This document shows positions 1 to 64,000 of a DNA stretch of 64,000 nt, piece by piece (positions within the stretch are counted from its first letter, which is position 1; each line of letters opens with the position of its first letter). The stretch comes from Phyllobates terribilis (Eukaryota). The stretch lies in assembly GCF_046119375.1 (NCBI RefSeq), contig NW_027362772.1, positions 252,712,001 through 252,776,000 of the forward strand. The letters are read 5' to 3'. A program made the position numbers and the translations under genes. Under the pieces are notes generated by a model. It made no database searches, had not been told where the DNA came from, and saw only the letters and a list, made by a program, of their open reading frames with translations.

Positions 1-262
1 TAAATATGACGTATTTCATCTGTGACTGTGCTGGTGTACTGCAACCCCCTACAGCAACCATCATGTATACACATCATGTTGTGAAGGAGAGAACGCTGTG
101 TTTTACTTCCTTACCTCGGGAAAGTGTCAGGTAACATTTCCACTACATTCCAAACCCGGAACATCATTCACTTACCATGATTAATGACAATCACAATCAC
201 TGACAGCTCTCCACATGTACTAATATACGGTACATATATAGAAATATATCCACACATACATA

Positions 263-1945
263 CACTCCCTGACAGAAGTTATGTCGCTTATCCATGTTAT
301 GTAAATAAAAGCTTATAACCTGACGTTAAATTCATCCATTGGTTTTATAAATTACTCTTTTGAAAGCTGAAACCCTCCCAAATTTGGTTTAGGTTAAGAA
401 AATAAATCGGCATCAATGCTGAAATATTGATCATTTAATGAACACAGAATGGTCAGATTTTGGCAAGACAAAAGTTTTGTCGCCTGGTCATATAATGCAC
501 CCAATCCTAGTTTACATCCTCACCAGTGCTCAGTAAATGATCGGTTAATTAGTGGGTGTGTATAAAAAGAAACCCAGCACCCCAGACCTTCACTTGAACT
601 GCAACTTGAGCTCTGACAACATGCCAAAAATCCACCCTGCGACCAAAGCCTTGATTATCAAGAGGCTGAAGACCAGATCCACCGCAGAGGTGGCTGGCAC
701 CTTTAATGTGTCTCAGCGTCAAATACAAAGAATTAAAAAAAGATTTGAAGAGACTGGAGATGTGTTTGACAAGCCCAGGTCCGGCAGACCCCACAAGACA
801 ACTGCTCAGGAGGAATGTTTGATGGTTAGAAAATCCAAAGCAAGCCCCTCTTCCACTGCAGCAGAGCTCCAACCGGCCTGGTCACCTCAAGTCCCAGTGT
901 CAATTAGAACAGTTTGTAGGATTCTGTCTCGAAATGGCCTCCATGGTCGAATCAGTGCCCAGAAGCCAGCATTAAACAAAAGGCAAATAAAAAACCGTGT
1001 GGCATTTACAAAGTCCCACAGCCTGCTAAACAGATGGACGCTGGAAAAGTGGCAGAAGGTGGATTTCTCTGCTGAATCTTTAGTAGAATTACACCACATC
1101 CACCGCAAATACTGCAGGAGACCTACTGGAGCCCGTATGGATCCAAAATACACTCAGAAAACAGTTACATTTGGTGGTGGAAAGATCATGGTCTGGGGTT
1201 ACATTCAGTATGGGGGTGTGCGAAACATTTGCAAGGTGGAAGGCAATATCAATAGCCTAAAATATCAAGAAGTATTAGCTACCTCTTACATTCCAAATCA
1301 TAAAAGGGGTCAAATTCTGCAGCAGGATGGTGCTCCATCTCATACATCCATATCTACAACAAAGTTCCTCCAGGCAAAAAAGATCAAGGTGCTCAAGGAC
1401 TGGTCAGCCCAGTCACCAGACATGAACATCATTGAGCATGTTTGGGGTAGGATGAAAGAGGAAGCTTGGAAGACGAAACCAAAGAATCTAGATGACCTCT
1501 GGGAGGCATGGAAGACTGCATTCTTTGCTATTCCTGATTACTTCATTAATAAATTGTATGCAACATTGTTGAACCGCATGGATGCAGTCCTTCAAGCTCA
1601 TGGAAGTCACACAAAATATTAAATATGACTCTAATAGCACCACAACTTCATTCACCAATGTTATGTAACATATATTTGTATTTTAAGATAATTATTTGTT
1701 TGAATATCACATTACTTTCTGTGGGAGACAAAACTTCTGTCTTGCCAAAATCTGACCATTCTGTGTTCATTAAATGATCAATATTTCAGCATTGATGCCA
1801 ATTAATTTTCTTAACCTAAACCAAATTTGGGAGGGTTTCAGCTTTCAAAAGAGTAATTTATAAAACCAATGGATGAATTTAATGTCAGGTTATAAGCTTT
1901 TATTTACATAACATGGATAAGCGACATAACTTCTGTCAGGGAGTG
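263..1945 (+). mobile_element. Tc1-superfamily DNA transposon, DD35E spacing (Traveler-like), full length
   Basis: TA TSD at 261-262 and 1946-1947; ~219-bp TIRs (263-481, 1727-1945) starting CACTCCCTGACAGAAG; inner/outer direct repeats GACAGAAGTTATGTCGC / GACAAAAGTTTTGTCGC (IR/DR type); internal transposase ORF. Confidence 0.95.
621..1622 (+). CDS. Tc1-like transposase, open ORF, first catalytic Asp replaced by Ala
   Basis: ATG 621 in frame with ORF 552-1622; paired-like HTH, GRP motif (RSGRP), FSAES in place of FSDES, QQDGAP...35 aa...IIEHVW. Confidence 0.9.
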   Translation: MPKIHPATKALIIKRLKTRSTAEVAGTFNVSQRQIQRIKKRFEETGDVFDKPRSGRPHKTTAQEECLMVRKSKASPSSTAAELQPAWSPQVPVSIRTVCRILSRNGLHGRISAQKPALNKRQIKNRVAFTKSHSLLNRWTLEKWQKVDFSAESLVELHHIHRKYCRRPTGARMDPKYTQKTVTFGGGKIMVWGYIQYGGVRNICKVEGNINSLKYQEVLATSYIPNHKRGQILQQDGAPSHTSISTTKFLQAKKIKVLKDWSAQSPDMNIIEHVWGRMKEEAWKTKPKNLDDLWEAWKTAFFAIPDYFINKLYATLLNRMDAVLQAHGSHTKY

Positions 1946-1947
1946 TA

Positions 1948-3091
1948 CAGGAGCATCTCACTAAATTAGAATATCATCAAAAAGTTAATTTATTTAAGTT
2001 CTTCAATGCAAAAAGTGAAACTCATATATTACATAGAGTCATTACAGAGTGATCTATTTCAAGTGTTTATTTCTGTTAATGTTGATGACACAAAAGTCAT
2101 TATCTTAGTAAATTAAAATAATTAACAAAAAACACCTGCAAAGGCTTCTTAAGCATTTAAAAAGGTCCCTTAGTCTGTTTCAGTAGGCTCCACAATCATG
2201 GGGAAGACTGCTGACTTGACAGATGTCCAGAAGGCAGTCACTGACACACTCCACAAGATCACAGAGTTCCAATTTTCATTTGGAAATCCAGGTCCCAGAG
2301 TCTGGAGGAAGAGTGGAGAGGCCACAATCCAAGCTGCTTGAGTTCTAGTGTGAAGTATCCACAATCAGTGATGGTTTGGCAAGCCATGGCATCTTCTGGT
2401 GTAGGTCCACTGTGTTTTATCAAGACCAAAGTCAGCACAACCGTCTACCAGGAAATTTTAGAGCACTTCATGCTTCCCTCTGCCGACAAGCTTTTTCGAG
2501 ATGGAAATGTCATTCTCCAGCAGGACTTGGCACCTGTCCACACTGCCAAAAGTACCAATACCTGGTTTACACACAGCAGTATCACTGTGCTTGATTGGCA
2601 GCAAACTCGCCTGACCTTAACCCCATAGAGAATCTATGGGGTATTGTCAAGAAGAAGATGAGGCACCAGACCCAACAATGCAGACGAGCTGAAGGCTGCT
2701 ATCAAAGCAACCTGGGCTTCCATAACACCTCAGCAGTGCCACAGGCTGATCGCCTCCATGCCACATTGCCGCATTGATGCAGTAATTGATGCAAAAGGAG
2801 CCCCGACCAAGTATTGAGGGCATTTACTGAACATACATTTCAGTAGGCCAATGTTTCAGATTTTAAAAACATTTTTCAAGCTGTTGTTATAAACTATTCT
2901 AATTTACTGAGATAATGACTTGTGTTTTCATTGGCTGTAAGCCATAATCATCAACATTAACAGAAATAAACACTTGAAATAGATCACTCTGTTTGTAATG
3001 ACTCTATATAATATAGGAGTTTCATTTTTGTATTGAAGAACTGAAATAAATTAACTTTTTGATGATATTCTAATTTAGTGAGATGCACCTG
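1948..3091 (+). mobile_element. Tc1 DD34E element, internally deleted, non-autonomous
   Basis: Ends CAGGAGCATCTCACTAAATTAGAATATCATCAAAAAG / CTTTTTGATGATATTCTAATTTAGTGAGATGCACCTG; TA at 1946-47 and 3092-93; inner DR TATTCTAATTTACTGAGAT near 2895; left TIR partly deleted. Confidence 0.92.
2198..2817 (+). pseudogene. Deleted and frameshifted Tc1 transposase
   Basis: MGKTADLTDVQK start jumps to SVKYPQSVMVW...QQDLAPVHT...W/ANSPDLNPIENLW (34-aa spacing after restoring one base). Confidence 0.88.
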
Positions 3092-3115
3092 TAAAATATA
3101 TATATACAATATATA

Positions 3116-4685
3116 CACTGTTCAGAAAAATAAAGGGAACCCTTAAACAACAGAATATTACTCCAAGTACATCAAACTTCTGTAAAATCAAACTGTTCAC
3201 TTAGGAAGCAACACTGATTGACAATCAATTTCACATGCTGTTGAGCAAATGGAAAAGACAATAGATGGAAATTATTGGCAATTATCAAGACACCCTCAAT
3301 AAAGGAGTGGTTCTGCAGGTGGGGACCACAGACCACATCTCAGTACCAATGCTTTCTGTCTGATGTTTTGGTCACTTTTGAATGTTGGTTGTGCTTTCAC
3401 ACTCGTGGTAGCATGAGACGGACATTACAACTCACAGAAGTTGCTCAGGTAGTGCAGCTCATCCAGGATGGCACATCAATGCGAGCTGTGGCAAGAAGGT
3501 TTGCTGTGTCTGTCAGCGTAGTGTCCAGTGGCCAGAGGCGCTACAAGGAGACAGGCCAGTACACCAGGAGACGTGGAGGGGGCCGTAGGAGGGCAACAAC
3601 CCAGCACCAGGACCGCTACCTCCGCCATTGTGCAAGGAGGAACAGGAGGAGCACTGCCAAAATGACCTCCAGCAGGCCACAATTGTGCATGTGTCTGCAC
3701 AAACGGTTAGAAACTGACTCCATGAGGGTGGTATGAGGGCCCGACATCCACAGATGGGGGTTGTGCTCACAGCCCAACACCGTGCAGAACGCTTGCCATT
3801 TGCCACAGAACATCAGGATTGGCAAAGTCGCCACTGGAGCCCTGTGCTCTTCACAGATGAAAGATGGGCACGCTGAGCCCATATGACAGACGTGACAGAG
3901 TCTAGAGACGCCGTGGAGAGCGATTTGCTGCCTGCAACATCCTTCAGCATGACCGGTTTGGCAGTGGGTCAGTAATGGTGTGGGGTGGCATTTCTTTGGA
4001 GGGCCGCACAGCCCTCCATATGTTCACCAGAGGTAGCCTGACTGCCATTAGGGACCGAGAAGAGATCCTCAGACCCCTTGTAAGACCATATGCTGGTGCG
4101 GTTGGCCCTGGGTTCCTCCTAATGCAGGACAATGCCAGACCTCATGTGGCTGGAGTGTGTCAGCAGTTCCTGGAAGATGAAGGCATTGAAGCTATGGACT
4201 GGCCCGCCTGCTCCCCAGACCTGAATCGGAATGAGCACATCTGGGACATCATGTCTCACTCCATCCACCAACGTCACGTTGCACCACAGACTGTCCAGGA
4301 GTTGGCGGATGCTTTAGTCCAGGTCTGGGAGGAGATCCCACAGGAGACCATCCGTAACCTCATAAGGAGCATGCCCAGGCGTTGTAGGGAGGTCATACAA
4401 GCACGTGGAGGCCACACACAATACTGAGCCTCATTTTGACTTGTTTTATGGACATTACATCAAAGTTGGATCACCCTGTAATGTGTTTTTCCACTTTAAT
4501 TTTGGGGGTGACTCCAAATCCAGTCCTCCATTGGTTAATAAATTTGATTTCCATTGATGATTTTTGTGTGATTTTGTTGTCAGCACATCCAACTTTGTAC
4601 AGAACAAAGTATTCAATGAGAATATTTCATTCATTCAGATCTAGGATGTGTTATTTGAGTGTTCCCTTTATTTTTTTGAGCAGTG
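3116..4685 (+). mobile_element. Tc1 DD34E element with short (~25 bp) TIRs
   Basis: CACTGTTCAGAAAAATAAAGGGAAC / GTTCCCTTTATTTTTTTGAGCAGTG, TA at 3114-15 and 4686-87. Confidence 0.93.
3413..4427 (+). pseudogene. Frameshifted Tc1 transposase
   Basis: [23 protein letters not shown]; VLFTDE; MQDNARPH...34 aa...NEHIW; split over several frames. Confidence 0.9.
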
Positions 4686-6996
4686 TATTTACGCTAGTGG
4701 ATAGTGGATACATGTAAGTAAATGGTCACTACTATATGGTCCCCAAAGGATACACATGGCGCAAAGACGAACAGTTGTGACAAACATTATGTGAGTAGCG
4801 TAGAAAAGCACAGAATCTCTGTAAGAACTTCAGGTCATAACTCTTGCCTGATATTTTTTTTTTTGTACAGAACAAACTGATTTGTTGCTTTGTTCAGGAA
4901 ATATATTTTGTGCGTTGCAGAATATTTCTTCTCATTATCCCCGTCACTTTATAAAGTGTAAATCTGGAACACACTAAGAGGAGGCACTGCGGAAAGGTGT
5001 AATTATCCAGTGCTAAAAGCCACAGCGCTCCAATACCAGTGGGTGTAAAGGCTCGTTGGAACATTAATACATAAAAAGTACAGTAAAATATGAGAATGGA
5101 ACATTGGCTGGAAAAATCACATTCAATGCATATGAGGAAATGTATGGCAGAGTCCATGTGTCAAGGGAACTTTCAACCTTAGCTTCCAGTAAAAAGTAGG
5201 AAAGTTCTCATCCTGGTATCTAAGGATGTTCCTCGTGAATCTAAACTCTACTGGCAAGTGGAGTGGCAAATGCCAGCAAGATTTTTCCATTGCAAATGAA
5301 AAAGTACCCTACATTCATTGCTGGCAGGCTCAGAATACAAAGCTCTGTTGTGACTAAAGTGGCACAAAGACCGGCTGGAGAAACCCCTTCATTGCTGGGA
5401 AACCAGCAGCTCGAGAATAGCAGCGATGCCCAACCTCCAAGTGACATTGATAGGCGCACATGCCCCCATGGATCTTGGAGTACACGATTCACTTTAAGAT
5501 TTTGCTATGCTTGCTATATCCAATATTAACAGATGTAAAGAGGTGTGAACCAAAATTGCATGAAGGTGTATATACCATAGATTACTGGTGGACACAGACA
5601 GAAGAGGTCCCTGTGCAAGAACAATATATGGACACTTTGCAGCCCAGTAGCTCATCATAATGCATGATTCAGGGGTTATAAATGGCCCTCTTACTTCTTG
5701 GGTCCCTGCACGGCCGCACAGGTTGCACCAATCATATGTCTGACCCTGCCATAGATGCAGACCATAGCGTTCTAGAAAAGAGGGGATCCAGCTGTGGTTG
5801 GTTGCATCCCCTATGCTATAGTGTGATATAAACCTGCTGAAGACTTCCTTCTTCTGCAGAGTAACGACAATGCAGTTCTACAAGGGGGTGGATATTAAGC
5901 CAGTGGATCAGGGAAAAGAGTTGGAAGGAAAGGCAAAAGCTAAGTCCAATTATCCATGGTGACAAAACTTAGGCCCATTCTGATTTTTGGCAAGGTGGCC
6001 CCTCTAGTCTTTGTAAGCCAGTGTTTTGGGTGTAAGAAAACTTTACTTGAAACTAACAAAAATTTGGTTATGACTTTAGATGAACCCCATATTTTTATAC
6101 CTATATGTTAAACTCGTAAGATTCTCAGGAGCTGAGATAGACTGTGCCGAGAGACTCATCCTATACGTTATACAAGTGAAAAAAATTCCTTGTTTTAAGG
6201 AATATTGGGATTCTGTTGGGACCTGAAGAATAATTTAACATCCTTTTCTTGATCATGTAAAAAAAAAAAATCAACCCGATCCTTTGATCTGTCAGGTTGA
6301 TTTACCAAGTCTTCGAGAACAGTGAAGTGGGGGAGATTAGGCTATAAGCTCAAATGGAGCAGGTAACAACATGGAAGACCACTTTATGGCCAACTTTAAT
6401 CATTGGTCTGCTTTAGAAAACCTACTTTATTATACAATGTTTGGTAATTCGGAGTTGACAAAGAGGGGGAAGTGACCCTGTTCAGGATTTTCATCTCATG
6501 GCCAGAGAGAAGAGTTTTTGTAAAGAGCATCCTCTCCTTTGAAAGACATGTTTATTTCCGATGTGGTGGTGAAGCATGGAAACTGAGAACATACTTCTTG
6601 GTTTCCCTACTGATTACAGCTCATTGCTGGGGGTCCCAGCAGGAAAACACAGATTGAGCTTATCGTCATGGAACCTTTCTAACAAGCAGAGAAGAACCCC
6701 TCCTATATGCATTGGAGAGCCCCCTATAAAACTTGTATCATAAAATGCATACATTGTGACATCCACAGAATTTCAGCTCTGCAATAAAACCTTCAGTGAA
6801 TGCTAATAATATATATGTCAAGTTAAATCCCATAATAAGACAGTGTCACTCACCATATACAGCACAATGGAAATGGCTATAAAAAGCTGACAGATCTCAA
6901 GTACAAGCTTCAGGGGATAGATTCCATTGCTCACAGCTTATTTTAATAAGAAATAGTTCAATCTCGATTTATTTTACAGATTGCGTTTTCCACCTT

Positions 6997-8301
6997 AACA
7001 TAGTAACATAGTTTGTAAAGCCGAATAAAGACTTGCGTCCATCAAGTTCGACCTGTTAGTTCTGTAATTGCTAAAGTTGATCCAGAGGAGGGCAAAAACC
7101 CCAAATGATTTAGCCAATCTTCACCTGAGGAAAAATTCCCTCCCGACTCTGAAACCAGCAGTCAGAATAAATCCCTGTATCAACCTACTATTTTATTTTA
7201 TTTTTAAGTATATGCTGAAATCTGCCTGGTATCTAGAAATGCATCCAGTCCCCGCTTGAACTGGTGTAGTGAATCTGACATTACCGTCTCCTCACTCAGT
7301 GAATTCCATATTCTCACTGCTCTTACCGTAAAGAACCCCTTCCTATGCTGGTGCTGAAACCTTTTCTCTTCCAGTCTTAGTGAATGCCCTCTTGTTACCG
7401 TAATATCCCTCCTTTTGAACAAATCACGGGCAAGATCTCTATACTGTCCCCTAACATATTTGTACACATTTATTATGTCCCCCCTCAACCTTCTCTTTTC
7501 CAGGCTGAATAGTTCTAGTTTTGCCAACCTCTCTGGGTATTGCAGTCCCTCCATTCCCTTTATTAATTTTGTTGCCCTCCTTTGTACCTTTTCAAGCTCA
7601 TTTATATCCTTTCTATATATTGGGGCCCATAACTGAGCACAGTATTCCAAGTGTGGTCTGACCAGTGCTTTGTACAGTGGAAGAACAATGTTCTCATCCT
7701 TTGCAGCTATACCTCTTCTGATACATCCCATTACCCTGTTTGCCCTTACAGCAGCGGCCTGACTTTGGGCACTCCAATTTAGTTTGCTATCAATCAAGAT
7801 GCCCAAGTCCTTCTCCATCTCTGAATTCCCCAATGATTTCCCATTCAGTGAGTACTGGTGACTTCCATTTTTCCTTCCCATATGTATGACCTTACATTTC
7901 TCCTCGTTAAACCTCATTTGCCATTTAATGCTCCACCTACCCAGCTTATCCAAATCCCTCTGTAGGTCTGCACTGTCCTCTTTTGTATTAATTGTTTTAC
8001 ATAACTTTGTGTCATCTGCAAATATTGATATTTTACTATTTATCCCGTTGACTATGTCGTTAATAAAGATATTAAATAACATTGGGCCTAGTACAGACCC
8101 CTGTGGTACCCCACTAGTGACGCTTACCCAATCTGAGTATATTCCATTTATAACCACCCTCTGCCTTCTATCCTTTAGCCAGTTAGCTACCCACTTGCAG
8201 ACATTTTCCCCCAGCCCCATCATTCTCATTTTGTATACCAACCTATTATGTGGCACGCTATCGAACGCTTTTGAGAAGTCGAGATACACGACATCCACTG
8301 G
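6997..8301 (-). mobile_element. CR1-clade LINE, 5'-truncated
   Basis: 3' end in ACTATGTT repeats (plus strand AACATAGTAACATAGT at 6997); 8-bp TSD TCCACCTT at 6989-6996 and 8302-8309. Confidence 0.92.
7204..8301 (-). CDS. C-terminal part of CR1 ORF2 reverse transcriptase, uninterrupted
   Basis: VDVVYLDFSKAFD, PQGSVLGPMLF, FADDTKL, RPHLEYC, LEKVQRRATK, RGHSLRL; the ORF-track N-terminus upstream of 8301 is flanking DNA. Confidence 0.9.
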   Translation of the reverse strand, partial: PVDVVYLDFSKAFDSVPHNRLVYKMRMMGLGENVCKWVANWLKDRRQRVVINGIYSDWVSVTSGVPQGSVLGPMLFNIFINDIVNGINSKISIFADDTKLCKTINTKEDSADLQRDLDKLGRWSIKWQMRFNEEKCKVIHMGRKNGSHQYSLNGKSLGNSEMEKDLGILIDSKLNWSAQSQAAAVRANRVMGCIRRGIAAKDENIVLPLYKALVRPHLEYCAQLWAPIYRKDINELEKVQRRATKLIKGMEGLQYPERLAKLELFSLEKRRLRGDIINVYKYVRGQYRDLARDLFKRRDITVTRGHSLRLEEKRFQHQHRKGFFTVRAVRIWNSLSEETVMSDSLHQFKRGLDAFLDTRQISAYT

Positions 8302-8484
8302 TCCACCTTGAGCTTGTTGTTGTTGAGGTGCGTTACAAAAAACATTCAGAGACTGGATTGTCTGCAAATATTTCTAGGATTGTAGAGGAAGTCTAGTGGT
8401 CAAAAGAGGACAAACTTTTTCAAAACTTTTTTTTTGGGGATCTACCAGGATTAGGCACGTGACTGTGAAAAAATTGCTACCAAT

Positions 8485-8826
8485 TGTAGCGCCGGCATCA
8501 CTGCACGCTGTCCCTCTTCCCCAGCAGGGAGGCCATCTCACTCACCACCACAGCCTCCATCCCACACTTCGGTCTATAGCTAGAAGACACTTACTATTTA
8601 AGGAACCTCCTCCACCATGGAGGTGCCTGAGCAATGTCGTTTGTCTGTTCTAACACGCTTGCTAGTTCTCAGGTCCTAGTGCTCGTATCCAGTGTACCAG
8701 GCCTGTTTATCAGCCGTGCCAGTCTGCCTGTCTATCAGCTGTGCCAGTCAGCCTGTCTATCAACTGTGTCCACCAGCACCAGCCTGTCCATCAGCCGTAC
8801 CCACCTGCACTTGCCTATCATGATAT
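8485..8826 (+). mobile_element. Older solo-LTR-like remnant that hosts chromovirus 1; continues at about 13333-13400
   Basis: Starts TGTAGCGCCGGCATC; TATTTAAG...CTCCTCCA..ATGGAGGTGCC block similar to the solo LTR at 41054; short degenerate repeats continue after the TSD; right end not found. Confidence 0.55.
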
Positions 8827-9249
8827 TGTTAGAACTCTCCTGTTAGGTTTTTTCTAGTTTGCTGGTCACATGACCATTTTTGCCTATTTAATCCGGCTCC
8901 GCCCTCCTGGCCTTGCTGGACTTCATTGTATTTACTACTCTTGAGCTAGCTTGGTGCTCTGTTACCGTTCTCTGATAGTTTTGCTAGGTCTTCGGACCTC
9001 TATGTTCTTTGTTGTGTGTTTGTCTTTGACTGCTACAATTTCTGCTAGGAGGTGTCCAACTTTATCCCAGTCCCTAGTTCTTGTAGGGATTCCTCCCTTG
9101 CATCTATAGGTCTTCGTACAGACTAGCCGAGGACTTTAGCGGGTCTGATTGCAGGATCAGGTTCCCCGTTACATCGTAGGGATCTAGTTTAGTTCGATTG
9201 TAGGGACAGATCTCCTGTCTTTCCTTAGTGCTTGTAGCAGATCATAACA

Positions 9250-9260
9250 GTAAGTCCAGC
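9250..9260 (+). promoter_or_regulatory. Self-priming-type PBS
   Basis: AAGTCCAGC (9252-60) is the reverse complement of GCTGGACTT (8915-23), which starts 30 nt after TATTTAA (8885); no TGG tRNA-type PBS. Confidence 0.75.
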
Positions 9261-9302
9261 CCAAAAAAAAATTTCTCTAAGGAAAGACCTCCAGTTTCCA
9301 TC

Positions 9303-12300
9303 ATGGTCTCGGTTCAAGATTTGGCTTAACGCTTGCAGGGACTCTCTCTGGAGGTGGCCGAGCTCCAACAACACGTGAGTAGCTGTTCTGGAGCACATTT
9401 GGTAGAGCCAAAGGTACGTCTGCCTGATCTATTTTTTGGTGAACAACAAGATTTTTTTTCTTTTAAAAATGCTTGTTTATTGTATTTTCGTTTAAGACCC
9501 GGATCATCTGGTGATGAATCACAGCGCATAGGGTTCATAATGTTACTTTTGCGCAAGGATCCTCAGGGATGGGCTTTTTCTCTCCAACCTAGTGATCCGT
9601 GCTTTAGATCAGTGGATAGTTTTTTTTCTGCTTTGGGTTTGTTGTACGATGATCCTGATCGTGTCTCATCTGCTGAGTCTGAATTGAGACGTTTGAGGCA
9701 GGGATCAGGTAATGTGGAAAAGTATTGTTCTCACTTCCGTCGGTGGTCTGCCCAGGTGGGGTGGAACAATTCAGCTTTGAAAAGTTTGTTTCTGGCGGGG
9801 CTAGGTGAAAGGGTTAAAGATTTGCTGACTGCTTATCCCACACCCGGAAACTTGCAGGAGGCTATGCAATTAGCTATACGGGTGGACAGGAGACTGCGTG
9901 CAAGGGTTAATGAGAGCAAATCCTCTGCTATGTCAGCTCCGAGTCTTGAGAGGGTCTGTGCTGACAAAGGAGAGCCGATGGAGATTGGGGCGATGACACC
10001 CCGCTCTCAGGAAAAAGACCGCAGGCTTTCTGAAGGTTTGTGCTTCTATTGCGGAAATTCTGGTCATTTTATTAAGAACTGTGTGCTTCGTATGAACAAA
10101 GAAAAAAAAATGGTCAGTTATGCCCGTATTGCCTGTTTAAATACAAAGGGAGTATTCCTATCTGCTACTACCACTGCTCAGGAAGAATTAATTGAATTTC
10201 GGGTATTTGTGGATTGTGGTTCTACTCTGAATGTGATTGATGGGGGATTCTTGGAAAAACTTACATTAAAACCTAAACCTTTGTCATCCCCTATTGCTGT
10301 GGTTTCTGTCGATGGCTCTCCCTTGAAGAGTGTTACTCACAAGGTCTGTGAATTTCCCCTCTCTGTTAATGGTATTCATCAAGAGAATTTGGATTTGGTA
10401 GTATTGAATAATTTGCCTTCTCCAGTAATATTGGGGTTGCCCTGGTTAAAATTGCATAATCCTGTACTGGATTGGTCTACCAATGAAATTAAGTCCTGGA
10501 GCCCTAAATGTTATGACAAGTGTTGTAACGGACGTATTGCTGCGGTGGAAAAAGGGGAATTACCTGTACCTATTCAGGATTTTTGGAGAGTTTTTTTCTG
10601 AGGAGGAGTCACAAATTTTGCCTCCCCATAGAGACTATGATTGTACCATTGAATTTGTCCCTGGAGCGACTCTTCCTAAAAGTCGTTTATTTAATCTTAC
10701 TATTCCTGAGAGAAAGGCTTTGGAGGAATACATACAGACAAGCTAGGCCGTCGGTCACATTAGGCCTTCCAAGTCTCCTGTGGCTGTTGGATTTTTTTTT
10801 GTTAAAAAAAAAAGATGGCGGTTTACGTCCTTGTCTGGACTTTCGTGAGATTAATAAAATTACTGTACGCAATCCTTACCCACTGCCATTGATTCCTGAT
10901 TTGTTTAACCAGTTAGTGGGGGCCAAGTGGTTCTCTAAAATTGATCTCCGGGGGGCATACAATTTGTTGCGCATGAAGGAGGGTGATGAATGGAAGACTG
11001 CTTTTAACACTCCTGTGGGTCATTTTGAGAATCTGGTTATGCCTTTTGGTCTTACCAATGCTCCAGCATTTTTTCAGAATCTTATTAATGACATCCTTAG
11101 ACCTTTGATCGGCAAAAATGTGGTTGTGTATTTGGATGACATTCTGATTTATTCGCCTGATCTGGAGTCTCATTGGCGGAGCGTACGTGAGGTATTACAG
11201 TTATTAATGGACAATTCGCTTTTTGCTAAGCTAGAGAAATGTGAGTTCGCTGTACAGAGAATTAGTTTTTTGGGTTACATTATCTCCAGTGAAGGTTTTG
11301 AGATGGACTCGGTTAAAGTTCAAGCTGTGCAGGAATGGCCTAGGCCTATTGGTTTGAAATCGATACAGAGGTTTTTGGGTTTCGCCAATTATTACAGAAA
11401 ATTCATAAAAAAAATTTCTATTATTGTCAAACCACTGACCGATCTCACCAGGAAAGGTGCTAATGCGGTTCAGTGGACTTCTGAGGCCATTGAAGCTTTT
11501 GTGTTTCTAAAGGAGAGGTTCACCTCTGCTCCCATCCTTATGCAGCCTGATGTGACTAAGCCGTTTTTGGTTGAGGTTGATGCTTCTTCGGTAGGGGTCG
11601 GTGCGGTGTTGTCTCAGGAAAGCAAGGATGGAGTACGTCCCTGTGCCTTTTTTTCAAAAAATATTTCTGAGACCAAGAGACTTGTGGGTCGCAGTTTTTG
11701 GTTGCCTGGATGGCAGAAGGAAGTCATTAAGTGGGTGCGTCAATGTACTGTGTGTGCTAGATCTAAGTCTTCGCATGCTCCTGCTGCGGGGTTGCTTTGC
11801 CCTCTGGAGGTTCCTAGTGCACCTTGGACACATCTGGCCATGGACTTTATTACTGACCTTCCCCCCTCTGAAGGTTTCACGGTCATCTGGGTGGTCGTGG
11901 ACCGTTTTAGCAAGATGTGTCACTTGGTTCCCTTCATCAAACTGCCTTGCGCTAAGACACTCGCTAAGGCCTTTGTCAAGGAAATTGTCAGACTACATGG
12001 CGTTCCTACTGACATTGTTTCTGATAGGGGACCTCAGTTCGTGGCTCGTTTTTGGCGTGCCTTTTGTGACAGGTTGGGAGTTCATTTGTCGTTTTCATCC
12101 GGATATCATCCTGAGTCTAATGGCCAGACAGAAAGAAAGAACCAGGATGTTGAGCAGTTCTTGCGTTGCTTTGTGGCAGACAATCAAGAGGGGTGGTCTG
12201 AGTTTCTGCCACTTGCTGAATTTGCTCTTAACAACCATACATCCTCTTCTGCTGGGTGTTCGCCTTTTTTTTGTTGTACTGGGAGACATCCGTCTTTTGG

Positions 12301-12892
12301 GTCATTCTCCAAATTGGTATCGACTGTGCCGGAGGAGGAGAGTTTTTGCGGTGATTTGGAGAGAGTTTGGACGGATGTGCGTGATAATCTTCAGGAGGCT
12401 AACAAAAAATCTAAGAGGTACTTTGATAGGAAACGGCAAGAGGTTTCGTTTGCTATTGGTGACATGGTTTGGTTGTCCTCTAAGAATCAGCGATTGAGGA
12501 TTCCTTTGAAAAAATTGGGTCCCAAGTTTGTAGGGCCCTTTAAGGTGCTTCAGATAGTTAACCAATCTGCTGTTAGGTTGGAGGTTCCTACCTCCTGGAA
12601 GATTAATCCGGTGTTTCATGTTTCTCTGTTGAAAAAAGCTGATGTGTCGGTTGGTGACGCCTCTGCCACTGTTCCTCCGGTGGTGGAGGACGGGGAATAT
12701 GAAATTTCCCGCATCCTAAATTCTAGACGGTATAGAGGGAGTTTGCAGTATCTCGTTGCTTGGAAGGGTTTCGGACCCGAGGATAACTCATGGGTGAGGG
12801 CGGATGATGTTTCTGCTTCCAGACTTGTCAGAGCATTTCACAGGAGGTTTCCTGATAAGCCCGGTCCTAGGGGATCCGGAGGATCCTCTTAG
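9303..12892 (+). pseudogene. gag-pol with chromodomain, disrupted
   Basis: CCHC knuckle CFYCGNSGHFIKNC; protease VDCGS; RT YLDD; integrase MDF/SDRG/ERKN; chromodomain YEISRIL...YLVAWKGFGPEDNSW; early stop at 9327, frameshifts at homopolymers, RNase H deletion. Confidence 0.93.
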
Positions 12893-13445
12893 AAGAGGGG
12901 GTACAGTTAGAACTATCCTGTTAGGTTTTTTGTAGTTTGCTGGTCACATGACCATTTTTGCCTATTTAATCCGGCTCCGCCCTCCTGGCCTTGCTGGACT
13001 TCATTGTATTTACTACTCTTGAGCTAGCTTGGTGCTCTGTTACCGTTCTCTGTTAGTTTTGCTAGGTCTTCGGACCTCTATGTTCTTTGTTGTGTGTTTG
13101 TCTTTGACTGCTACAATTTCTGCTAGGAGGTGTCCAACTTTATCCCAGTCCCTAGTTCTTGTAGGGATTCCTCCCTTGCATCTATAGGTCTTCGTACAGA
13201 CTAGCCGAGGACTTTAGCGGGTCTGATCGCAGGATCAGGTTCCCCGTTACATCGTAGGGATCTAGTTTAGTTCGATTGTAGGGACAGATCTCCTGTATTT
13301 CCTTAGTGCTTGTAGCAGATCATAACAGATATCAGTTGTGTCCGCCAGTACCAGCCTGTGTGTCTGTCGTGCCAGCCAGTACTTGCCAAGTCCGCCAAGA
13401 AAATATTGAGCGCTCTTTAGAAATGGACATGATTCACCATTCGGG

Positions 13446-13790
13446 TAGGGTCACACCACCATTTTTTCTGCATCCGAGAGAAATTATCTGAATATTCTGA
13501 TCAGATCAGAGTTTGATCAGAAGTTAATCGAGTGGTATCAGTTTTTCTCGGAGATCGAGAGAAGAAGAAAAAAAGTTTCTCCACCTTCTCCATTCTGTCA
13601 GTCAGTGAAAATCGGACAGCACTCGGATGACATTCGTGTATGATCTTATGTTTTTCATGAACTCGTAGACTTGCATTGGCGATTTTGATCCGACACTCTG
13701 ATCAAAATCGGACGTATCTCTGATTTTTTCCTTTGGCCAAATGGTCCAAATCGGACATGTGCACACCCCATAGAATATCATGGTGCTATC
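13446..13790. mobile_element. Decayed non-autonomous DNA transposon fragment
   Basis: AGGGTCACAC-like end and short internal inverted motifs (GATTTTGATCCGA..TCTGATCAAAATC); no second terminus. Confidence 0.35.
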
Positions 13791-15099
13791 CATGAACAAC
13801 ACAGATAGAACTTATCCGATAGAATCGATAGTGTTCACAGGCCCTTTGTCTCATCCTTTCTCTTCAAGAGCACACCACTCCTCAGCTCTCTGCTTACTGC
13901 TTGTTGGGGGGCAAGTTACTTACTACTTAACCAACAGTTTGGACCAGCGGCTAAAACTGTGTGGTCTTCGATGCTGCCGATGCTTCGAGGAGCACAGTAG
14001 CATTGAAGCTGGCTAGGATCAGGAGCTAATGGTGCACTTCAGAAATCCTCCACTCCAGTTTTAGTGCTGTGCTTACAACCTCAATAGAAAAGAGCTTGTA
14101 AACACTGCATATGTTTAGCCTCTAGACCACAGCGGTGGCTGGTAGCCTAGGCAAAGAGCAGTAAACAATACAAAATAAAAGTATAGTTATTAAGGGAACG
14201 GTGCTTGATTTTAATATGTGGTAAATTGGAAAGTTACTTGTCTTACAAGAACTTTCCACTTATGGGAATAACCTTTTAAGGGGTAAGAGTTATTTGTAGA
14301 TAACACAGGTCAAAATATCCAAACCTCAGCCTTTTCCTCCTCTAAGAAGCAAAAGCTCTTAAGCTTTCTTTTACATTTTTAAATGAAGTTTCACGTTGAG
14401 ACCGATACAAAGAAATATAGTAAGGTTGACATTCCTGGCAGTATCTGTAATATGGAGAAATATTTGGTTGGATTTACAGCATAAGTAAAGGTCTTGGAGA
14501 TAAGTCATATTGGGAAATACTTGGGGGAACCTAATATGTGTGGTCTTGGAAAAAAAAAAAGAATGAAGAGAATATGATGAAACCCAACAATTAAATAGTA
14601 GTTAGTTGGACACTTTCCAAGAGAAAGTGAAATATAGAAAGAGAGGGCAAAAGCTAAAGCCAGAAGCAGAACGATCAGGAGTAACATAAGAGGGCAAACT
14701 AGATGGAGTTTGCATTTTGTTTCTTATGATTTTTTCACAATTAGGATTTTGCAGTGAATAGTCGATTTGGGTAGATTAAAAAAATCTGGCAGTACAGAAA
14801 CAAAAATGTTTCCAAAATAACAAAACTATGTTGCCCATAATATAATATCAGTATCATTTCAGTAATAGTATAATAAGAGTCTCATTTTTCTAATGCCACC
14901 GATCCTCGGGGGAGTGACATTATGTTCACTGAGACGTCACCTGACCTTGGCAGCCAATCATAGCAGTGCCATGTGATGATGCATTTATAGGGCTGTGGTA
15001 TGATTGGTTGTTATATTATATGTTGCCAAAATCCTACTCAAAAGAGGAAAATATCGATGCTAAACTCAAATCAGGGTTCGCCTATCAGAACTGTTAATA

Positions 15100-16050
15100 C
15101 CCCTTAGTTAAACCTTCTTCCAAAAATCCACATTCCTTGAAGACTGAATTACAATGGTTCCCAAGTATTAACGAGACCCATTCCTTCCTCTAACAGCCAA
15201 TGGAAGCCGTACATGGGGCATTAAGGATGGTCCCATAGTAGTTTGTCTCGATGGCAAAATTGCCTTATTTGTAAGGCAATGCTACTAATGAATTATAGTA
15301 TTATATGAACATATATAATATATATCACTGTATACTTTTATTTATACTCCATAGAAACCTGACTAAATAATTGGAAACAGATGGGCAATCGAAAATCTAT
15401 CTCATCCTAAATGCAAAGATTTACGGTACTAAATATTTGCCGGCTGATCACATAAGGATTGGCAACCTCCATTTACCTCTCACTTACATCACAGTCTGCA
15501 CTTATTTACCATATGGAAATAGTATCCTGCCAAATCCAGAGAATATATAGTATTCAAGAGGAAAAGGTGCAACACATAAAAGTGAAATATATCAAAAGTA
15601 ACAAAAAATGAATACAGATAAAGCTATTAGGCTTGCATATTATTCATATGAGGACAACTCAAAGCCTAGACCACGCATGGCAGCAAACCTCTTCTCCAAC
15701 ACCTCCTTGTTCTCCAAGACCCACCAGATACAAGTTCTTGGTTGAAAACTCTGTCCATATGCTATCTATGATTATAGACTAAGCATTACACTACATTGTG
15801 GTTATTTCATTTGTCTTTGAGGATTTCCTTCGATCTTGTAAAGTCTTCATGGTAACCACTAAGTTCTCATGACAAGGTTCTAAATATAAGGATGGATATA
15901 GGGTTGTTCTCAACTTCTTTTATTGGTGAAATTTCAATTTGCTTGTGTAAAAGCAAGCACCATTGTAATCGTATCTTCGTTTCCAAGAATGGATAGAATT
16001 TTAATTTGATAATTTTACTGCTTGTTACCTCAGTTATAATCCCACACAAG
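15100..16050 (-). pseudogene. Possible very old L1-like ORF2 remnant
   Basis: Weak resemblance of KIRLQWC..EISPIKEVENNPISILIFRTLS to the L1 RT TRQGCPLSPLLF region; many stops. Confidence 0.25.
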
Positions 16051-16249
16051 CCACTGCAGTCTATCAGTAGTGACTGGTCTCCTAGACAAACAGCGCAGCG
16101 CTTACAAGCTTGTTGCTATTGAGTTTGTAAGCGCTTCTCTGAAGCTGCCTGGATCACTGGACCCCTGAGCTCCACTGGTGCTGCAGAGGCATAGGTGTCT
16201 CTGCTTGCAAAATCAGAGAGCAAATCTTTTAGACCAGCAGCTCAATGAT

Positions 16250-16890
16250 GTCACTAGTCCAAACTGCCAATCAATCAAGAGCGTACAGCCCACGGCAAGC
16301 AGGAAACTCTTGAGGCTGGGGAACAGCATGCTCCTGAATATGGAAGACAAGATTGCCATTGGTCCAAATTGTCGAACAGTGATGAGCTCACAAAGCCTCG
16401 GCAAGCAAAAAACCTCTAAGGCTGGGGAGCAGCGCACTCCTGAATATGGAACACAACATTGCTACTGGTCCAAACTGTCGATCAGTGAGGAGCACACAGC
16501 TCCCTGGCAAGGGAAAAACCCTTGAGGCTGGGGATCTGCATGCTCCTGAATATGGAAGAAGAGATAATCACTGGTACAAACTATCAATCAATCAAGAGCA
16601 CACCGCTCCCCAGCAAAAAAGAAACCTTTGAGGCTGGGGAGCAGCACACTCCTGAACATGAAAGACAAGATAGCCACTGGTCCAAACTGTCAATCAGTGA
16701 GGTGCAAACAGCTCCCCAGCAAGCAAGAAATCCTTGAGGCTGGGGAGCTTGTGCTCCTGAATATGGAAGAAGAGATTACCACTGGAAGAGATTACCAAAC
16801 TGTCAATTAATCAGGAGCATACCGCTCCCTGGCAAGTAGGAAGCCAGGAGGCTAGAGAACCGCATGCTCTTTAATGTGGAAAATGAGATT
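16250..16890. repeat. Diverged minisatellite, 106-bp unit, about 6 copies
   Basis: CTCCTGAA(T/C)ATG at 16331, 16437, 16543, 16649, 16754. Confidence 0.9.
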
Positions 16891-17626
16891 TAACCCTTTA
16901 CGGGGGGTTTTCTCAGGACCTAATGTTCTTTATGTTAGCAAAGAAAGTCTCTCACTCTGGCAGACCTGACCCTTACATATATTACATTTTAAGTAATCAC
17001 TGAATAGCTGACACATATTACTATATAATACAATGTATGGACAGATGTGGGGACAGCTATAATTTACAAAATGATTTACCTCCACTCAAAGTGCAAAAAA
17101 ATAAGCTCATGATATCACTCTCTTTTAGTAACAGTCAGAGGGGTTCATGAAAGAAAGATTTAAGCTGCTGTAGGCAGAATTCGTGCAATGTAGACATGTT
17201 TTCCATGACACTGAGGGGAAACAGTTGTCACTACTGAATTCCTTGCGTTGTCTAACAAAGCTATAGATCTACAGCACAAATGAGTGCAAATGGAGGTTTC
17301 TGGCAGTGCGATGATTCTATTTTCTTGGTTGGAGGGAGTTGACCATGGACTGCCTGCCTTGTTTTTCTATCAGATCTCCAGGGAAAAACACAGCTAAAAG
17401 ATTTGAGCAAAAAATATACCCTGTCATTCAAGCATGTAGTGCTATAATAATGTACACATATATTTATGTGTACACATACGTGTTTGTGCTAATGTAATTA
17501 ATTTATAAATCTGCCCTGTTTTGCACATGTCTTCCCCTAAGGATGACCCTCTAGGCTCTATTTACTCTCTAGTTGCTTTTGGATCAGTCCTGCCGTGGTC
17601 CCAGTGCTCCTTGTTGATGATGTACA

Positions 17627-20600
17627 TGTTAGAATCTATGTTGTTTTACTATCGGCCATCTTGTTGTGGTTTGCTGACTTCTAGTCTTTTCCTCTGGTGC
17701 TGGGTGTCTTGGTCATGTGATCTCTGCACTCTTTATTACTCAGCACCTGTCTCCCATTCCCCGCTGGACATCAGTGTTGTTACGCTCGTGCTCTGGCTAA
17801 GTTGCCTTGTTAAGTTCTTTGTGCTTTGGACAATTGATATCCTGGGACTTCTTGTTCCACCAGTTTTGTTCCCTTTAATCTTCGTTTCTGCAACTAACTT
17901 TTCTGTTAGGAGGTCTCCTGTTTTTGCTCCCAGTCCTTAGATCTTTTAGGGACCCCTTTCCCCTTCCTACAGGTCTTCATTTGAGTTCAGCGCAGGAGTT
18001 TCGGTGGGGCTATTCACAAGGAATAGGGCACCCACCCCAGCGTAAGGTTAAGATGAGTCTCAGTGCAGGGACAGCTTTTCCCTCCTATTCCTTGGTTCTA
18101 AGTTGCAGAACATAACAGTATGTCCAGCCCCGTTTAAAAAAAAATAAAATAGTTTTTTTTTTTTCTTTTTCTTCTCCTCTCCTCTTCCTGGATTTTCTTC
18201 AGTATGAGTAACATCCAGTAGCTTGCTCAACGCTTGCAAGGGTTGACTCTGGAGGTTGCTGGTCTTCAGCAGTACATGAGTAAATACCCTGCGGAACGCT
18301 ATGAAGAACCTAGAGTGTTGACAGGATTTTTTTTCATTTAAAAATGCTTGTTTGTTGTATTTTCAGCTCAGACCTAGATCTTCTGGGAGTGAACTACAGC
18401 GTGTAGGGATTATTATGTCTCTATTGCATAAGGAACCTCAAATCTGGGCGTTTTCCTTGTCTCCTGATGATCATTGTTTGAGGTCTGTGGAGGAATTTTT
18501 TGATGCCATGGGCTTGCTATATGATGATCCTGATCGGGTTACATCAGCTGAGGCAGAGCTCAGACTCTTGATGCTGAGAGTTATTGCACCCTGTTCAGAC
18601 GATGGTCTGCAGAGGTCAGGTGGAAAGACCCTGCACTCAAGTTTCAGTTTCTGGCAGGCTTGAGTGAAAGGATTAAAGATTTGCTCATTGCATTCCCTGC
18701 ACCTGATACTCTGCAAGTTGCCATGCAGTTAGCTATCCGTGTGGATAGAACGTTGAGGGCTAGACAGAATGAGGAGAAGTTTCCTGTATTGCTGGATTCT
18801 GTTTCTCACGATATTCCTGCCGACACTGGGGAACCTATGCAGTTGGGGGCAATGTCATCCCGTTCCAAGGAGAGGGACAGGAGGTTCTCTGAGGGACTTT
18901 GCTTGTATTGCAGTAAGGCTGATCATTTTCTAAAGCAATGTAAGATTCGCTTAAGGAAAGAAAAAAAAATGGTCAGTAGAAATAACACTCCCGTTCACAT
19001 TGCGTTTTTACGTTCTGCTGGGGTGTTTTTTCCTGGTAATACCACCTGTCAGGGTCGTTCGATTGAGTTTCAGGTTATGGTGGATTGTGATTCTGCACTT
19101 AATTTGATTGATCAACAATTTCTTGAAAAGTATAAGTTTGATTCTGAACCTTTGTTGTCTCCTTTTCCTATGGTGGCGATTGATAATACTCCCCTGGAGC
19201 ATGGGAGCATTCTTCAAAAGGTCAGTGGGTTTCCGCTTACTATGAATATGGAACATCAGGAGCAGATTGACTTATTTGTACTTGCTAAGTTGCCTTCCCC
19301 GGTCGTCCTGGGGTTGCCCTGGTTAAAAGTGCATAATCCTTTGCTAGACTGGTCGTCTGGTTCCATAAGATCCAGGGGTCAGGGGTGTTATGGTAAGTGT
19401 TGCAATGTTCACATTGCAGCTGTTGTGAAGGGGGAATTACCTGAACCCATTCAGGATTTTTGGAGGGTTTTTTCGGAGGTGGAGTCGAAAGCTTTACCAC
19501 CTCATAGAGATTACGATTGCGCTATTGACTTCGTCCCTGATGCTAAGCTCCCTAAGAGTCGGTCGTTTAATCTGACAATTCCCGAGAGGGAGGCTTTGAA
19601 GGAGTACTTTCAGACTAGTTTAGCTGCAGGTCACATAAGACCCTCTAAGTCTCCTGTGGCGGTTGGGTTCTTTTTTGTCAAAAAGAAGGATGGGGGTCTT
19701 AGGCCATGTCTGGATTTTTGGGAGATTAATAAAATCACTGTGCACAATCCTTACCCGTTACCACTTATTCCGGATTTGTTTAACCAATTGACCGGAGCTA
19801 AATGGTTTTCTAAGATTGACCTTCGTGGGGCATATAATTCGCTGCGGGTGAAGGATGGAGATGAATGGAAGACAGCTTTTAACACCCGGAAGGTCATTTT
19901 GAGTGTTTGGTGATGCCTTTTGGGCTTAATAACGCCCCCGCATTTTTTCAAAATTTCATCAATGACATTCTGAGACTCTTGATCGGTAGGAGTGTTATTG
20001 TTTATCTGGATGACATTTTGATTTATTCATTGGATCTTGAGTCTCATTGGCAGAGAGTCCGCGAAGTTCTTCAGATACTGAGAGATAACACACTCTTTGC
20101 TAAATTGGAGAAGTGTCAGTTTGCTGTTCAGAAAATTCGTTTTTTGGGTTACTTTGTCTCTTGTGATGGTTTTGAGATGGACCCGGTGAAAGTTCAGGCT
20201 GTGCTGGAGTGGCCGAGGCCTGAGGGTTTGAAGTCCGTACAGAGGATTTTGGGGTTTGCCAATTATTACAGGAAATTCATAAAAAATTTCTCTGTCATCG
20301 CTAAACCCATTACTGATCTCACCAAGAAGGGTACTAATACAGTCCAATGGTCCACTGAGGCTATTGAAGCTTTTGAGTATCTCAAGGAGAGGTTCAGCTC
20401 TGCTCCTGTTCTTATCCATTCGGATGAGACCAGGCCATTTTTGGTTGAGGTGGATGCCTCATCTATAGGCGTAGGGGCAGTTCTGTCCCAGGAGGGTGAG
20501 GATGGGTTGCATCCCTGTGCTTTCTTTTCAAAAAATTTTTCTGAGACAGAGCTCAACTATGATGTTGGGAATTGTGAGTTGTTGGCTATTAAACTTGCGT

Positions 20601-22711
20601 TCGAGCATTGGCGACATTTTTTCGAGGGGGCTTGACATCCTATACAGGTTTTCACTGATCATAAGAATTTGATTTATCTGGACACAGCTAAACGTTTGAA
20701 TGCCCGTCAGGCTAGGTGGGCAATGTTTTTTGCCCGGTTCAATTTTTCCGCAACCTTTGTCCCAGGGACAAAGAATGTTAAGGCTGACGCTTTGTCTCGT
20801 AGTTTCTCTCCAGCTGTGAATGCTGAGAGGGAGGAGTGTATTTTGCAGAGAGGGGTGGTGGTGGCCGCATTGGATTCTGAGTTGGAGAATAGCATCCTAG
20901 GAGCTCAGAGTGCGGCACCAACTAACACTCCGTGTGGTAAATTGTTTGTGCCTAGAGCCTTGAGGAGAGCGTTGTTTGTTGAATGTCATGAGTCACGGTT
21001 GGCGGGTCACCCAGGGATTTCGGAAACTATTAAGTCTATCGGTCGGAGTTTCTGGTGGCCAGGGTGGCAAAGGGAAGTCATCAAGTGGGTGCGTCAGTGT
21101 TCTGTGTGCGCTAGGTTGAAGGCCTCTCACGCTCCGGCTGCAGGGTTGCTATGGCCCTTGGAAGTTCCTAGTTCGCCATGGACGTACCTTGCCATGGATT
21201 TTATCACCGATCTGCCTTTATCGGAGGGTTTTTCTGTCATCTGGGTTGTTGTGGACCGGTTTAGTAAAATGTGTCATCTGGTTCCATTCAACAAGTTACC
21301 TTGCGCCAAGACTCTTGCTAAGGCTTTTGTGAAGGAGATTGTCAGGCTCCATGGTGTTCCCATGGACATTGTTTCCGATAGAGGACCACAGTCTGTGACT
21401 CACTTTTGGCGTGCTTTTTGTGATAGATTGAAAATTCATTTGTCATTCTCGTCGGGGTATCATCCAGAGTCCAATGGACAGACTGAAAGGAAGAACCAGG
21501 ATGTCGAGTTTTTGAGATGTTTTGTGGCAGACAATCAGGAAATGTGGTCACAATTTCTACCACTTGCGGAGTTTGCCCTTAATAATCATACTTCTTCCTC
21601 GGCTGGTTGTTCTCCTTTTTTTGTTGTACTGGCAGGTATCCATCTTTTGGTCCATTTTCCAAAGTTGGGGCTGCTGTACCGGAGGAGGACACTTTTTCTG
21701 GTGATTTGGAGAGGGTTTGGACCAGTGTACGCCTGAACCTTAAAGAGGCTAACAGGAGATCAAAAAGGTATTTTGACAAAAAAAGAAAGGAGGCCTTGTT
21801 TGCTGTTGGGGATATGGTTTGGTTGTCCTCTAGGAATCTTCGTTTGAAAATTCCTTCTAAAAAACTGGGGCCTAAATTTGTGGGTCCTTTCAAAGTGGTT
21901 CAGATTGTCAACTCGGCAGCGGTGAGGTTGGGCATTCCCTTGTCCTGGAGGATTAATTCTGTGTTTCATGTGTCGTTACTTAAGAAGGCGGACACGCCTG
22001 ATAAGCAGGCGAAGCCTACTTTTCCTCCTGTTGATGAGGACGGTGAATTTGAGATTTCTCGCATTTTGGATTCCAGGTGGCATAGAGGAAGATTACAGTA
22101 TCTTATGTCCTGGAGAGGTTTTGGCCCCGAGGATAAATCCTGGGTGAAGGCCGAGGACGTCTTGGCCTCAAGTCTAATTAAGGCTTTTCACAGGAGATTT
22201 CCTGGTAAGGCTCGGCCTAGAGGATCCGGAGGATCCTCGTAAAAGGGGAGGTACTGTTAGAATCTATGTTCTTTTACTATCGGCCATCTTGTTGTGGTTT
22301 GCTGACTTCTAGTCTTTTCCTCTGGTGCTGGGTGTCTTGGTCACGTGATATCTGCACTCTTTATTACTCAGCACCTGTCTCCCATTCCCCGCTGGACATC
22401 AGTGTTGTTACGCTCATGCTCTGGCTAAGTTGCCTTGTTAAGTTCTTTGTGCTTTGGACAATTGATATCCTGGGACTTCTTGTTCCACCAGTTTTGTTCC
22501 CTTTAATCTTTGTTTCTGCAACTAACTTTTCTGTTAAGAGGTCTCCTGTTTTTGATCCCAGTCCTTAGATCTTTTAGGGACCCCTTTCCCCTTCCTACAG
22601 GTCTTTGTTTGAGTTCAGTGCAGGAGTTTCAGTGGGGCTATTCACACGGAATAGGGCACCCACCCCAGATTTTCCCTCCTATTCCTTAGTTCTAAGTTGC
22701 AGAACATAATG
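17627..22711 (+). mobile_element. Ty3/Gypsy chromovirus (Tf1/Sushi group), copy 2, distinct LTR family, full length but decayed
   Basis: LTRs 17627-18117 (491 bp) and 22255-22711 (457 bp, 34-bp deletion, terminal CA changed to TG); TSD GTACA (17622-26, 22712-16); PPT AAAAGGGGAGG 22241-51; PBS GTATGTCCAGC 18118-28. Confidence 0.96.
18204..22242 (+). pseudogene. gag-pol with RNase H, integrase and chromodomain, multiply disrupted
   Basis: CLYCSKADHFLKQC; VDCDS; YLDD; VEVDAS/ELLA/TDHKN; HHCC; MDF/SDRG; FEISRIL...YLMSWRGFGPEDKSW. Confidence 0.93.
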
Positions 22712-22769
22712 GTACAGGGCAGTCTCTCTCAGACTGCTTTGCTCTGCCTCCCACATTGAATGAGTGTAT

Positions 22770-25258
22770 TCTACCTGTCTGCTCCTGTACAGGGCCCTGC
22801 CTGACTCATTTCATCTACTGCCATCTACATCAATATAGCTTTGTGGTTTTATAACATTTTTAGCTGGTTTCTAGCAGAGCTAACTCTCCTGCACCCCTCC
22901 ACAACGGAGCTTGTAAGAAATAGGCAGTGTAGAGCAGAGCTGTGTTTGCTGCCTGTTGTTGACAGATCAGTGATTTGAAACTATAAATACTACTTTGTTG
23001 AAGCGTATGGTAGAAGTTAATCGTCTGCCATATGCATCAATGAAGTACCATTTGCAGTTTCACATTACTGATGTGTCATTTGCAGGCAACAAACACAGCT
23101 CAACTCTGCCTATTTATTACAAGCTCCATTCTGGAGGAGTGCAGGAGAGTCGAGCTCTGTTCGAAACCAGCTACCAATGATATAAAACCACACAGGCTGT
23201 TATTCTGATGTAGATGGTGTTATGATCTGCTACAGAGACTAAGGAAAGGCAGGAGATCTGTCCCTACAATAGAACTAAACTAGATCCCTACGATGTAACG
23301 GGAAACCTGATCCTGCGATCAGACCCGCTAAAGTCCTCGGCTAGTCTGAACGCAGACCTATAGATGTAGGGGAGGGATCCCTACAAGATCTAGGGACTGG
23401 GACAAGTTGGACACCTCCTAGCAGAAATAGTAGCAGTCAAAGACAAACACACAACAGAAAGCATAGAGGTCCGAAGACCTAGCAAAACTAACAGAGAACG
23501 GCAATAGAGCAACAAGCTAGCTCAACAGTAGTAAATACAAATGAAGTCCAGCAAAGCCAGGAGGGCGGAGCCGGATTAAATAGGCAAAATGGTCATGTGA
23601 CCAGCAAACTAAAAAAAAACTAACAGGAGAGTTGTAACAGTACCCCCTCTTCTAAGAGGATCCCTACAAGATCTAGGGACTGGGACAAGTTGGACACCTC
23701 CTAGCAGAAATAGTAGCAGTCAAAGACAAACACACAACAAAAAGCATAGAGGTCCGAAGACCTAGCAAAACTAACAGAGAACGGCAATAGAGCAACAAGC
23801 TAGCTCAACAGTAGTAAATACAAATGAAGTCCAGCAAAGCCAGGAGGGCAGAGCCGGATTAAATAGGCAAAATGGTCATGTGACCAGCAAACTAAAAAAA
23901 CCTAACAGGAGAGTTGTAACAGTATAAATCAAAATGTCATCCAAATACACCACCACATCTTTGCCGATTAAAGGTCTAAGGATATCATTAATAAGATTCT
24001 GAAAAAATGCTGGAGCATTGGTGAGACCAAAAGGCATAACCAGATTCTCAAAATGACCCACAGGAGTGTTAAAAGCAGTCTTCCATTCATCACCCTCCTT
24101 CATGCGCAATAAATTGTATGCCCCCCGGAGATCAATTTATTGCGCATGAAGGAGGGTGATGAATGGAAGACTGCTTTTAACACTCCTGTGGGTCATTTTG
24201 AGAATCTGGTTATGCCTTTTGGTCTCACCAATGCTCCAGCATTTTTTCAGAATCTTATTAATGATATCCTTAGACCTTTAATCGGCAAAGATGTGGTGGT
24301 GTATTTGGATGACATTTTGATTTATACTGTTACAACTCTCCTGTTAGGTTTTTTTTAGTTTGCTGGTCACATGACCATTTTGCCTATTTAATCCGGCTCC
24401 GCCCTCCTGGCTTTGCTGGACTTCATTTGTATTTACTACTGTTGAGCTAGCTTGTTGCTCTATTGCCGTTCTCTGTTAGTTTTGCTAGGTCTTCGGACCT
24501 CTATGCTTTTTGTTGTGTGTTTGTCTTTGACTGCTACTATTTCTGCTAGGAGGTGTCCAACTTGTCCCAGTCCCTAGATCTTGTAGGGATCCTCTTAGAA
24601 GAGGGGGTACTGTTACAACTCTCCTGTTAGTTTTTTTTTAGTTTGCTGGTCACATGACCATTTTGCCTATTTAATCTGGCTATCATCCTGAGTCTAATGG
24701 CCAGACAGAAAGGAAGAACAGTGTTGAGAAGTTCTTGCGTTGTTTTGTGGCAGACAATCAAGAGGGGCTGGACTTACTGTTATGATCTGCTACAGAGACT
24801 AAGGAAAGGCAGGAGATCTGTCCCTACAATAGAACTAAACTAGATCCCTACGATGTAACGGGGAACCTGATCCTGCGATCAGACCCGCTAAAGTCCTCGG
24901 CTAGTCTGAACGCAGACCTATAGATGTGGGGGAGGGATCCCTACACGATCTAGGGACTGGAACAAGTTGGACACCTCCCAGCAGAAATAGTAGCAGTCAA
25001 AGACAAACACACAACAAAAAGCATAGAGGTCCGAAGACCTAGCAAAACTAACAGAGAACGGCAATAGAGCAACAAGCTAGCTCAACAGTAGTAAATACAA
25101 ATGAAGTCCAGCAAAGCCAGGAGGGCGGAGCCGGATTAAATAGGCAAAATGGTCATGTGACCAGCAAACTAAAAAAAAACTAACAGGAGAGTTGTAACAG
25201 ATGGGAGAAGATAAAATCGGTCAGACGGGGTCCTGTGCAAGAGCAGAGAGTAGAAAGA
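22770..25258. mobile_element. Fold-back (palindromic) MITE-like element interrupted by the LTR element at 23218-25199
   Basis: 22811-22960 is the diverged reverse complement of 23082-23217, and 22770-22815 matches 25200-25258 after the insertion. Confidence 0.75.
23218..25199 (-). mobile_element. Non-autonomous chromovirus derivative with internal inverted duplication
   Basis: TG...CA ends; TSD GATGG (23213-17, 25200-04); 422-bp LTRs 24778-25199 (5') and 23218-23639 (3'); PBS 24765-77; PPT 23640-57; inverted arms 23570-24116 and 24133-24680. Confidence 0.93.
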
Positions 25259-26671
25259 GTGATAAAGTGAATTCTACACTTAGATTAGCTTGATGATAAA
25301 TCAGAGAGGCGGGAATAATTAGACAAATATATAAGAGGGAGGGTACTGCAGCACTGAAGAGAAGCAAGGTGCTGCTAGGAAATGTCGCTTTAGTAGTGTA
25401 AGAATTGGACTGCCCATTCTGCTATGTGACGCTGGATGCACAGAGGGGCAGATGGAGATGAAAAAAGATGCAAAGGTACAAGAAAGAAACTGGGGGCTTA
25501 GTCTGTATATTAACAATAAGTATGCAATTACTCTGCTCTGTGAAAAATAACGCGATTGTGGGAATAACCCTTTAAATTTAATTGTGTTCCATGTCATTAG
25601 TTCAACCTGAGTGTTGGTCTCAGACCATAAAAATTGTCAATTCCTGACATAGATGTAGGTGCAGTCTATATAGATTATAACTACAACTGTGAGAGGGTGG
25701 TCAGATCTCCAGCTTTATATTCATATCAGTGGTCACCTTGAAGGTGCTGTCCTTGGTGAACAATCCCTTTTTGTTAGATTGGTCCTTTAACTATAAACTG
25801 AACTTATGGTATATGTTTGCTTAGATCACCTGGGATCTGCGAAAGAGCCAGGCAACAAGTGGTAAGTTCTCCCACAGCACCTCCACAGGAGAGAAAGAGT
25901 ACTGCACAGAATTCATCAAAATTAATCTTTATAATAATTAGCTATTTGACACACAAAGGACAAATTTTAACTAATTGAATCTTGTGGTTTAGCCTAAATA
26001 TATGTAGTATTAGCTAAAAATTCAGTTCCTTCCTTATCTGGAAAATTCTTTAAGTGGGCTAAGGCTTGTTAGCACCAAACATGGTAAGGAGTGCTCAGTA
26101 TACCAATGTCTCATTACATTCTGAGGATGGACGAAAACCACAAAGGGTAATTAGTGAGTACACAAAACAATTATATTTCGTCAGGACGAATCTGAGCATT
26201 ATATCTGATCCTGCTTCAATGATTCTTTGTAATTTTTTTTTTTTATTACACCCCTGGCAGATTCTGTTTTATGTTATAATAATACCTAAGCTTCCAGACA
26301 GACAGACTAGATCTGTGGGTAATAATCATTATTATGTTATGTTTTTTAATATCAGAGAGAATAGAGAACCTAATCTTGGAATTATATTTTACTCCAAGGG
26401 GAACGCCTGGGAGAGCAAGAAGGAAATTAGTATGTAGGTGATATAATCATTGCAACACAAGATATCACAGTCAGTGGTGTAGTTCAAATATATAGGACCC
26501 CGAGGTGTCTTTTAACTATGGCTACCGCAGCTTGAGAAACAAACCTTGTCAAGAATCTTTATTATATATACTCAAGTCTCTGTACCTGGGTGCAGAATTT
26601 TTCCAATATTACTAGGGAGAAGAGTTATATGGTCTTTAAAAAGATCCTTAGATGATCTCCCATTCATTATC

Positions 26672-27270
26672 CACTACATGGCCAAAAGTTTGAGGAGCCC
26701 ACAACCTTATTAGTTAATTTGCCAGTTTAGCCCCAACCAAGTGCATAAAATCAGCATACGGTTCCTCAATCCTTTGGTTCTCAGAGGAGATAAGAAGCCT
26801 GACGATGTCTTTATCCTTTCCTTATTGAAATCACGAAGACGCTCAGCCAAGCCAAATGCTCATGTGCATTGTTGAGTCGGAAGAGATAGCGTTTGGCCAA
26901 ACCTGAATTTGCCTAACAGTTATCTAAAGTATATGGACATTTTATCGAATTATACATTAAAGTGGAAGCATTCATAAGTAACAACCCAGAAGCAGTTACG
27001 AAAACAAGATACACATGGCAAGTTAGGGTTATCTATCTATGGCTACGTCCACCACTACATAGTTCCAAGGTATGAATTGTCAGCAAAGGAATTGTTGGTC
27101 AGGAGCCCTCAGGATTATTTTGCCTAAGTAGATACATGCCAGCTCAATGTCATGGCTTGGCTTGGCTGGAGAGGTGTGAATCATTGGAGGGGAAAAACTA
27201 AACTCAAAACAGGAGAAGATCAACCTCATTCATGGATCTCCAGCTATAGTGATGGAGCTACATAGGGAAG
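26672..27270 (+). mobile_element. Possible highly decayed Tc1 remnant
   Basis: CACTACATGGCCAAAAGTTTG TIR-like start; GGCTGGAGAGGTGTGAA..CATTGGA resembles the W-LEW-K..HW transposase segment. Confidence 0.3.
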
Positions 27271-27954
27271 GGTAAAGGTTGTTGTGTTCCTGATCATACA
27301 TGTAGATCTTAGTGATGTGTAATAAGATGAGCTCAAAGTTCCCAAGTAGCAGGATGAGACTGAAGTATCTTGGACCCTCCAGAGAACATTATTCTGAGGA
27401 CCAATCTCCAACTATGTAGAGAAAACACATCTGATTCATTGTAAACTTTTGTAAAGTATCTTGCCCAGCCAACCAATACCCTGCTCTGTACAGATGAGGG
27501 GCAAGAACCCCAAAATACTGCAGTCTACAGATGACTTTTACTGAAGTAACCCCCAAAAGCATTAAATTTTAGGAGCCAGTGATCAGCAAATCCTCTTCTA
27601 TCCTCTGCTGATCCTTATAGGTCTTGTTGTGACTGTGCCTTCTTAATATATAGTCCAATAGGGAGTCTACTGGCCATTTGGTGGTCTGGAAGTAGCCTTT
27701 TGATTTTAAATAAACCAGATAGACATGGATTAACAAGACAGTTATTATCAAGTCATTCTTCTAAAATAACAGAGAATGAGAACGACCTGAAAATAACTGT
27801 CCATCGTTTTAGCTTTTATATAACATTTCTGTTTTCTTCACAATTTGTGAATATAGGGAAGGAAGTGGATCTAGTGGGAAGTGGCAATTACCAACAGATC
27901 TGCAGCATGGGCTCTACTAAAACATGAAAGATTACACAAGAGGTCCATATTTAA

Positions 27955-28460
27955 AGAGGACCTGTCACTTGCTCAAAAAAATGGAGTCAAACACCTTGTA
28001 AAAATCTTTAAGCTCCCCTGAATCTGACATTCTTTTCCATTTTGCGCTGTGCTAATCCATTGAAGAGATATTCACATTTGTTCGTTTTAGAGCGCAGTAT
28101 GTGAAATCTCTGCTTGCAGTTCAACTGGGTGTATTTTCAGATTGTTCTCTCGGGGCGTGCTCTTTCACCTCTCTCTCCCAGACACTGCCAATCACAGCTC
28201 AGCAGTTGATCTAGTAGTCTATCAGTTGCTGAGTTGTGGTTGGCAGTGTTTGGTAGCGAGGGGTAAAAGCACACCCCAGAGAAAACTCTGAAGAAACACC
28301 GAGTTGCACTGCAAGCAGAGATTTCAGATACTGCGCTCCAGAAGGAACAAATGTGAATATCTCTGCAATGGAGCAACGCAGCACAAAATGGACAAGAATG
28401 TCAAAATCAGGGGAGCTCAGAGATTTTTATAAGGTATTTAGCTCAATTTGTGGGGGCAAG
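27955..28460. mobile_element. T2/Kolobok-like palindromic MITE, right end eroded
   Basis: TTAA then AGAGGACCTGTCAC; arms 27982-28205 and 28222-28445 are reverse complements. Confidence 0.7.
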
Positions 28461-29633
28461 TTTAGCAAATATTGTGCTTTCCAATCAAATAAATACTGAC
28501 TCTTGCATCACTTTGATCACAGACAAACTCAATTCTCATAAAGGCGTTATCCATGTTAGAGAAACAGGGAAGCATTTTAGTACTTTAGCTGTCTGTGAGC
28601 TGTGTGCAGTATTAGTTTAGCAATATTGAAATGTATGGGGGAGAGCTGCAATACCACCCACAACTTGTAGACATGTGTGGCACTGTTTATGAATTAATGG
28701 TTTTCTAATTCTAGCAACCTCTTTAATTACTTTTTTTGTACAGTCATTGAGTAAGGAGGGAACAGAATAAATCACTAATCCATAGGCATTCCAAGGTACA
28801 AGGTCACTGACTTGTGGTCCTAACCTACCCAATAGTTATAAATTACTTTCAGACCCAATGGAAGCATCTACTCAAATAATACAACAAATTAGGATATTTT
28901 TTCTATTCTAAAATGTTCTTCTGACAGTTTTTGGAATCGCAGATACTGAGGACCATGCTTATTCCCTTATGAGATGCCATAAGTGTCTGCAGCTATAAAA
29001 CTATACATCACTTTAATTACAACTAAGAATGAAAGGCTTTTGGCCAGCACCCTAAGTATGCAACATGTTAATAATGGAATTATAATTTGCCACACATGAC
29101 AGAACAAGCTTTAATGTATCACCAGCCGAGGTGATCATGTGCCGTACATTGCAGACGTCACCGCTTCAGTCAGTCATTGGCTGCAGGTGGGAGGTGAATG
29201 ATGGCTGGGATGTCATGTCACTCTGGACCGGTGGGGACCACCAAAGGGTGCTTCACCAGAGAATTTCAACGAGATATTTCCTAATTTTATACCATTCTCA
29301 AATATTTGGACACATTTTGCAATATCTCATTAAACCCCTTTGTAGGAAAAACATTGCTTTTTTTTAAACCCATTAATGGTGTTTTCTGCCACCCTTGCCC
29401 CAGCACCCTTGCTGATGGCATTACTCCATTTTACAATAAATACAATGATCACAAGGGTTTCCTGTATAAATACAAGTGTACATGGGATCGCCGTTGAATA
29501 TTGATGCAAATTTTTAATAAAAAATCTCATATATTTATCTATGAATTATGGACGGGCTTACATACATGCTTGGCACAGAAGCACATTTCAACCTCATAAG
29601 TACAGAATAACATGTGCGATGCCTTTGTCACAC

Positions 29634-29960
29634 CCCTTGATAAAGCCACAACTGAATATGCGAAACGCGCATCAGGTCTACGATTATCCATCCTGCCTGC
29701 CAGTCTGAGCCCACTGCCACCCTGGTAAGATCAACCTTCCCTAGTCATACACTATTGGTGACTACTAAGTCTAAATACGTTTTCTGCACTTGACAGTATA
29801 TTCACTACACCGAGCTTTGTTTTTTTTCTTACCTAAATAGCACTTGCTATGTATTATATATACAATTATGTGTGATTTTGATGTCTTATGGCTGACAAGT
29901 CATTTATCTGTCTTTATACATAATATTTTTAATTATTGACTAATAAACATTGTGACTTTT
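29634..29960 (+). mobile_element. Penelope-like terminal fragment with degenerate hammerhead-like motif
   Basis: CCTTGATAAAG...CGAAACGCG followed by T-rich tract and AATAAA. Confidence 0.4.
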
Positions 29961-31222
29961 TATACCTTCAAACTCTGCTTCCTCCTGTTTATCACATATT
30001 CACAAAAGTGAAGTCCCATCATTTTTCCTACCGACTCCTGCAGAAGTAAAACTCTCAGCATCCTTGCCAAGATCTAATCTTGTAGGAATGTTGATGGCTG
30101 ATTCTCACACTATTGGAGCACAACTCCCACCCTCCTGTATTTATTACTAGTTTACTATGGACTTATGCAGTTATTCACAGGTGTCCTATTACTTCTGGAC
30201 TATAATGCCACCCCACAGGTTATGTTCTCCTCTCTACCTGAAGAACTGCACTGTTGCCTTATTGTGTGTGAATGGGCCACTTACCTGCTTGTGGGATATT
30301 CTGTCCTAGGGCAGGAGACAGCAGTGAGTGCAGGTAGAAGAGCAGCAAGACAAACATATCAAAGTGCAGGTGGCTGAAACTTGCTGCTACCAAAACTTCT
30401 TCTCCAGGTCAGGCATAGTCTCCTTCAGCAGGGGGTCATCACAGCTTCTTTCTTCTTCTAAGGATCTCAACTTCAGGGGTATCTTATGGGTCAAGTTTAA
30501 TTCATGCCTGACACCCTTGTAGTTTTGTAGTGCCTGAAGAACTCTTGCTGCACCCACTTGTAAAGTTTTCTCCAGTGGCTCCAGCTTTAACCATGTGAGG
30601 ACAGGAATGCAAGGTCTCCTTGTGTGGAGTTCAGGGGGGGGCAGGTTGCTGCAACTCACAAAGACAAGCAATGAAGTCATCCAAAGCTTCTTGTGCCACA
30701 CATGGAAGGAAAAGCAAAAGTTTGATTTTTCAGTTTCTTCACACACCCTCTGTGGACTCAGACACCAGGGAGAGCAGGGATTCTGCAGGGTCCTATAGCC
30801 GGTGCTGTAACTGGATTCATCTGCTGTGACAGCAACAGCTGGATACACATGTATCAGCAGACTTGGAGAAACTATGGACACAAAGAGAAGTGTTGCAGAA
30901 CTGTGTTTGCTGTAGCCTGGAGCTCTCTGCTGTCACCATATAGGAAACAACAAGTGTCTTTTTTTTGGCCATGTTCTGCTATTCAGATAGGAAAAATATT
31001 ACAGTGACCTCTAAGTCAAGTGATTTAAAGGGATTCTCCATGTTTATTACGTGCTTCTTTCAATTTATTTCTCATGCTTTTTCTTATTATTTTGGGATAT
31101 TCCACAATAATATTTACACAAAAGTCAGTAAATATTTATGTAAACATCCTTTACTGATGTCAGGACCTGACCACTATGCAAAAATCTATTCCTGTACAAG
31201 CGGGCGTCACTGTCACTCTTTA

Positions 31223-31692
31223 GGGTATAGTCACACAGAGGTTTTTTGGAATCTAAAAATATCTTATAAAAACACTTGTAAAAAAATAGGTATTTTTGGC
31301 TAAGGTTCTGCAGCAAAAATTTCATGCCCCAAAAAAAAGCATAAAAATTTGTGATTGGAAAGCTTGATGAATGGAAAGCTTATTGCAAGGCTATGTTCCC
31401 ACGATGAGCTCTTTCATATTGCAGATTCTCTGCATTATTTCACCAAAAACTCATTGGGAGCGCACAGCCTTAGGCCACAGCCCCACTATCAGTATTCGGC
31501 CAGTATTTTTTCTCAGGAGTGGGAGCCAAAACAAGGAGTGGGTGATAAATGCAGAATTGGTGACTTGTTTCTATTATACCTTTTCTCTGATTGTTCCTCA
31601 CCTGGTTTTGGCTCCCACTCCTGAGAAAAAATATTGACCGAATACTGACCAAATACTGATAGTGGGGCCGTGGCCTTAGTGTGAACATACCC
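31223..31692. mobile_element. PIF/Harbinger-type MITE (outer)
   Basis: GGGTATAGTCACAC / GTGTGAACATACCC termini, TTA on both sides (31220-22, 31693-95). Confidence 0.7.
31473..31675. mobile_element. PIF/Harbinger-type MITE (inner, younger)
   Basis: ~60-bp TIRs GGCCACAGCCCCACTATCAGTATT / AATACTGATAGTGGGGCCGTGGCC; TTA TSD 31470-72 and 31676-78. Confidence 0.85.
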
Positions 31693-34600
31693 TTAAAAAA
31701 GTTGTTCTTGAGCAGCAGCAGGATGTTGTACCATTTTGTGTCCATTTTGCTGCAAACGATCATTCTCTTCAAAAACCAAGGTTCTGCAGCAGCTGTGTTG
31801 TGTATTAAAAACAATATAAAGCTATAAAAGTGTGCCTACACTGAAGCTTTATGATTTTATATTGGTACGGACCTCAATTACTTACATTTACACAATAAGG
31901 GACGGTATCCTGTGTATTATTATAAAAATTCTGATTACCGTATTTTCAGTTTTGACATTTCCGCTACCCAGATTTATGAGCTCATATTTTCCGACTGTTA
32001 TTCATCAACGTTGGCTGTGAGAAAAGTCAAACTTCCAGTAACTTGTTAATCAAGATCACAGTCACGGTCATGTACCTTTAAACCTTGGAGAATGACATAG
32101 ATCTAAAATAGTTGCCTATACCTAGCCTATAACGCTGAGTACAGACATCCCCTTTAAGTGAGGGTACTAGAGTGAAAAGACGGCTTGTGGAAAAAAATCC
32201 ATCAAGCAGTATTCCATAGATTTTAGATATGGAAGTTGTGTAGTAGGGTGGGACTGATTCTCCAATGTGCTAATGGATCTTCTGGTGGATCTGATGGATT
32301 TGTCCCTAGGTTCCAAGATAGTGGTTGGCAAAGTACCTGTTCAGCAGACAGTTGTTTCTCCTGACTGTACCATACACATGTACTCTCAGCTCAGCTGAGC
32401 ACACATGTGTTTTCAATATATCAAGCAGAATAAGCTGGACCTGACACCTTCAAGAACGAAAGAATTTAATTCAACATGCCAAATCCTTTTCTACCCTGAC
32501 ATCATCTGTCTGAGTAGAGCCAAGAGACCCCTTTATACATAATGGATGTTTGGTAGGTCTCACCATTCCCCAATAAAAACTCGTATTTCCTAGATATCAT
32601 ATACCATAAACCATACTGTATCTTGTCTTTAGCTGTTAAAATCCTCAAACTTTCTCACTATTTAAAAGCCTGGGCCAGAGTGAGCCTCATTTACAGAAAA
32701 ATAATATCCAATATTTTTCCCCCAAAAGTGCAATTATTGTCCTCTGTTCATTTGTGGTGTACCATAGGTACACATGGGTTATTATCTCCTTAGACAAACC
32801 TCATAAAGTGACATCCCTCCTTATTTACAGCCACCCCAAGTCAGCAAATCCTGCAGAGTTTTTGGTTAATCCTACACATATTAGGAGACAAAGTGTCCGG
32901 AAAACTTTTGTAAGTGATATGAAAGTTTTCCTTACCTGCGGCAGCGCGGCTCGGTAATCCTGTGATTTGTACTGACATTAAAGCTGCAGAGTACAAAGAA
33001 CTTTTATAAGCTTAAATGTCAGATATTCCATATTAAAGGAACCTTTATTATATGCCATACCCCCTCCCTTACTCAATTACAGAGGCGAAACTTGCAGCTC
33101 CTCAGCCTAGATCTGTAACAGGGCCCCTACCATGTACCATTTATAAATCTGGTATATTCCTATTTGTTATACAAAAATCCATTAAGTAATGCATTTTGGG
33201 GTTGACACCCTTTCTTCAGATCTTCTGCCAAAATAGTGGAGGCCTACAAAGCTGAGTATGCTGCTATGGAGGCTGGACAGATGGGAGAAAAGCTTCTGGC
33301 ATGTACTGATGATATATTATCAGAACTTCCAAGGGGGGTTCTTCTGGAAGAATAACTCAACTTTGGTAATTTTTTCAATATTTTTTAAGACTTTAATTCT
33401 CTGCACATCATTGAGAGTTTGTGTCCTAAGACCCCCACTGATTGCTCAAAAGGCAGCTCAGAAGGGCTTAGGTTCAGTAAGTAGAAGCGCTAGGTACGGA
33501 TTCAACAGAAAGTCCATTGAGGTTAGTTGTCCTACTTGGTCCATACTCACTCTGTGTCTGCTCCCAGGCAGGAGGCGTGTGCTTCTGAATGCACTTTAGA
33601 ACGATTGGTGGGGTACTCAGTACCGGGACCTCCACGGCAGGGAATTTAAGGGCATAAAAAATATTTAAAAAAAGTTTTAATTTACATTTGAAGAGAATCT
33701 CATTAGTAAAGGGATTTAAAATAAAGGTTTCTATGGTTTCATGTCCCATGACTAGGGAATTCTTCAGTATTGTATTTGCATTATATTGTTGCTGTTACAC
33801 GGCTATGGAATCAGTTTGCTTTTAGAGGTTTGTCCTGTCTTTCTCCCTGTAGCCCAACTCTGATGTCACTAATCCCTCCCTTCTTCCTCCTGTGTTTGTC
33901 ACCCATCTGAGGATCATCTTTATACATTTCTGGTTCAGAATTGTCTTTTTACCTGCTGCAAATGTGTATAATATAAGAATTCAGTTGAAAATAAATCTTT
34001 TTTTAGAATCTTCATACGTGCCTCTGCAGTCGAGTTAAGCTATCTGATAAAATCAGTTAGTGTGAGTACTGGTCCATATAGACATCCATAGGAATGGTGT
34101 CTCAAGAGCGCCACACTTGCTGCCTAGTTATGGAGTCAGAATATGCTGTAGCTGCAAACTTGCCAAGAATCACAATTTTGCCTGGATAATCCCGAGAACC
34201 GCAGCTCTAAATGGACATGGTCTATGCCCCTCCCCCCCCCAAAAAAAGTGCAAATTTCGGGTGTTACTTTGTATTTTTTGCTTACTGAAATGTTGGTAAA
34301 GATATCTATTAACGCTCATCCGGATCAACTTGAATACGACTCAAATGCAATACCTGACATAGCAGTAAAACAAGAAAAAAGGAAAATCCATAAAAACATC
34401 CTTTATGATAAGATAACACTTCCAGATCACCCTTGTAAAAGTCGGCCATAAATCTGATAATGAATGAGATATATGGTACTAGTTGAATGGTTGAGTGTTT
34501 AGTGAGAATACCCATTCAACAGGCAGAAGGCCAAATGTGTCCTTTTGGCCTCCATCTGGCCGGTACGCATCTGCAGATCGTTTGTTTTATTGAATGGGAA

Positions 34601-34803
34601 ATGGCAGCAGACTGTGTTTTCCTATATGGAGAGCCACTGCAAAAAATCAAATACCATGTGGTACTGTATATATTTTGATACAATGGTTCCTTATGGTGCA
34701 TGGATGACAAGGCATCCCTTCTCAACGAAGCCACTATCAGTCCTATACCTCCGGAGTGTAAGCGCCCAACAGTGGTCATAAACGCAGTGCGTCTCTAGCC
34801 TTA

Positions 34804-35112
34804 CAGCCCCCATACATATTAGATGGCTGTCGTGTGAATGATGCTTCTGCCGGCTGCCATCTCGGCCATTTCTCCCATACACAGGAGTCCTTGTTTGGTC
34901 GAGTGCTCCATATTTTCTATGAGAAAGCCACCGACTAACATCTTTGCCGGCAGCCTATCTATGGGGGGAGCAAAGTGATCTACAGTCCGAAATGCCCAAT
35001 CGACATGTCCCCGATCATCACTTGCCTTGGGCCCCCAAACACATTAGACTATCGGCCAAACCCATCAATATTGTCGAATGCGGCCGATATTAGTCTAATA
35101 TGTGTGGGGGGC
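34804..35112. mobile_element. Harbinger-type MITE, same family as 52462-52743
   Basis: TTA flanks; CCCCCATACATATTAGA / TCTAATATGTGTGGGGG ends; internal hairpin 35040-35105. Confidence 0.55.
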
Positions 35113-37285
35113 TTAACTTAGATGTGAGTTTGTTGAGTTGCTGTCCAGCTGCCATTGATTCCAGGACATGAGAAAAATAGTGATTAAAAATACCCAAGTC
35201 TGCTAAAGAATGGACAGGGATCAATGGTTTCTAGCAAGTTCATATGAGATCTGTAGAGAAAACCATCTATGGGAATCAGAGTATTACTTCAGATACAGTA
35301 TAAGTCTGAATATATTTGCATTCATATAACTGTAGATCCAATATTCAGATGTGGATTATCACATTCATTGGTGCTAATCTCTGTTCCAAAAAAATCAAAA
35401 TTAGATCCCCCCCACCACTTATGTGCATATGGCTAAGCATATACAAGTGGTGCAGACAATGTTGGACTGGGGTGCCAAGGGCCCACCAGTAACCAACTCC
35501 GGGGCCCCACTTTTTAACTACATGCAAATGTGACATTATCTTTAATTACAAATCTATCTAACAATGAACTGGGTAGATTGTTAAATGAATAAGATGCAGC
35601 CTTTGTCTGTACAAGTATATAGTGCCAAGCACTGCTCATATAAGAGAGTGGTGGCCCACCGGAGGATTTCCCTGTTCTCCTGTGGACCAGTCAATCAAGT
35701 AAGAGAAGGGCAGAGATAGATAGAAAACAAGTAGGTGGGAAGGTGCACTGCGCTGTTCGGCCATAACAAGGGGCCACGGAGCGCCGTGGCTTTGATTGAA
35801 CAGTCGTCTTGTGCTGACAGATTCTAGGAGTCATATTTATCACAGGCAGCAGGTGGTAAGTGCACAATCTTAGGAAATTACAGAAATATATTAGGCATTT
35901 GTTGGTTCTGCATTTCCCCTAAAGTACAGTTAAAAATGGCGCCGAAGTAGATTTTCACTATAATATTAATAATGTAATGAGTGGGATATAGCATTAGCCC
36001 CATATATCACTGCTCTAGTAGTAATATCTGTGTCCTGCCTGGGATTGCAGCGGCTCATTCATGGTGGTAGCCGTGTCTCCTGGACGGCTGCACACCTCTG
36101 TTTACCTACCTCGAGGAACCTTTGCAGCCATTGGATTACGTTTGTGTACTCGACTCAGTGACTGATTTAGCTTCTCTGGGTGTGGATCGTGTTTGAAGTT
36201 GCAGAGTTGTGTCAGCTTGTCCATCTGAAAGGAGATTCCTCCAATTTAATGTGTGACTCAGTTTCCATCATTAGAGCGTTGCAGGAATAACACATTGAAG
36301 AACTGCGTGGGACAGCGAGAGCTCAGATCTGCAAGCAACATTAAATCTGGCAGGTTTCATGGTGTCCCTTTAAATATATCTACCCTACAAAGGCCAACGC
36401 TTATATCCATCTTCCTATACCACTGGAAAAAATACAAGAAAAAATGCCCAAGATGGTGTCTTTTAAAGGAAAACGTCAGACTAAAATGTTGCATTTTGAA
36501 ACGCGTTATGTTATGTTGTGCTATACATTGTGTTGGGCCCAGTTCAGTATTGGAGGAAATCCTGTGTTATGCACCACCCCATTAGGGTCTGCACTTCATC
36601 ATGATCATCATTACCAGCATAAGTGCAGAAAATGGAAAGATTTTCATGATGATGATCACAGATTTTACATTTAGGGGTGTAGCTATATGGAGTGCAGAGA
36701 TAGCAGTAGCATAGGAGCCCTGGTGCAAGAGGGGGCCCGAAGTCCACACTCCTGATTTTAAAAGACATCAGTATTGTATATACCACATGGAGGATGGCGG
36801 TGTTTTACAGATTTTGAATTGTGGCCCCTAAGCTTCATTTGGTACTTTTCTTGGTAGACTTTCAATTTCTATTTATAAAAAAAAATACTCTTATCTTTTT
36901 TGTATTAAATGAATAGTACAAGTGAAGATAGAGACATTTATAATATCTGATGAGAGAAAGAAACCCTCTTACAGCACTAATCAGTGCACTGATCATTCAC
37001 TCTCACAAACTGCTCAAATCTGTCTGCAGATCTGTCTGCAGCGAGGGATCAAATGTCAATTTCTGCTTTTAAAAGTGCATGGAGAAGGGCAGGAGGGAAA
37101 CAGAAGTAGAAAGACATGAAGAAAAACTGCTGAGGTTTTTAGTGACTAGATCTCAGGAGAGCAAATTGGTTAAAAATTCAGGATACAAGTTATATAATGG
37201 TCAGAAATAATGTTATTCCTCAAGTCCACACACTATATGATCACTGTACTGTATGGGAAAATTTCAGCCAATTAAGGGACTCTTT

Positions 37286-39641
37286 ATTCACGCTCCCATG
37301 CCACCTGGAACAACCCCAGTCCTGACCAGGGACACCCATTAATGGGCATAGTTTCTGTAAACCTCACCCTTTTCAGCCCATGACGCTGAAAATTTTCAGA
37401 GACTATTTGTTTTGGCTCACCTGCTGAAGTGGATGCTCCAAGCACAAGTTTTGTGTGGGAGCACAGGCCATGGGCGTCAGTACAGCAGACAGAGAAGGCA
37501 TGAATGAAACAGTTAGCAGTGGTCCTGGAGACCACAGGCAGACAGGAGACTGGGAAGTACTGGATGCCGCAGGCAGACAGGAGACTGGAAGGAAGGTAGC
37601 AGAGATCCTGGAGACCGCAGGCAGACAGGAGACTGGGAGACAGGTAGCAGAGGTACTGGAGGCCGCAGGCAGACAGGAGAATGGGAAGCCGGTAGCAGAG
37701 GTACTGGAGGCCGCAGAGAGACAGGAGAAAGGAAGCCAGTAGCAGAAGTACTGAAGGCTGCAGAGAGACAGGAGAAAGGAAGCCAGTAGCAGAAGTACTA
37801 GGGGCTGCAGAGAGACAGGAGACAGGGAACCTGGAAGCAGAGGTACGGGAGACCACAGAGAGACAGGAGACTGGGAAGCTGGTAGCAGAGGTACTGGAGG
37901 CTGCAGGCTGACAGGAAGCTGGGAAGCCGGTAGCAGAGGTACTGGAGGCCGCAGAGAGACAGGAGACAAGAAGCCAGTAGCAGAAGTACTGGAGGCTGCA
38001 GAGAGACAGGAGACAGGGAAGCTGGAAGCAGAGGTACTGGAGGCCGCAGAGAGACAGGAGACTGGGAAGCAGGTAGCAGAGGTACTGGAGGCCACAGGCA
38101 GACAGGAGACTTGGAGGCAGGTAGCAGAGGTACTGGAGGCCACAGAGAGACAGGAGACTAGGAAGGAGATAGCAGAGGTAATGGAGGCTGCAGAATGACA
38201 GGAAACAGGGAAGCAGGTAGCAGAGGTACTGGAGGCCACAGGCAGACAGGAGACTTGGAGGCAGGTAGCAGAGGTACTGGAGGCCACAGAGAGACAGGAG
38301 ACTAGGAAGGAGATAGCAGAGGTAATGGAGGCTGCAGAATGACAGGAAACAGGGAAGCAGGTAGCAGAGGTCCTGGAGGCTGAAGAGAGACAGGAGACTG
38401 GGAAGCAGATAGCAGAGGTACTGGAGGCTACAGAGAGACAAGAGACTGGGAAGCAGGTATCAGATGTACTGGAGGCCGCAGGCAAACAGGAGACTGGAAA
38501 ACAGCAGAGGTACTAAAGGCCGCAGGCAGACAGGAGACTGGGAAACAGTTAGCAGAGGTACTGGAGGCCGTAGGCAGACAGGAGACTGGGAGGCAGGTAG
38601 CAGAGGTATTGTAGGCCACCGTCAGACAGAAGACTGGAAAGCAGGTAGCAGAGGTACTGGAGGCTGCAGAGAGACAAGAGACTGGGAAGCAGGTAGTAGA
38701 AGTACTGGAGGCCGCAGGCAGACAGGACAGGAGACTGGGAAGCCAGTAGCAGAGGTACTGGAGGCCACAGGCAGACAGGAGACTGGGAAGCAGTTAGAAG
38801 AGGTACTGTAGGCTGCAGGCAGACAGGAGACTGGGAGGCAGGTAGCAGAGGTGCTGGAGGCCGCAGAGAGACAGGAGACTGGGAAGCAGGTAGTAGAAGT
38901 ACTGGAGGCAGCAGGCAGTCAGGAGACAGGGAAGCAGGTAGCAGAGGTACTGGAGGCCACAGAGAGACAGGAGACTGGGAAGCTGGTAGCAGAGGTACTG
39001 GAGACTGCAGGCAGATAGGAGACTGGGAAGCTGGTAGCAGAGGTACTGGAGACCGCAGGCAGACAGGAGACTGGGAAGCAGCTAGCAGAGGTACTGTCGG
39101 CCGCAGGCAGACAGGAGACTGGGAGGCAGGTAGCAGAGGTACTGGAGGCCGCAGAGAGACAGGAGACAGGGAAGCAGGTAGTAGAGGTACTGGAGACCAC
39201 AGAGACAGAGGAGACTTGGAAGCAGGTAGCAGAGGTACTGGAGACCACAGAGAGAGAGGAGACTGGGAAGCAGGTAGCAGAGGTACTGGAGACTGCAGGC
39301 AGATAGGAGACTGGGAAGCAGGTAGCAGAGGTACTGGAGACTGCAGGCAGATAGGAGACTGGGAAGCTGGTAACAGAGGTACTGGAGGCCGCAGGCAAGC
39401 ATGAGACTGGGAAGAAGGCAGCAGAGGTTGCGGAAGCCACAGACAGACAGGACTCAGGAACACTAAAAGTCTTAATACCAAGACACAGATGTGTGTCTTG
39501 GTAGGCCTTATACAGGCCTAGGTAGACGATCAGATGAGAGCACGCCAGGCCATCTGCAAAGCCCGACATGGAGCACAACAGAGTTCAGAGGACCAGGATG
39601 AGCAAAACCCGGTGTGGGGCAGGTGTGTAGTACTATTAACA
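37286..39641 (-). mobile_element. Solo-LTR-like element inflated by a minisatellite
   Basis: Minus strand starts TGTTAA at 39641; TATAAG at about 39510; left end TCACGCTCCC is LTR-like but imperfect; no TSD found. Confidence 0.4.
37510..39450. repeat. Minisatellite, 48-bp unit, about 40 copies
   Basis: Unit GAGGTACTGGAGGCCGCAGGCAGACAGGAGACTGGGAAGCAGGTAGCA; period 48 (38041 to 38089). Confidence 0.97.
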
Positions 39642-41053
39642 AAAAAATCAGGCTAGTCCCAGCAAATTCAGGAATTGGCATGTATACATCTCAACATCAG
39701 TTCATTGTGGGGCAGAAGCAAAAGCAGTTGTGACTTTAGATGCATAGTACAATGCCCACAGCTTGCTATTAGCTAATACTGTACCTCTTATGGTCTTTCA
39801 ACTTCCAAGAAGACACACAGATTTTTTCTTTCTGGCAGGTTGTATTATATAGGTTTCTGACACAAAAAGCAGTGCACCATATGGCGGTACACTGTGTCCA
39901 TCAACTTGCCAGAGACTTTGTGTGCCACAAGATCAAAATGATCAAAATGAATGGGAGCTGGTAACTTTTCAATTTTTTCTCTAGTTTTGATAAACCTTCC
40001 ACAATAATCAATACAGACTGCCATGGTCATGGCAGTATTAGGCACCCAAGTTGTATAAAACTTCTGAAACTTAAAAAATGTTTATCTCCGTAGGAGTTTT
40101 CGGTAAAACAATTTTCTATCTTGACAAAATCCAGGACCATTGCCAGTTGCTGGACAAATGATGCAAAGTTAATTGTTAGCCTTCCTAGCTAGACTTCTTG
40201 TGCGATGTAACCACAGAATAAATTACGTGGTCCTGACAGAATGGACTGATCTCCTTATTTATCTGATGGCAAATAAACAGGACGCAATAATTCATTGCAA
40301 GTGCAGAGATGAGTAGAGGAAGCGACCCAAGATCGAGGGACCTATAATAAGAGCGCGACTTCCTCCCTAGACGTCAGTCACTTCCTGTCTTGGACAAAGA
40401 GAGCGCATAGATAGGTCTATTTATACTTTTATACCATTTTATCATTTGAAGATCAAGACTAGGAGATAGATGATATATTATCAAGAAGAAGGAGTCATAG
40501 AGGGTGTCCAGGAGTTCATCTGCAGCTACTTGATCCCTAAGTCAAGATCTTAAAGGGGATTTTTGGTATTTTAAGAACATTGCCATTTGAGGAAGAAACT
40601 GAATAATATTCAAGAACAAACCCATACTTACCATTTTAATTCCATTTCAGTGATGATTATGTGCAATTAAGCACTGCAACTAATCACTGGCCTCAGCAGT
40701 CATGCTAGCATGGATGGCAGTTGACCACAGAGAGGCCAGTGATTAGCTGCGGTGGTTATCGCTGAATGGAGTAAGAAGAGCCCACCAAAATGCTAGAGTT
40801 ATATCCAGCAAAGGATAAAAGGTTTGAGTATATGTTACGCCTCACCTAATGTCGTGGATCCTCTAAGCCCTCGGTTAAGATCAGCAGTCATAAGGCAGCA
40901 TGGATGGATGATGTTGATGCAGAGTGGTGAATTGATTAGAGCAACGGAGGCTGTGGAGGCTGGAAGGCAGCTGGGGGAACAGAGGCTGCAACACAGAGCG
41001 TAGGGAGTCTGATGAAGAACACAGCAGAGATGGCTTGGTGATGTGGTAGGGTG

Positions 41054-41909
41054 TGTAGCATCGGCGTCTCTGCCCTCTGCCAGACAGAGACGCCATCCCC
41101 CTTACCGCCGCGGTTCTGCTCCGGCGTCTTCCGGCCTCCCTGCAGCTGCTGCTGGTGCACACAGCTTCCCTGGCTCTGTGCTTAGGGCGCACGCACGCTC
41201 CCTCCCTCTTAAAGGGGCCGCGCGCGTCGTCCTAAAAAGTTTTCCTATAAAAGGCATCTCCTCCAATATGGAGGTGCCCGTGCAAGGTTGTTGCTTTATG
41301 TTACTTGCTTTCAGCCCTCAGGTCCTCTGCAAGTCAGTCCTGTCCGCCATCTTGTTCTACAGTCCAGTCCGCCAGTCTGTCTTTGGGCTCTGCCCACTCG
41401 CTTACCTGGAAGCACCTGCCTGTTACCTGCCGTACCCGCCAGCCTGCTTTACTTGGAAGCACCTGCCTGTTACCTGCCGTGCCCGCCAGCCTGCTTACCT
41501 GGAAGCACCTGCCTGTTACCTGCCGTGCCCGCCTGCCTGCTTACCTAGAAGCACCTGCCAGCTATCTGTTGTGCCCACCTGCCCGCTTACCTGGAAGCAC
41601 CTGCCAGCTAGCTGTTGTGCCCGCCAGCTTGCCTACCCGGAACACTCGTCTGACTATCAGCCTAATCAGTCTGCTTGTCTTCCCGGACCACCCGTCAGCC
41701 TGCCTGCCTTCTGACCCATGGGAGTCACCTGGTCTCATACAAGGTCGGTCCCAGAGTGGCACCTGGTCCCTCTACTCGGTTCCTCCCTGGTTCACGGAGT
41801 CGACTGAGCCGCCGTGCGACCTTGGTCGGGCCGAGTAGATACTTAGTCACGCCCATCTGGACCCTCCTTGCACCGCAGCACAAAGGTTCCACCACCCGGA
41901 TCCATAACA
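41054..41909 (+). mobile_element. Solo LTR (856 bp)
   Basis: TGTAGC...ATAACA; 5-bp TSD GGGTG (41049-53, 41910-14); CCTATAAAAG at about 41245. Confidence 0.9.
41401..41640. repeat. 46-bp tandem repeat, 5 copies, inside the solo LTR
   Basis: GAAGCACCTGCC at 41409, 41456, 41502, 41548, 41594. Confidence 0.9.
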
Positions 41910-44900
41910 GGGTGGAGTGATGAAGTAACCGCGGGCAAGGCCGCGCATTGGTATCTATGATCTGGCCCAGCAAGATCCCCACACACAGACTCTATCTTGA
42001 TAACCGTATCTTTACTCGTATACATTTTTAACACAGCAAAGAAAAACAATAAATGACAACCGTAAATATGCACAGTAATAACGTGTACTGATAAGCTGAC
42101 CCTCACTGTCCCTACTCACACGTTACCAGTCCTTTACTCCAGAAGGATGTGTCCCCCGTCGCAGGCCTGTCTGTCTTTGCAGGAGGGCGTCCCAGACGGA
42201 AAAAAAACAGGAACAGCAGAATTCGCGGAAAGAAAGGAAGGAGTACTTCGGCCTCTCGCCAGAGGTCCCGCTTACAGTCTCTCTGATCCGGATAGAAGCT
42301 CTGGTGGGTCCCCTTATGTAGTCCACACTCCAGTAGCAGGGAGTGTAACAGCTGAATCCTTCAGCAGTGCAGCAGCTGGGGAAGGCACCGAGGATATGGT
42401 GTCAGATAGAAGAAATCACGTTGAGAGTCTCTCCTGCGCCACACACGAGGGCCTGCACACTGTCCTGGCTCTTTTCACAGACCACAGCAGACTCTTCGCG
42501 CGCTTTTTCCTGCTTCCCACTTTGGTCATGTGACTCTCTAGAGCGGGACACAGGAGGCTCAGTCTTTTTCTCTGTCATCACACCCTGCGCAGGTGCAACC
42601 TCTGGCCACAAGGTGGCAACATCATCCTGTGTAATCACTTCTGTAACAGGCTCTATATCAATTATCACAGAACAGCCAGAGCCGGCCAGCTCACTACAGT
42701 AGATCAGGAGACTCACTGAAGTAGGCTTAGAGAATCTCTGTAGTGATGAAGCAGAGTCCAGCAGAATTGTGTGTGTCAGGAGGCACACTGTATCAATATA
42801 GTAGAGCCCAGTGATGTAGCAGAACTGGATATATCAGCAGGCACACTGACTCAATGTAGCAGATCCAGCAATGTAGCAGAGTCCAGTGACGTAGTAGAGC
42901 TGGGTATGTCAAGAGGCACACTTTCGCAATATAGCAGAACCCAGCACAGGGAAGCTGTCCAGAGTAGCAGTGTGCTCGTCAACTACCTGAACACTCAGGT
43001 GATCTACAGTTGCCTGAGTCGACCTCAGTGGTGTTGTCTAGAAGAGAAAAATGAGACAGCCAGAGCAAAGGGAGAATAGAGAGCCTTACTTTGAAGCCAG
43101 GAAGGGCGAGTAATTGTATAGTTTACTCCTTTTATCTTATTTTTTTTTTCCATCGCTATGGCTCTAGCCTCCCATCCCTCTAGATTTCTTTGCAGGAGCT
43201 TCTAGTTTCGTTGCTCCAGTAATGGGTTATATTATGAATGAAGAATATATTTTTTTTAGATTTCATTATACAGCAGAACTACATGTATAATAATGATGTT
43301 TTATGCCACAATAAAGCCATAGAAGCGAGTGACAATGAAATGTTCTCACTTTCTATCCATGCTTTTCTCCTGCAGTCTGCAGATTAGCAGATTTGTGAGA
43401 AAAACCATGGGAAATATAATCAGCGAGAGCCTTTCATTTCTGTTAATGGCCATCCTTTATAATTACCTTCTAATTAGCCAGTCATTTGGGTGCCTCATCC
43501 CGTCACTTTCATATATTTTTCCCTTGCTTATAATAATACAGAGACCAAAGGATCAAGTCTAGTGGGAAATGCAGGAAGAGCAAAGAAATAATATATTCAC
43601 TCAAACATCTTTGTAAGTCATATGGTAACTTACAGTAGTGTATATACTGAGAACATGGAAAGTAAATCAACCTACACACCGGACAGTCCCTTCCAGGCTG
43701 GGACTGGCCCACAGGAGAACAGGGGAATCCTCCGGTGGGCTACCACAGTCTTATATAAGCAACACTTAACACTACATAAAGACAAAGGCAGCATCGTATC
43801 CATTTAAAAATCTACCCAGTTCATTGTTATATAAATTAGTGATTGAGGATAATGTCACATTTGCATGTAGCTGAAAAGTGGAGCCCAGAAGTTGGTTCTG
43901 GTGGGCTCTTGTTTTTTAGGGGGACGGCAGTGACCTGATTTGTAGTTATCCTGCATAGTATACCAACTATTTAATTTCTGCACATCATAAATGTTCAGGT
44001 AGAAATGATAGTCTCTAAATTGTAGCAGCTTCGGGCTATCTCCTTGATATCTTTAATTTCACCTTTGGAAGTCTATCATCCATGTAAGGTGAACTACTAC
44101 TACTGTCCAAACTTCCTCTTAAACTAACCACTACCCTAACCAATATGACGCGCCCCTGGGCCTTCTGTGTCATGCGGCATCGCGTGCACGGGGGCTTACC
44201 CGGAGCCGGATCAGATGGGGGTAGTAGTCTCGTGGCGGTGACCCGGTCCGTGCCCAGGGAGTCAAACTAAGTGGCGAGTCTATTAGCAGTAGATGTTGGA
44301 TGACTACGCCACCCGTTGAATGCAGCTTTGGAGCTGCTGCTGCAGGGCAGACCGCTGAGGCCGGTGGAAGGATGGTGCAGCGGGGATGGTATAACCCCCA
44401 ACGGGAGGGGTATGGCCTCAGGGCAGCCGACGTGGATGATGGAGGTAGCAGGAACCACTCAGAGACGATGCGTGTAGTTCAGGGTCTTTACTGGTGACAA
44501 AGATAGACCCTCCCGGAGTACTTGCTAGCGATCGGGGCCTGGTCAGTCCTTGAGCAGATGGGATCTCCCCTGGCCAGGCGGAGTTGTAGGCCTTCCCAGC
44601 TAACTGTACTCTTCTGGCTACCTTGCTAGAGGCGGGTAAAAGTAGCCCACGTCCCTGAGTGTACCGTGTGGTGCTCACCCGTATGGCCGGTGACTCGGGG
44701 CCTTCTAATGGCTTCCGCTCCACGATGGCGGTGCTGGTCCCACGCGTGTGACCTTGCCTTCGGGTTTCTGGGCCAGAGGACCTGCAATCCCCTGCCGGTC
44801 GGTTTCTGCTGCTGGGTAAGGATTAGTCCCCACAGCCTCGGACTCCGGGTCCGGTGATAACTTCTCAGTCAGGGCGAGCTCTGCAGCTGCCAGCCCCTGA

Positions 44901-45501
44901 CTCCTTGTAGCACTGCTCCCACAGAGCTCCTGTTGTTTCTTCCTATGCTGCTTCTCTTCTCTACTCTTGTTCTCTCTCTCAACCCTGCCTCAGCCCCAGG
45001 TTTATATAGGGGAAGTTCTTCCCCTCCCAGGACTGGGCAGGAGGTGTGGCATGCATAAGATCCCTGACCAAGAGACCTCCCACCTGCTCTCAGACATAAT
45101 ATTGCTATTATTGTGGAGACCAGACCCCTGGGGTGCCACATTCCCCCCTAGTGAAATTTAGTACTCCGGGACTAAACATATTTTACAAAAACATAACAGG
45201 GTATAACAACAACAATAAAATACAATAAGGAAACACATAAAGATGGTCACGGTGTGTCCGCAACCGGGTGCAGTCTTTGAAGAAAACAAAGGTGTCCATT
45301 TCACCAAAACAGGAGACGTAACCAGGTAGGGGTCTGTCCTGCCCCGAGTCCTTAACAGTCTTTAGTCCGTCCTGGGTTAGGCTCCAACTATACACAAAGG
45401 ATTACCGGTAAATCCACCAAAGACTCCTGTAAATAACTAGAAACACAAAATTATACACAAGCAACAATAACAGATAAACATTAATAAAATAACTTAAACA
45501 C

Positions 45502-48500
45502 TTAGATCCTCCACCGTACGGGTAACTGGCCTCTAGTGACCCTAGTGGACCTACGGAGCTGGCTGACTGGTCCTGAGCTACAGGGTATAGGAGCTGTCAA
45601 GGGTAAACTGGGCAGCCGTCTACGGACTCTTTGGCTCACTAGGGGTATGGCAGGCTCACTATAAGCAGAGGGTTGATCCTCCTGGTCTGCTTGTGTGGAG
45701 TCTTCTGCCTCCTGGACCGGCTGTTCTTCCAGCTCTACCGGTTGCTCTGTAAGTACTTGGGATTCTGGTTGGAGGAACGTGAGGACGGGTACCACAACTG
45801 CACCATTGACTTGAGTCCAGGACCGAGGAAAGTCTCCGAGCACAGTACTAACCATATCTTTCCCTTCCTCTACGGGTCGAGGGTCTTCTTGTTCCTCTTC
45901 AGGGTTCCGTAGCTGTTCGGGACACTTCTTCAGGTGATCCCGGGATACAATGGTTGTGGTTTCCCCTCCGTCTTTGCTGATGGTACAGACCTTCGGGTTG
46001 TCGTGGCTTGAGGGCAGTACGGTGTACGGGTCCTTCTCCCACTGGTCGTCCAACTTATGGAGCCGTCTTTTCCTCTTCAAGACCTGCTCTCCGGGCACCA
46101 GGGGAACAGCGGGAGCATACTGGTTGTAAGTTTTCTCTTGTCTTTCCCTAGCTTGACAGAGACTACGCTCCACGCTCTCCTGTACTTTCCGGTACTGCTG
46201 CTGCCTCTCTGTGTCCCAGTCTGCTTCTGGTGAAGTGTCCTCGGGTGTCAGGACTCCCATCTCCAGGTCAACAGGTAGCTTACCAGGTCTTGCCCTCATC
46301 AGGTAAGCCGGGGTACAGTTAGTGGAACCTACCGGGATGTGGTTGTATAGGTCCACTAGGTCGGGCAACCTCTCGGGCCACAGACTGCGTTCTTCCAGGG
46401 GCAATGTTTTTAGAAGATCTATCACCACCTGGTTCATTTTCTCACAAAGTCCATTAGTTTGCGGATGATAGGGTGTCGTCCTTATCTTCCGGCAGCCATA
46501 CAGAGTGCAGAATTCTTGGAAGATCTCCGCTTCAAAGGCAGGTCCCTGATCCGTCAACACTTGGTCCGGGTACCCGTGTGGACGGCAGAAATGCTGCTGG
46601 AAGGCTCTAGCTGCTGTTCGAGCTGTTAAGTCGTTGACGGGGACGACAACCAAGAACCGGGAGTAGTGATCCACGATGGTTAGTGCGTAGACGTAGCCAC
46701 TTCTGCTTGGGGTCAGTTTTACATGATCCAAGGCTACCAGTTCCAACGGCTGCCGGGTGACGATGGACTGCAGGGGAGTCTTCTGGCTGGCACGGTCCTT
46801 CCTTCTTAGGTTGCACGGGCCACAGTCTCTGCACCACCTCTCGATGGTTCCTCTCATGCCCACCCAATGGAACCGCCCGCGCAGCAAGAACTCCAGCTTC
46901 TTCCATCCGAAGTGCCCAGCTCCGTCGTGGTATGCCTCCATCACCATAGCTGCGTCTCTTCTTGGCACCACTACTTGCCAGATTAATTCATGCGTCCGGG
47001 AGTTAACCATTCTGCGGCACAACTTCCCCTTATAAAGGAACAGTCGACTCTTCTCAGCCCACAGTTGCTTGGCTTCCTCCGGAGCGTCTGGGTCAAGGCG
47101 TGCATCTGGCCGAGTCAGCATCTCCTTTACCAGTCGGACGGCAGGGTCACTGTCTTGCGTCTCCGCCCAGTTGTAATGAGGTAAAGGGTTGAACGTAGCG
47201 GATTTACTCCTTACACGGTGGGAATACTGGATAGTCCCATGACGGTGGAATGCGGGGAGTTCAACTTCTTCCAGTCCCTCTGAGTCTTCCCCTACGTCCG
47301 GTAGATTTGGCATCCTGGACAGGGCGTCCGCGTTGGTATTGGAGCGTCCTGCCCGGTATTTGATTGTAAACTCATAGTTGGACAAACGGGCCATCCATCT
47401 CTGCTCTAGGGCACCGAGTCTTGCTGTGTCCAGGTGTGTCAACGGGTTGTTATGCGTGTACACGGTGAACCGGGAAGAAGCGAGGTAGTGCTTAAAGCGT
47501 TCGGTGACTGCCCACACCACTGCCAGGAACTCTAGCTTAAATGAGCTGTAATTTTCAGGGTTTCTTTCGGTGGGTCGCAGTTTTCGGCTGGCGTAAGCAA
47601 TTACCCGTTCTTTCCCCTGCTGAATCTGGGACAGTACGGCTCCTAGCCCGATGTTACTGGCGTCGGTGTAGAGGATAAAGGGCTGGCTATAATCAGGGTA
47701 TGCCAGGATTTCATCCCCCGTGAGGGCCATCTTCAGCTGGCGGAAGGACTCTTCTTCCAGCTTCTCCCATCTGAAGGGTGGCTTCTGGTTCTTGGCCTTC
47801 CTGGACTGGCCTATCAGGAGGTCCTGCATAGGAGCTGCCTTTCTGGTGAAACCGGGAATAAACCTTCGGTAGTAGCCTACCAACCCGAGGAACTGCCTCA
47901 CTTCCTTTACGCTGGAGGGGCTTGGCCATTCCTTAATTGCGGTGATCTTATCAGGGTCGGGAGCCACTCCGTCAGCACTCACCACGTGTCCCAGGTACTG
48001 CACCTTTGGCTTCAGGAGGTGACACTTAGAGGGTTTCACCTTCAGGCCATAACTTGCCAGGGCTTCGAACACTTCCGCCAGGTGTTTCAGGTGGTCCTCA
48101 TAAGTCTTGGAATATACGATGACATCGTCCAGGTACAGCAGGACCGTCTCGAAGTTTCTGTGTCCCAGACAGCACTCCATTAATCGTTGGAAGGTTCCTG
48201 GTGCATTGCAGAGTCCGAACGGCATACAAGTAAACTCGCTAAGTCCCATCGGGGTGGTGAATGCGGTCTTCTCCCGGTCCGCCTCTGCTACAGGAACCTG
48301 CCAGTACCCGCTAGTGAGATCCAAGGTAGAGAAGAAGTTAGCAGATTTTAAAGCAGCCAAAGACTCCTCTATCCTTGGTAAGGGGTACGCATCCTTGTGT
48401 GTGATTCGGTTGATTTTCCGGTAATCTACACACATTCTCATGGTGTTGTCTTTCTTTTTGACTAAGACTAGTGGGGCTGCCCAGGGGCTACAGCTATCCT

Positions 48501-48534
48501 TGATTACCCCAGCCTCCTTCATGTCTCTAAGCAT
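45502..48534 (-). CDS. pol: RT, RNase H, integrase
   Basis: CVDYRKIN, LDLTSGYWQ, YLDD, LYTDAS, LEFLA, YTHNNP (D to H), H..HF..C..C, LDH/TDQG/CEKMN; open for 1010 codons. Confidence 0.93.
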   Translation of the reverse strand: MLRDMKEAGVIKDSCSPWAAPLVLVKKKDNTMRMCVDYRKINRITHKDAYPLPRIEESLAALKSANFFSTLDLTSGYWQVPVAEADREKTAFTTPMGLSEFTCMPFGLCNAPGTFQRLMECCLGHRNFETVLLYLDDVIVYSKTYEDHLKHLAEVFEALASYGLKVKPSKCHLLKPKVQYLGHVVSADGVAPDPDKITAIKEWPSPSSVKEVRQFLGLVGYYRRFIPGFTRKAAPMQDLLIGQSRKAKNQKPPFRWEKLEEESFRQLKMALTGDEILAYPDYSQPFILYTDASNIGLGAVLSQIQQGKERVIAYASRKLRPTERNPENYSSFKLEFLAVVWAVTERFKHYLASSRFTVYTHNNPLTHLDTARLGALEQRWMARLSNYEFTIKYRAGRSNTNADALSRMPNLPDVGEDSEGLEEVELPAFHRHGTIQYSHRVRSKSATFNPLPHYNWAETQDSDPAVRLVKEMLTRPDARLDPDAPEEAKQLWAEKSRLFLYKGKLCRRMVNSRTHELIWQVVVPRRDAAMVMEAYHDGAGHFGWKKLEFLLRGRFHWVGMRGTIERWCRDCGPCNLRRKDRASQKTPLQSIVTRQPLELVALDHVKLTPSRSGYVYALTIVDHYSRFLVVVPVNDLTARTAARAFQQHFCRPHGYPDQVLTDQGPAFEAEIFQEFCTLYGCRKIRTTPYHPQTNGLCEKMNQVVIDLLKTLPLEERSLWPERLPDLVDLYNHIPVGSTNCTPAYLMRARPGKLPVDLEMGVLTPEDTSPEADWDTERQQQYRKVQESVERSLCQARERQEKTYNQYAPAVPLVPGEQVLKRKRRLHKLDDQWEKDPYTVLPSSHDNPKVCTISKDGGETTTIVSRDHLKKCPEQLRNPEEEQEDPRPVEEGKDMVSTVLGDFPRSWTQVNGAVVVPVLTFLQPESQVLTEQPVELEEQPVQEAEDSTQADQEDQPSAYSEPAIPLVSQRVRRRLPSLPLTAPIPCSSGPVSQLRRSTRVTRGQLPVRWRI

Positions 48535-48551
48535 CCCCTTGGCGTGTTTGG

Positions 48552-49637
48552 CTAGTGCGCAGGGGGTACGGGTCGATACCTCTCTTTTATGGGAGCATGG
48601 TCTCCCGTGGGGATGTGGTGTTCCACCCCCTTGACTCGCCCGAAGTCTAACGGGTGTTTACTAAACACTCTCTCGTACTCTTGAACCACCCGATAGACTC
48701 CCTGTTTCTGATGGGAGGGAGTGGAGTCAGTACCCAAATGTAGTTGCTGACACCAATCCTCCATTATTTTCTTAGAGCCGTTACCTTCCTCCGGGTGAGA
48801 TGGAGGCAAGGGTTCCACAGACTGTATAGAATTTTGGTTGATGGTGTATAATTTGGCTAGCGTGGCATACCGGGGTAGGTACACTTCCCTCTTCCCGATA
48901 TTTATTATGCGAACGGGCACCCTCCCATGGCGTACATCAACCACCCCCCGGGCTGTCAAAATGGTGGGCCTACTGTCTGAATAGGCTGGTTCTACCATTG
49001 CTTGGTAATCTCTACCTCTCAGACCAATAGCTGCCCGACACCAAATCATCATTTCACTTTTCGGGGGCATGGCAATAGGGAAAGGGTCACACATTCTTAC
49101 GCTACCAATCTCACCGCCGGAGAGTTCCACCTGTTGCCGTCGCATCAGTGCCCGGATCTCTTTCTGGAGCACTCGCTGCTGGCCGGAGCTGGCGTTCTTG
49201 GCAACCTGCTGTAAAATGAAAATCACCTCTGCAAGACAATTTTCAATCACATTAGTTCCTAGAGTTATCTTTGGGTGACTCTCACGCTTGTCAATGTCTA
49301 CAATGATCAGTCCCTGTGCTGCCAGTTCGACTCTACCGATTTTAATGGTCATCTCCTTAAATCCGATCTGCGGCACGGGTTGACCATTGCTGGCGATGAT
49401 ACTCAAGTCGTCGTCAGGGTAGCGGGTTATATCCGAGTCATTCCAGTACTGCTTGAAGAGCACGTACGGGATGGTGGTGACCTGTGACCCGGTGTCAAGT
49501 AGGGCACTCATAGGAATGCCATCCAGTACCACAGGCAAGACTGGACGTCCTCCCACATATCTGTCGCGCCAGCTCGATGGGCCTGGTGATCTTTTTCCTG
49601 GGGGTTGGCCCTCTACCCCAGGTTGTGCCAGTTTAAA
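48552..49637 (-). CDS. Aspartic protease and linker, entered by -1 frameshift from gag
   Basis: ALLDTGSQVT; frame continues from the TTTAAAC site; stops at TAG 48552-54 out of frame with RT. Confidence 0.85.
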   Translation of the reverse strand, partial: FKLAQPGVEGQPPGKRSPGPSSWRDRYVGGRPVLPVVLDGIPMSALLDTGSQVTTIPYVLFKQYWNDSDITRYPDDDLSIIASNGQPVPQIGFKEMTIKIGRVELAAQGLIIVDIDKRESHPKITLGTNVIENCLAEVIFILQQVAKNASSGQQRVLQKEIRALMRRQQVELSGGEIGSVRMCDPFPIAMPPKSEMMIWCRAAIGLRGRDYQAMVEPAYSDSRPTILTARGVVDVRHGRVPVRIINIGKREVYLPRYATLAKLYTINQNSIQSVEPLPPSHPEEGNGSKKIMEDWCQQLHLGTDSTPSHQKQGVYRVVQEYERVFSKHPLDFGRVKGVEHHIPTGDHAPIKERYRPVPPAH

Positions 49638-50644
49638 GGACAGTACCTTGCCATATGTCCGGGTTGATTGCAGCGGCGGCAGATGGGTTGTCCGTCCTCG
49701 TTGTATCGGTCGCTGGGTCTTCCTCTGGCCGGTGGGGTCCTCCTTGGTCGATGCCACGGGATGTCCTCCGGTCCGTATGCCAGCTGGATCTTCCCTGGAG
49801 TGGAAACCTGTAAAGACTGCACAGTTCGGGTTAGCGCAGCAACGCTTTTAGCTAGCTCTTGGACCTGATGGTGCAGGTCTGGAGCCGGGTCATTGTTCAA
49901 AGCCTGCGCATCAGCCCCCACAGGCCCTGCCGACAAGGGCGCCGCCTCCTGGTGGTAAGTGATAGCTGGGCGCCTGTGGGTCACAACGCCACCCGGTGCC
50001 GGTTCTCGGAGCACCCGGATGGCTCTGTCCTTGAACTGTGCAAAGTCCAGATGAGGATCCTGTAAGGCTATGGCCCGCAACTGGGTTCGGTGGACATTGC
50101 AATATAGTCCCTCTATAAATTGTTCGGTCAACAGCCTGTCCTCGTTTCCCACGCTGTCGGGGTCGGTCTGCTTAATGGCTCTCAGGGCCTCTTGTAGGTT
50201 TAGTGCATAGTCCCTTATACTCTCATGTGCTCGCTGCTTGCACCCATAGAATTTAAGCTTAATCTCGGCTGAGGTGCGGGTATCAAAGGTGTCCCTCAGC
50301 CGGGTTAGTATCCCTGCGACAGTCCTCCTCCCAGGTGGCCAGGACTTTACCTCCCTTTGGGCTGCCCCGGTTAGTTGGGCCACCAGGATGCTCACTTTTT
50401 GCTCTTCTGTGAGGGGGTACACCTGGAAGAGGCTATCCAGCTTTTCTCTAAAGTCATTCAGGGTATGTGACTCCCCTGAGTATTGGGGTAGCCAGGCTGC
50501 TCCCGGGATATAGGGCATGGTGAAAGGCATGACTGCAGCAGCGCTGGCGCTGGCGGGGGTTGAGGCAGTGAAGCTCTCCTCCGTATCCGACATCTTCCTC
50601 CCCCCCAGTGGACCGTGGCCTACCTTGCGATGATCCTCTTCCAT
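49613..50644 (-). CDS. gag (capsid plus CCHC knuckle); start codon uncertain
   Basis: LPQYSG...QLTGAA capsid-like region; CRRCNQPGHMARYC. Confidence 0.9.
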   Translation of the reverse strand: MEEDHRKVGHGPLGGRKMSDTEESFTASTPASASAAAVMPFTMPYIPGAAWLPQYSGESHTLNDFREKLDSLFQVYPLTEEQKVSILVAQLTGAAQREVKSWPPGRRTVAGILTRLRDTFDTRTSAEIKLKFYGCKQRAHESIRDYALNLQEALRAIKQTDPDSVGNEDRLLTEQFIEGLYCNVHRTQLRAIALQDPHLDFAQFKDRAIRVLREPAPGGVVTHRRPAITYHQEAAPLSAGPVGADAQALNNDPAPDLHHQVQELAKSVAALTRTVQSLQVSTPGKIQLAYGPEDIPWHRPRRTPPARGRPSDRYNEDGQPICRRCNQPGHMARYCPLNWHNLG

Positions 50645-51010
50645 AGGCCGCGGCTCCGCAGTGGATCGTCAGGGTCGAGGACCTTCCGTCGCGCTCCTGT
50701 GACGTCGGCGTCTGCTGGGCTCCTTCCAGGACCTTACGCAACGTCCGGACGTGAGGCAGGGCTTCAGTTCTCGCGCGCCTTCGGAGTCCACGCCCCTCTT
50801 CTTCCCGCTCGGCGTCTTCAAGATGGCGTCCAACGGCGGGAAAACTCCATGGATGGCGGGAAGAAGGCAGAAGATGGCGCCGGATGGCGGGAAAACTTCG
50901 CGGATGGCGGGAAGAAGGCAAAAGATGGCGCCGGATGGCGGGAAACTTCACCACTGGTAAGTTTGAACAGTCTTTTTCAGGCACGCAGTACCCGGTGGTT
51001 GCGGGCACGA

Positions 51011-51029
51011 AATCCTGCCGACTACGCCA
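51011..51029 (-). promoter_or_regulatory. Primer-binding site complementary to tRNA-Ser 3' end
   Basis: Plus strand AATCCTGCCGACTACGCCA equals the last 19 nt of vertebrate tRNA-Ser(AGA/UGA) including CCA; 5 nt from the 5' LTR end. Confidence 0.92.
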
Positions 51030-52461
51030 AAAGTTGACGCGCCCCTGGGCCTTCTGTGTCGTGCGGCATCGCGTGCACGGGGGCTTACCCGGAGCCGGAT
51101 CAGATGGGGGTAGTAGTCTCGTGGCGGTGACCCGGTCCGTGCCCAGGGAGTCAAACTAAGTGGCGAGTCTATTAGCAGTAGATGTTGGATGACTACGCCA
51201 CCCGTTGAATGCAGCTTTGGAGCTGCCGCTGCAGGGCAGACCGCTGAGGCCGGTGGAAGGATGGTGCAGCGGGGATGGTATAACCCCCAACGGGAGGGGT
51301 ATGGCCTCAGGGCAGCCGACGTGGATGATGGAGGTAGCAGGAACCACTCAGAGACGATGCGTGTAGTTCAGGGTCTTTACTGGTGACAAAGATAGACCCT
51401 CCCGGAGTACTTGCTAGCGATCGGGGCCTGGTCAGTCCTTGAGCAGATGGGATCTCCCCTGGCCAGGCGGAGTTGTAGGCCTTCCCAGCTAACTGTACTC
51501 TTCTGGCTACCTTGTTAGAGGCGGGTAAAAGTAGCCCACGTCCCTGAGTGTACCGTGTGGTGCTCACCCGTATGGCCGGTGACTCGGGGCCTTCTAATGG
51601 CTTCCGCTCCACGATGGCGGTGCTGGTCCCACGCGTGTGACCGTGCCTTCGGGTTTCTGGGCCAGAGGACCTGCAATCCCCTGCCGGTCGGTTTCTGCTG
51701 CTGGGTAAGGATTAGTCCCCACAGCCTCGGACTCCGGGTCCGGTGATAACTTCTCAGTCAGGGCGAGCTCTGCAGCTGCCAGCCCCTGACTCCTTGTAGC
51801 ACTGCTCCCACAGAGCTCCTGTTGTTTCTTCCTATGCTGCTTCTCTTCTCTACTCTTGTTCTCTCTCTCTCAACCCTGCCTCAGCCCCAGGTTTATATAG
51901 GGGAAGTTCTTCCCCTCCCAGGACTGGGCAGGAGGTGTGGCATGCATAAGATCCCTGACCAAGAGACCTCCCACCTGCTCTCAGACATAATATTGCTATT
52001 ATTGTGGAGACCAGACCCCTGGGGTGCCACAAATACATGACGCAAATTTTTGCAAAAAGTTGTCTGCCTTGTAGGCACCTTTATTGACTCTTGTTTAACG
52101 TAGTCACTGTCCACTCCATTGCTGGGACACTTCTGTCCCTGGATAGGTTGACTGACTGTCATGACTTGTCTTTCGGCTCATTTTCCGTCGCCAACCATGA
52201 CCATTCCACCCTTATCAAAATGGTGTTACAAACCAGATTTACAAACATTTATGGAGGGGTTAAACTTTTCCTTCTTCTGAGTATTGCGGACTCTTCTTCA
52301 GTACTCTACATGCTCGTAATTCACACAGTCTCCTTTGGCCTTTTTTGTATCGCTCTGCCCACTTTAAAACACTTGATATGGAGCCACCACAATCTTGTCC
52401 TAAAATCCTGAGCCTGCCAAGGACGCATAGTGCCCCTTATGTCTCTTCAACTGCTCACTTA

Positions 52462-52743
52462 GGACCCCCATATACATTAGACTTGAGTCGACTGAACCCA
52501 CCGATATCAACAGGTTCGGCTAAAGGTCTAATGTGTATGGTGGCGCCAGCCAACTCATGGTCAGGAGAGATGTCAATCAGGCATGTCCAATTTCGGACTG
52601 TCGATTGCACTGCTCTCATTGAGATAAGCCGCCGACTGACGTGTTAGCCCATGTCTTTCTCATAGACGGCATAGGAGCACTCAACCGAATGAGTGCTCCT
52701 GTGTATGTGAGAGATGGACAAAATGGCTGTGTGTATGGCCAGC
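52462..52743. mobile_element. Harbinger-type MITE, same family as 34804-35112, opposite orientation
   Basis: TTA then GGACCCCCATATACATTAGAC; ends TGTGTATGGCCAGC; shared internal hairpin. Confidence 0.5.
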
Positions 52744-53264
52744 TTTAGACTACTCAGCTCAATTTTTTAACACCAGTTGATATTTCCGTATATCAACATA
52801 GAACAGAGCCAAGGTCATTCTTTGTAGCTCCGTATGGTGCCTCTTTATGGCACCAGATTACAATGATGTCTTCCATAATAGAGCATCTGATTGGACATGC
52901 CATGATGAGTCCAACAGAAAAACATTTTTATGAAATTGGAGACATTTGAAGATCCAGTATGTCATCATTTACTTCTATGGGTGGGGTATAATGGCTCTGG
53001 ACCGCAAGTTAAAAATCAGACAAGCCAACTTTTCAAAATAGCTTTCTGGTAGGAGGTTGATTGTGGTGTACAAAGTGTGCGGGCAATTTTCATTTGGATT
53101 TCCATACACCTTTAGGGCAGGCCCCACCCCATCCACACCCATACTACCGCCTGAATATGTCTTTGGATGATGGAAAAAGATTGGGGGGAGATCTGCTTTC
53201 TGGGGGGCTCCTGTTGCCACAATGATATATGCCAACTGGGAGATCTCCCTTTTTTCTACAAGTG

Positions 53265-53545
53265 TAAAAGTGGGTAAAAAGTGGGTTAGTATGGTGTATA
53301 GAATAAACATTTTAGTGGAAGGATCTACAGACTTATTGGTAGAATTTCATCAAGTCTTTTCATAAAGGATTCTTTAATATCCTTTCATAATGTTGAAGAA
53401 TTTTCATGACTTTTCTTAGCTCCCATTGACTCTGAGAGTAACCTCTTTGAATCTGAACCGAAAAACTTAATCGTTAATCCATAATTTTAGCTTTTTATCA
53501 ACATATTTGGAATAGTCTCTCATTTCCGACCCTACAACAGATGAA
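53265..53545 (-). pseudogene. Degenerate Penelope-like RT fragment, copy A
   Basis: Similar to 61994-62270; translation with stops contains PY*PTFY, resembling the PLE RT PTFY.LPKIHK region. Confidence 0.35.
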
Positions 53546-54285
53546 GCTCTCACAAAGTTTTGGCTTTCTTACAAGGATGTTACAAAGAAGTCTTTGATTA
53601 AAATGCTATATGATATTATAAATACATTTTTGGGGCATATTGGGCAGAACAAAAGCTAAAGAACTCGATGACTGCAAATTTCTGTATGTCTTTAAACACA
53701 TACCAAAAGTACATCAGGAAGAACCTTGGGATTCTCCCAATCTGTGATGTACAGAGGAAAAAAAGGGGAGGCCATAACAAATGTCAAACTCACTATTATG
53801 GTGCTGGGACTTGCCACCCAGAAGAAACGGAACTGGTGTACATTTCACCTTCCATGCTCCTTCACATTTTAAACCCTCTTGTTTGCTAATCATGGATTTT
53901 TTTGTTTAGGGCAGTCCTGCATAAGTATTTGCCATCTATCAGAAATTAATGGCTGGACCCACTTATTCCAATTGCCCTATAAAAGCCATAGGAGCTACCT
54001 GTATGGCATATGCTACCCTGCTCTCATTACTAGGATCCAAGTTCCCACTCATTGGGAATGAGTGGAGTTGTTTGGCTGCACCTGACCGGTGTCACTCAAG
54101 TAAGGTCCATGAGACTAGTCGTGGTTGCGTAGATCTTTTTCAGATAGAACAGTGCTGCTATTCTTTCTATTAACTCTACCAAAGCTATCAGCAAAGGCTC
54201 TGGCGGCAGTGTGACCAGAGACCTATATTGACACTATGTAAAAGGACTTAATGGTCAGAAGGAATAGAAGGAATAAGGCGAAGAG

Positions 54286-57200
54286 TAGTGTTGAGCCACC
54301 CCCGTAGTGTTCGGGTTCGGTTCGTCGAACACCGGGATGTTCGAGGAACTGTTCGTCGAACTGTTCGTCGAACACCTTAGAACACCGTCGAACACCGTTA
54401 AAACCAATGGCAGGCAAACAAAAACACATAGAAACACATAGAAAACACCTGCAAAGGTGTCCAAAAGCTGACAAACTGCTCAGAAGACACTCTCTTTAAA
54501 AAAGCCGGCCGGCAAATTCAGCAGCGGGAATAGAGTATCACACATAGATTAGATAGATAGAAACATGTCAGTCACACATATAAGAAGCACAGTGACAGTG
54601 TTGGTTACTGCACTTGTCATTTAGTGTAAAGGATTTATTAAAAAAAATATTAGTGTTTTCATGCACCGTCTCTTTAAAAAAGCCGGCCGGCAATTCAGCA
54701 TCTGTACCCGACAATTTAGAACAGAAAGAATAGAGCTTCACACATAGATTAGATAGATAGAAACATGTCAGTCACATATATAATAAGTACAGTGATAGTG
54801 TTGCTTACTGTACTTGTCATTTAGTGTAAAGGATTTATTTAAAAAAATAATAGTGTTTTCATGCACTGTCTCTTTAAAAAAGCCGGCCGGCAATTCAGCA
54901 GCGGTACCCGACAATTTAGAACAGAAAGATAGAGCATCACACATAGATTAGATAGATAGAAACATGTCAGTCACATATATATGAAGTACAGTGATAGTGT
55001 TGGTTACTGTACTTGTCATTTAGTATTAAAATAAAGGATTTATTATTAAAAAAATTGGCGTAGGGTTCCCCTTAATTTTAGGCTCTAGCGGAGGTTAAGC
55101 AGACGGCTGGGGCAGATGTTTGAAGCCTGGGAAGGGGGTAATACCCACGGAGCTTCCCAGGCTACTAATATCAGCCCCCAGCTGAATACATAGCCTTTAC
55201 TAGCTATTAAAATGGGGGACCCCCCCAAAAAAATGACGTGGGGTCCCCCCTAATTTAATAGCTAGCAAGGGCTAGGCAGACAGCTGGGGGCTGATATTAA
55301 TAGCCCAGGAAGGGAGCCATGAATATTGGCCCCCTCCCAGGCTAGAAACACCAGCCGTCAGCCGCCCCAGAAATGGCGCATTCATAGGATGCGCCAATTC
55401 TGGCACTTAGCCTCGCTCTTCCACGCTGCCCTGGTGCGGTGGCAGGGGGTAATAGGGTTGGGGTTGATGTCAGCTTATAATGCCAGCTGACATCAAGCCC
55501 AGGTTAGTAATGGAGAGGCGTCTATAAGACACCCCCATTACTAACCCCATAGTCAAAGTTAAAAAAAACACAAACACCCAGAATAAAGTCCTTTAATTGA
55601 AATAAAGACACAATCCTTTATTGTTCTAAATTAAACCATACTTACCATCACGCCCATTCCAGCTGAAGCCAACGATCTCCTGCAATAAAAGAAAAATAAC
55701 AAAGCAACCTCATCCTTACCTTTCCATGGTTCCCACGACAGCTTCAGCTCTGCTACATCGAGATGACAGGCTGGACCGCAGCAGAACGCTGCCATCCAGC
55801 CTGTCATCCCGCAGACACTGAGAAGCGCAGGCTTGCTTGCGCTGCTCAGCGTCTCTCTGTGACGACATCCAGATGAGCCGAGTTCATGTCCAATGAACTC
55901 GGCTCACCTCATGCACGTCACTGACAGCGTGGGAAAATTCTCACGCTGAAGCGCTGATTGCAGGAGAATTTTCCCACGCTGTCAGTGACGTGCAGGAGGT
56001 GAGCTGAGTTCATTGGACATGAGCTCACCTCATGCACATCACTGACAGCGTGGGAGAATTCTCCTGCACTCAGCACTTCAGCGTGAGAATTTTCCCACGC
56101 TGTCAGTGACGTGCATGAGGTGAGCCGAGTTCATTGGACATGACCTCGGCTCATCTGGATGCCGTCACAGCGAGACAGTGAGGAGCGCAAGCATGCCTGC
56201 GCTTCTCAGTGTCTGCGGGATGACAGACTGGATGGCAGCGTTCTGCTGCGGTCCAGCCAGTCATCTCGATGTAGCAGAGCTGAAGCTGTCGTGGGACCAT
56301 GGAAAGGTAAGGATGAGGTTGGTTTATTATTTTTCTTTTATTGCAGGAGATCGTTGGCTTCAGCTGGAATGGGTGTGATGGTAAGTATGGTTTAATTTAG
56401 AACAATAAAGAATTGTGTCTTTATTTCAATTAAAGGACTTTATTCTGGGTGTTGTGTTTTTTTTAAATACTTTACTAGAAATTCATGGCGGTCATGTCTA
56501 ATACTGGCGTGACCCCATGAATTTTGGGCTTGGGGCCAGCTGATAATACCAAGCTGGCCCTAACCCCTTTATTACCCAGTGAGCCACCGCACCAGGGCCC
56601 TGGATGAGTTGGGTACAGCGCCAGAAGATGGCGCTTCTATGAACGCGCCATTTTCCGGGGTGGCTGCGGACTGCAATTTGTAGCGGGGGGGGCCCAGAAA
56701 GCTTGGGCCTCCCTGCGCTGCAGATTCCAGCCCCCAGCTGCCTAGTTGTACCTGGCTGGACACAAAAATAGGGCGAAGCCCCACTTCAATTTTTTTTAAT
56801 TATTTCATGAAATTCATGAAATAATTAAGAAAAAAAGGGCTTCCCTATATTGTTGTGTCCGGCCAGGTACAAATAGGCAGCTGGTGGATGGGGGCAGCCC
56901 GTTCCTGCCTGCTGTACCTGGCTGGACACAAATATAGTGCGAAGCCCCACTTCAATTTTTTTAAATTATTTCAGGAAATTCATGAAATAATTTAAAAAAA
57001 ATTGACGTGGGGCTTCGCACTATATTTGTGTCCAGCCAGGTACAGCAGGCAGGAACGGGCTGCCCCCAACCACCAGCTGCCTATTTGTACCTGGCCGGAC
57101 ACAACAATATAGGGAAGCCCTTTTTTTCTTAATTATTTCATGAAATAATTTAAAGAAAATTGACGTGGGGCTTCGCCCTGTTTTTGTGTCCAGCCAGGTA

Positions 57201-59757
57201 CAACTAGGCAGCTGGGGGCTGGAATCCGCAGCGCAGGGAGGCCCAAGCTTTCTGGGCCACCGCCGCTGCAAATTGCAGTCCGCAGCCACCCCGGAAAATG
57301 GCGCGTTCATAGAAGCGCCATCTTCTGGCGCTGTACCCAACTCATCCAGGGCCCTGATGCGGTGGCTCACTGGGTAATAAAGGGGTTAGGGCCAGCTTGG
57401 CATTATCAGCTGGCCCTAAGCCCGAAATTCATGGGGTCACGCCAATATTAGACATGACCACCATGAATTTCTAGTAAAGTATTTAAAAAAAACACAACAC
57501 CCAGAAAAAAGTCCTTTAATTGAAATAAACACACAATTCTTTATTGTTCTAAATTAAACCATACTTACCATCACGCCCATTCCAGCTGAAGCCAACGATC
57601 TCCTGAAATAAAAGAAAAATAATAAAGCAACATCATCCTTACCTTTCCATGGTTCCCATGACAGCTTCAGCTCTGCTACATCGAGATGACAGGCTGGACC
57701 GCAGCAGAACGCTGCCATCCAGCCTGTCATCCCGCAGACACTGAGAAGCGCAGGCTTGCTTGCGCTCCACAGTGTCTCTCTGTGAGGGCATCCAGATGAG
57801 CCGAGTTAATGTCCAATGAACTCGGCTCACCTCATGCACGTCACTGACAGCGTGGGAAAATTCTCCTGCACTCAGCGCTTCAGCGTGGGAGAATTCTCAC
57901 ACTGAAGCGCTGAGTGCAGGAGAATTCTCCCACGCTGTCAGTGACGTGCAGGAGGTGAGCTGAGTTCATTGGACATGAGCTCACCTTATGCACGTCACTG
58001 ACAGCGTGGGAAAATTCTCCTGCACTCAGCGCTTCAGCGTGGGAGAATTCTTACGCTGAAGCGCTGAGTGCAGGAGAATTCTCCCACGCTGTCAGTGACG
58101 TGCAGGAGGTGAGCTGAGTTCATTGGACATGAGCTCACCTTATGCACGTCACTGACAGCGTGGGAGAATTCTCCTGCACTCACCGCTTCAGCGTGAGAAT
58201 TTTCCCACGCTGTCAGTGACGTGCATGAGGTGAGCCGAGTTCATTGGACATGAACTCGGCTCACCTGGATGTCGTCACAGAGAGACGCTGAGCAGCGCAA
58301 GCAAGCCTGCGCTTCTCAGTGTCTGCGGGATGAGAGGCTGGATGGCAGCGTTCTGCTGCGGTCCAGCCTGTCATCTCGATGTAGCAGAGCTGAAGCTGTC
58401 GTGGGAACCATGGAAAGGTAAGGATGAGGTTGCTTTATTATTTTTCTTTTATTGCAGGAGATCGTTGGCTTCAGCTGGAATGGGCGTGACGGTAAGTATG
58501 GTTTAATTTAGAACAATAAAGGATTGTGTCTTTATTTCAATTAAAGGACTTTATTCTGGGTGTTTGTGTTTTTTTTAACTTTGACTATGGGGTTAGTAAT
58601 GGGGGTGTCTTATAGACGCCTCTCCATTACTAACCTGGGCTTGATGTCAGCTGGCATTATAAGCTGACATCAACCCCAACCCTATTACCCCCTGCCACCG
58701 CACCAGGGCAGCGTGGAAGAGCGAGGCTAAGTGCCAGAATTGGCGCATCCTATGAATGCGCCATTTCTGGGGCGGCTGACGGCTGGTGTTTCTAGCCTGG
58801 GAGGGGGCCAATATTCATGGCTCCCTTCCTGGGCTATTAATATCAGCCCCCAGCTGTCTGCCTAGCCTTTGCTAGCTATTAAATTAGGGGGGACCCCACG
58901 TCATTTTTTTTGGGGGGTCCCCCATTTTAATAGCTAGTAAAGGCTATGTATTCAGCTGGGGGCTGATATTAGTAGCCTGGGAAGCTCCATGGGTATTACC
59001 CCCTTCCCAGGCTTCAAACATCTGCCCCAGCCGTCTGCTTAACCTCCGCTAGAGCCTAAAATTAAGGGGAACCCCACGCCAATTTTTTTTAATAATAAAT
59101 CCTTTATTTTAATACTAAATGACAAGTACAGTAACCAACACTATCACTGTATTTCATATATATGTGACTGACATGTTTCTATCTATCTAATCTATGTGTG
59201 AAGCTCTATTCTGTCTGTTATAAATTGTCGGGTACAGATGCTGAATTGCCGGCCGGCTTTTTTAAAGAGACGGTGCATGAAAACACTATTATTTTTTTTG
59301 ATAAATCCTTTACACTAAATGACAAGTACAGTAAGCAACACTGTCACTGTACTTCATAGATATGTGACTGACATGTTTCTATCTATCTAATCTATGTGTG
59401 AAGCTCTATTCTTTCGGTTCTAAATTGTCGGGTACAGGTGTATGCCGCTGCTGAATTGCCGGCTTTTCATGTTTCACTGTTGGCACTGTTCCCATCGATT
59501 TGGGCAATCACTGTAATGCCACAACCACCATGGCTGTGGCATTACAGTGAGTGGCAGACAATCCCTGCATGATTGGTGCTCTAAATAGCGCCAGACATGC
59601 AGGACACGCTTTTGGTGCACGAACAGTTATCAAACATAACCTCGAACAGCCGAATTTTTTGCAAATCGTTCGGGTTCGTCGAACAACTCGAACACCGCCC
59701 AAAACAGCTCGAATTTGAGATTGGCGAACAGTTCTAGTCGAACACCGCTCATCTCTA
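54286..59757. mobile_element. Non-autonomous hAT element, 5472 bp, palindromic interior
   Basis: 8-bp TSD GCGAAGAG (54278-85, 59758-65); TIRs TAGTGTTGAGC / GCTCATCTCTA; subterminal GTTCG/CGAAC repeats; no transposase ORF. Confidence 0.92.
54490..59466. repeat. Long inverted repeat with ~2.4-kb arms, centre about 56978, with nested sub-palindromes
   Basis: 55021-55560 mirrors 58570-59120; 56460-56970 mirrors 56983-57480; sub-palindromes at 55560-56465 and 57480-58580. Confidence 0.95.
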
Positions 59758-59951
59758 GCGAAGAGGAAGACCACCAACCCGATGGCTTGATACTATCAAG
59801 ATAAAGGAGATGAAGATCAAGTCGCCATGGCTAGTGATCGAGCAGAAGGCCGTTAAAAAAATAAAATAATAAATAGCAGTCTTATTAGAATTTTAATGTA
59901 TGGATCTGAATTTGGTCACTAGAGCTTTGTATTATTTTAACGTTGTACGTA

Positions 59952-61578
59952 CAGTACAGACCAAAAGTTTGGACACACCTTCTCATTTAAAGATTTTTCT
60001 GTATTTTCATGACTTTGAAAAATGTACATTCACACTGAAGGCATTAAAACTATGAATTAACACATGTGGAATTATATACTTAACAAAAAAGTGTGAAACA
60101 ACTGAAAATATGTCTTATATTCTAGGTTCTTCAAAGTAGCCACCTTTTGCTTTGATGACTGCTTTGCACACTCTTGGCATTCTCTTGATGAGCTTCAAGA
60201 GGTAGTCACCAGAAATGGTTTTCACTTCACAGGTGTGCCCTGTCAGGTTTAATAAGTGGGATTTCTTGCCTTATAAATGGGGTTGGGACCATCAGTTGTG
60301 TTGTGCAGAAGTCTGGTGGATACACAGCTGATAGTCCTACTGAATAGACTGTTCGAATTTGTATTATGGAAAGAAAAAGCAGCTAAGTACAGAAAAACGA
60401 GTGGCCATCATTACTTTAAGAAATGAAGGTCAGTCAGTCCGAAAAATAGGGCAAACTTTGAAAGTGTCCACAAGTGCAGTTGCAAAAACCATCAAGCGCT
60501 ACAAAGAAACTGTCTCACATGAGGACCGCCCCAGGAAAGGAAGACCAAGAGTCACCTCCGCTTCTGAGGATAAGTTTATCCAAGTCACCAGCCTCAGAAA
60601 TCTCAGGTTAAGAGCAGCTCAGATTAGAGACCAGGTCATTGCCACACAGAGTTCTAGCAGCAGACACATCTCTACAACAACTGTTAAGAGGAGACTTTGT
60701 GCAGCAGGCCTTCATGGTAAAATAGCTGCTAGGAAACCACTGCTAAGGACAGGCAACAAGCAAAAGAGACTTGTTTGGGCTAAAGAACACAAGGAATGGA
60801 CATTAGACCAGTGGAAATCTGTGCTTTGGTCTGATGAGTCCAAATTTGAGATCTTTGGTTCCAACCACCGTGTCTTTGTGCAACGCAGAAAAGGTGAACG
60901 GATGGACTCTACATGCCTGGTTCCCACCGTGAAGCATGGAGGAGGAGGTGTGATGGTGTGGGGGTGCTTTACTGGTGACACTGTTGGGAATTTATTCAAA
61001 ATTCAAGGCATACTGAACCAGCATGGCTACCACAGCATCTTGCAGCGGCATGCTATTCCATCCGGTTTGCGTTTAGTTGGACCATCATTTATTTTTCAAC
61101 AGGACAATGACCCCAAACACACCTCCAGGCTGTGTAAGGGCTATTTGACCAAGAGGGAGAGTGATGGGGTGCTACGCCAGATGACCTGGCCTCCACAGTC
61201 ACCAGACCTGAACCCAATCGAGATGGTTTGGGGTGAGCTGGACCGCAGAGTGAAGGCAAAAGGGCCAACAAGTGCTAAGCATCTCTGGGAACTCCTTCAA
61301 GATTGTTGGAAGACCATTTCCGGTGACTACCTCTTGAAGCTCATCAAGAGAATGCCAAGAGTGTGCAAAGCAGTCATGAAAGCAAAAGGTGGCTACTTTG
61401 AAGAACCTAGAATTTAAGACATATTTTCAGTTGTTTCACACTTTTTTGTTAAGTATATAATTCCACATGTGTTAATTCATAGTTTTGATGCCTTCAGTGT
61501 GAATGCACAATTTTCAGTCATGAAAATACAGAAAAATCTTTAAATGAGAAGGTGTGTCCAAACTTTTGGTCTGTACTG
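59952..61578 (+). mobile_element. Tc1-superfamily element, DD38E spacing (Intruder-like), full length
   Basis: TA TSD 59950-51 and 61579-80; ~267-bp TIRs 59952-60219 and 61313-61578 starting CAGTACAGACCAAAAGTTTGG. Confidence 0.96.
60359..61417 (+). CDS. DD38E transposase; reading frame open but natural ATG (60366) is out of frame by one base
   Basis: RKGRPR, VLWSDES, QQDNDP...38 aa...PIEMVW. Confidence 0.88.
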   Translation: MYYGKKKQLSTEKRVAIITLRNEGQSVRKIGQTLKVSTSAVAKTIKRYKETVSHEDRPRKGRPRVTSASEDKFIQVTSLRNLRLRAAQIRDQVIATQSSSSRHISTTTVKRRLCAAGLHGKIAARKPLLRTGNKQKRLVWAKEHKEWTLDQWKSVLWSDESKFEIFGSNHRVFVQRRKGERMDSTCLVPTVKHGGGGVMVWGCFTGDTVGNLFKIQGILNQHGYHSILQRHAIPSGLRLVGPSFIFQQDNDPKHTSRLCKGYLTKRESDGVLRQMTWPPQSPDLNPIEMVWGELDRRVKAKGPTSAKHLWELLQDCWKTISGDYLLKLIKRMPRVCKAVMKAKGGYFEEPRI

Positions 61579-61630
61579 TAGGTATGACTTTACTAATGTT
61601 ATGTGACTTTGATACTTGGAATCTGTAGAC

Positions 61631-61823
61631 CAATGTTTCCCAAATTTCAGTCCACTTGGCGCCCAACAAATCATTTTTTCAGGATTTCCTTAGTATTGCA
61701 CAGGTGATAGAATTATTATCAAGTCATCAAAAGTTGCCACAGGTTCTCTCACCTGAGCAATAAGGGAATCCTGAAAACATGACTGATTGGGGGGCCATGA
61801 GGAGTGGAGTATGGGAAACACTG
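61631..61823. mobile_element. hAT-like MITE
   Basis: CAATGTTTCCCA / TGGGAAACACTG termini; internal inverted segment; TSD not clean. Confidence 0.5.
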
Positions 61824-61993
61824 TACTGTAGAGTATAATATTTCTGATGTTTTGGTGGTGGCGACCCTGTATAGCATTGTTATGGGATGGTTATAAGGTG
61901 AATGTATGGCATTATACTGTATGATTCTTATAATTATTAATTAAGAATTGTAAGGTATGATTTTTCTACAAGTGTCCGGACATTATGGAGAAG

Positions 61994-62270
61994 TTGGTAA
62001 AAAGTGGGTTAGTATGGTACATAGAGTGAGCATTTTAGTGGAAGGATCTACAGACTCATTGGTACAATTTCATCAAGATTTTTCATAAAGGATACTTTCA
62101 TTTCCTCTCATAATGTTGAAGAATCTTCATGACTTTTCTTAGCTCCCATTGTCTCTAAGAGAAACCGCTTTGAAAACGAACCGAATAACTTAATCGTTAA
62201 TCCATAGTTTTAGCTTTATATCAACATATTTGGAATAGTCTCGCATTTACGACCCTACAATGGATGGCTA
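61994..62270 (-). pseudogene. Degenerate Penelope-like RT fragment, copy B
   Basis: Similar to 53265-53545; translation with stops LYVPY*PTFY. Confidence 0.35.
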
Positions 62271-62289
62271 TAACTAGAAATAAGAAAAT

Positions 62290-62946
62290 TGTTCCATATC
62301 TAAATGAATTTGCAACAAATTTTCACAAAAATTTTGGATTATTGCGAATCCCAAATTGCTGTGATGCGATTCGCACAAATCCAGCAAAATAATGGTAAAC
62401 GGGACACATTTTTGCAGTTTTCTTTTGAGGACCAACAAGGGTTTAAAATAAACTACATTATATTCACCTGTGTTAAACCCTCACCCGTCCTTATATCGCT
62501 TCTGCATCAACTCCCCAATCCTGTGAGCCAGTCTTCTGTTCCATCGGTACTGAGACCAGTCATGGGCTTCGAGTGGTCACGTGGGGTACATTGACGTCAA
62601 TGAGGTGCGTCACCTCCCTACTTGACTTCGTCAGCCCAATCACTGGCTTCAACACTTGAAGGAAGCACTGGAAGAATCAAAAACCGGCATGGGGATCTAG
62701 AGAGACATGCGTTGGGGGAGGCAGCATATGGACAGGTAAGGGCTAGGACAGGTGAGTATAATTTATCTCATTTTTCCACCCATTCCCTCCCATCTATTTA
62801 TTATCCTTTGGGATATGGAGAGACCTCAGAGCATAATAAGCATTTCACGTCGATTTGGCAACTTTAAAGTTGGACGAATGTTATTCAGACTGGACCAATT
62901 GAACAAATTTGACCAACACAAATTTTACGAGATTTGCTCATCTCTA
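62290..62946. mobile_element. Eroded hAT-type element
   Basis: Right end GCTCATCTCTA identical to the TIR at 59747-57; left end not found. Confidence 0.4.
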
Positions 62947-63004
62947 CAGTAGTACAAAGAAAATCCCAACTACCTCAACACATGGTTGGTGTTCAGCAAA
63001 TAAG

Positions 63005-63295
63005 AAGGGATGAAAGAGTTACAGCACCCACTATCTAATGTATATAAAATCGTCTTTTATTAAATAATCCAACAGGCAAGACACAAGTGCAAAAAATGCA
63101 ACGCGTTTCGGATCACTTTAGAACCTTCTTCATAGCAAATGAATGCTATGAATTACTGTGAATTAGGATAATGAGTGATCCGAAACGCGTTGCATTTTTT
63201 GCATCTATGTTTTGCTTGTTTACCGTGGATTATTTAAAAAAAAAAAAAAGCCGATACTACATTAGATCATGGAAGCTGGAACTCTTTCATCCTTT
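63005..63295. mobile_element. Inverted pair of Penelope-like terminal fragments with hammerhead-like motifs
   Basis: Arms 63005-63118 and 63174-63295 are diverged reverse complements; each carries CCGAAACGCGTTGCA. Confidence 0.6.
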
Positions 63296-64000
63296 CTCAT
63301 TTGCTCATATCTAAATATAACATAGCAGGGCATTCATAATTATCACTATCCAAAATTATTATGTCCGGAATATATGACGATACCAAATGTATCATCTAAA
63401 TCTCATTTCCTTTTTAAAATATTAGTTTTTTCGGATCATCCTAAAAGTACGAATTATAAGTAGATTTTCCATGGAAGGCTAATACATCTGGTACTATGAA
63501 TGACACAATCCCCACGACCTCGACCGGCCGTGGGTGGACATCTGAATATCTTCTCTCGCAGATGGAGCCCACACTGCTCCTTGTAACTTATCTTCTATGG
63601 AATCTTTTAAGAGATTTTACTAAGCAAACACGAATCTCACTGAGAGGAACAGGTGCAGGAAACCTGAGGTCTGGATAAGATTTTGTTCAAAGACTCTAAA
63701 TTCCTTCATTTTCTTCTAGAAAGCATTTCTTACAAATCAACGACTGGGAGTGAAAATGCAAATAAATAGAAAAAAGGATCAAAAGATTGTGTCATCACGG
63801 TAATAAAGGACGGCAATACAGTAGTGAAGTATTAAATCTGGCGCACAACCAAATCTGAGTTAGAAAAAAAAAAGCAAAACATTAAATTTATTTTTATTTA
63901 TGTATATCATTGCCAATTTATTGGTCATCATATATGAAATATATGGGACAAAGAAAATCTTTCTTTAGAAAAACATCATTATTAGATCGATGGGGTCTGA

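What the first reader, a model, noticed from the sequence alone, without database searches (positions are those of the whole stretch)
8885..18128. Self-priming PBS with a compensatory base change between two chromovirus families
Seen: copy 1 has GCTGGACTT (8915-23) 30 nt after TATTTAA, and its PBS is AAGTCCAGC (9252-60). Copy 2 has an otherwise dissimilar LTR, with GCTGGACAT (17763-71) about 30 nt after TTTATTA and PBS ATGTCCAGC (18120-28). The T/A swap keeps a 9-bp duplex. After a bulged C, pairing can extend into the LTR end (ACAGT) in both. The hairpin element keeps the copy 1 pair. Established: Tf1 primes from its own 5' end after RNase H cleavage, and Sushi-group elements are proposed to do likewise. 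Inference: covariation supports this mechanism and predicts the TSS at 8915 and 17763.
Basis: partly seen in the sequence, partly recalled or inferred. Interest (0 to 1): 0.7.

Follow-up and report, generated by a model that had tools for sequence, protein, structure and literature searches.

The report
Self-priming Sushi-type retrotransposons in a frog
Two jumping genes here, and their relatives across this frog genome, have a primer site that pairs with 9-10 bases of their own end-repeat, with the letters changing in matched pairs between families, so they likely start copying from their own RNA, a trick already proven in yeast and already proposed for this group.

Summary
Observation confirmed, with two corrections: the two LTRs are homologous (298 of 411 aligned columns identical), and the extension helix of copy 2 has a G·G mismatch. 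The swap is fixed between sister families: about 9,750 family-1 and 318 family-2-pattern junctions. Covariation holds widely: 11 distinct perfect R/PBS pairs in this genome, positions 3-10 all varying, 0 of 110 cross-family pairs perfect, each about 30 nt after a TATA-like box. Four metagenome elements show the same layout; tRNA-type elements do not. The best tRNA match found is 8 nt of tRNA-Gln. This is Tf1/sushi self-priming, known in print; start site and cleavage are untested here. Within family 1, only 1 of 77 PBS variants is compensated. One possibly new detail: a C follows the PBS in 14 of 15 primer types with no genomic G partner, where the cap G would sit. The scan reported self-priming in this genome before, on other DNA (e1-8631615, e1-9302274).

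The parts
8827..9249 (+). Element 1 (family 1) 5' LTR; target duplication GATAT at 8822-26 and 13328-32
8885..8891 (+). TATA-like box of element 1
   Evidence: sequence; 30 nt before the G
8915..8923 (+). Predicted self-primer (predicted RNA 5' end) of element 1, GCTGGACTT
   Evidence: start site not tested
8925..8929 (+). Extension strand ATTGT, pairs with the LTR end and spacer (9247-51) after a bulged C
9217..9228 (+). U5 strand of a possible third helix, exact 12-nt complement of 9277-9288
   Evidence: sequence; kept in most family-1 copies; not significant in the shuffle test
9250..9261 (+). 2-nt spacer GT, PBS AAGTCCAGC (9252-60) and the unpartnered C at 9261
9330..12892 (+). gag-protease and RT-RNase H-integrase-chromodomain frames of element 1 (internal deletion in RNase H/integrase border)
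12889..13327 (+). Polypurine tract, 2-nt spacer AC and 3' LTR (12905-13327) of element 1, 98.8% identical to the 5' LTR
17627..18117 (+). Element 2 (family 2) 5' LTR; target duplication GTACA at 17622-26 and 22712-16
17732..17738 (+). TATA-like box of element 2
   Evidence: 31 nt before the G
17763..17771 (+). Predicted self-primer of element 2, GCTGGACAT
18118..18129 (+). 2-nt spacer GT, PBS ATGTCCAGC (18120-28) and the unpartnered C at 18129
18552..22242 (+). Frameshifted gag-pol of element 2 with chromodomain
22256..22711 (+). Element 2 3' LTR (internal deletion, terminal CA changed)
23218..25199 (-). Single-copy fold-back derivative of family 1: two LTRs, target duplication GATGG, PBS at 24767-75 joined to an antisense integrase piece through GGG microhomology

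Best explanation
These are Sushi-type chromodomain Gypsy retrotransposons whose primer-binding site pairs with 9-10 bases of their own LTR about 30 nt after a TATA-like box, and they likely prime reverse transcription as yeast Tf1 does: the predicted first 9-10 bases of the RNA would fold onto the site and would be cut off by the element's RNase H to serve as primer. Shown here: the complementarity, its fixed register (starting 2 nt after the LTR's terminal CA), matched changes at positions 3-10 across 11 primer types, no TGG, and a stable predicted helix. Inferred: that transcription starts at the G; that the cut falls after base 9 (families 1, 2) or 10 (others), because the perfect helix ends at the 2-nt spacer that mirrors the 2 nt between PPT and LTR; that plus-strand synthesis copies the primer into PBS DNA, which would favour strict Watson-Crick matching; and that the C after the PBS faces or is copied from the cap G.
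For: Blind search: in 17 of 21 elements with an automatically confirmed LTR end and target duplication, the best complement of the 16 nt after the LTR is 9-11 nt; the other 4 hit the same site with mismatches; the 16 nt after the 3' LTR give 5-8 nt. With R located from promoter words only: 45 of 70 perfect, 57 of 70 within one mismatch, 11 perfect types, 0 of 110 cross pairs perfect. Four metagenome elements repeat the layout with new letters. Controls: 10 of 10 plant-type TGG elements give 6-8 nt at unrelated offsets and window element 3 gives 6. Self-pairing elements form one RT clade apart from TGG-type ones. Literature passages: Tf1 cut between bases 11 and 12 (PMC7175516); self-priming common to Tf1/sushi (PMC10085805; PMC6317226); PBS copied into cDNA ends (PMC11042837).
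Against: No start-site or cleavage data. Within family 1, only 1 of 77 readable independent PBS position-2 variants has the matching R change, about what chance gives, so write-back of the primer is not shown here. The third helix of the Tf1 'pretzel' is absent in family 2 and beats shuffles in only 3 of 13 representatives. The old family FA lacks the extra C (0 of 10) and 5 of 10 copies would have a G·U at position 3. A 9-nt primer is shorter than the 11 nt of Tf1. DNA cannot tell whether the primer comes from the 5' end of the same RNA, a second RNA or the 3' R copy.
Confidence: 0.85

Rival explanations
1. Self-priming, but the primer comes in trans from a second packaged RNA or from the 3' R copy, not by fold-back of the same RNA's 5' end.
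For: The same letters are in both LTRs. Among 81 independent family-1 PBS variants, 50 carry T, the family-2 letter, against 16 G; background T:G is 310:349 (p = 8e-6).
Against: The match begins at the TATA+30 G in every family. T-variant copies are as old as G-variant copies (median 0.0218 each) and older than canonical copies (0.0170, p = 0.005), as later mutation predicts; C is also in excess. Family-2-pattern copies with A were family-1 copies in 4 of 4 checked.
Confidence: 0.08
2. The pairing is a structural helix (packaging, dimerisation or translation control) and priming uses something else.
For: The helix extends past the PBS into the LTR end in most families; no cleavage data.
Against: The perfect part ends at the priming position, 2 nt from the LTR end, and no tRNA site is present; covarying pairs are Watson-Crick only while the extension has G·U pairs and mismatches.
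Confidence: 0.05
3. A tRNA fragment primes, such as a 5' half of tRNA-Gln(TTG) cut in the anticodon loop.
For: tRNA-Gln(TTG) genes of this genome contain CTGGACTT, an 8-nt match to the family-1 PBS. Half-tRNA priming is described for some Copia lineages (PMC6317226).
Against: 8 nt against 9 plus 5 for self-pairing; the match breaks on both sides and fails for family 2; it cannot explain matched changes in R across 11 types. A full tRNA set was not obtained (one search yielded only tRNA-Lys in the 8 loci scanned).
Confidence: 0.02

Closest known systems
Tf1/Tf2 of Schizosaccharomyces pombe (also Tj1, Tosmo1-3, Tcry1)
   Same: Chromodomain Gypsy element; PBS complementary to the predicted RNA 5' end; no tRNA site; a PBS-adjacent helix with LTR sequence (passages of PMC7175516, PMC4600332, PMC10085805).
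   Different: Primer 9-10 nt rather than 11; cleavage and start site proven for Tf1, only predicted here; third helix seen in family 1 but not family 2.
[quoted passage not shown] 2001)
   Same: Same group by domain order, LTR termini TGTYANR..ACA (PMC3601003) and nearest named proteins from frogs and teleosts at about 55-65%; self-priming proposed for the group (PMC6317226, PMC10085805).
   Different: No direct comparison with the named elements was possible. Butler 2001 was not read, so I cannot say whether it already lists matched changes or the extra C.
Plant chromoviruses with TGGTATCAGAGC PBS (present on small contigs of this assembly)
   Same: Sister chromodomain lineage, RT 45-50% identical.
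   Different: TGG-type PBS and no self-complement.

Membership tests
Ty3/Gypsy chromovirus | LTRs, target duplication, PR-RT-RH-IN order, C-terminal chromodomain | tested here: met
Tf1/sushi group | RT clade apart from tRNA-primed plant chromoviruses, with vertebrate and fungal-type relatives | tested here: met
   (support 100/100 and 99)
Tf1/sushi group | Clusters with named references (sushi-ichi, Amn, Tf1) | not tested
   no named reference sequence was in hand
Tf1/sushi group | PBS complementary to LTR sequence at the predicted start, no TGG | tested here: met
Tf1/sushi group | The complementary LTR sequence is the real RNA 5' end | tested here: inconclusive
   TATA spacing of about 30 nt; only contigs of runs guessed to be RNA were available
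Tf1/sushi group | Three-helix 'pretzel' structure | tested here: inconclusive
   central helix in 13 of 13; short extension in most; third helix clear in family 1, absent in family 2, better than shuffles in 3 of 13
Tf1/sushi group | RNase H cleavage releases the primer | not testable with these tools
   RNase H domain present; activity untested
tRNA-primed LTR retrotransposon | PBS starts with TGG and matches a tRNA 3' end | tested here: not met
   none of the 11 types starts with TGG; window element 3 does and matches a tRNA gene
Half-tRNA-primed elements | PBS matches a tRNA 5' half | tested here: inconclusive
   8-nt match to tRNA-Gln for family 1 only; full tRNA set not obtained

The most novel reading that the evidence does not exclude
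The mRNA cap is part of the primer system: the C that follows the PBS in 14 of 15 primer types, where the genome never offers a G partner, pairs with the cap G or is written by reverse transcriptase copying the cap, so the genome records both the capped start and the end of plus-strand strong-stop DNA.
Probability: 0.35. Interest if true: 0.6.

Novelty: new member of a known kind. Interest (0 to 1): 0.36.

Why it matters
Self-priming is shown by experiment in yeast Tf1 and proposed for vertebrate relatives from complementarity. Matched changes over 11 primer types in one genome, plus 4 from metagenome contigs, are strong comparative support and give exact predictions: start at the G, cut after base 9 or 10. 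Family 1 has about 9,750 junctions in this genome, so the RNA and cDNA ends should be measurable. If the extra C is a cap footprint, it would be a natural case of the cap serving as pairing partner or template in retroelement replication. The mechanism itself is not new.

Tried and rejected
Start site from public runs: no RNA holder listed on record; four runs guessed to be RNA were contigs only and show no starts or ends. Viral-contig scan: no relative. 400 kb beside the window: no chromovirus hit, so no unbiased sample. Rfam tRNA search gave only tRNA-Lys in the 8 loci scanned. Write-back of the primer within family 1: 1 of 77 compensated; its second LTR was not in the fetched stretch. Trans-priming by family 2 as cause of the A>T excess: not supported by copy age. 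One search misplaced R in several copies through a loose match; its pairing counts are replaced (its PBS+1 and +2 counts do not depend on R). The duplicate filter was faulty and is replaced. General third helix: not significant in 10 of 13. The idea that family 6's PBS is a relic of the plant Met PBS: family 6 is not basal. Primary papers of Levin's group were not held. Searches finding no paper: self-priming + chromovirus + amphibian, 0; self-priming + compensatory + LTR retrotransposon + primer binding site, 1 unrelated use; listings for cap-related terms showed nothing on a C after a self-priming PBS (listings only for most).

Full report
What is there. The window (G000:C12:252712001-252776000) holds two complete chromodomain Gypsy elements. 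Element 1 has LTRs at 8827-9249 and 12905-13327 (98.8% identical) and the target duplication GATAT; element 2 has LTRs at 17627-18117 and 22256-22711 and GTACA. Both encode RT, RNase H, integrase and a chromodomain; their RTs are 74% identical and are sisters. The nearest named proteins are from frogs and teleost fish. Two details need correcting: the LTRs are homologous along their length (298 of 411 columns), which makes the swapped bases homologous sites, and copy 2's extension helix has a G·G mismatch.

The swap is a family difference. The family-1 junction pattern has 9,750 matches, 95 of the first 100 with AAGTCCAGC; 25 of 30 read loci pair perfectly. The family-2 pattern has 318 matches, 95 of the first 100 with T at PBS position 2. 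Of 30 read, R was located in 27: 24 have A at R8 with PBS T, one has G at R8, one has PBS C, and the one PBS-A copy is a family-1 element with T at R8; three further PBS-A matches were also family 1.

Wider covariation. I fetched 60 stretches around Pfam hits; 42 of 63 (with the three window elements) had an LTR pair and 21 of 42 passed an automatic end and target-duplication check. In a blind search of the whole LTR, 17 of 21 gave a 9-11-nt complement of the bases after the LTR, starting 1-2 nt after the terminal CA; the other four hit the same site with mismatches; host flank after the 3' LTR gave 5-8 nt. With R then located from promoter words alone, 70 of 73 junctions were placed: 45 perfect, 57 within one mismatch, 65 within two (one placement, L176, is probably wrong and was kept in). 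The perfect ones fall into 11 types. Positions 1-2 are always G-C and C-G; positions 3-10 each show 2-4 Watson-Crick pair types; 0 of 110 cross-type pairs are perfect. The G lies about 30 nt after a TATA-like word in all groups. These types are related, so they are not 11 independent trials, and the sample came from best Pfam hits, not a random draw. Of 78 metagenome loci, 27 had flanking repeats and 12 a fixable LTR end; four repeat the layout with new letters (L367, L375, L376, L418), five are self-complementary in another way (13 nt near the LTR end, or 8 nt without a TATA box) and three show nothing. Controls behave as expected: ten plant-type elements with TGGTATCAGAGC give 6-8 nt, and window element 3, whose TGG-type PBS matches a tRNA gene, gives 6.

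Structure. Folded from the predicted start, both window RNAs pair the 5' end with the PBS (z -2.5 and -2.2); mean pairing probability is 0.93-1.00 in 13 of 13 representatives. In 7 of 11 types TG at R13-14 pairs with the LTR's terminal CA whether the primer is 9 or 10 nt; this extension has G·U pairs and mismatches. A third helix between U5 and the leader is plain in family 1 (9217-28 with 9277-88) but missing in family 2, and beats shuffles in 3 of 13.

tRNA rival. No type starts with TGG. tRNA-Gln(TTG) genes hold CTGGACTT, 8 nt of the family-1 primer, with no extension. A full tRNA set was not obtained.

Mechanism. By analogy with Tf1, where the first 11 bases pair with the PBS and RNase H cuts between bases 11 and 12 (PMC7175516, passages), the RNA would start at the G, fold onto the PBS and be cut after base 9 or 10. 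The cut site is inferred from the 2-nt spacer, which mirrors the 2 nt between PPT and LTR. In Tf1 the PBS is copied into single-stranded DNA at the cDNA 3' end (PMC11042837, passages); such copying would favour exact Watson-Crick pairs. My within-family test does not show write-back: all 97 position-2 variants were read; 3 are family 2, 94 are family 1 at 81 independent loci, and 1 of 77 readable loci is compensated. The variant copies are older than canonical ones, as later mutation predicts. T is in unexplained excess over G (50:16 against a background of 310:349).

The extra C. The base after the PBS is C in 62 of 63 junctions outside family FA, 24 of 27 family-2-pattern copies and 4 of 4 TATA-linked metagenome elements, one of which starts with A. 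The base before R is T or C in all 70 located copies, so the C has no genomic partner, and the next base varies. MMLV RT adds one C opposite an m7G cap (PMC6885630, passages). The hairpin element's PBS is joined to foreign sequence within this C-run, a single event. Against: FA has 0 of 10, the five other self-complementary metagenome elements mostly lack it, shared ancestry or plain terminal-transferase activity could explain it, and nothing here tests the cap.

What is known. Self-priming is called a common feature of Tf1/sushi elements, vertebrates included (PMC10085805, passages and one supplement search; PMC6317226, passages; PMC4600332, passages). I also saw passages of PMC4668388, PMC5006619, PMC2864245 and PMC3601003. 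Levin 1995, Lin and Levin 1997 and 1998 and Atwood-Moore 2006 were not held and Butler 2001 was not read; figures were not visible, so prior mention of covariation or of the extra C cannot be excluded. The scan noted self-priming in this genome on other DNA; no note held the cap words.

Verdict. Real, well supported and of a known kind. Interest 0.36; the cap reading is the part worth an experiment.

Noticed in passing
window 23218-25199 (-): Single-copy fold-back derivative of family 1 with intact LTRs (98.6%) and target duplication; its inside is a palindrome of several hundred bases of LTR and RT sequence, a likely template-switch product and a possible source of hairpin RNA against family 1. 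Junction found once in the genome.
   Followed up: partly
window 44146-52031 (-): Young Gypsy element without chromodomain, PNMA-like gag, LTRs 99.4% identical, TGG-type PBS matching a tRNA gene that ARAGORN labels Ala(agc), 87 nt; I recall this 3' end as tRNA-Ser. Used as control.
   Followed up: partly
G000 small contigs C3xxx-C8xxx (L001-L030, L091-L120, L293-L303): Plant-type Gypsy elements with TGGTATCAGAGC PBS fill these contigs; likely plant contamination of the assembly.
   Followed up: partly
L142-L160 (family 6): The spacer and PBS read GTATCAGAGC, the same 10 letters as in the plant-type Met PBS, yet pair with the element's own R and covary with it; family 6 is not basal, so chance or relic is undecided.
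   Followed up: partly
family-1 PBS position 2 (97 matches): A>T and A>C exceed A>G about threefold relative to background; cause unknown.
   Followed up: yes
L396; L404, L428, L430, L431: Metagenome elements whose PBS pairs with LTR sequence only 88-104 nt before the LTR end (13 nt; 8 nt plus possible extension), a different layout from the TATA+30 type.
   Followed up: no
G000:C4:752.2-753.4 Mb and C5:164.4-164.9 Mb: Dense same-strand clusters of chromovirus integrase hits, perhaps tandem or segmental amplification.
   Followed up: no
L271, L274-L280, L283: Nine copies of one insertion with the same flank, mostly on unplaced contigs: segmental duplication or assembly haplotigs.
   Followed up: partly
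window 261-1947, 60016-61516, 37400-39600, 54500-59400: Two Tc1/mariner transposons with long inverted ends, a 48-nt tandem array, and a nest of long inverted repeats.
   Followed up: no

Follow-up and report, generated by a model that had tools for sequence, protein, structure and literature searches.

We report an LTR-bounded unit of about 2 kb at 23218-25199 of the 64-kb stretch analyzed here (the window), with its sense strand on the minus strand, whose interior is almost wholly a 548-bp inverted duplication flanking a 16-nt spacer. The unit is probably a genuine, dead-on-arrival defective copy of a frog Tf1/sushi chromovirus whose interior was scrambled during reverse transcription. Short overlaps at the internal junctions, a native 6-nt repeat at the point of fold-back, and a junction at the very end of the primer-binding site (PBS) point to aberrant reverse transcription followed by normal integration.

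Results

The unit has the structural features that define an LTR retrotransposon, namely, direct LTRs, a target site duplication (TSD) of the family's length, a PBS beside the 5' LTR, and a polypurine tract (PPT) beside the 3' LTR. The 5' LTR (24778-25199, minus strand, 422 bp) carries TATTTAA at LTR position 58 and, at positions 88-96, the sequence GCTGGACTT, where transcription is predicted to start. It is followed by 13 retained nucleotides of the PBS region (24765-24777, minus strand), among them the 9-nt complement of LTR positions 88-96, AAGTCCAGC. At the other end, the PPT region (23640-23657, minus strand) lies immediately upstream, in the sense direction, of the 3' LTR (23218-23639, minus strand, 422 bp). 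Both direct LTRs have TG...CA ends and are identical at 416 of 422 positions (98.58%); the six differences are ordinary substitutions, with none at CpG and none in a homopolymer. GATGG flanks the unit on both sides (23213-23217 and 25200-25204). Its left copy is also the last 5 nt of an imperfect, MITE-like palindrome of 397 bp (22821-23217) that forms the left flank. Complete direct LTRs, an identical GATGG on both sides, and a left copy that is the natural end of the flanking palindrome support a genuine insertion.

Between the LTRs, parental pieces are arranged as a palindrome. The left arm (23569-24116, 548 bp) has as its outer end the first 71 nt (sense) of the 3' LTR. Next to the PPT region is an internal partial LTR in sense orientation (23658-23924, minus strand), comprising LTR positions 1-265 and the 3 nt usually found just before an LTR, and containing a TATA box and a predicted transcript start. 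Beyond it, similarity identifies a sense piece of the reverse transcriptase (RT) gene with the RT core motifs up to YLDD (23925-24138, minus strand). The 16-nt spacer, or loop (24117-24132), is native RT sequence within a native 6-nt inverted repeat. The right arm (24133-24681, 549 bp) holds the same pieces turned around: an inverted RT piece (24133-24325), which translates as an open RT fragment ending in YLDDILIY, a partial LTR (24326-24592), the PPT region (24593-24610), and LTR positions 1-71 (24611-24681). Between the right arm and the PBS region lies an integrase-derived piece from the C-terminal side of the integrase core, antisense to the element (24682-24764, plus strand). The arms differ by two mismatches and one 1-nt indel over 548 bp (99.64% identity), and a chance origin of an inverted repeat of this length and identity is impossible. 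A sequence-only reading had described a miniature element with LTRs, PBS, PPT, and 5-bp TSD around a hairpin interior, arms differing by about two substitutions and one indel, a 16-nt spacer, a YLDD-containing RT piece, and an antisense integrase piece; we located and aligned each of the pieces, and every feature was recovered where it had been placed.

Each of the two substitutions between the arms has turned a CpG into TpG, a pattern consistent with decay in a vertebrate genome that is methylated. Editing of the arms by ADAR was considered and rejected, as there is no A-to-G footprint and both substitutions are of the CpG type.

Fold-back chimeras with microhomology are a known artifact class, and a chimeric read or mis-join in the library or assembly might have made the palindrome. 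The three differences between the arms (two at CpG sites and one in the length of a T run) also belong to classes of systematic long-read error. Such a chimera, however, would mirror everything outward, the whole LTR and the flank included, whereas the right arm ends at LTR position 71 and is followed by the integrase piece, the PBS, a complete direct LTR, and a flank with the matching TSD. Moreover, none of the six LTR differences is of the CpG or homopolymer class. This asymmetry, together with the closure by a matching TSD, makes a simple fold-back in the assembly highly unlikely. Elsewhere in the window, two further palindromes (55731-56296 and 57796-58143) were considered as signs of a systematic fold-back artifact with 16-nt spacers and rejected; they are internal palindromes of a repeated ~154-bp unit, an unrelated foldback-type repeat.

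The parent family is a Tf1/sushi-type chromovirus of an anuran, and its best protein match is from Phyllobates terribilis (88%). The closest relative in the window is a near-full-length chromovirus at 8827-13327 (plus strand; TSD GATAT), with LTRs 99% alike and one in-frame internal deletion of ~470 bp relative to its relatives. Its two open reading frames (ORFs) encode gag-PR and RT-RH-IN-SH3-chromodomain (domains RVT_1, RNase H, rve, SH3_Tf2-1, and Chromo), in agreement with the family assignment made from sequence. The close kinship proposed between the unit's LTRs and RT and this copy also held, at 92.5-93.1% nucleotide identity for the LTR and 96.4-96.7% for the RT piece; the integrase-derived piece is 89% identical. 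A diverged copy of the same group at 17627-22711 (plus strand; TSD GTACA) shows ~73-78% identity and has pol split over at least five ORFs. A TSD of 5 bp in both of these copies makes this length the family norm. The 112-kb P. terribilis locus reached via the best protein match holds two relatives, which are just 82-90% identical, so that the window would represent either a different subfamily or a different frog. An exact look-up of a 1010-amino-acid ORF belonging to another element returned no match.

Like the parent family, Tf1/sushi chromoviruses, a self-priming branch of Ty3/gypsy with members in fungi and vertebrates, carry a chromodomain and a Tf2-type SH3 domain, generate a 5-bp TSD, and have a PBS that complements the start of their own transcript, not a tRNA (PMC6317226). 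Unlike them, the hairpin unit lacks any complete gene: it contains the RT piece (twice) and the integrase piece only, and no chromodomain. By its nucleotide identity of 93-97%, it is a chromovirus derivative by descent, not a complete member. It resembles the nonautonomous TRIM and LARD elements in having LTRs, PBS, and PPT and no coding capacity; those are multicopy elements with a stable internal region, whereas the hairpin unit is known as a single copy with a palindrome of parental pieces as its interior.

Self-priming has been reported for Tf1/Sushi elements of yeast and vertebrates (PMC6317226). The 9-nt complement between LTR and PBS, 30 nt past the TATA box, is present in all three family copies of the window, and the diverged copy at 17627-22711 carries a compensatory double change in it. 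In a shuffle test, an LTR/PBS match at that position was reproduced in only 8 of 20,000 trials. In silico, the site has the properties of a self-priming PBS, the transcript start being a predicted one.

We aligned the unit's RT pieces to the RT gene of the neighbor copy at 8827-13327. Collinearity of the left piece extends over the spacer and the first 6 nt of the right arm (23924-24138), and the right arm's own RT match begins at 24133; the turn thus uses the gene's preexisting 6-nt inverted repeat and 16-nt loop. As DNA, this fold-back center folds at -10.5 kcal/mol. All five internal junctions have short overlaps; those other than the fold-back show overlaps of ~2-8 nt between alignment ends, plus one imperfect overlap of ~20 nt. 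The PBS/integrase junction falls 13 nt past the LTR, which is just where the self-priming PBS ends and plus-strand strong-stop DNA stops. The native 6-nt repeat at the fold-back, the overlaps at five junctions, and the junction at the PBS end are new relative to the sequence-only reading. Furthermore, LTR site 21 sets both partial LTRs apart from both true LTRs and from the 71-nt U3 piece. As judged from this one site, the pattern suggests a pre-hairpin deletion derivative, or a second copackaged template, that predated the fold-back, and it would follow from a fold-back on a strand that was heterogeneous beforehand.

These features can be accommodated in three steps. First, template switches at microhomologies, on one template or a copackaged pair, would yield a scrambled cDNA in which RT was joined to the LTR start, LTR position 265 to the PPT region, the integrase piece to U3, and the PBS to the integrase piece. 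Second, the growing strand would snap back at the native 6-nt inverted repeat of the RT gene, prime itself, and copy the 548 nt just made, so producing the inverted duplication. Third, because the product kept two proper LTR ends, the family's integrase would insert it and generate the usual 5-bp duplication. The polymerase would be the element's own reverse transcriptase, acting before integration.

An unlikely alternative is rearrangement after integration. An ordinary deleted copy would have inserted; later, at the 6-nt inverted repeat, a stalled replication fork or a polymerase repairing a break would have changed strands (by fold-back, MMBIR, or FoSTeS), run backwards for 548 nt, and then switched a second time. 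Microhomology at every junction suits replication-based template switching as well as it does reverse transcription, and from sequence alone the work of a cellular polymerase is indistinguishable from that of a reverse transcriptase. Repair polymerases are described as capable of snap-back synthesis, a term that occurs in PMC9962433. The arms are also more alike than the LTRs (2/548 versus 6/422 differences), which could mean that the fold-back is younger than the insertion. The excess of LTR differences does not reach significance, though (Fisher P = 0.085), and equally low arm divergence would result from gene conversion between the neighboring arms of a palindrome. Against this alternative, the entire rearrangement is enclosed by intact LTRs, and one junction is the PBS end, which is a landmark in reverse transcription but has no such meaning for chromosomal replication. 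In addition, the integrase piece is inverted and ~89% identical to the same neighbor to which the RT piece is 96.5% identical; given this inversion and unequal divergence, postintegration rearrangement would require an extra donor copy. Aberrant reverse transcription has a cost of its own in that a single-event path needs four or five nonhomologous switches, many for one replication cycle; some of them may have been inherited from an earlier deleted progenitor.

Two independent tail-to-tail insertions, nested or adjacent in antisense and later trimmed by recombination, could also create an inverted repeat, and an antisense self-nested LTR element has been seen in Arabidopsis and proposed as a hairpin source (PMC11624286). 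Here, however, the arms are 99.64% identical and have two idiosyncratic internal junctions in common, the 6-nt inverted repeat at the center is embedded in an unbroken RT sequence, and there is just one TSD pair and one complete LTR pair, with no second TSD pair inside the unit. We regard this origin as barely credible.

Further copies of the unit were sought in several ways. No second hairpin copy was found in the 64-kb window or in the 112-kb P. terribilis locus. Exact-protein look-ups of four ORFs across the unique junctions returned no match on record, and a homologue search with the 70-amino-acid arm ORF returned ordinary RT fragments only, at ≤77% identity, none with the junction tail. 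A metagenome pattern scan for the fold-back center found none; this negative is uninformative because the control scan found no instance of the family's own LTR/PBS boundary there either. Separately, an Rfam scan of 22000-27000 gave no match.

To RNA folding, the minus-strand RNA of 23480-24780 is one long stem with a minimum free energy of -1102.7 kcal/mol. The proposal that an LTR-to-LTR transcript would form ~550 bp of double-stranded RNA (dsRNA) over RT, PPT, and U3 is thereby borne out in silico, as a single stem. By motif scan, the 5' LTR and the two partial LTRs each have a TATA box and a predicted start, and the promoter-bearing partial LTR of the right arm faces the 5' LTR. A transcript begun in the 5' LTR would contain a perfect stem of ~548 bp, and the locus could in principle supply dsRNA together with antisense RT, U3, and IN sequence.

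Discussion

As a side reaction, reverse transcriptases are documented to extend strands that have folded back and primed themselves (PMC6088434). In retroviral minus-strand self-priming, as in the origin proposed here, the 3' end of nascent cDNA folds back to pair with a short complementary stretch within the strand, and reverse transcriptase elongates it into an inverted copy. The products described there were dead ends made in vitro, with the fold at the TAR hairpin of strong-stop DNA, whereas the hairpin unit turned within the RT gene, gained both LTRs, and integrated. In the literature on LTR retrotransposons with an internal snap-back hairpin, we did not find a direct precedent.

The default expectation is that the hairpin is an incidental by-product, now decaying. 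Structurally, and only structurally, it is analogous to Mu killer (Muk) of maize, reportedly an inverted partial duplication of MuDR for which heritable silencing is said to have been proven genetically (Slotkin and coworkers, 2005, as cited in PMC11624286 and PMC9868043) and which reportedly works through plant siRNA and DNA-methylation pathways. Both are inverted duplications of part of an autonomous element that include its terminal (promoter) region and coding sequence, and for both a long hairpin RNA homologous to active copies is predicted. Mu killer, however, derives from a plant DNA transposon, whereas the hairpin unit is a frog LTR retroelement with the hairpin inside an intact LTR/TSD unit, putatively driven by its own LTR. 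Rearranged plant endogenous pararetroviruses are likewise integrated reverse-transcribing elements with small inverted rearrangements and are candidate hairpin sources against their relatives; unlike the hairpin unit, they have plant hosts and siRNA peaks mapped to their loci, and they are not LTR/TSD-bounded integrase products (PMC9868043). The hairpin RNA (hpRNA) and endo-siRNA loci of Drosophila and mouse oocytes resemble the unit in being long, short-looped inverted repeats that derive from a potential target. Those loci are defined by Dicer-dependent small RNAs, whereas the hairpin unit is known from its sequence and an in-silico fold, which places the inverted repeat and loop in one transcript only by prediction.

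A functional trans-silencer, in which an LTR-driven hairpin or convergent LTR promoters would feed small RNAs against the matching chromovirus subfamily and so repress it, in the way Mu killer represses MuDR, seems improbable to us. The structure is suitable, with a 548-bp perfect stem in the predicted transcript and TATA boxes and predicted starts in place. Exact 21-mers match the neighbor copy at 8827-13327 (84 of 173 from the RT piece and 55 of 245 from the partial LTR), and in plants inverted duplications of transposons and endogenous pararetroviruses are precedents for hairpin siRNA sources (PMC11624286; PMC9868043). On the other side, the unit is a single locus decaying at CpG, with no recognizable poly(A) signal (no AATAAA-like motif was found in the LTR), and no 21-mer matches the diverged copy, so that its reach would be limited to one subfamily. 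In addition, endo-siRNAs from long dsRNA are minimal in surveyed vertebrates outside mouse oocytes; efficient endogenous RNA interference from long dsRNA has been documented mainly in those cells, where it needs a special, rodent-specific Dicer isoform (PMC13399003). For the antisense pieces, use by a piRNA-type pathway is no less plausible than use as siRNAs. More doubtful still is a vertebrate retroelement counterpart of Mu killer, that is, an LTR-driven hairpin and antisense unit born by reverse-transcription snap-back that would feed germline siRNAs or piRNAs against its own subfamily. Because LTRs, self-priming PBS, and PPT were kept, such a unit might perhaps spread as a self-limiting "poison" copy.

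Taken on its sequence, the unit is one of a great many rearranged copies in a genome full of repeats. For this frog family, the self-priming PBS supported in silico by a compensatory change between two diverged copies adds a modest but solid point to what has been described. If the proposed origin is true, the unit would preserve, as a clean record from nature, a snap-back self-priming event of reverse transcriptase whose product went on to integrate, and it would illustrate one route by which retroelement families may spontaneously generate hairpin loci against themselves. Direct vertebrate examples of how silencing of a young LTR family sets in are scarce; if small RNAs are produced from this locus, it would bear on how giant, transposon-laden amphibian genomes begin to silence such a family.

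Structure of the mini element

The mini element, a defective LTR retrotransposon with a hairpin interior, occupies positions 23218-25199 of the window and is read on the minus strand. A repeat search and self-BLAST of the region bore out the anatomy proposed by a sequence-only reading, including the near-identical arms and the 5-bp TSD. The 5′ LTR (24778-25199) and the 3′ LTR (23218-23639), both on the minus strand, are each 422 bp long with TG...CA ends, differ at 6 of 422 positions, and enclose 1138 bp; the TSD, GATGG, is found at both flanks (23213-23217 and 25200-25204). The left arm, 548 bp long, comprises 23640-24116 plus the last 71 nt of the left LTR and is separated by a 16-nt spacer (24117-24132) from the right arm (24133-24681), its inverted copy. 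The arms are 99.64% identical, with two substitutions and one 1-nt indel. Translation of the RT piece in the right arm gave an open RT fragment with a C-terminal YLDDILIY, and an integrase-derived piece (24682-24764) lies beyond the arm, antisense to the element. An Rfam scan of the region returned no match.

The mini element is closely related to the neighbor copy on the plus strand at 8827-13327, as had been claimed: the LTRs are 92.5 to 93.1% identical, the RT piece 96.4 to 96.7%, and the integrase piece 89%. The neighbor carries a gag-protease ORF of 422 amino acids and a 769-amino-acid ORF with RVT_1, RNase H, integrase zinc-binding and core, SH3_Tf2-1, and Chromo domains; this domain set identifies the family as a chromovirus, and the mini element descends from a Tf1/sushi-type member. 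The neighbor's two ORFs are long and its LTRs are 99% identical. A diverged copy at 17627-22711 is about 73 to 78% identical, and its pol is broken into at least five ORFs; it has a GTACA TSD and LTRs of unequal length that are 96.7% alike. The best protein match of the 769-amino-acid ORF was from Phyllobates terribilis (88%), followed by matches from Pristimantis, Ranitomeya, Xenopus, and Pseudophryne, all of them frogs, and then from many fishes (annotated as gypsy integrase-like); the host is accordingly an anuran. Two relatives of about 5 kb each, in the same orientation and 12 kb apart, lie in a 112-kb P. terribilis locus, L001 (74457-79441 and 86310-91295), and are 87 to 90% identical internally and 82 to 83% in the LTRs. 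A 96-kb gene model chaining RT pieces spans both of them. The neighbor copy falls about 470 bp short of these relatives, and Pfam covers its RNase H and integrase zinc-binding domains in part only, which points to one in-frame internal deletion; it is probably not autonomous either.

The window holds several other repeats. Another LTR element, on the minus strand at 44146-52031, has LTRs that are 99% alike, a G+C content of about 53%, and no chromodomain; its coding regions are an RT-RNase H-integrase ORF of 1010 amino acids, a second ORF resembling a protease, and a gag in which PNMA-like and zinc-knuckle matches were found. A Tc1/mariner-type element (60016-61516) has a 352-amino-acid ORF with HTH_Tnp_Tc3_2 and DDE_3 matches and flanking inverted repeats of 208 nt, 97% alike. 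A large foldback-type repeat (54528-59440), unrelated to the chromovirus, is bounded by long inverted termini, which reach 1055 nt at 97% and consist of units of about 154 and 200 bp with small palindromes of their own; no protein domain was found in its sole ORF, of 116 amino acids. Tandem arrays comprise about four copies of a 106-bp unit, 77 to 79% alike (16294-16717), and a satellite with units of about 48 bp, pronounced GC and AT skew, and elevated G+C (37445-39400).

Cis signals and a putative self-priming PBS

In sense orientation, the LTR carries TATTTAA at position 58, and an AATAAA-like poly(A) signal was not found in it. The 9-nt sequence GCTGGACTT at LTR positions 88-96 of the mini element has its exact complement, AAGTCCAGC, 3 to 11 nt past the 5′ LTR. 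The neighbor copy has the identical pair; in the diverged copy, GCTGGACAT pairs with ATGTCCAGC, a compensatory double change, about 31 nt past a TATA-like motif. Only 8 of 20000 shuffled 20-mers had a 9-nt complement at the same TATA distance. With the transcript start predicted, this complementarity reads as the signature of a putative self-priming PBS, as reported in Tf1/Sushi elements of yeast and vertebrates (PMC6317226). The mini element retains just 13 nt of leader, so that any packaging signal downstream of the PBS has been lost. The proposal that all cis signals are present therefore holds for the LTRs, PBS, and PPT and may not extend to packaging.

Origin of the hairpin interior

In the BLAST hit table, the left RT piece is collinear with the neighbor's RT through the spacer and 6 nt of the right arm (23924-24138), and the right arm's match to the same gene starts at 24133. 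The turn thus lies on a 6-nt inverted repeat native to the gene, with a 16-nt loop, and the spacer is normal RT gene sequence, not foreign. As DNA, the fold-back center has a folding energy of −10.5 kcal/mol. In a snap-back, a 3′ end would have paired with a short complement a few bases back and then been extended along its own strand, and the inverted repeat and loop at the turn look like the trace expected of such an event. At the remaining junctions, alignment ends overlap by about 2 to 8 nt, with one imperfect overlap of about 20 nt; such overlaps, taken from the hit table and the element's own sequence, on which our microhomology argument is built, are typical of template switching. The RT-to-LTR and LTR-to-PPT-region junctions occur in both arms and must therefore predate the fold-back or lie upstream in it. 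The PBS/integrase-piece junction falls 13 nt past the LTR, where the self-priming PBS ends. The PBS end is the terminus of plus-strand strong-stop DNA and the start of second strand transfer, and the location of this junction is the best hint that the polymerase may have been the element's own reverse transcriptase. In vitro, reverse transcriptase has been documented to self-prime by folding back (PMC6088434). We consider a faulty round of reverse transcription that included a snap-back and was followed by integration the most likely origin.

An assembly fold-back derived from a chimeric read is an unlikely source of the palindrome. Such a read would be expected to mirror the entire left side, whereas the right arm stops at LTR position 71 and is followed in turn by the integrase piece, the PBS, a full-length LTR in direct orientation, and flanking DNA that bears the matching TSD. 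Moreover, a 397-bp palindromic repeat ends naturally with the left TSD copy: the insertion lies exactly at the right end of 22821-23217, whose last 5 nt form the TSD. (That repeat is an imperfect, MITE-like palindrome, 77.6% self-complementary.) What speaks for an artifact is that the arms differ at CpG and in a homopolymer, where long-read errors also cluster: both substitutions are CpG to TpG, and the indel lies within a T run.

Polarized by the neighbor's LTRs, the six LTR differences assign four changes to the 5′ LTR and the other two to the 3′ LTR; CpG sites account for none of them. Divergence between the LTRs (K = 0.014), at a vertebrate neutral rate of about 1 to 2 × 10^−9 per site per year, gives a rough insertion age of a few million years. 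The arms diverge less than the LTRs (2/548 versus 6/422), a difference that is not significant (Fisher P = 0.085); equal age, a younger fold-back, and gene conversion between the arms are all possible. A derived base at LTR site 21 is shared by the two true LTRs and by the 71-nt U3 piece (LTR positions 1-71), while the partial LTRs, the internal LTR pieces found one per arm, have the ancestral base. The strand that folded back thus already held two slightly different LTR versions, which would imply either a deletion derivative at least one generation older or the copying of two different templates.

Potential for double-stranded RNA and silencing

The predicted LTR-to-LTR transcript includes the entire stem, and the minus-strand RNA of 23480-24780 is predicted to fold into one stem about 548 bp in length (MFE, −1102.7 kcal/mol), in silico agreement with the roughly 550 bp of dsRNA anticipated from an LTR-driven transcript. 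Each partial LTR (positions 1-265) has a TATA box and a predicted start, and that of the right arm is directed toward the 5′ LTR, so that the promoters are predicted to be convergent. Of the 21-mers, 84 of 173 from the RT piece and 55 of 245 from the partial LTR match the neighbor copy exactly, and none from either piece match the diverged copy; any small RNAs would thus be subfamily specific.

In plants, hairpins formed by rearranged transposons or by endogenous pararetroviruses count as accepted or suggested triggers of silencing (PMC11624286; PMC9868043). Among vertebrates, mouse oocytes are a documented case of strong endogenous RNAi from long dsRNA, which there relies on a truncated Dicer isoform, and endo-siRNA levels are minimal elsewhere (PMC13399003). 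For the frog germline, it would be at least as plausible that the antisense RT, U3, and integrase pieces serve a piRNA-type pathway as that they give siRNA. We consider a silencer role for the mini element possible but unlikely; its likeness to Mu killer is one of structure only, as a hairpin locus.

Our limited literature search found no LTR retrotransposon that, within intact LTRs and a TSD, carries an internal palindrome of the snap-back kind. Exact lookups of four ORFs crossing the element's junctions gave no match, and a homologue search with the arm ORF found no further copy of the hairpin form; a metagenome pattern scan for the fold-back center was also without a match, and the family control pattern was equally absent, so that this negative carries no weight. 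Structurally the mini element belongs with the non-autonomous LTR elements, but only one copy of it is known, and we rate it as a rearranged defective LTR copy and a potential hpRNA locus. The 548-bp stem would be a severe obstacle to RNA packaging and copying, and the hairpin form is therefore more likely to be a dead end than a lineage that spreads.
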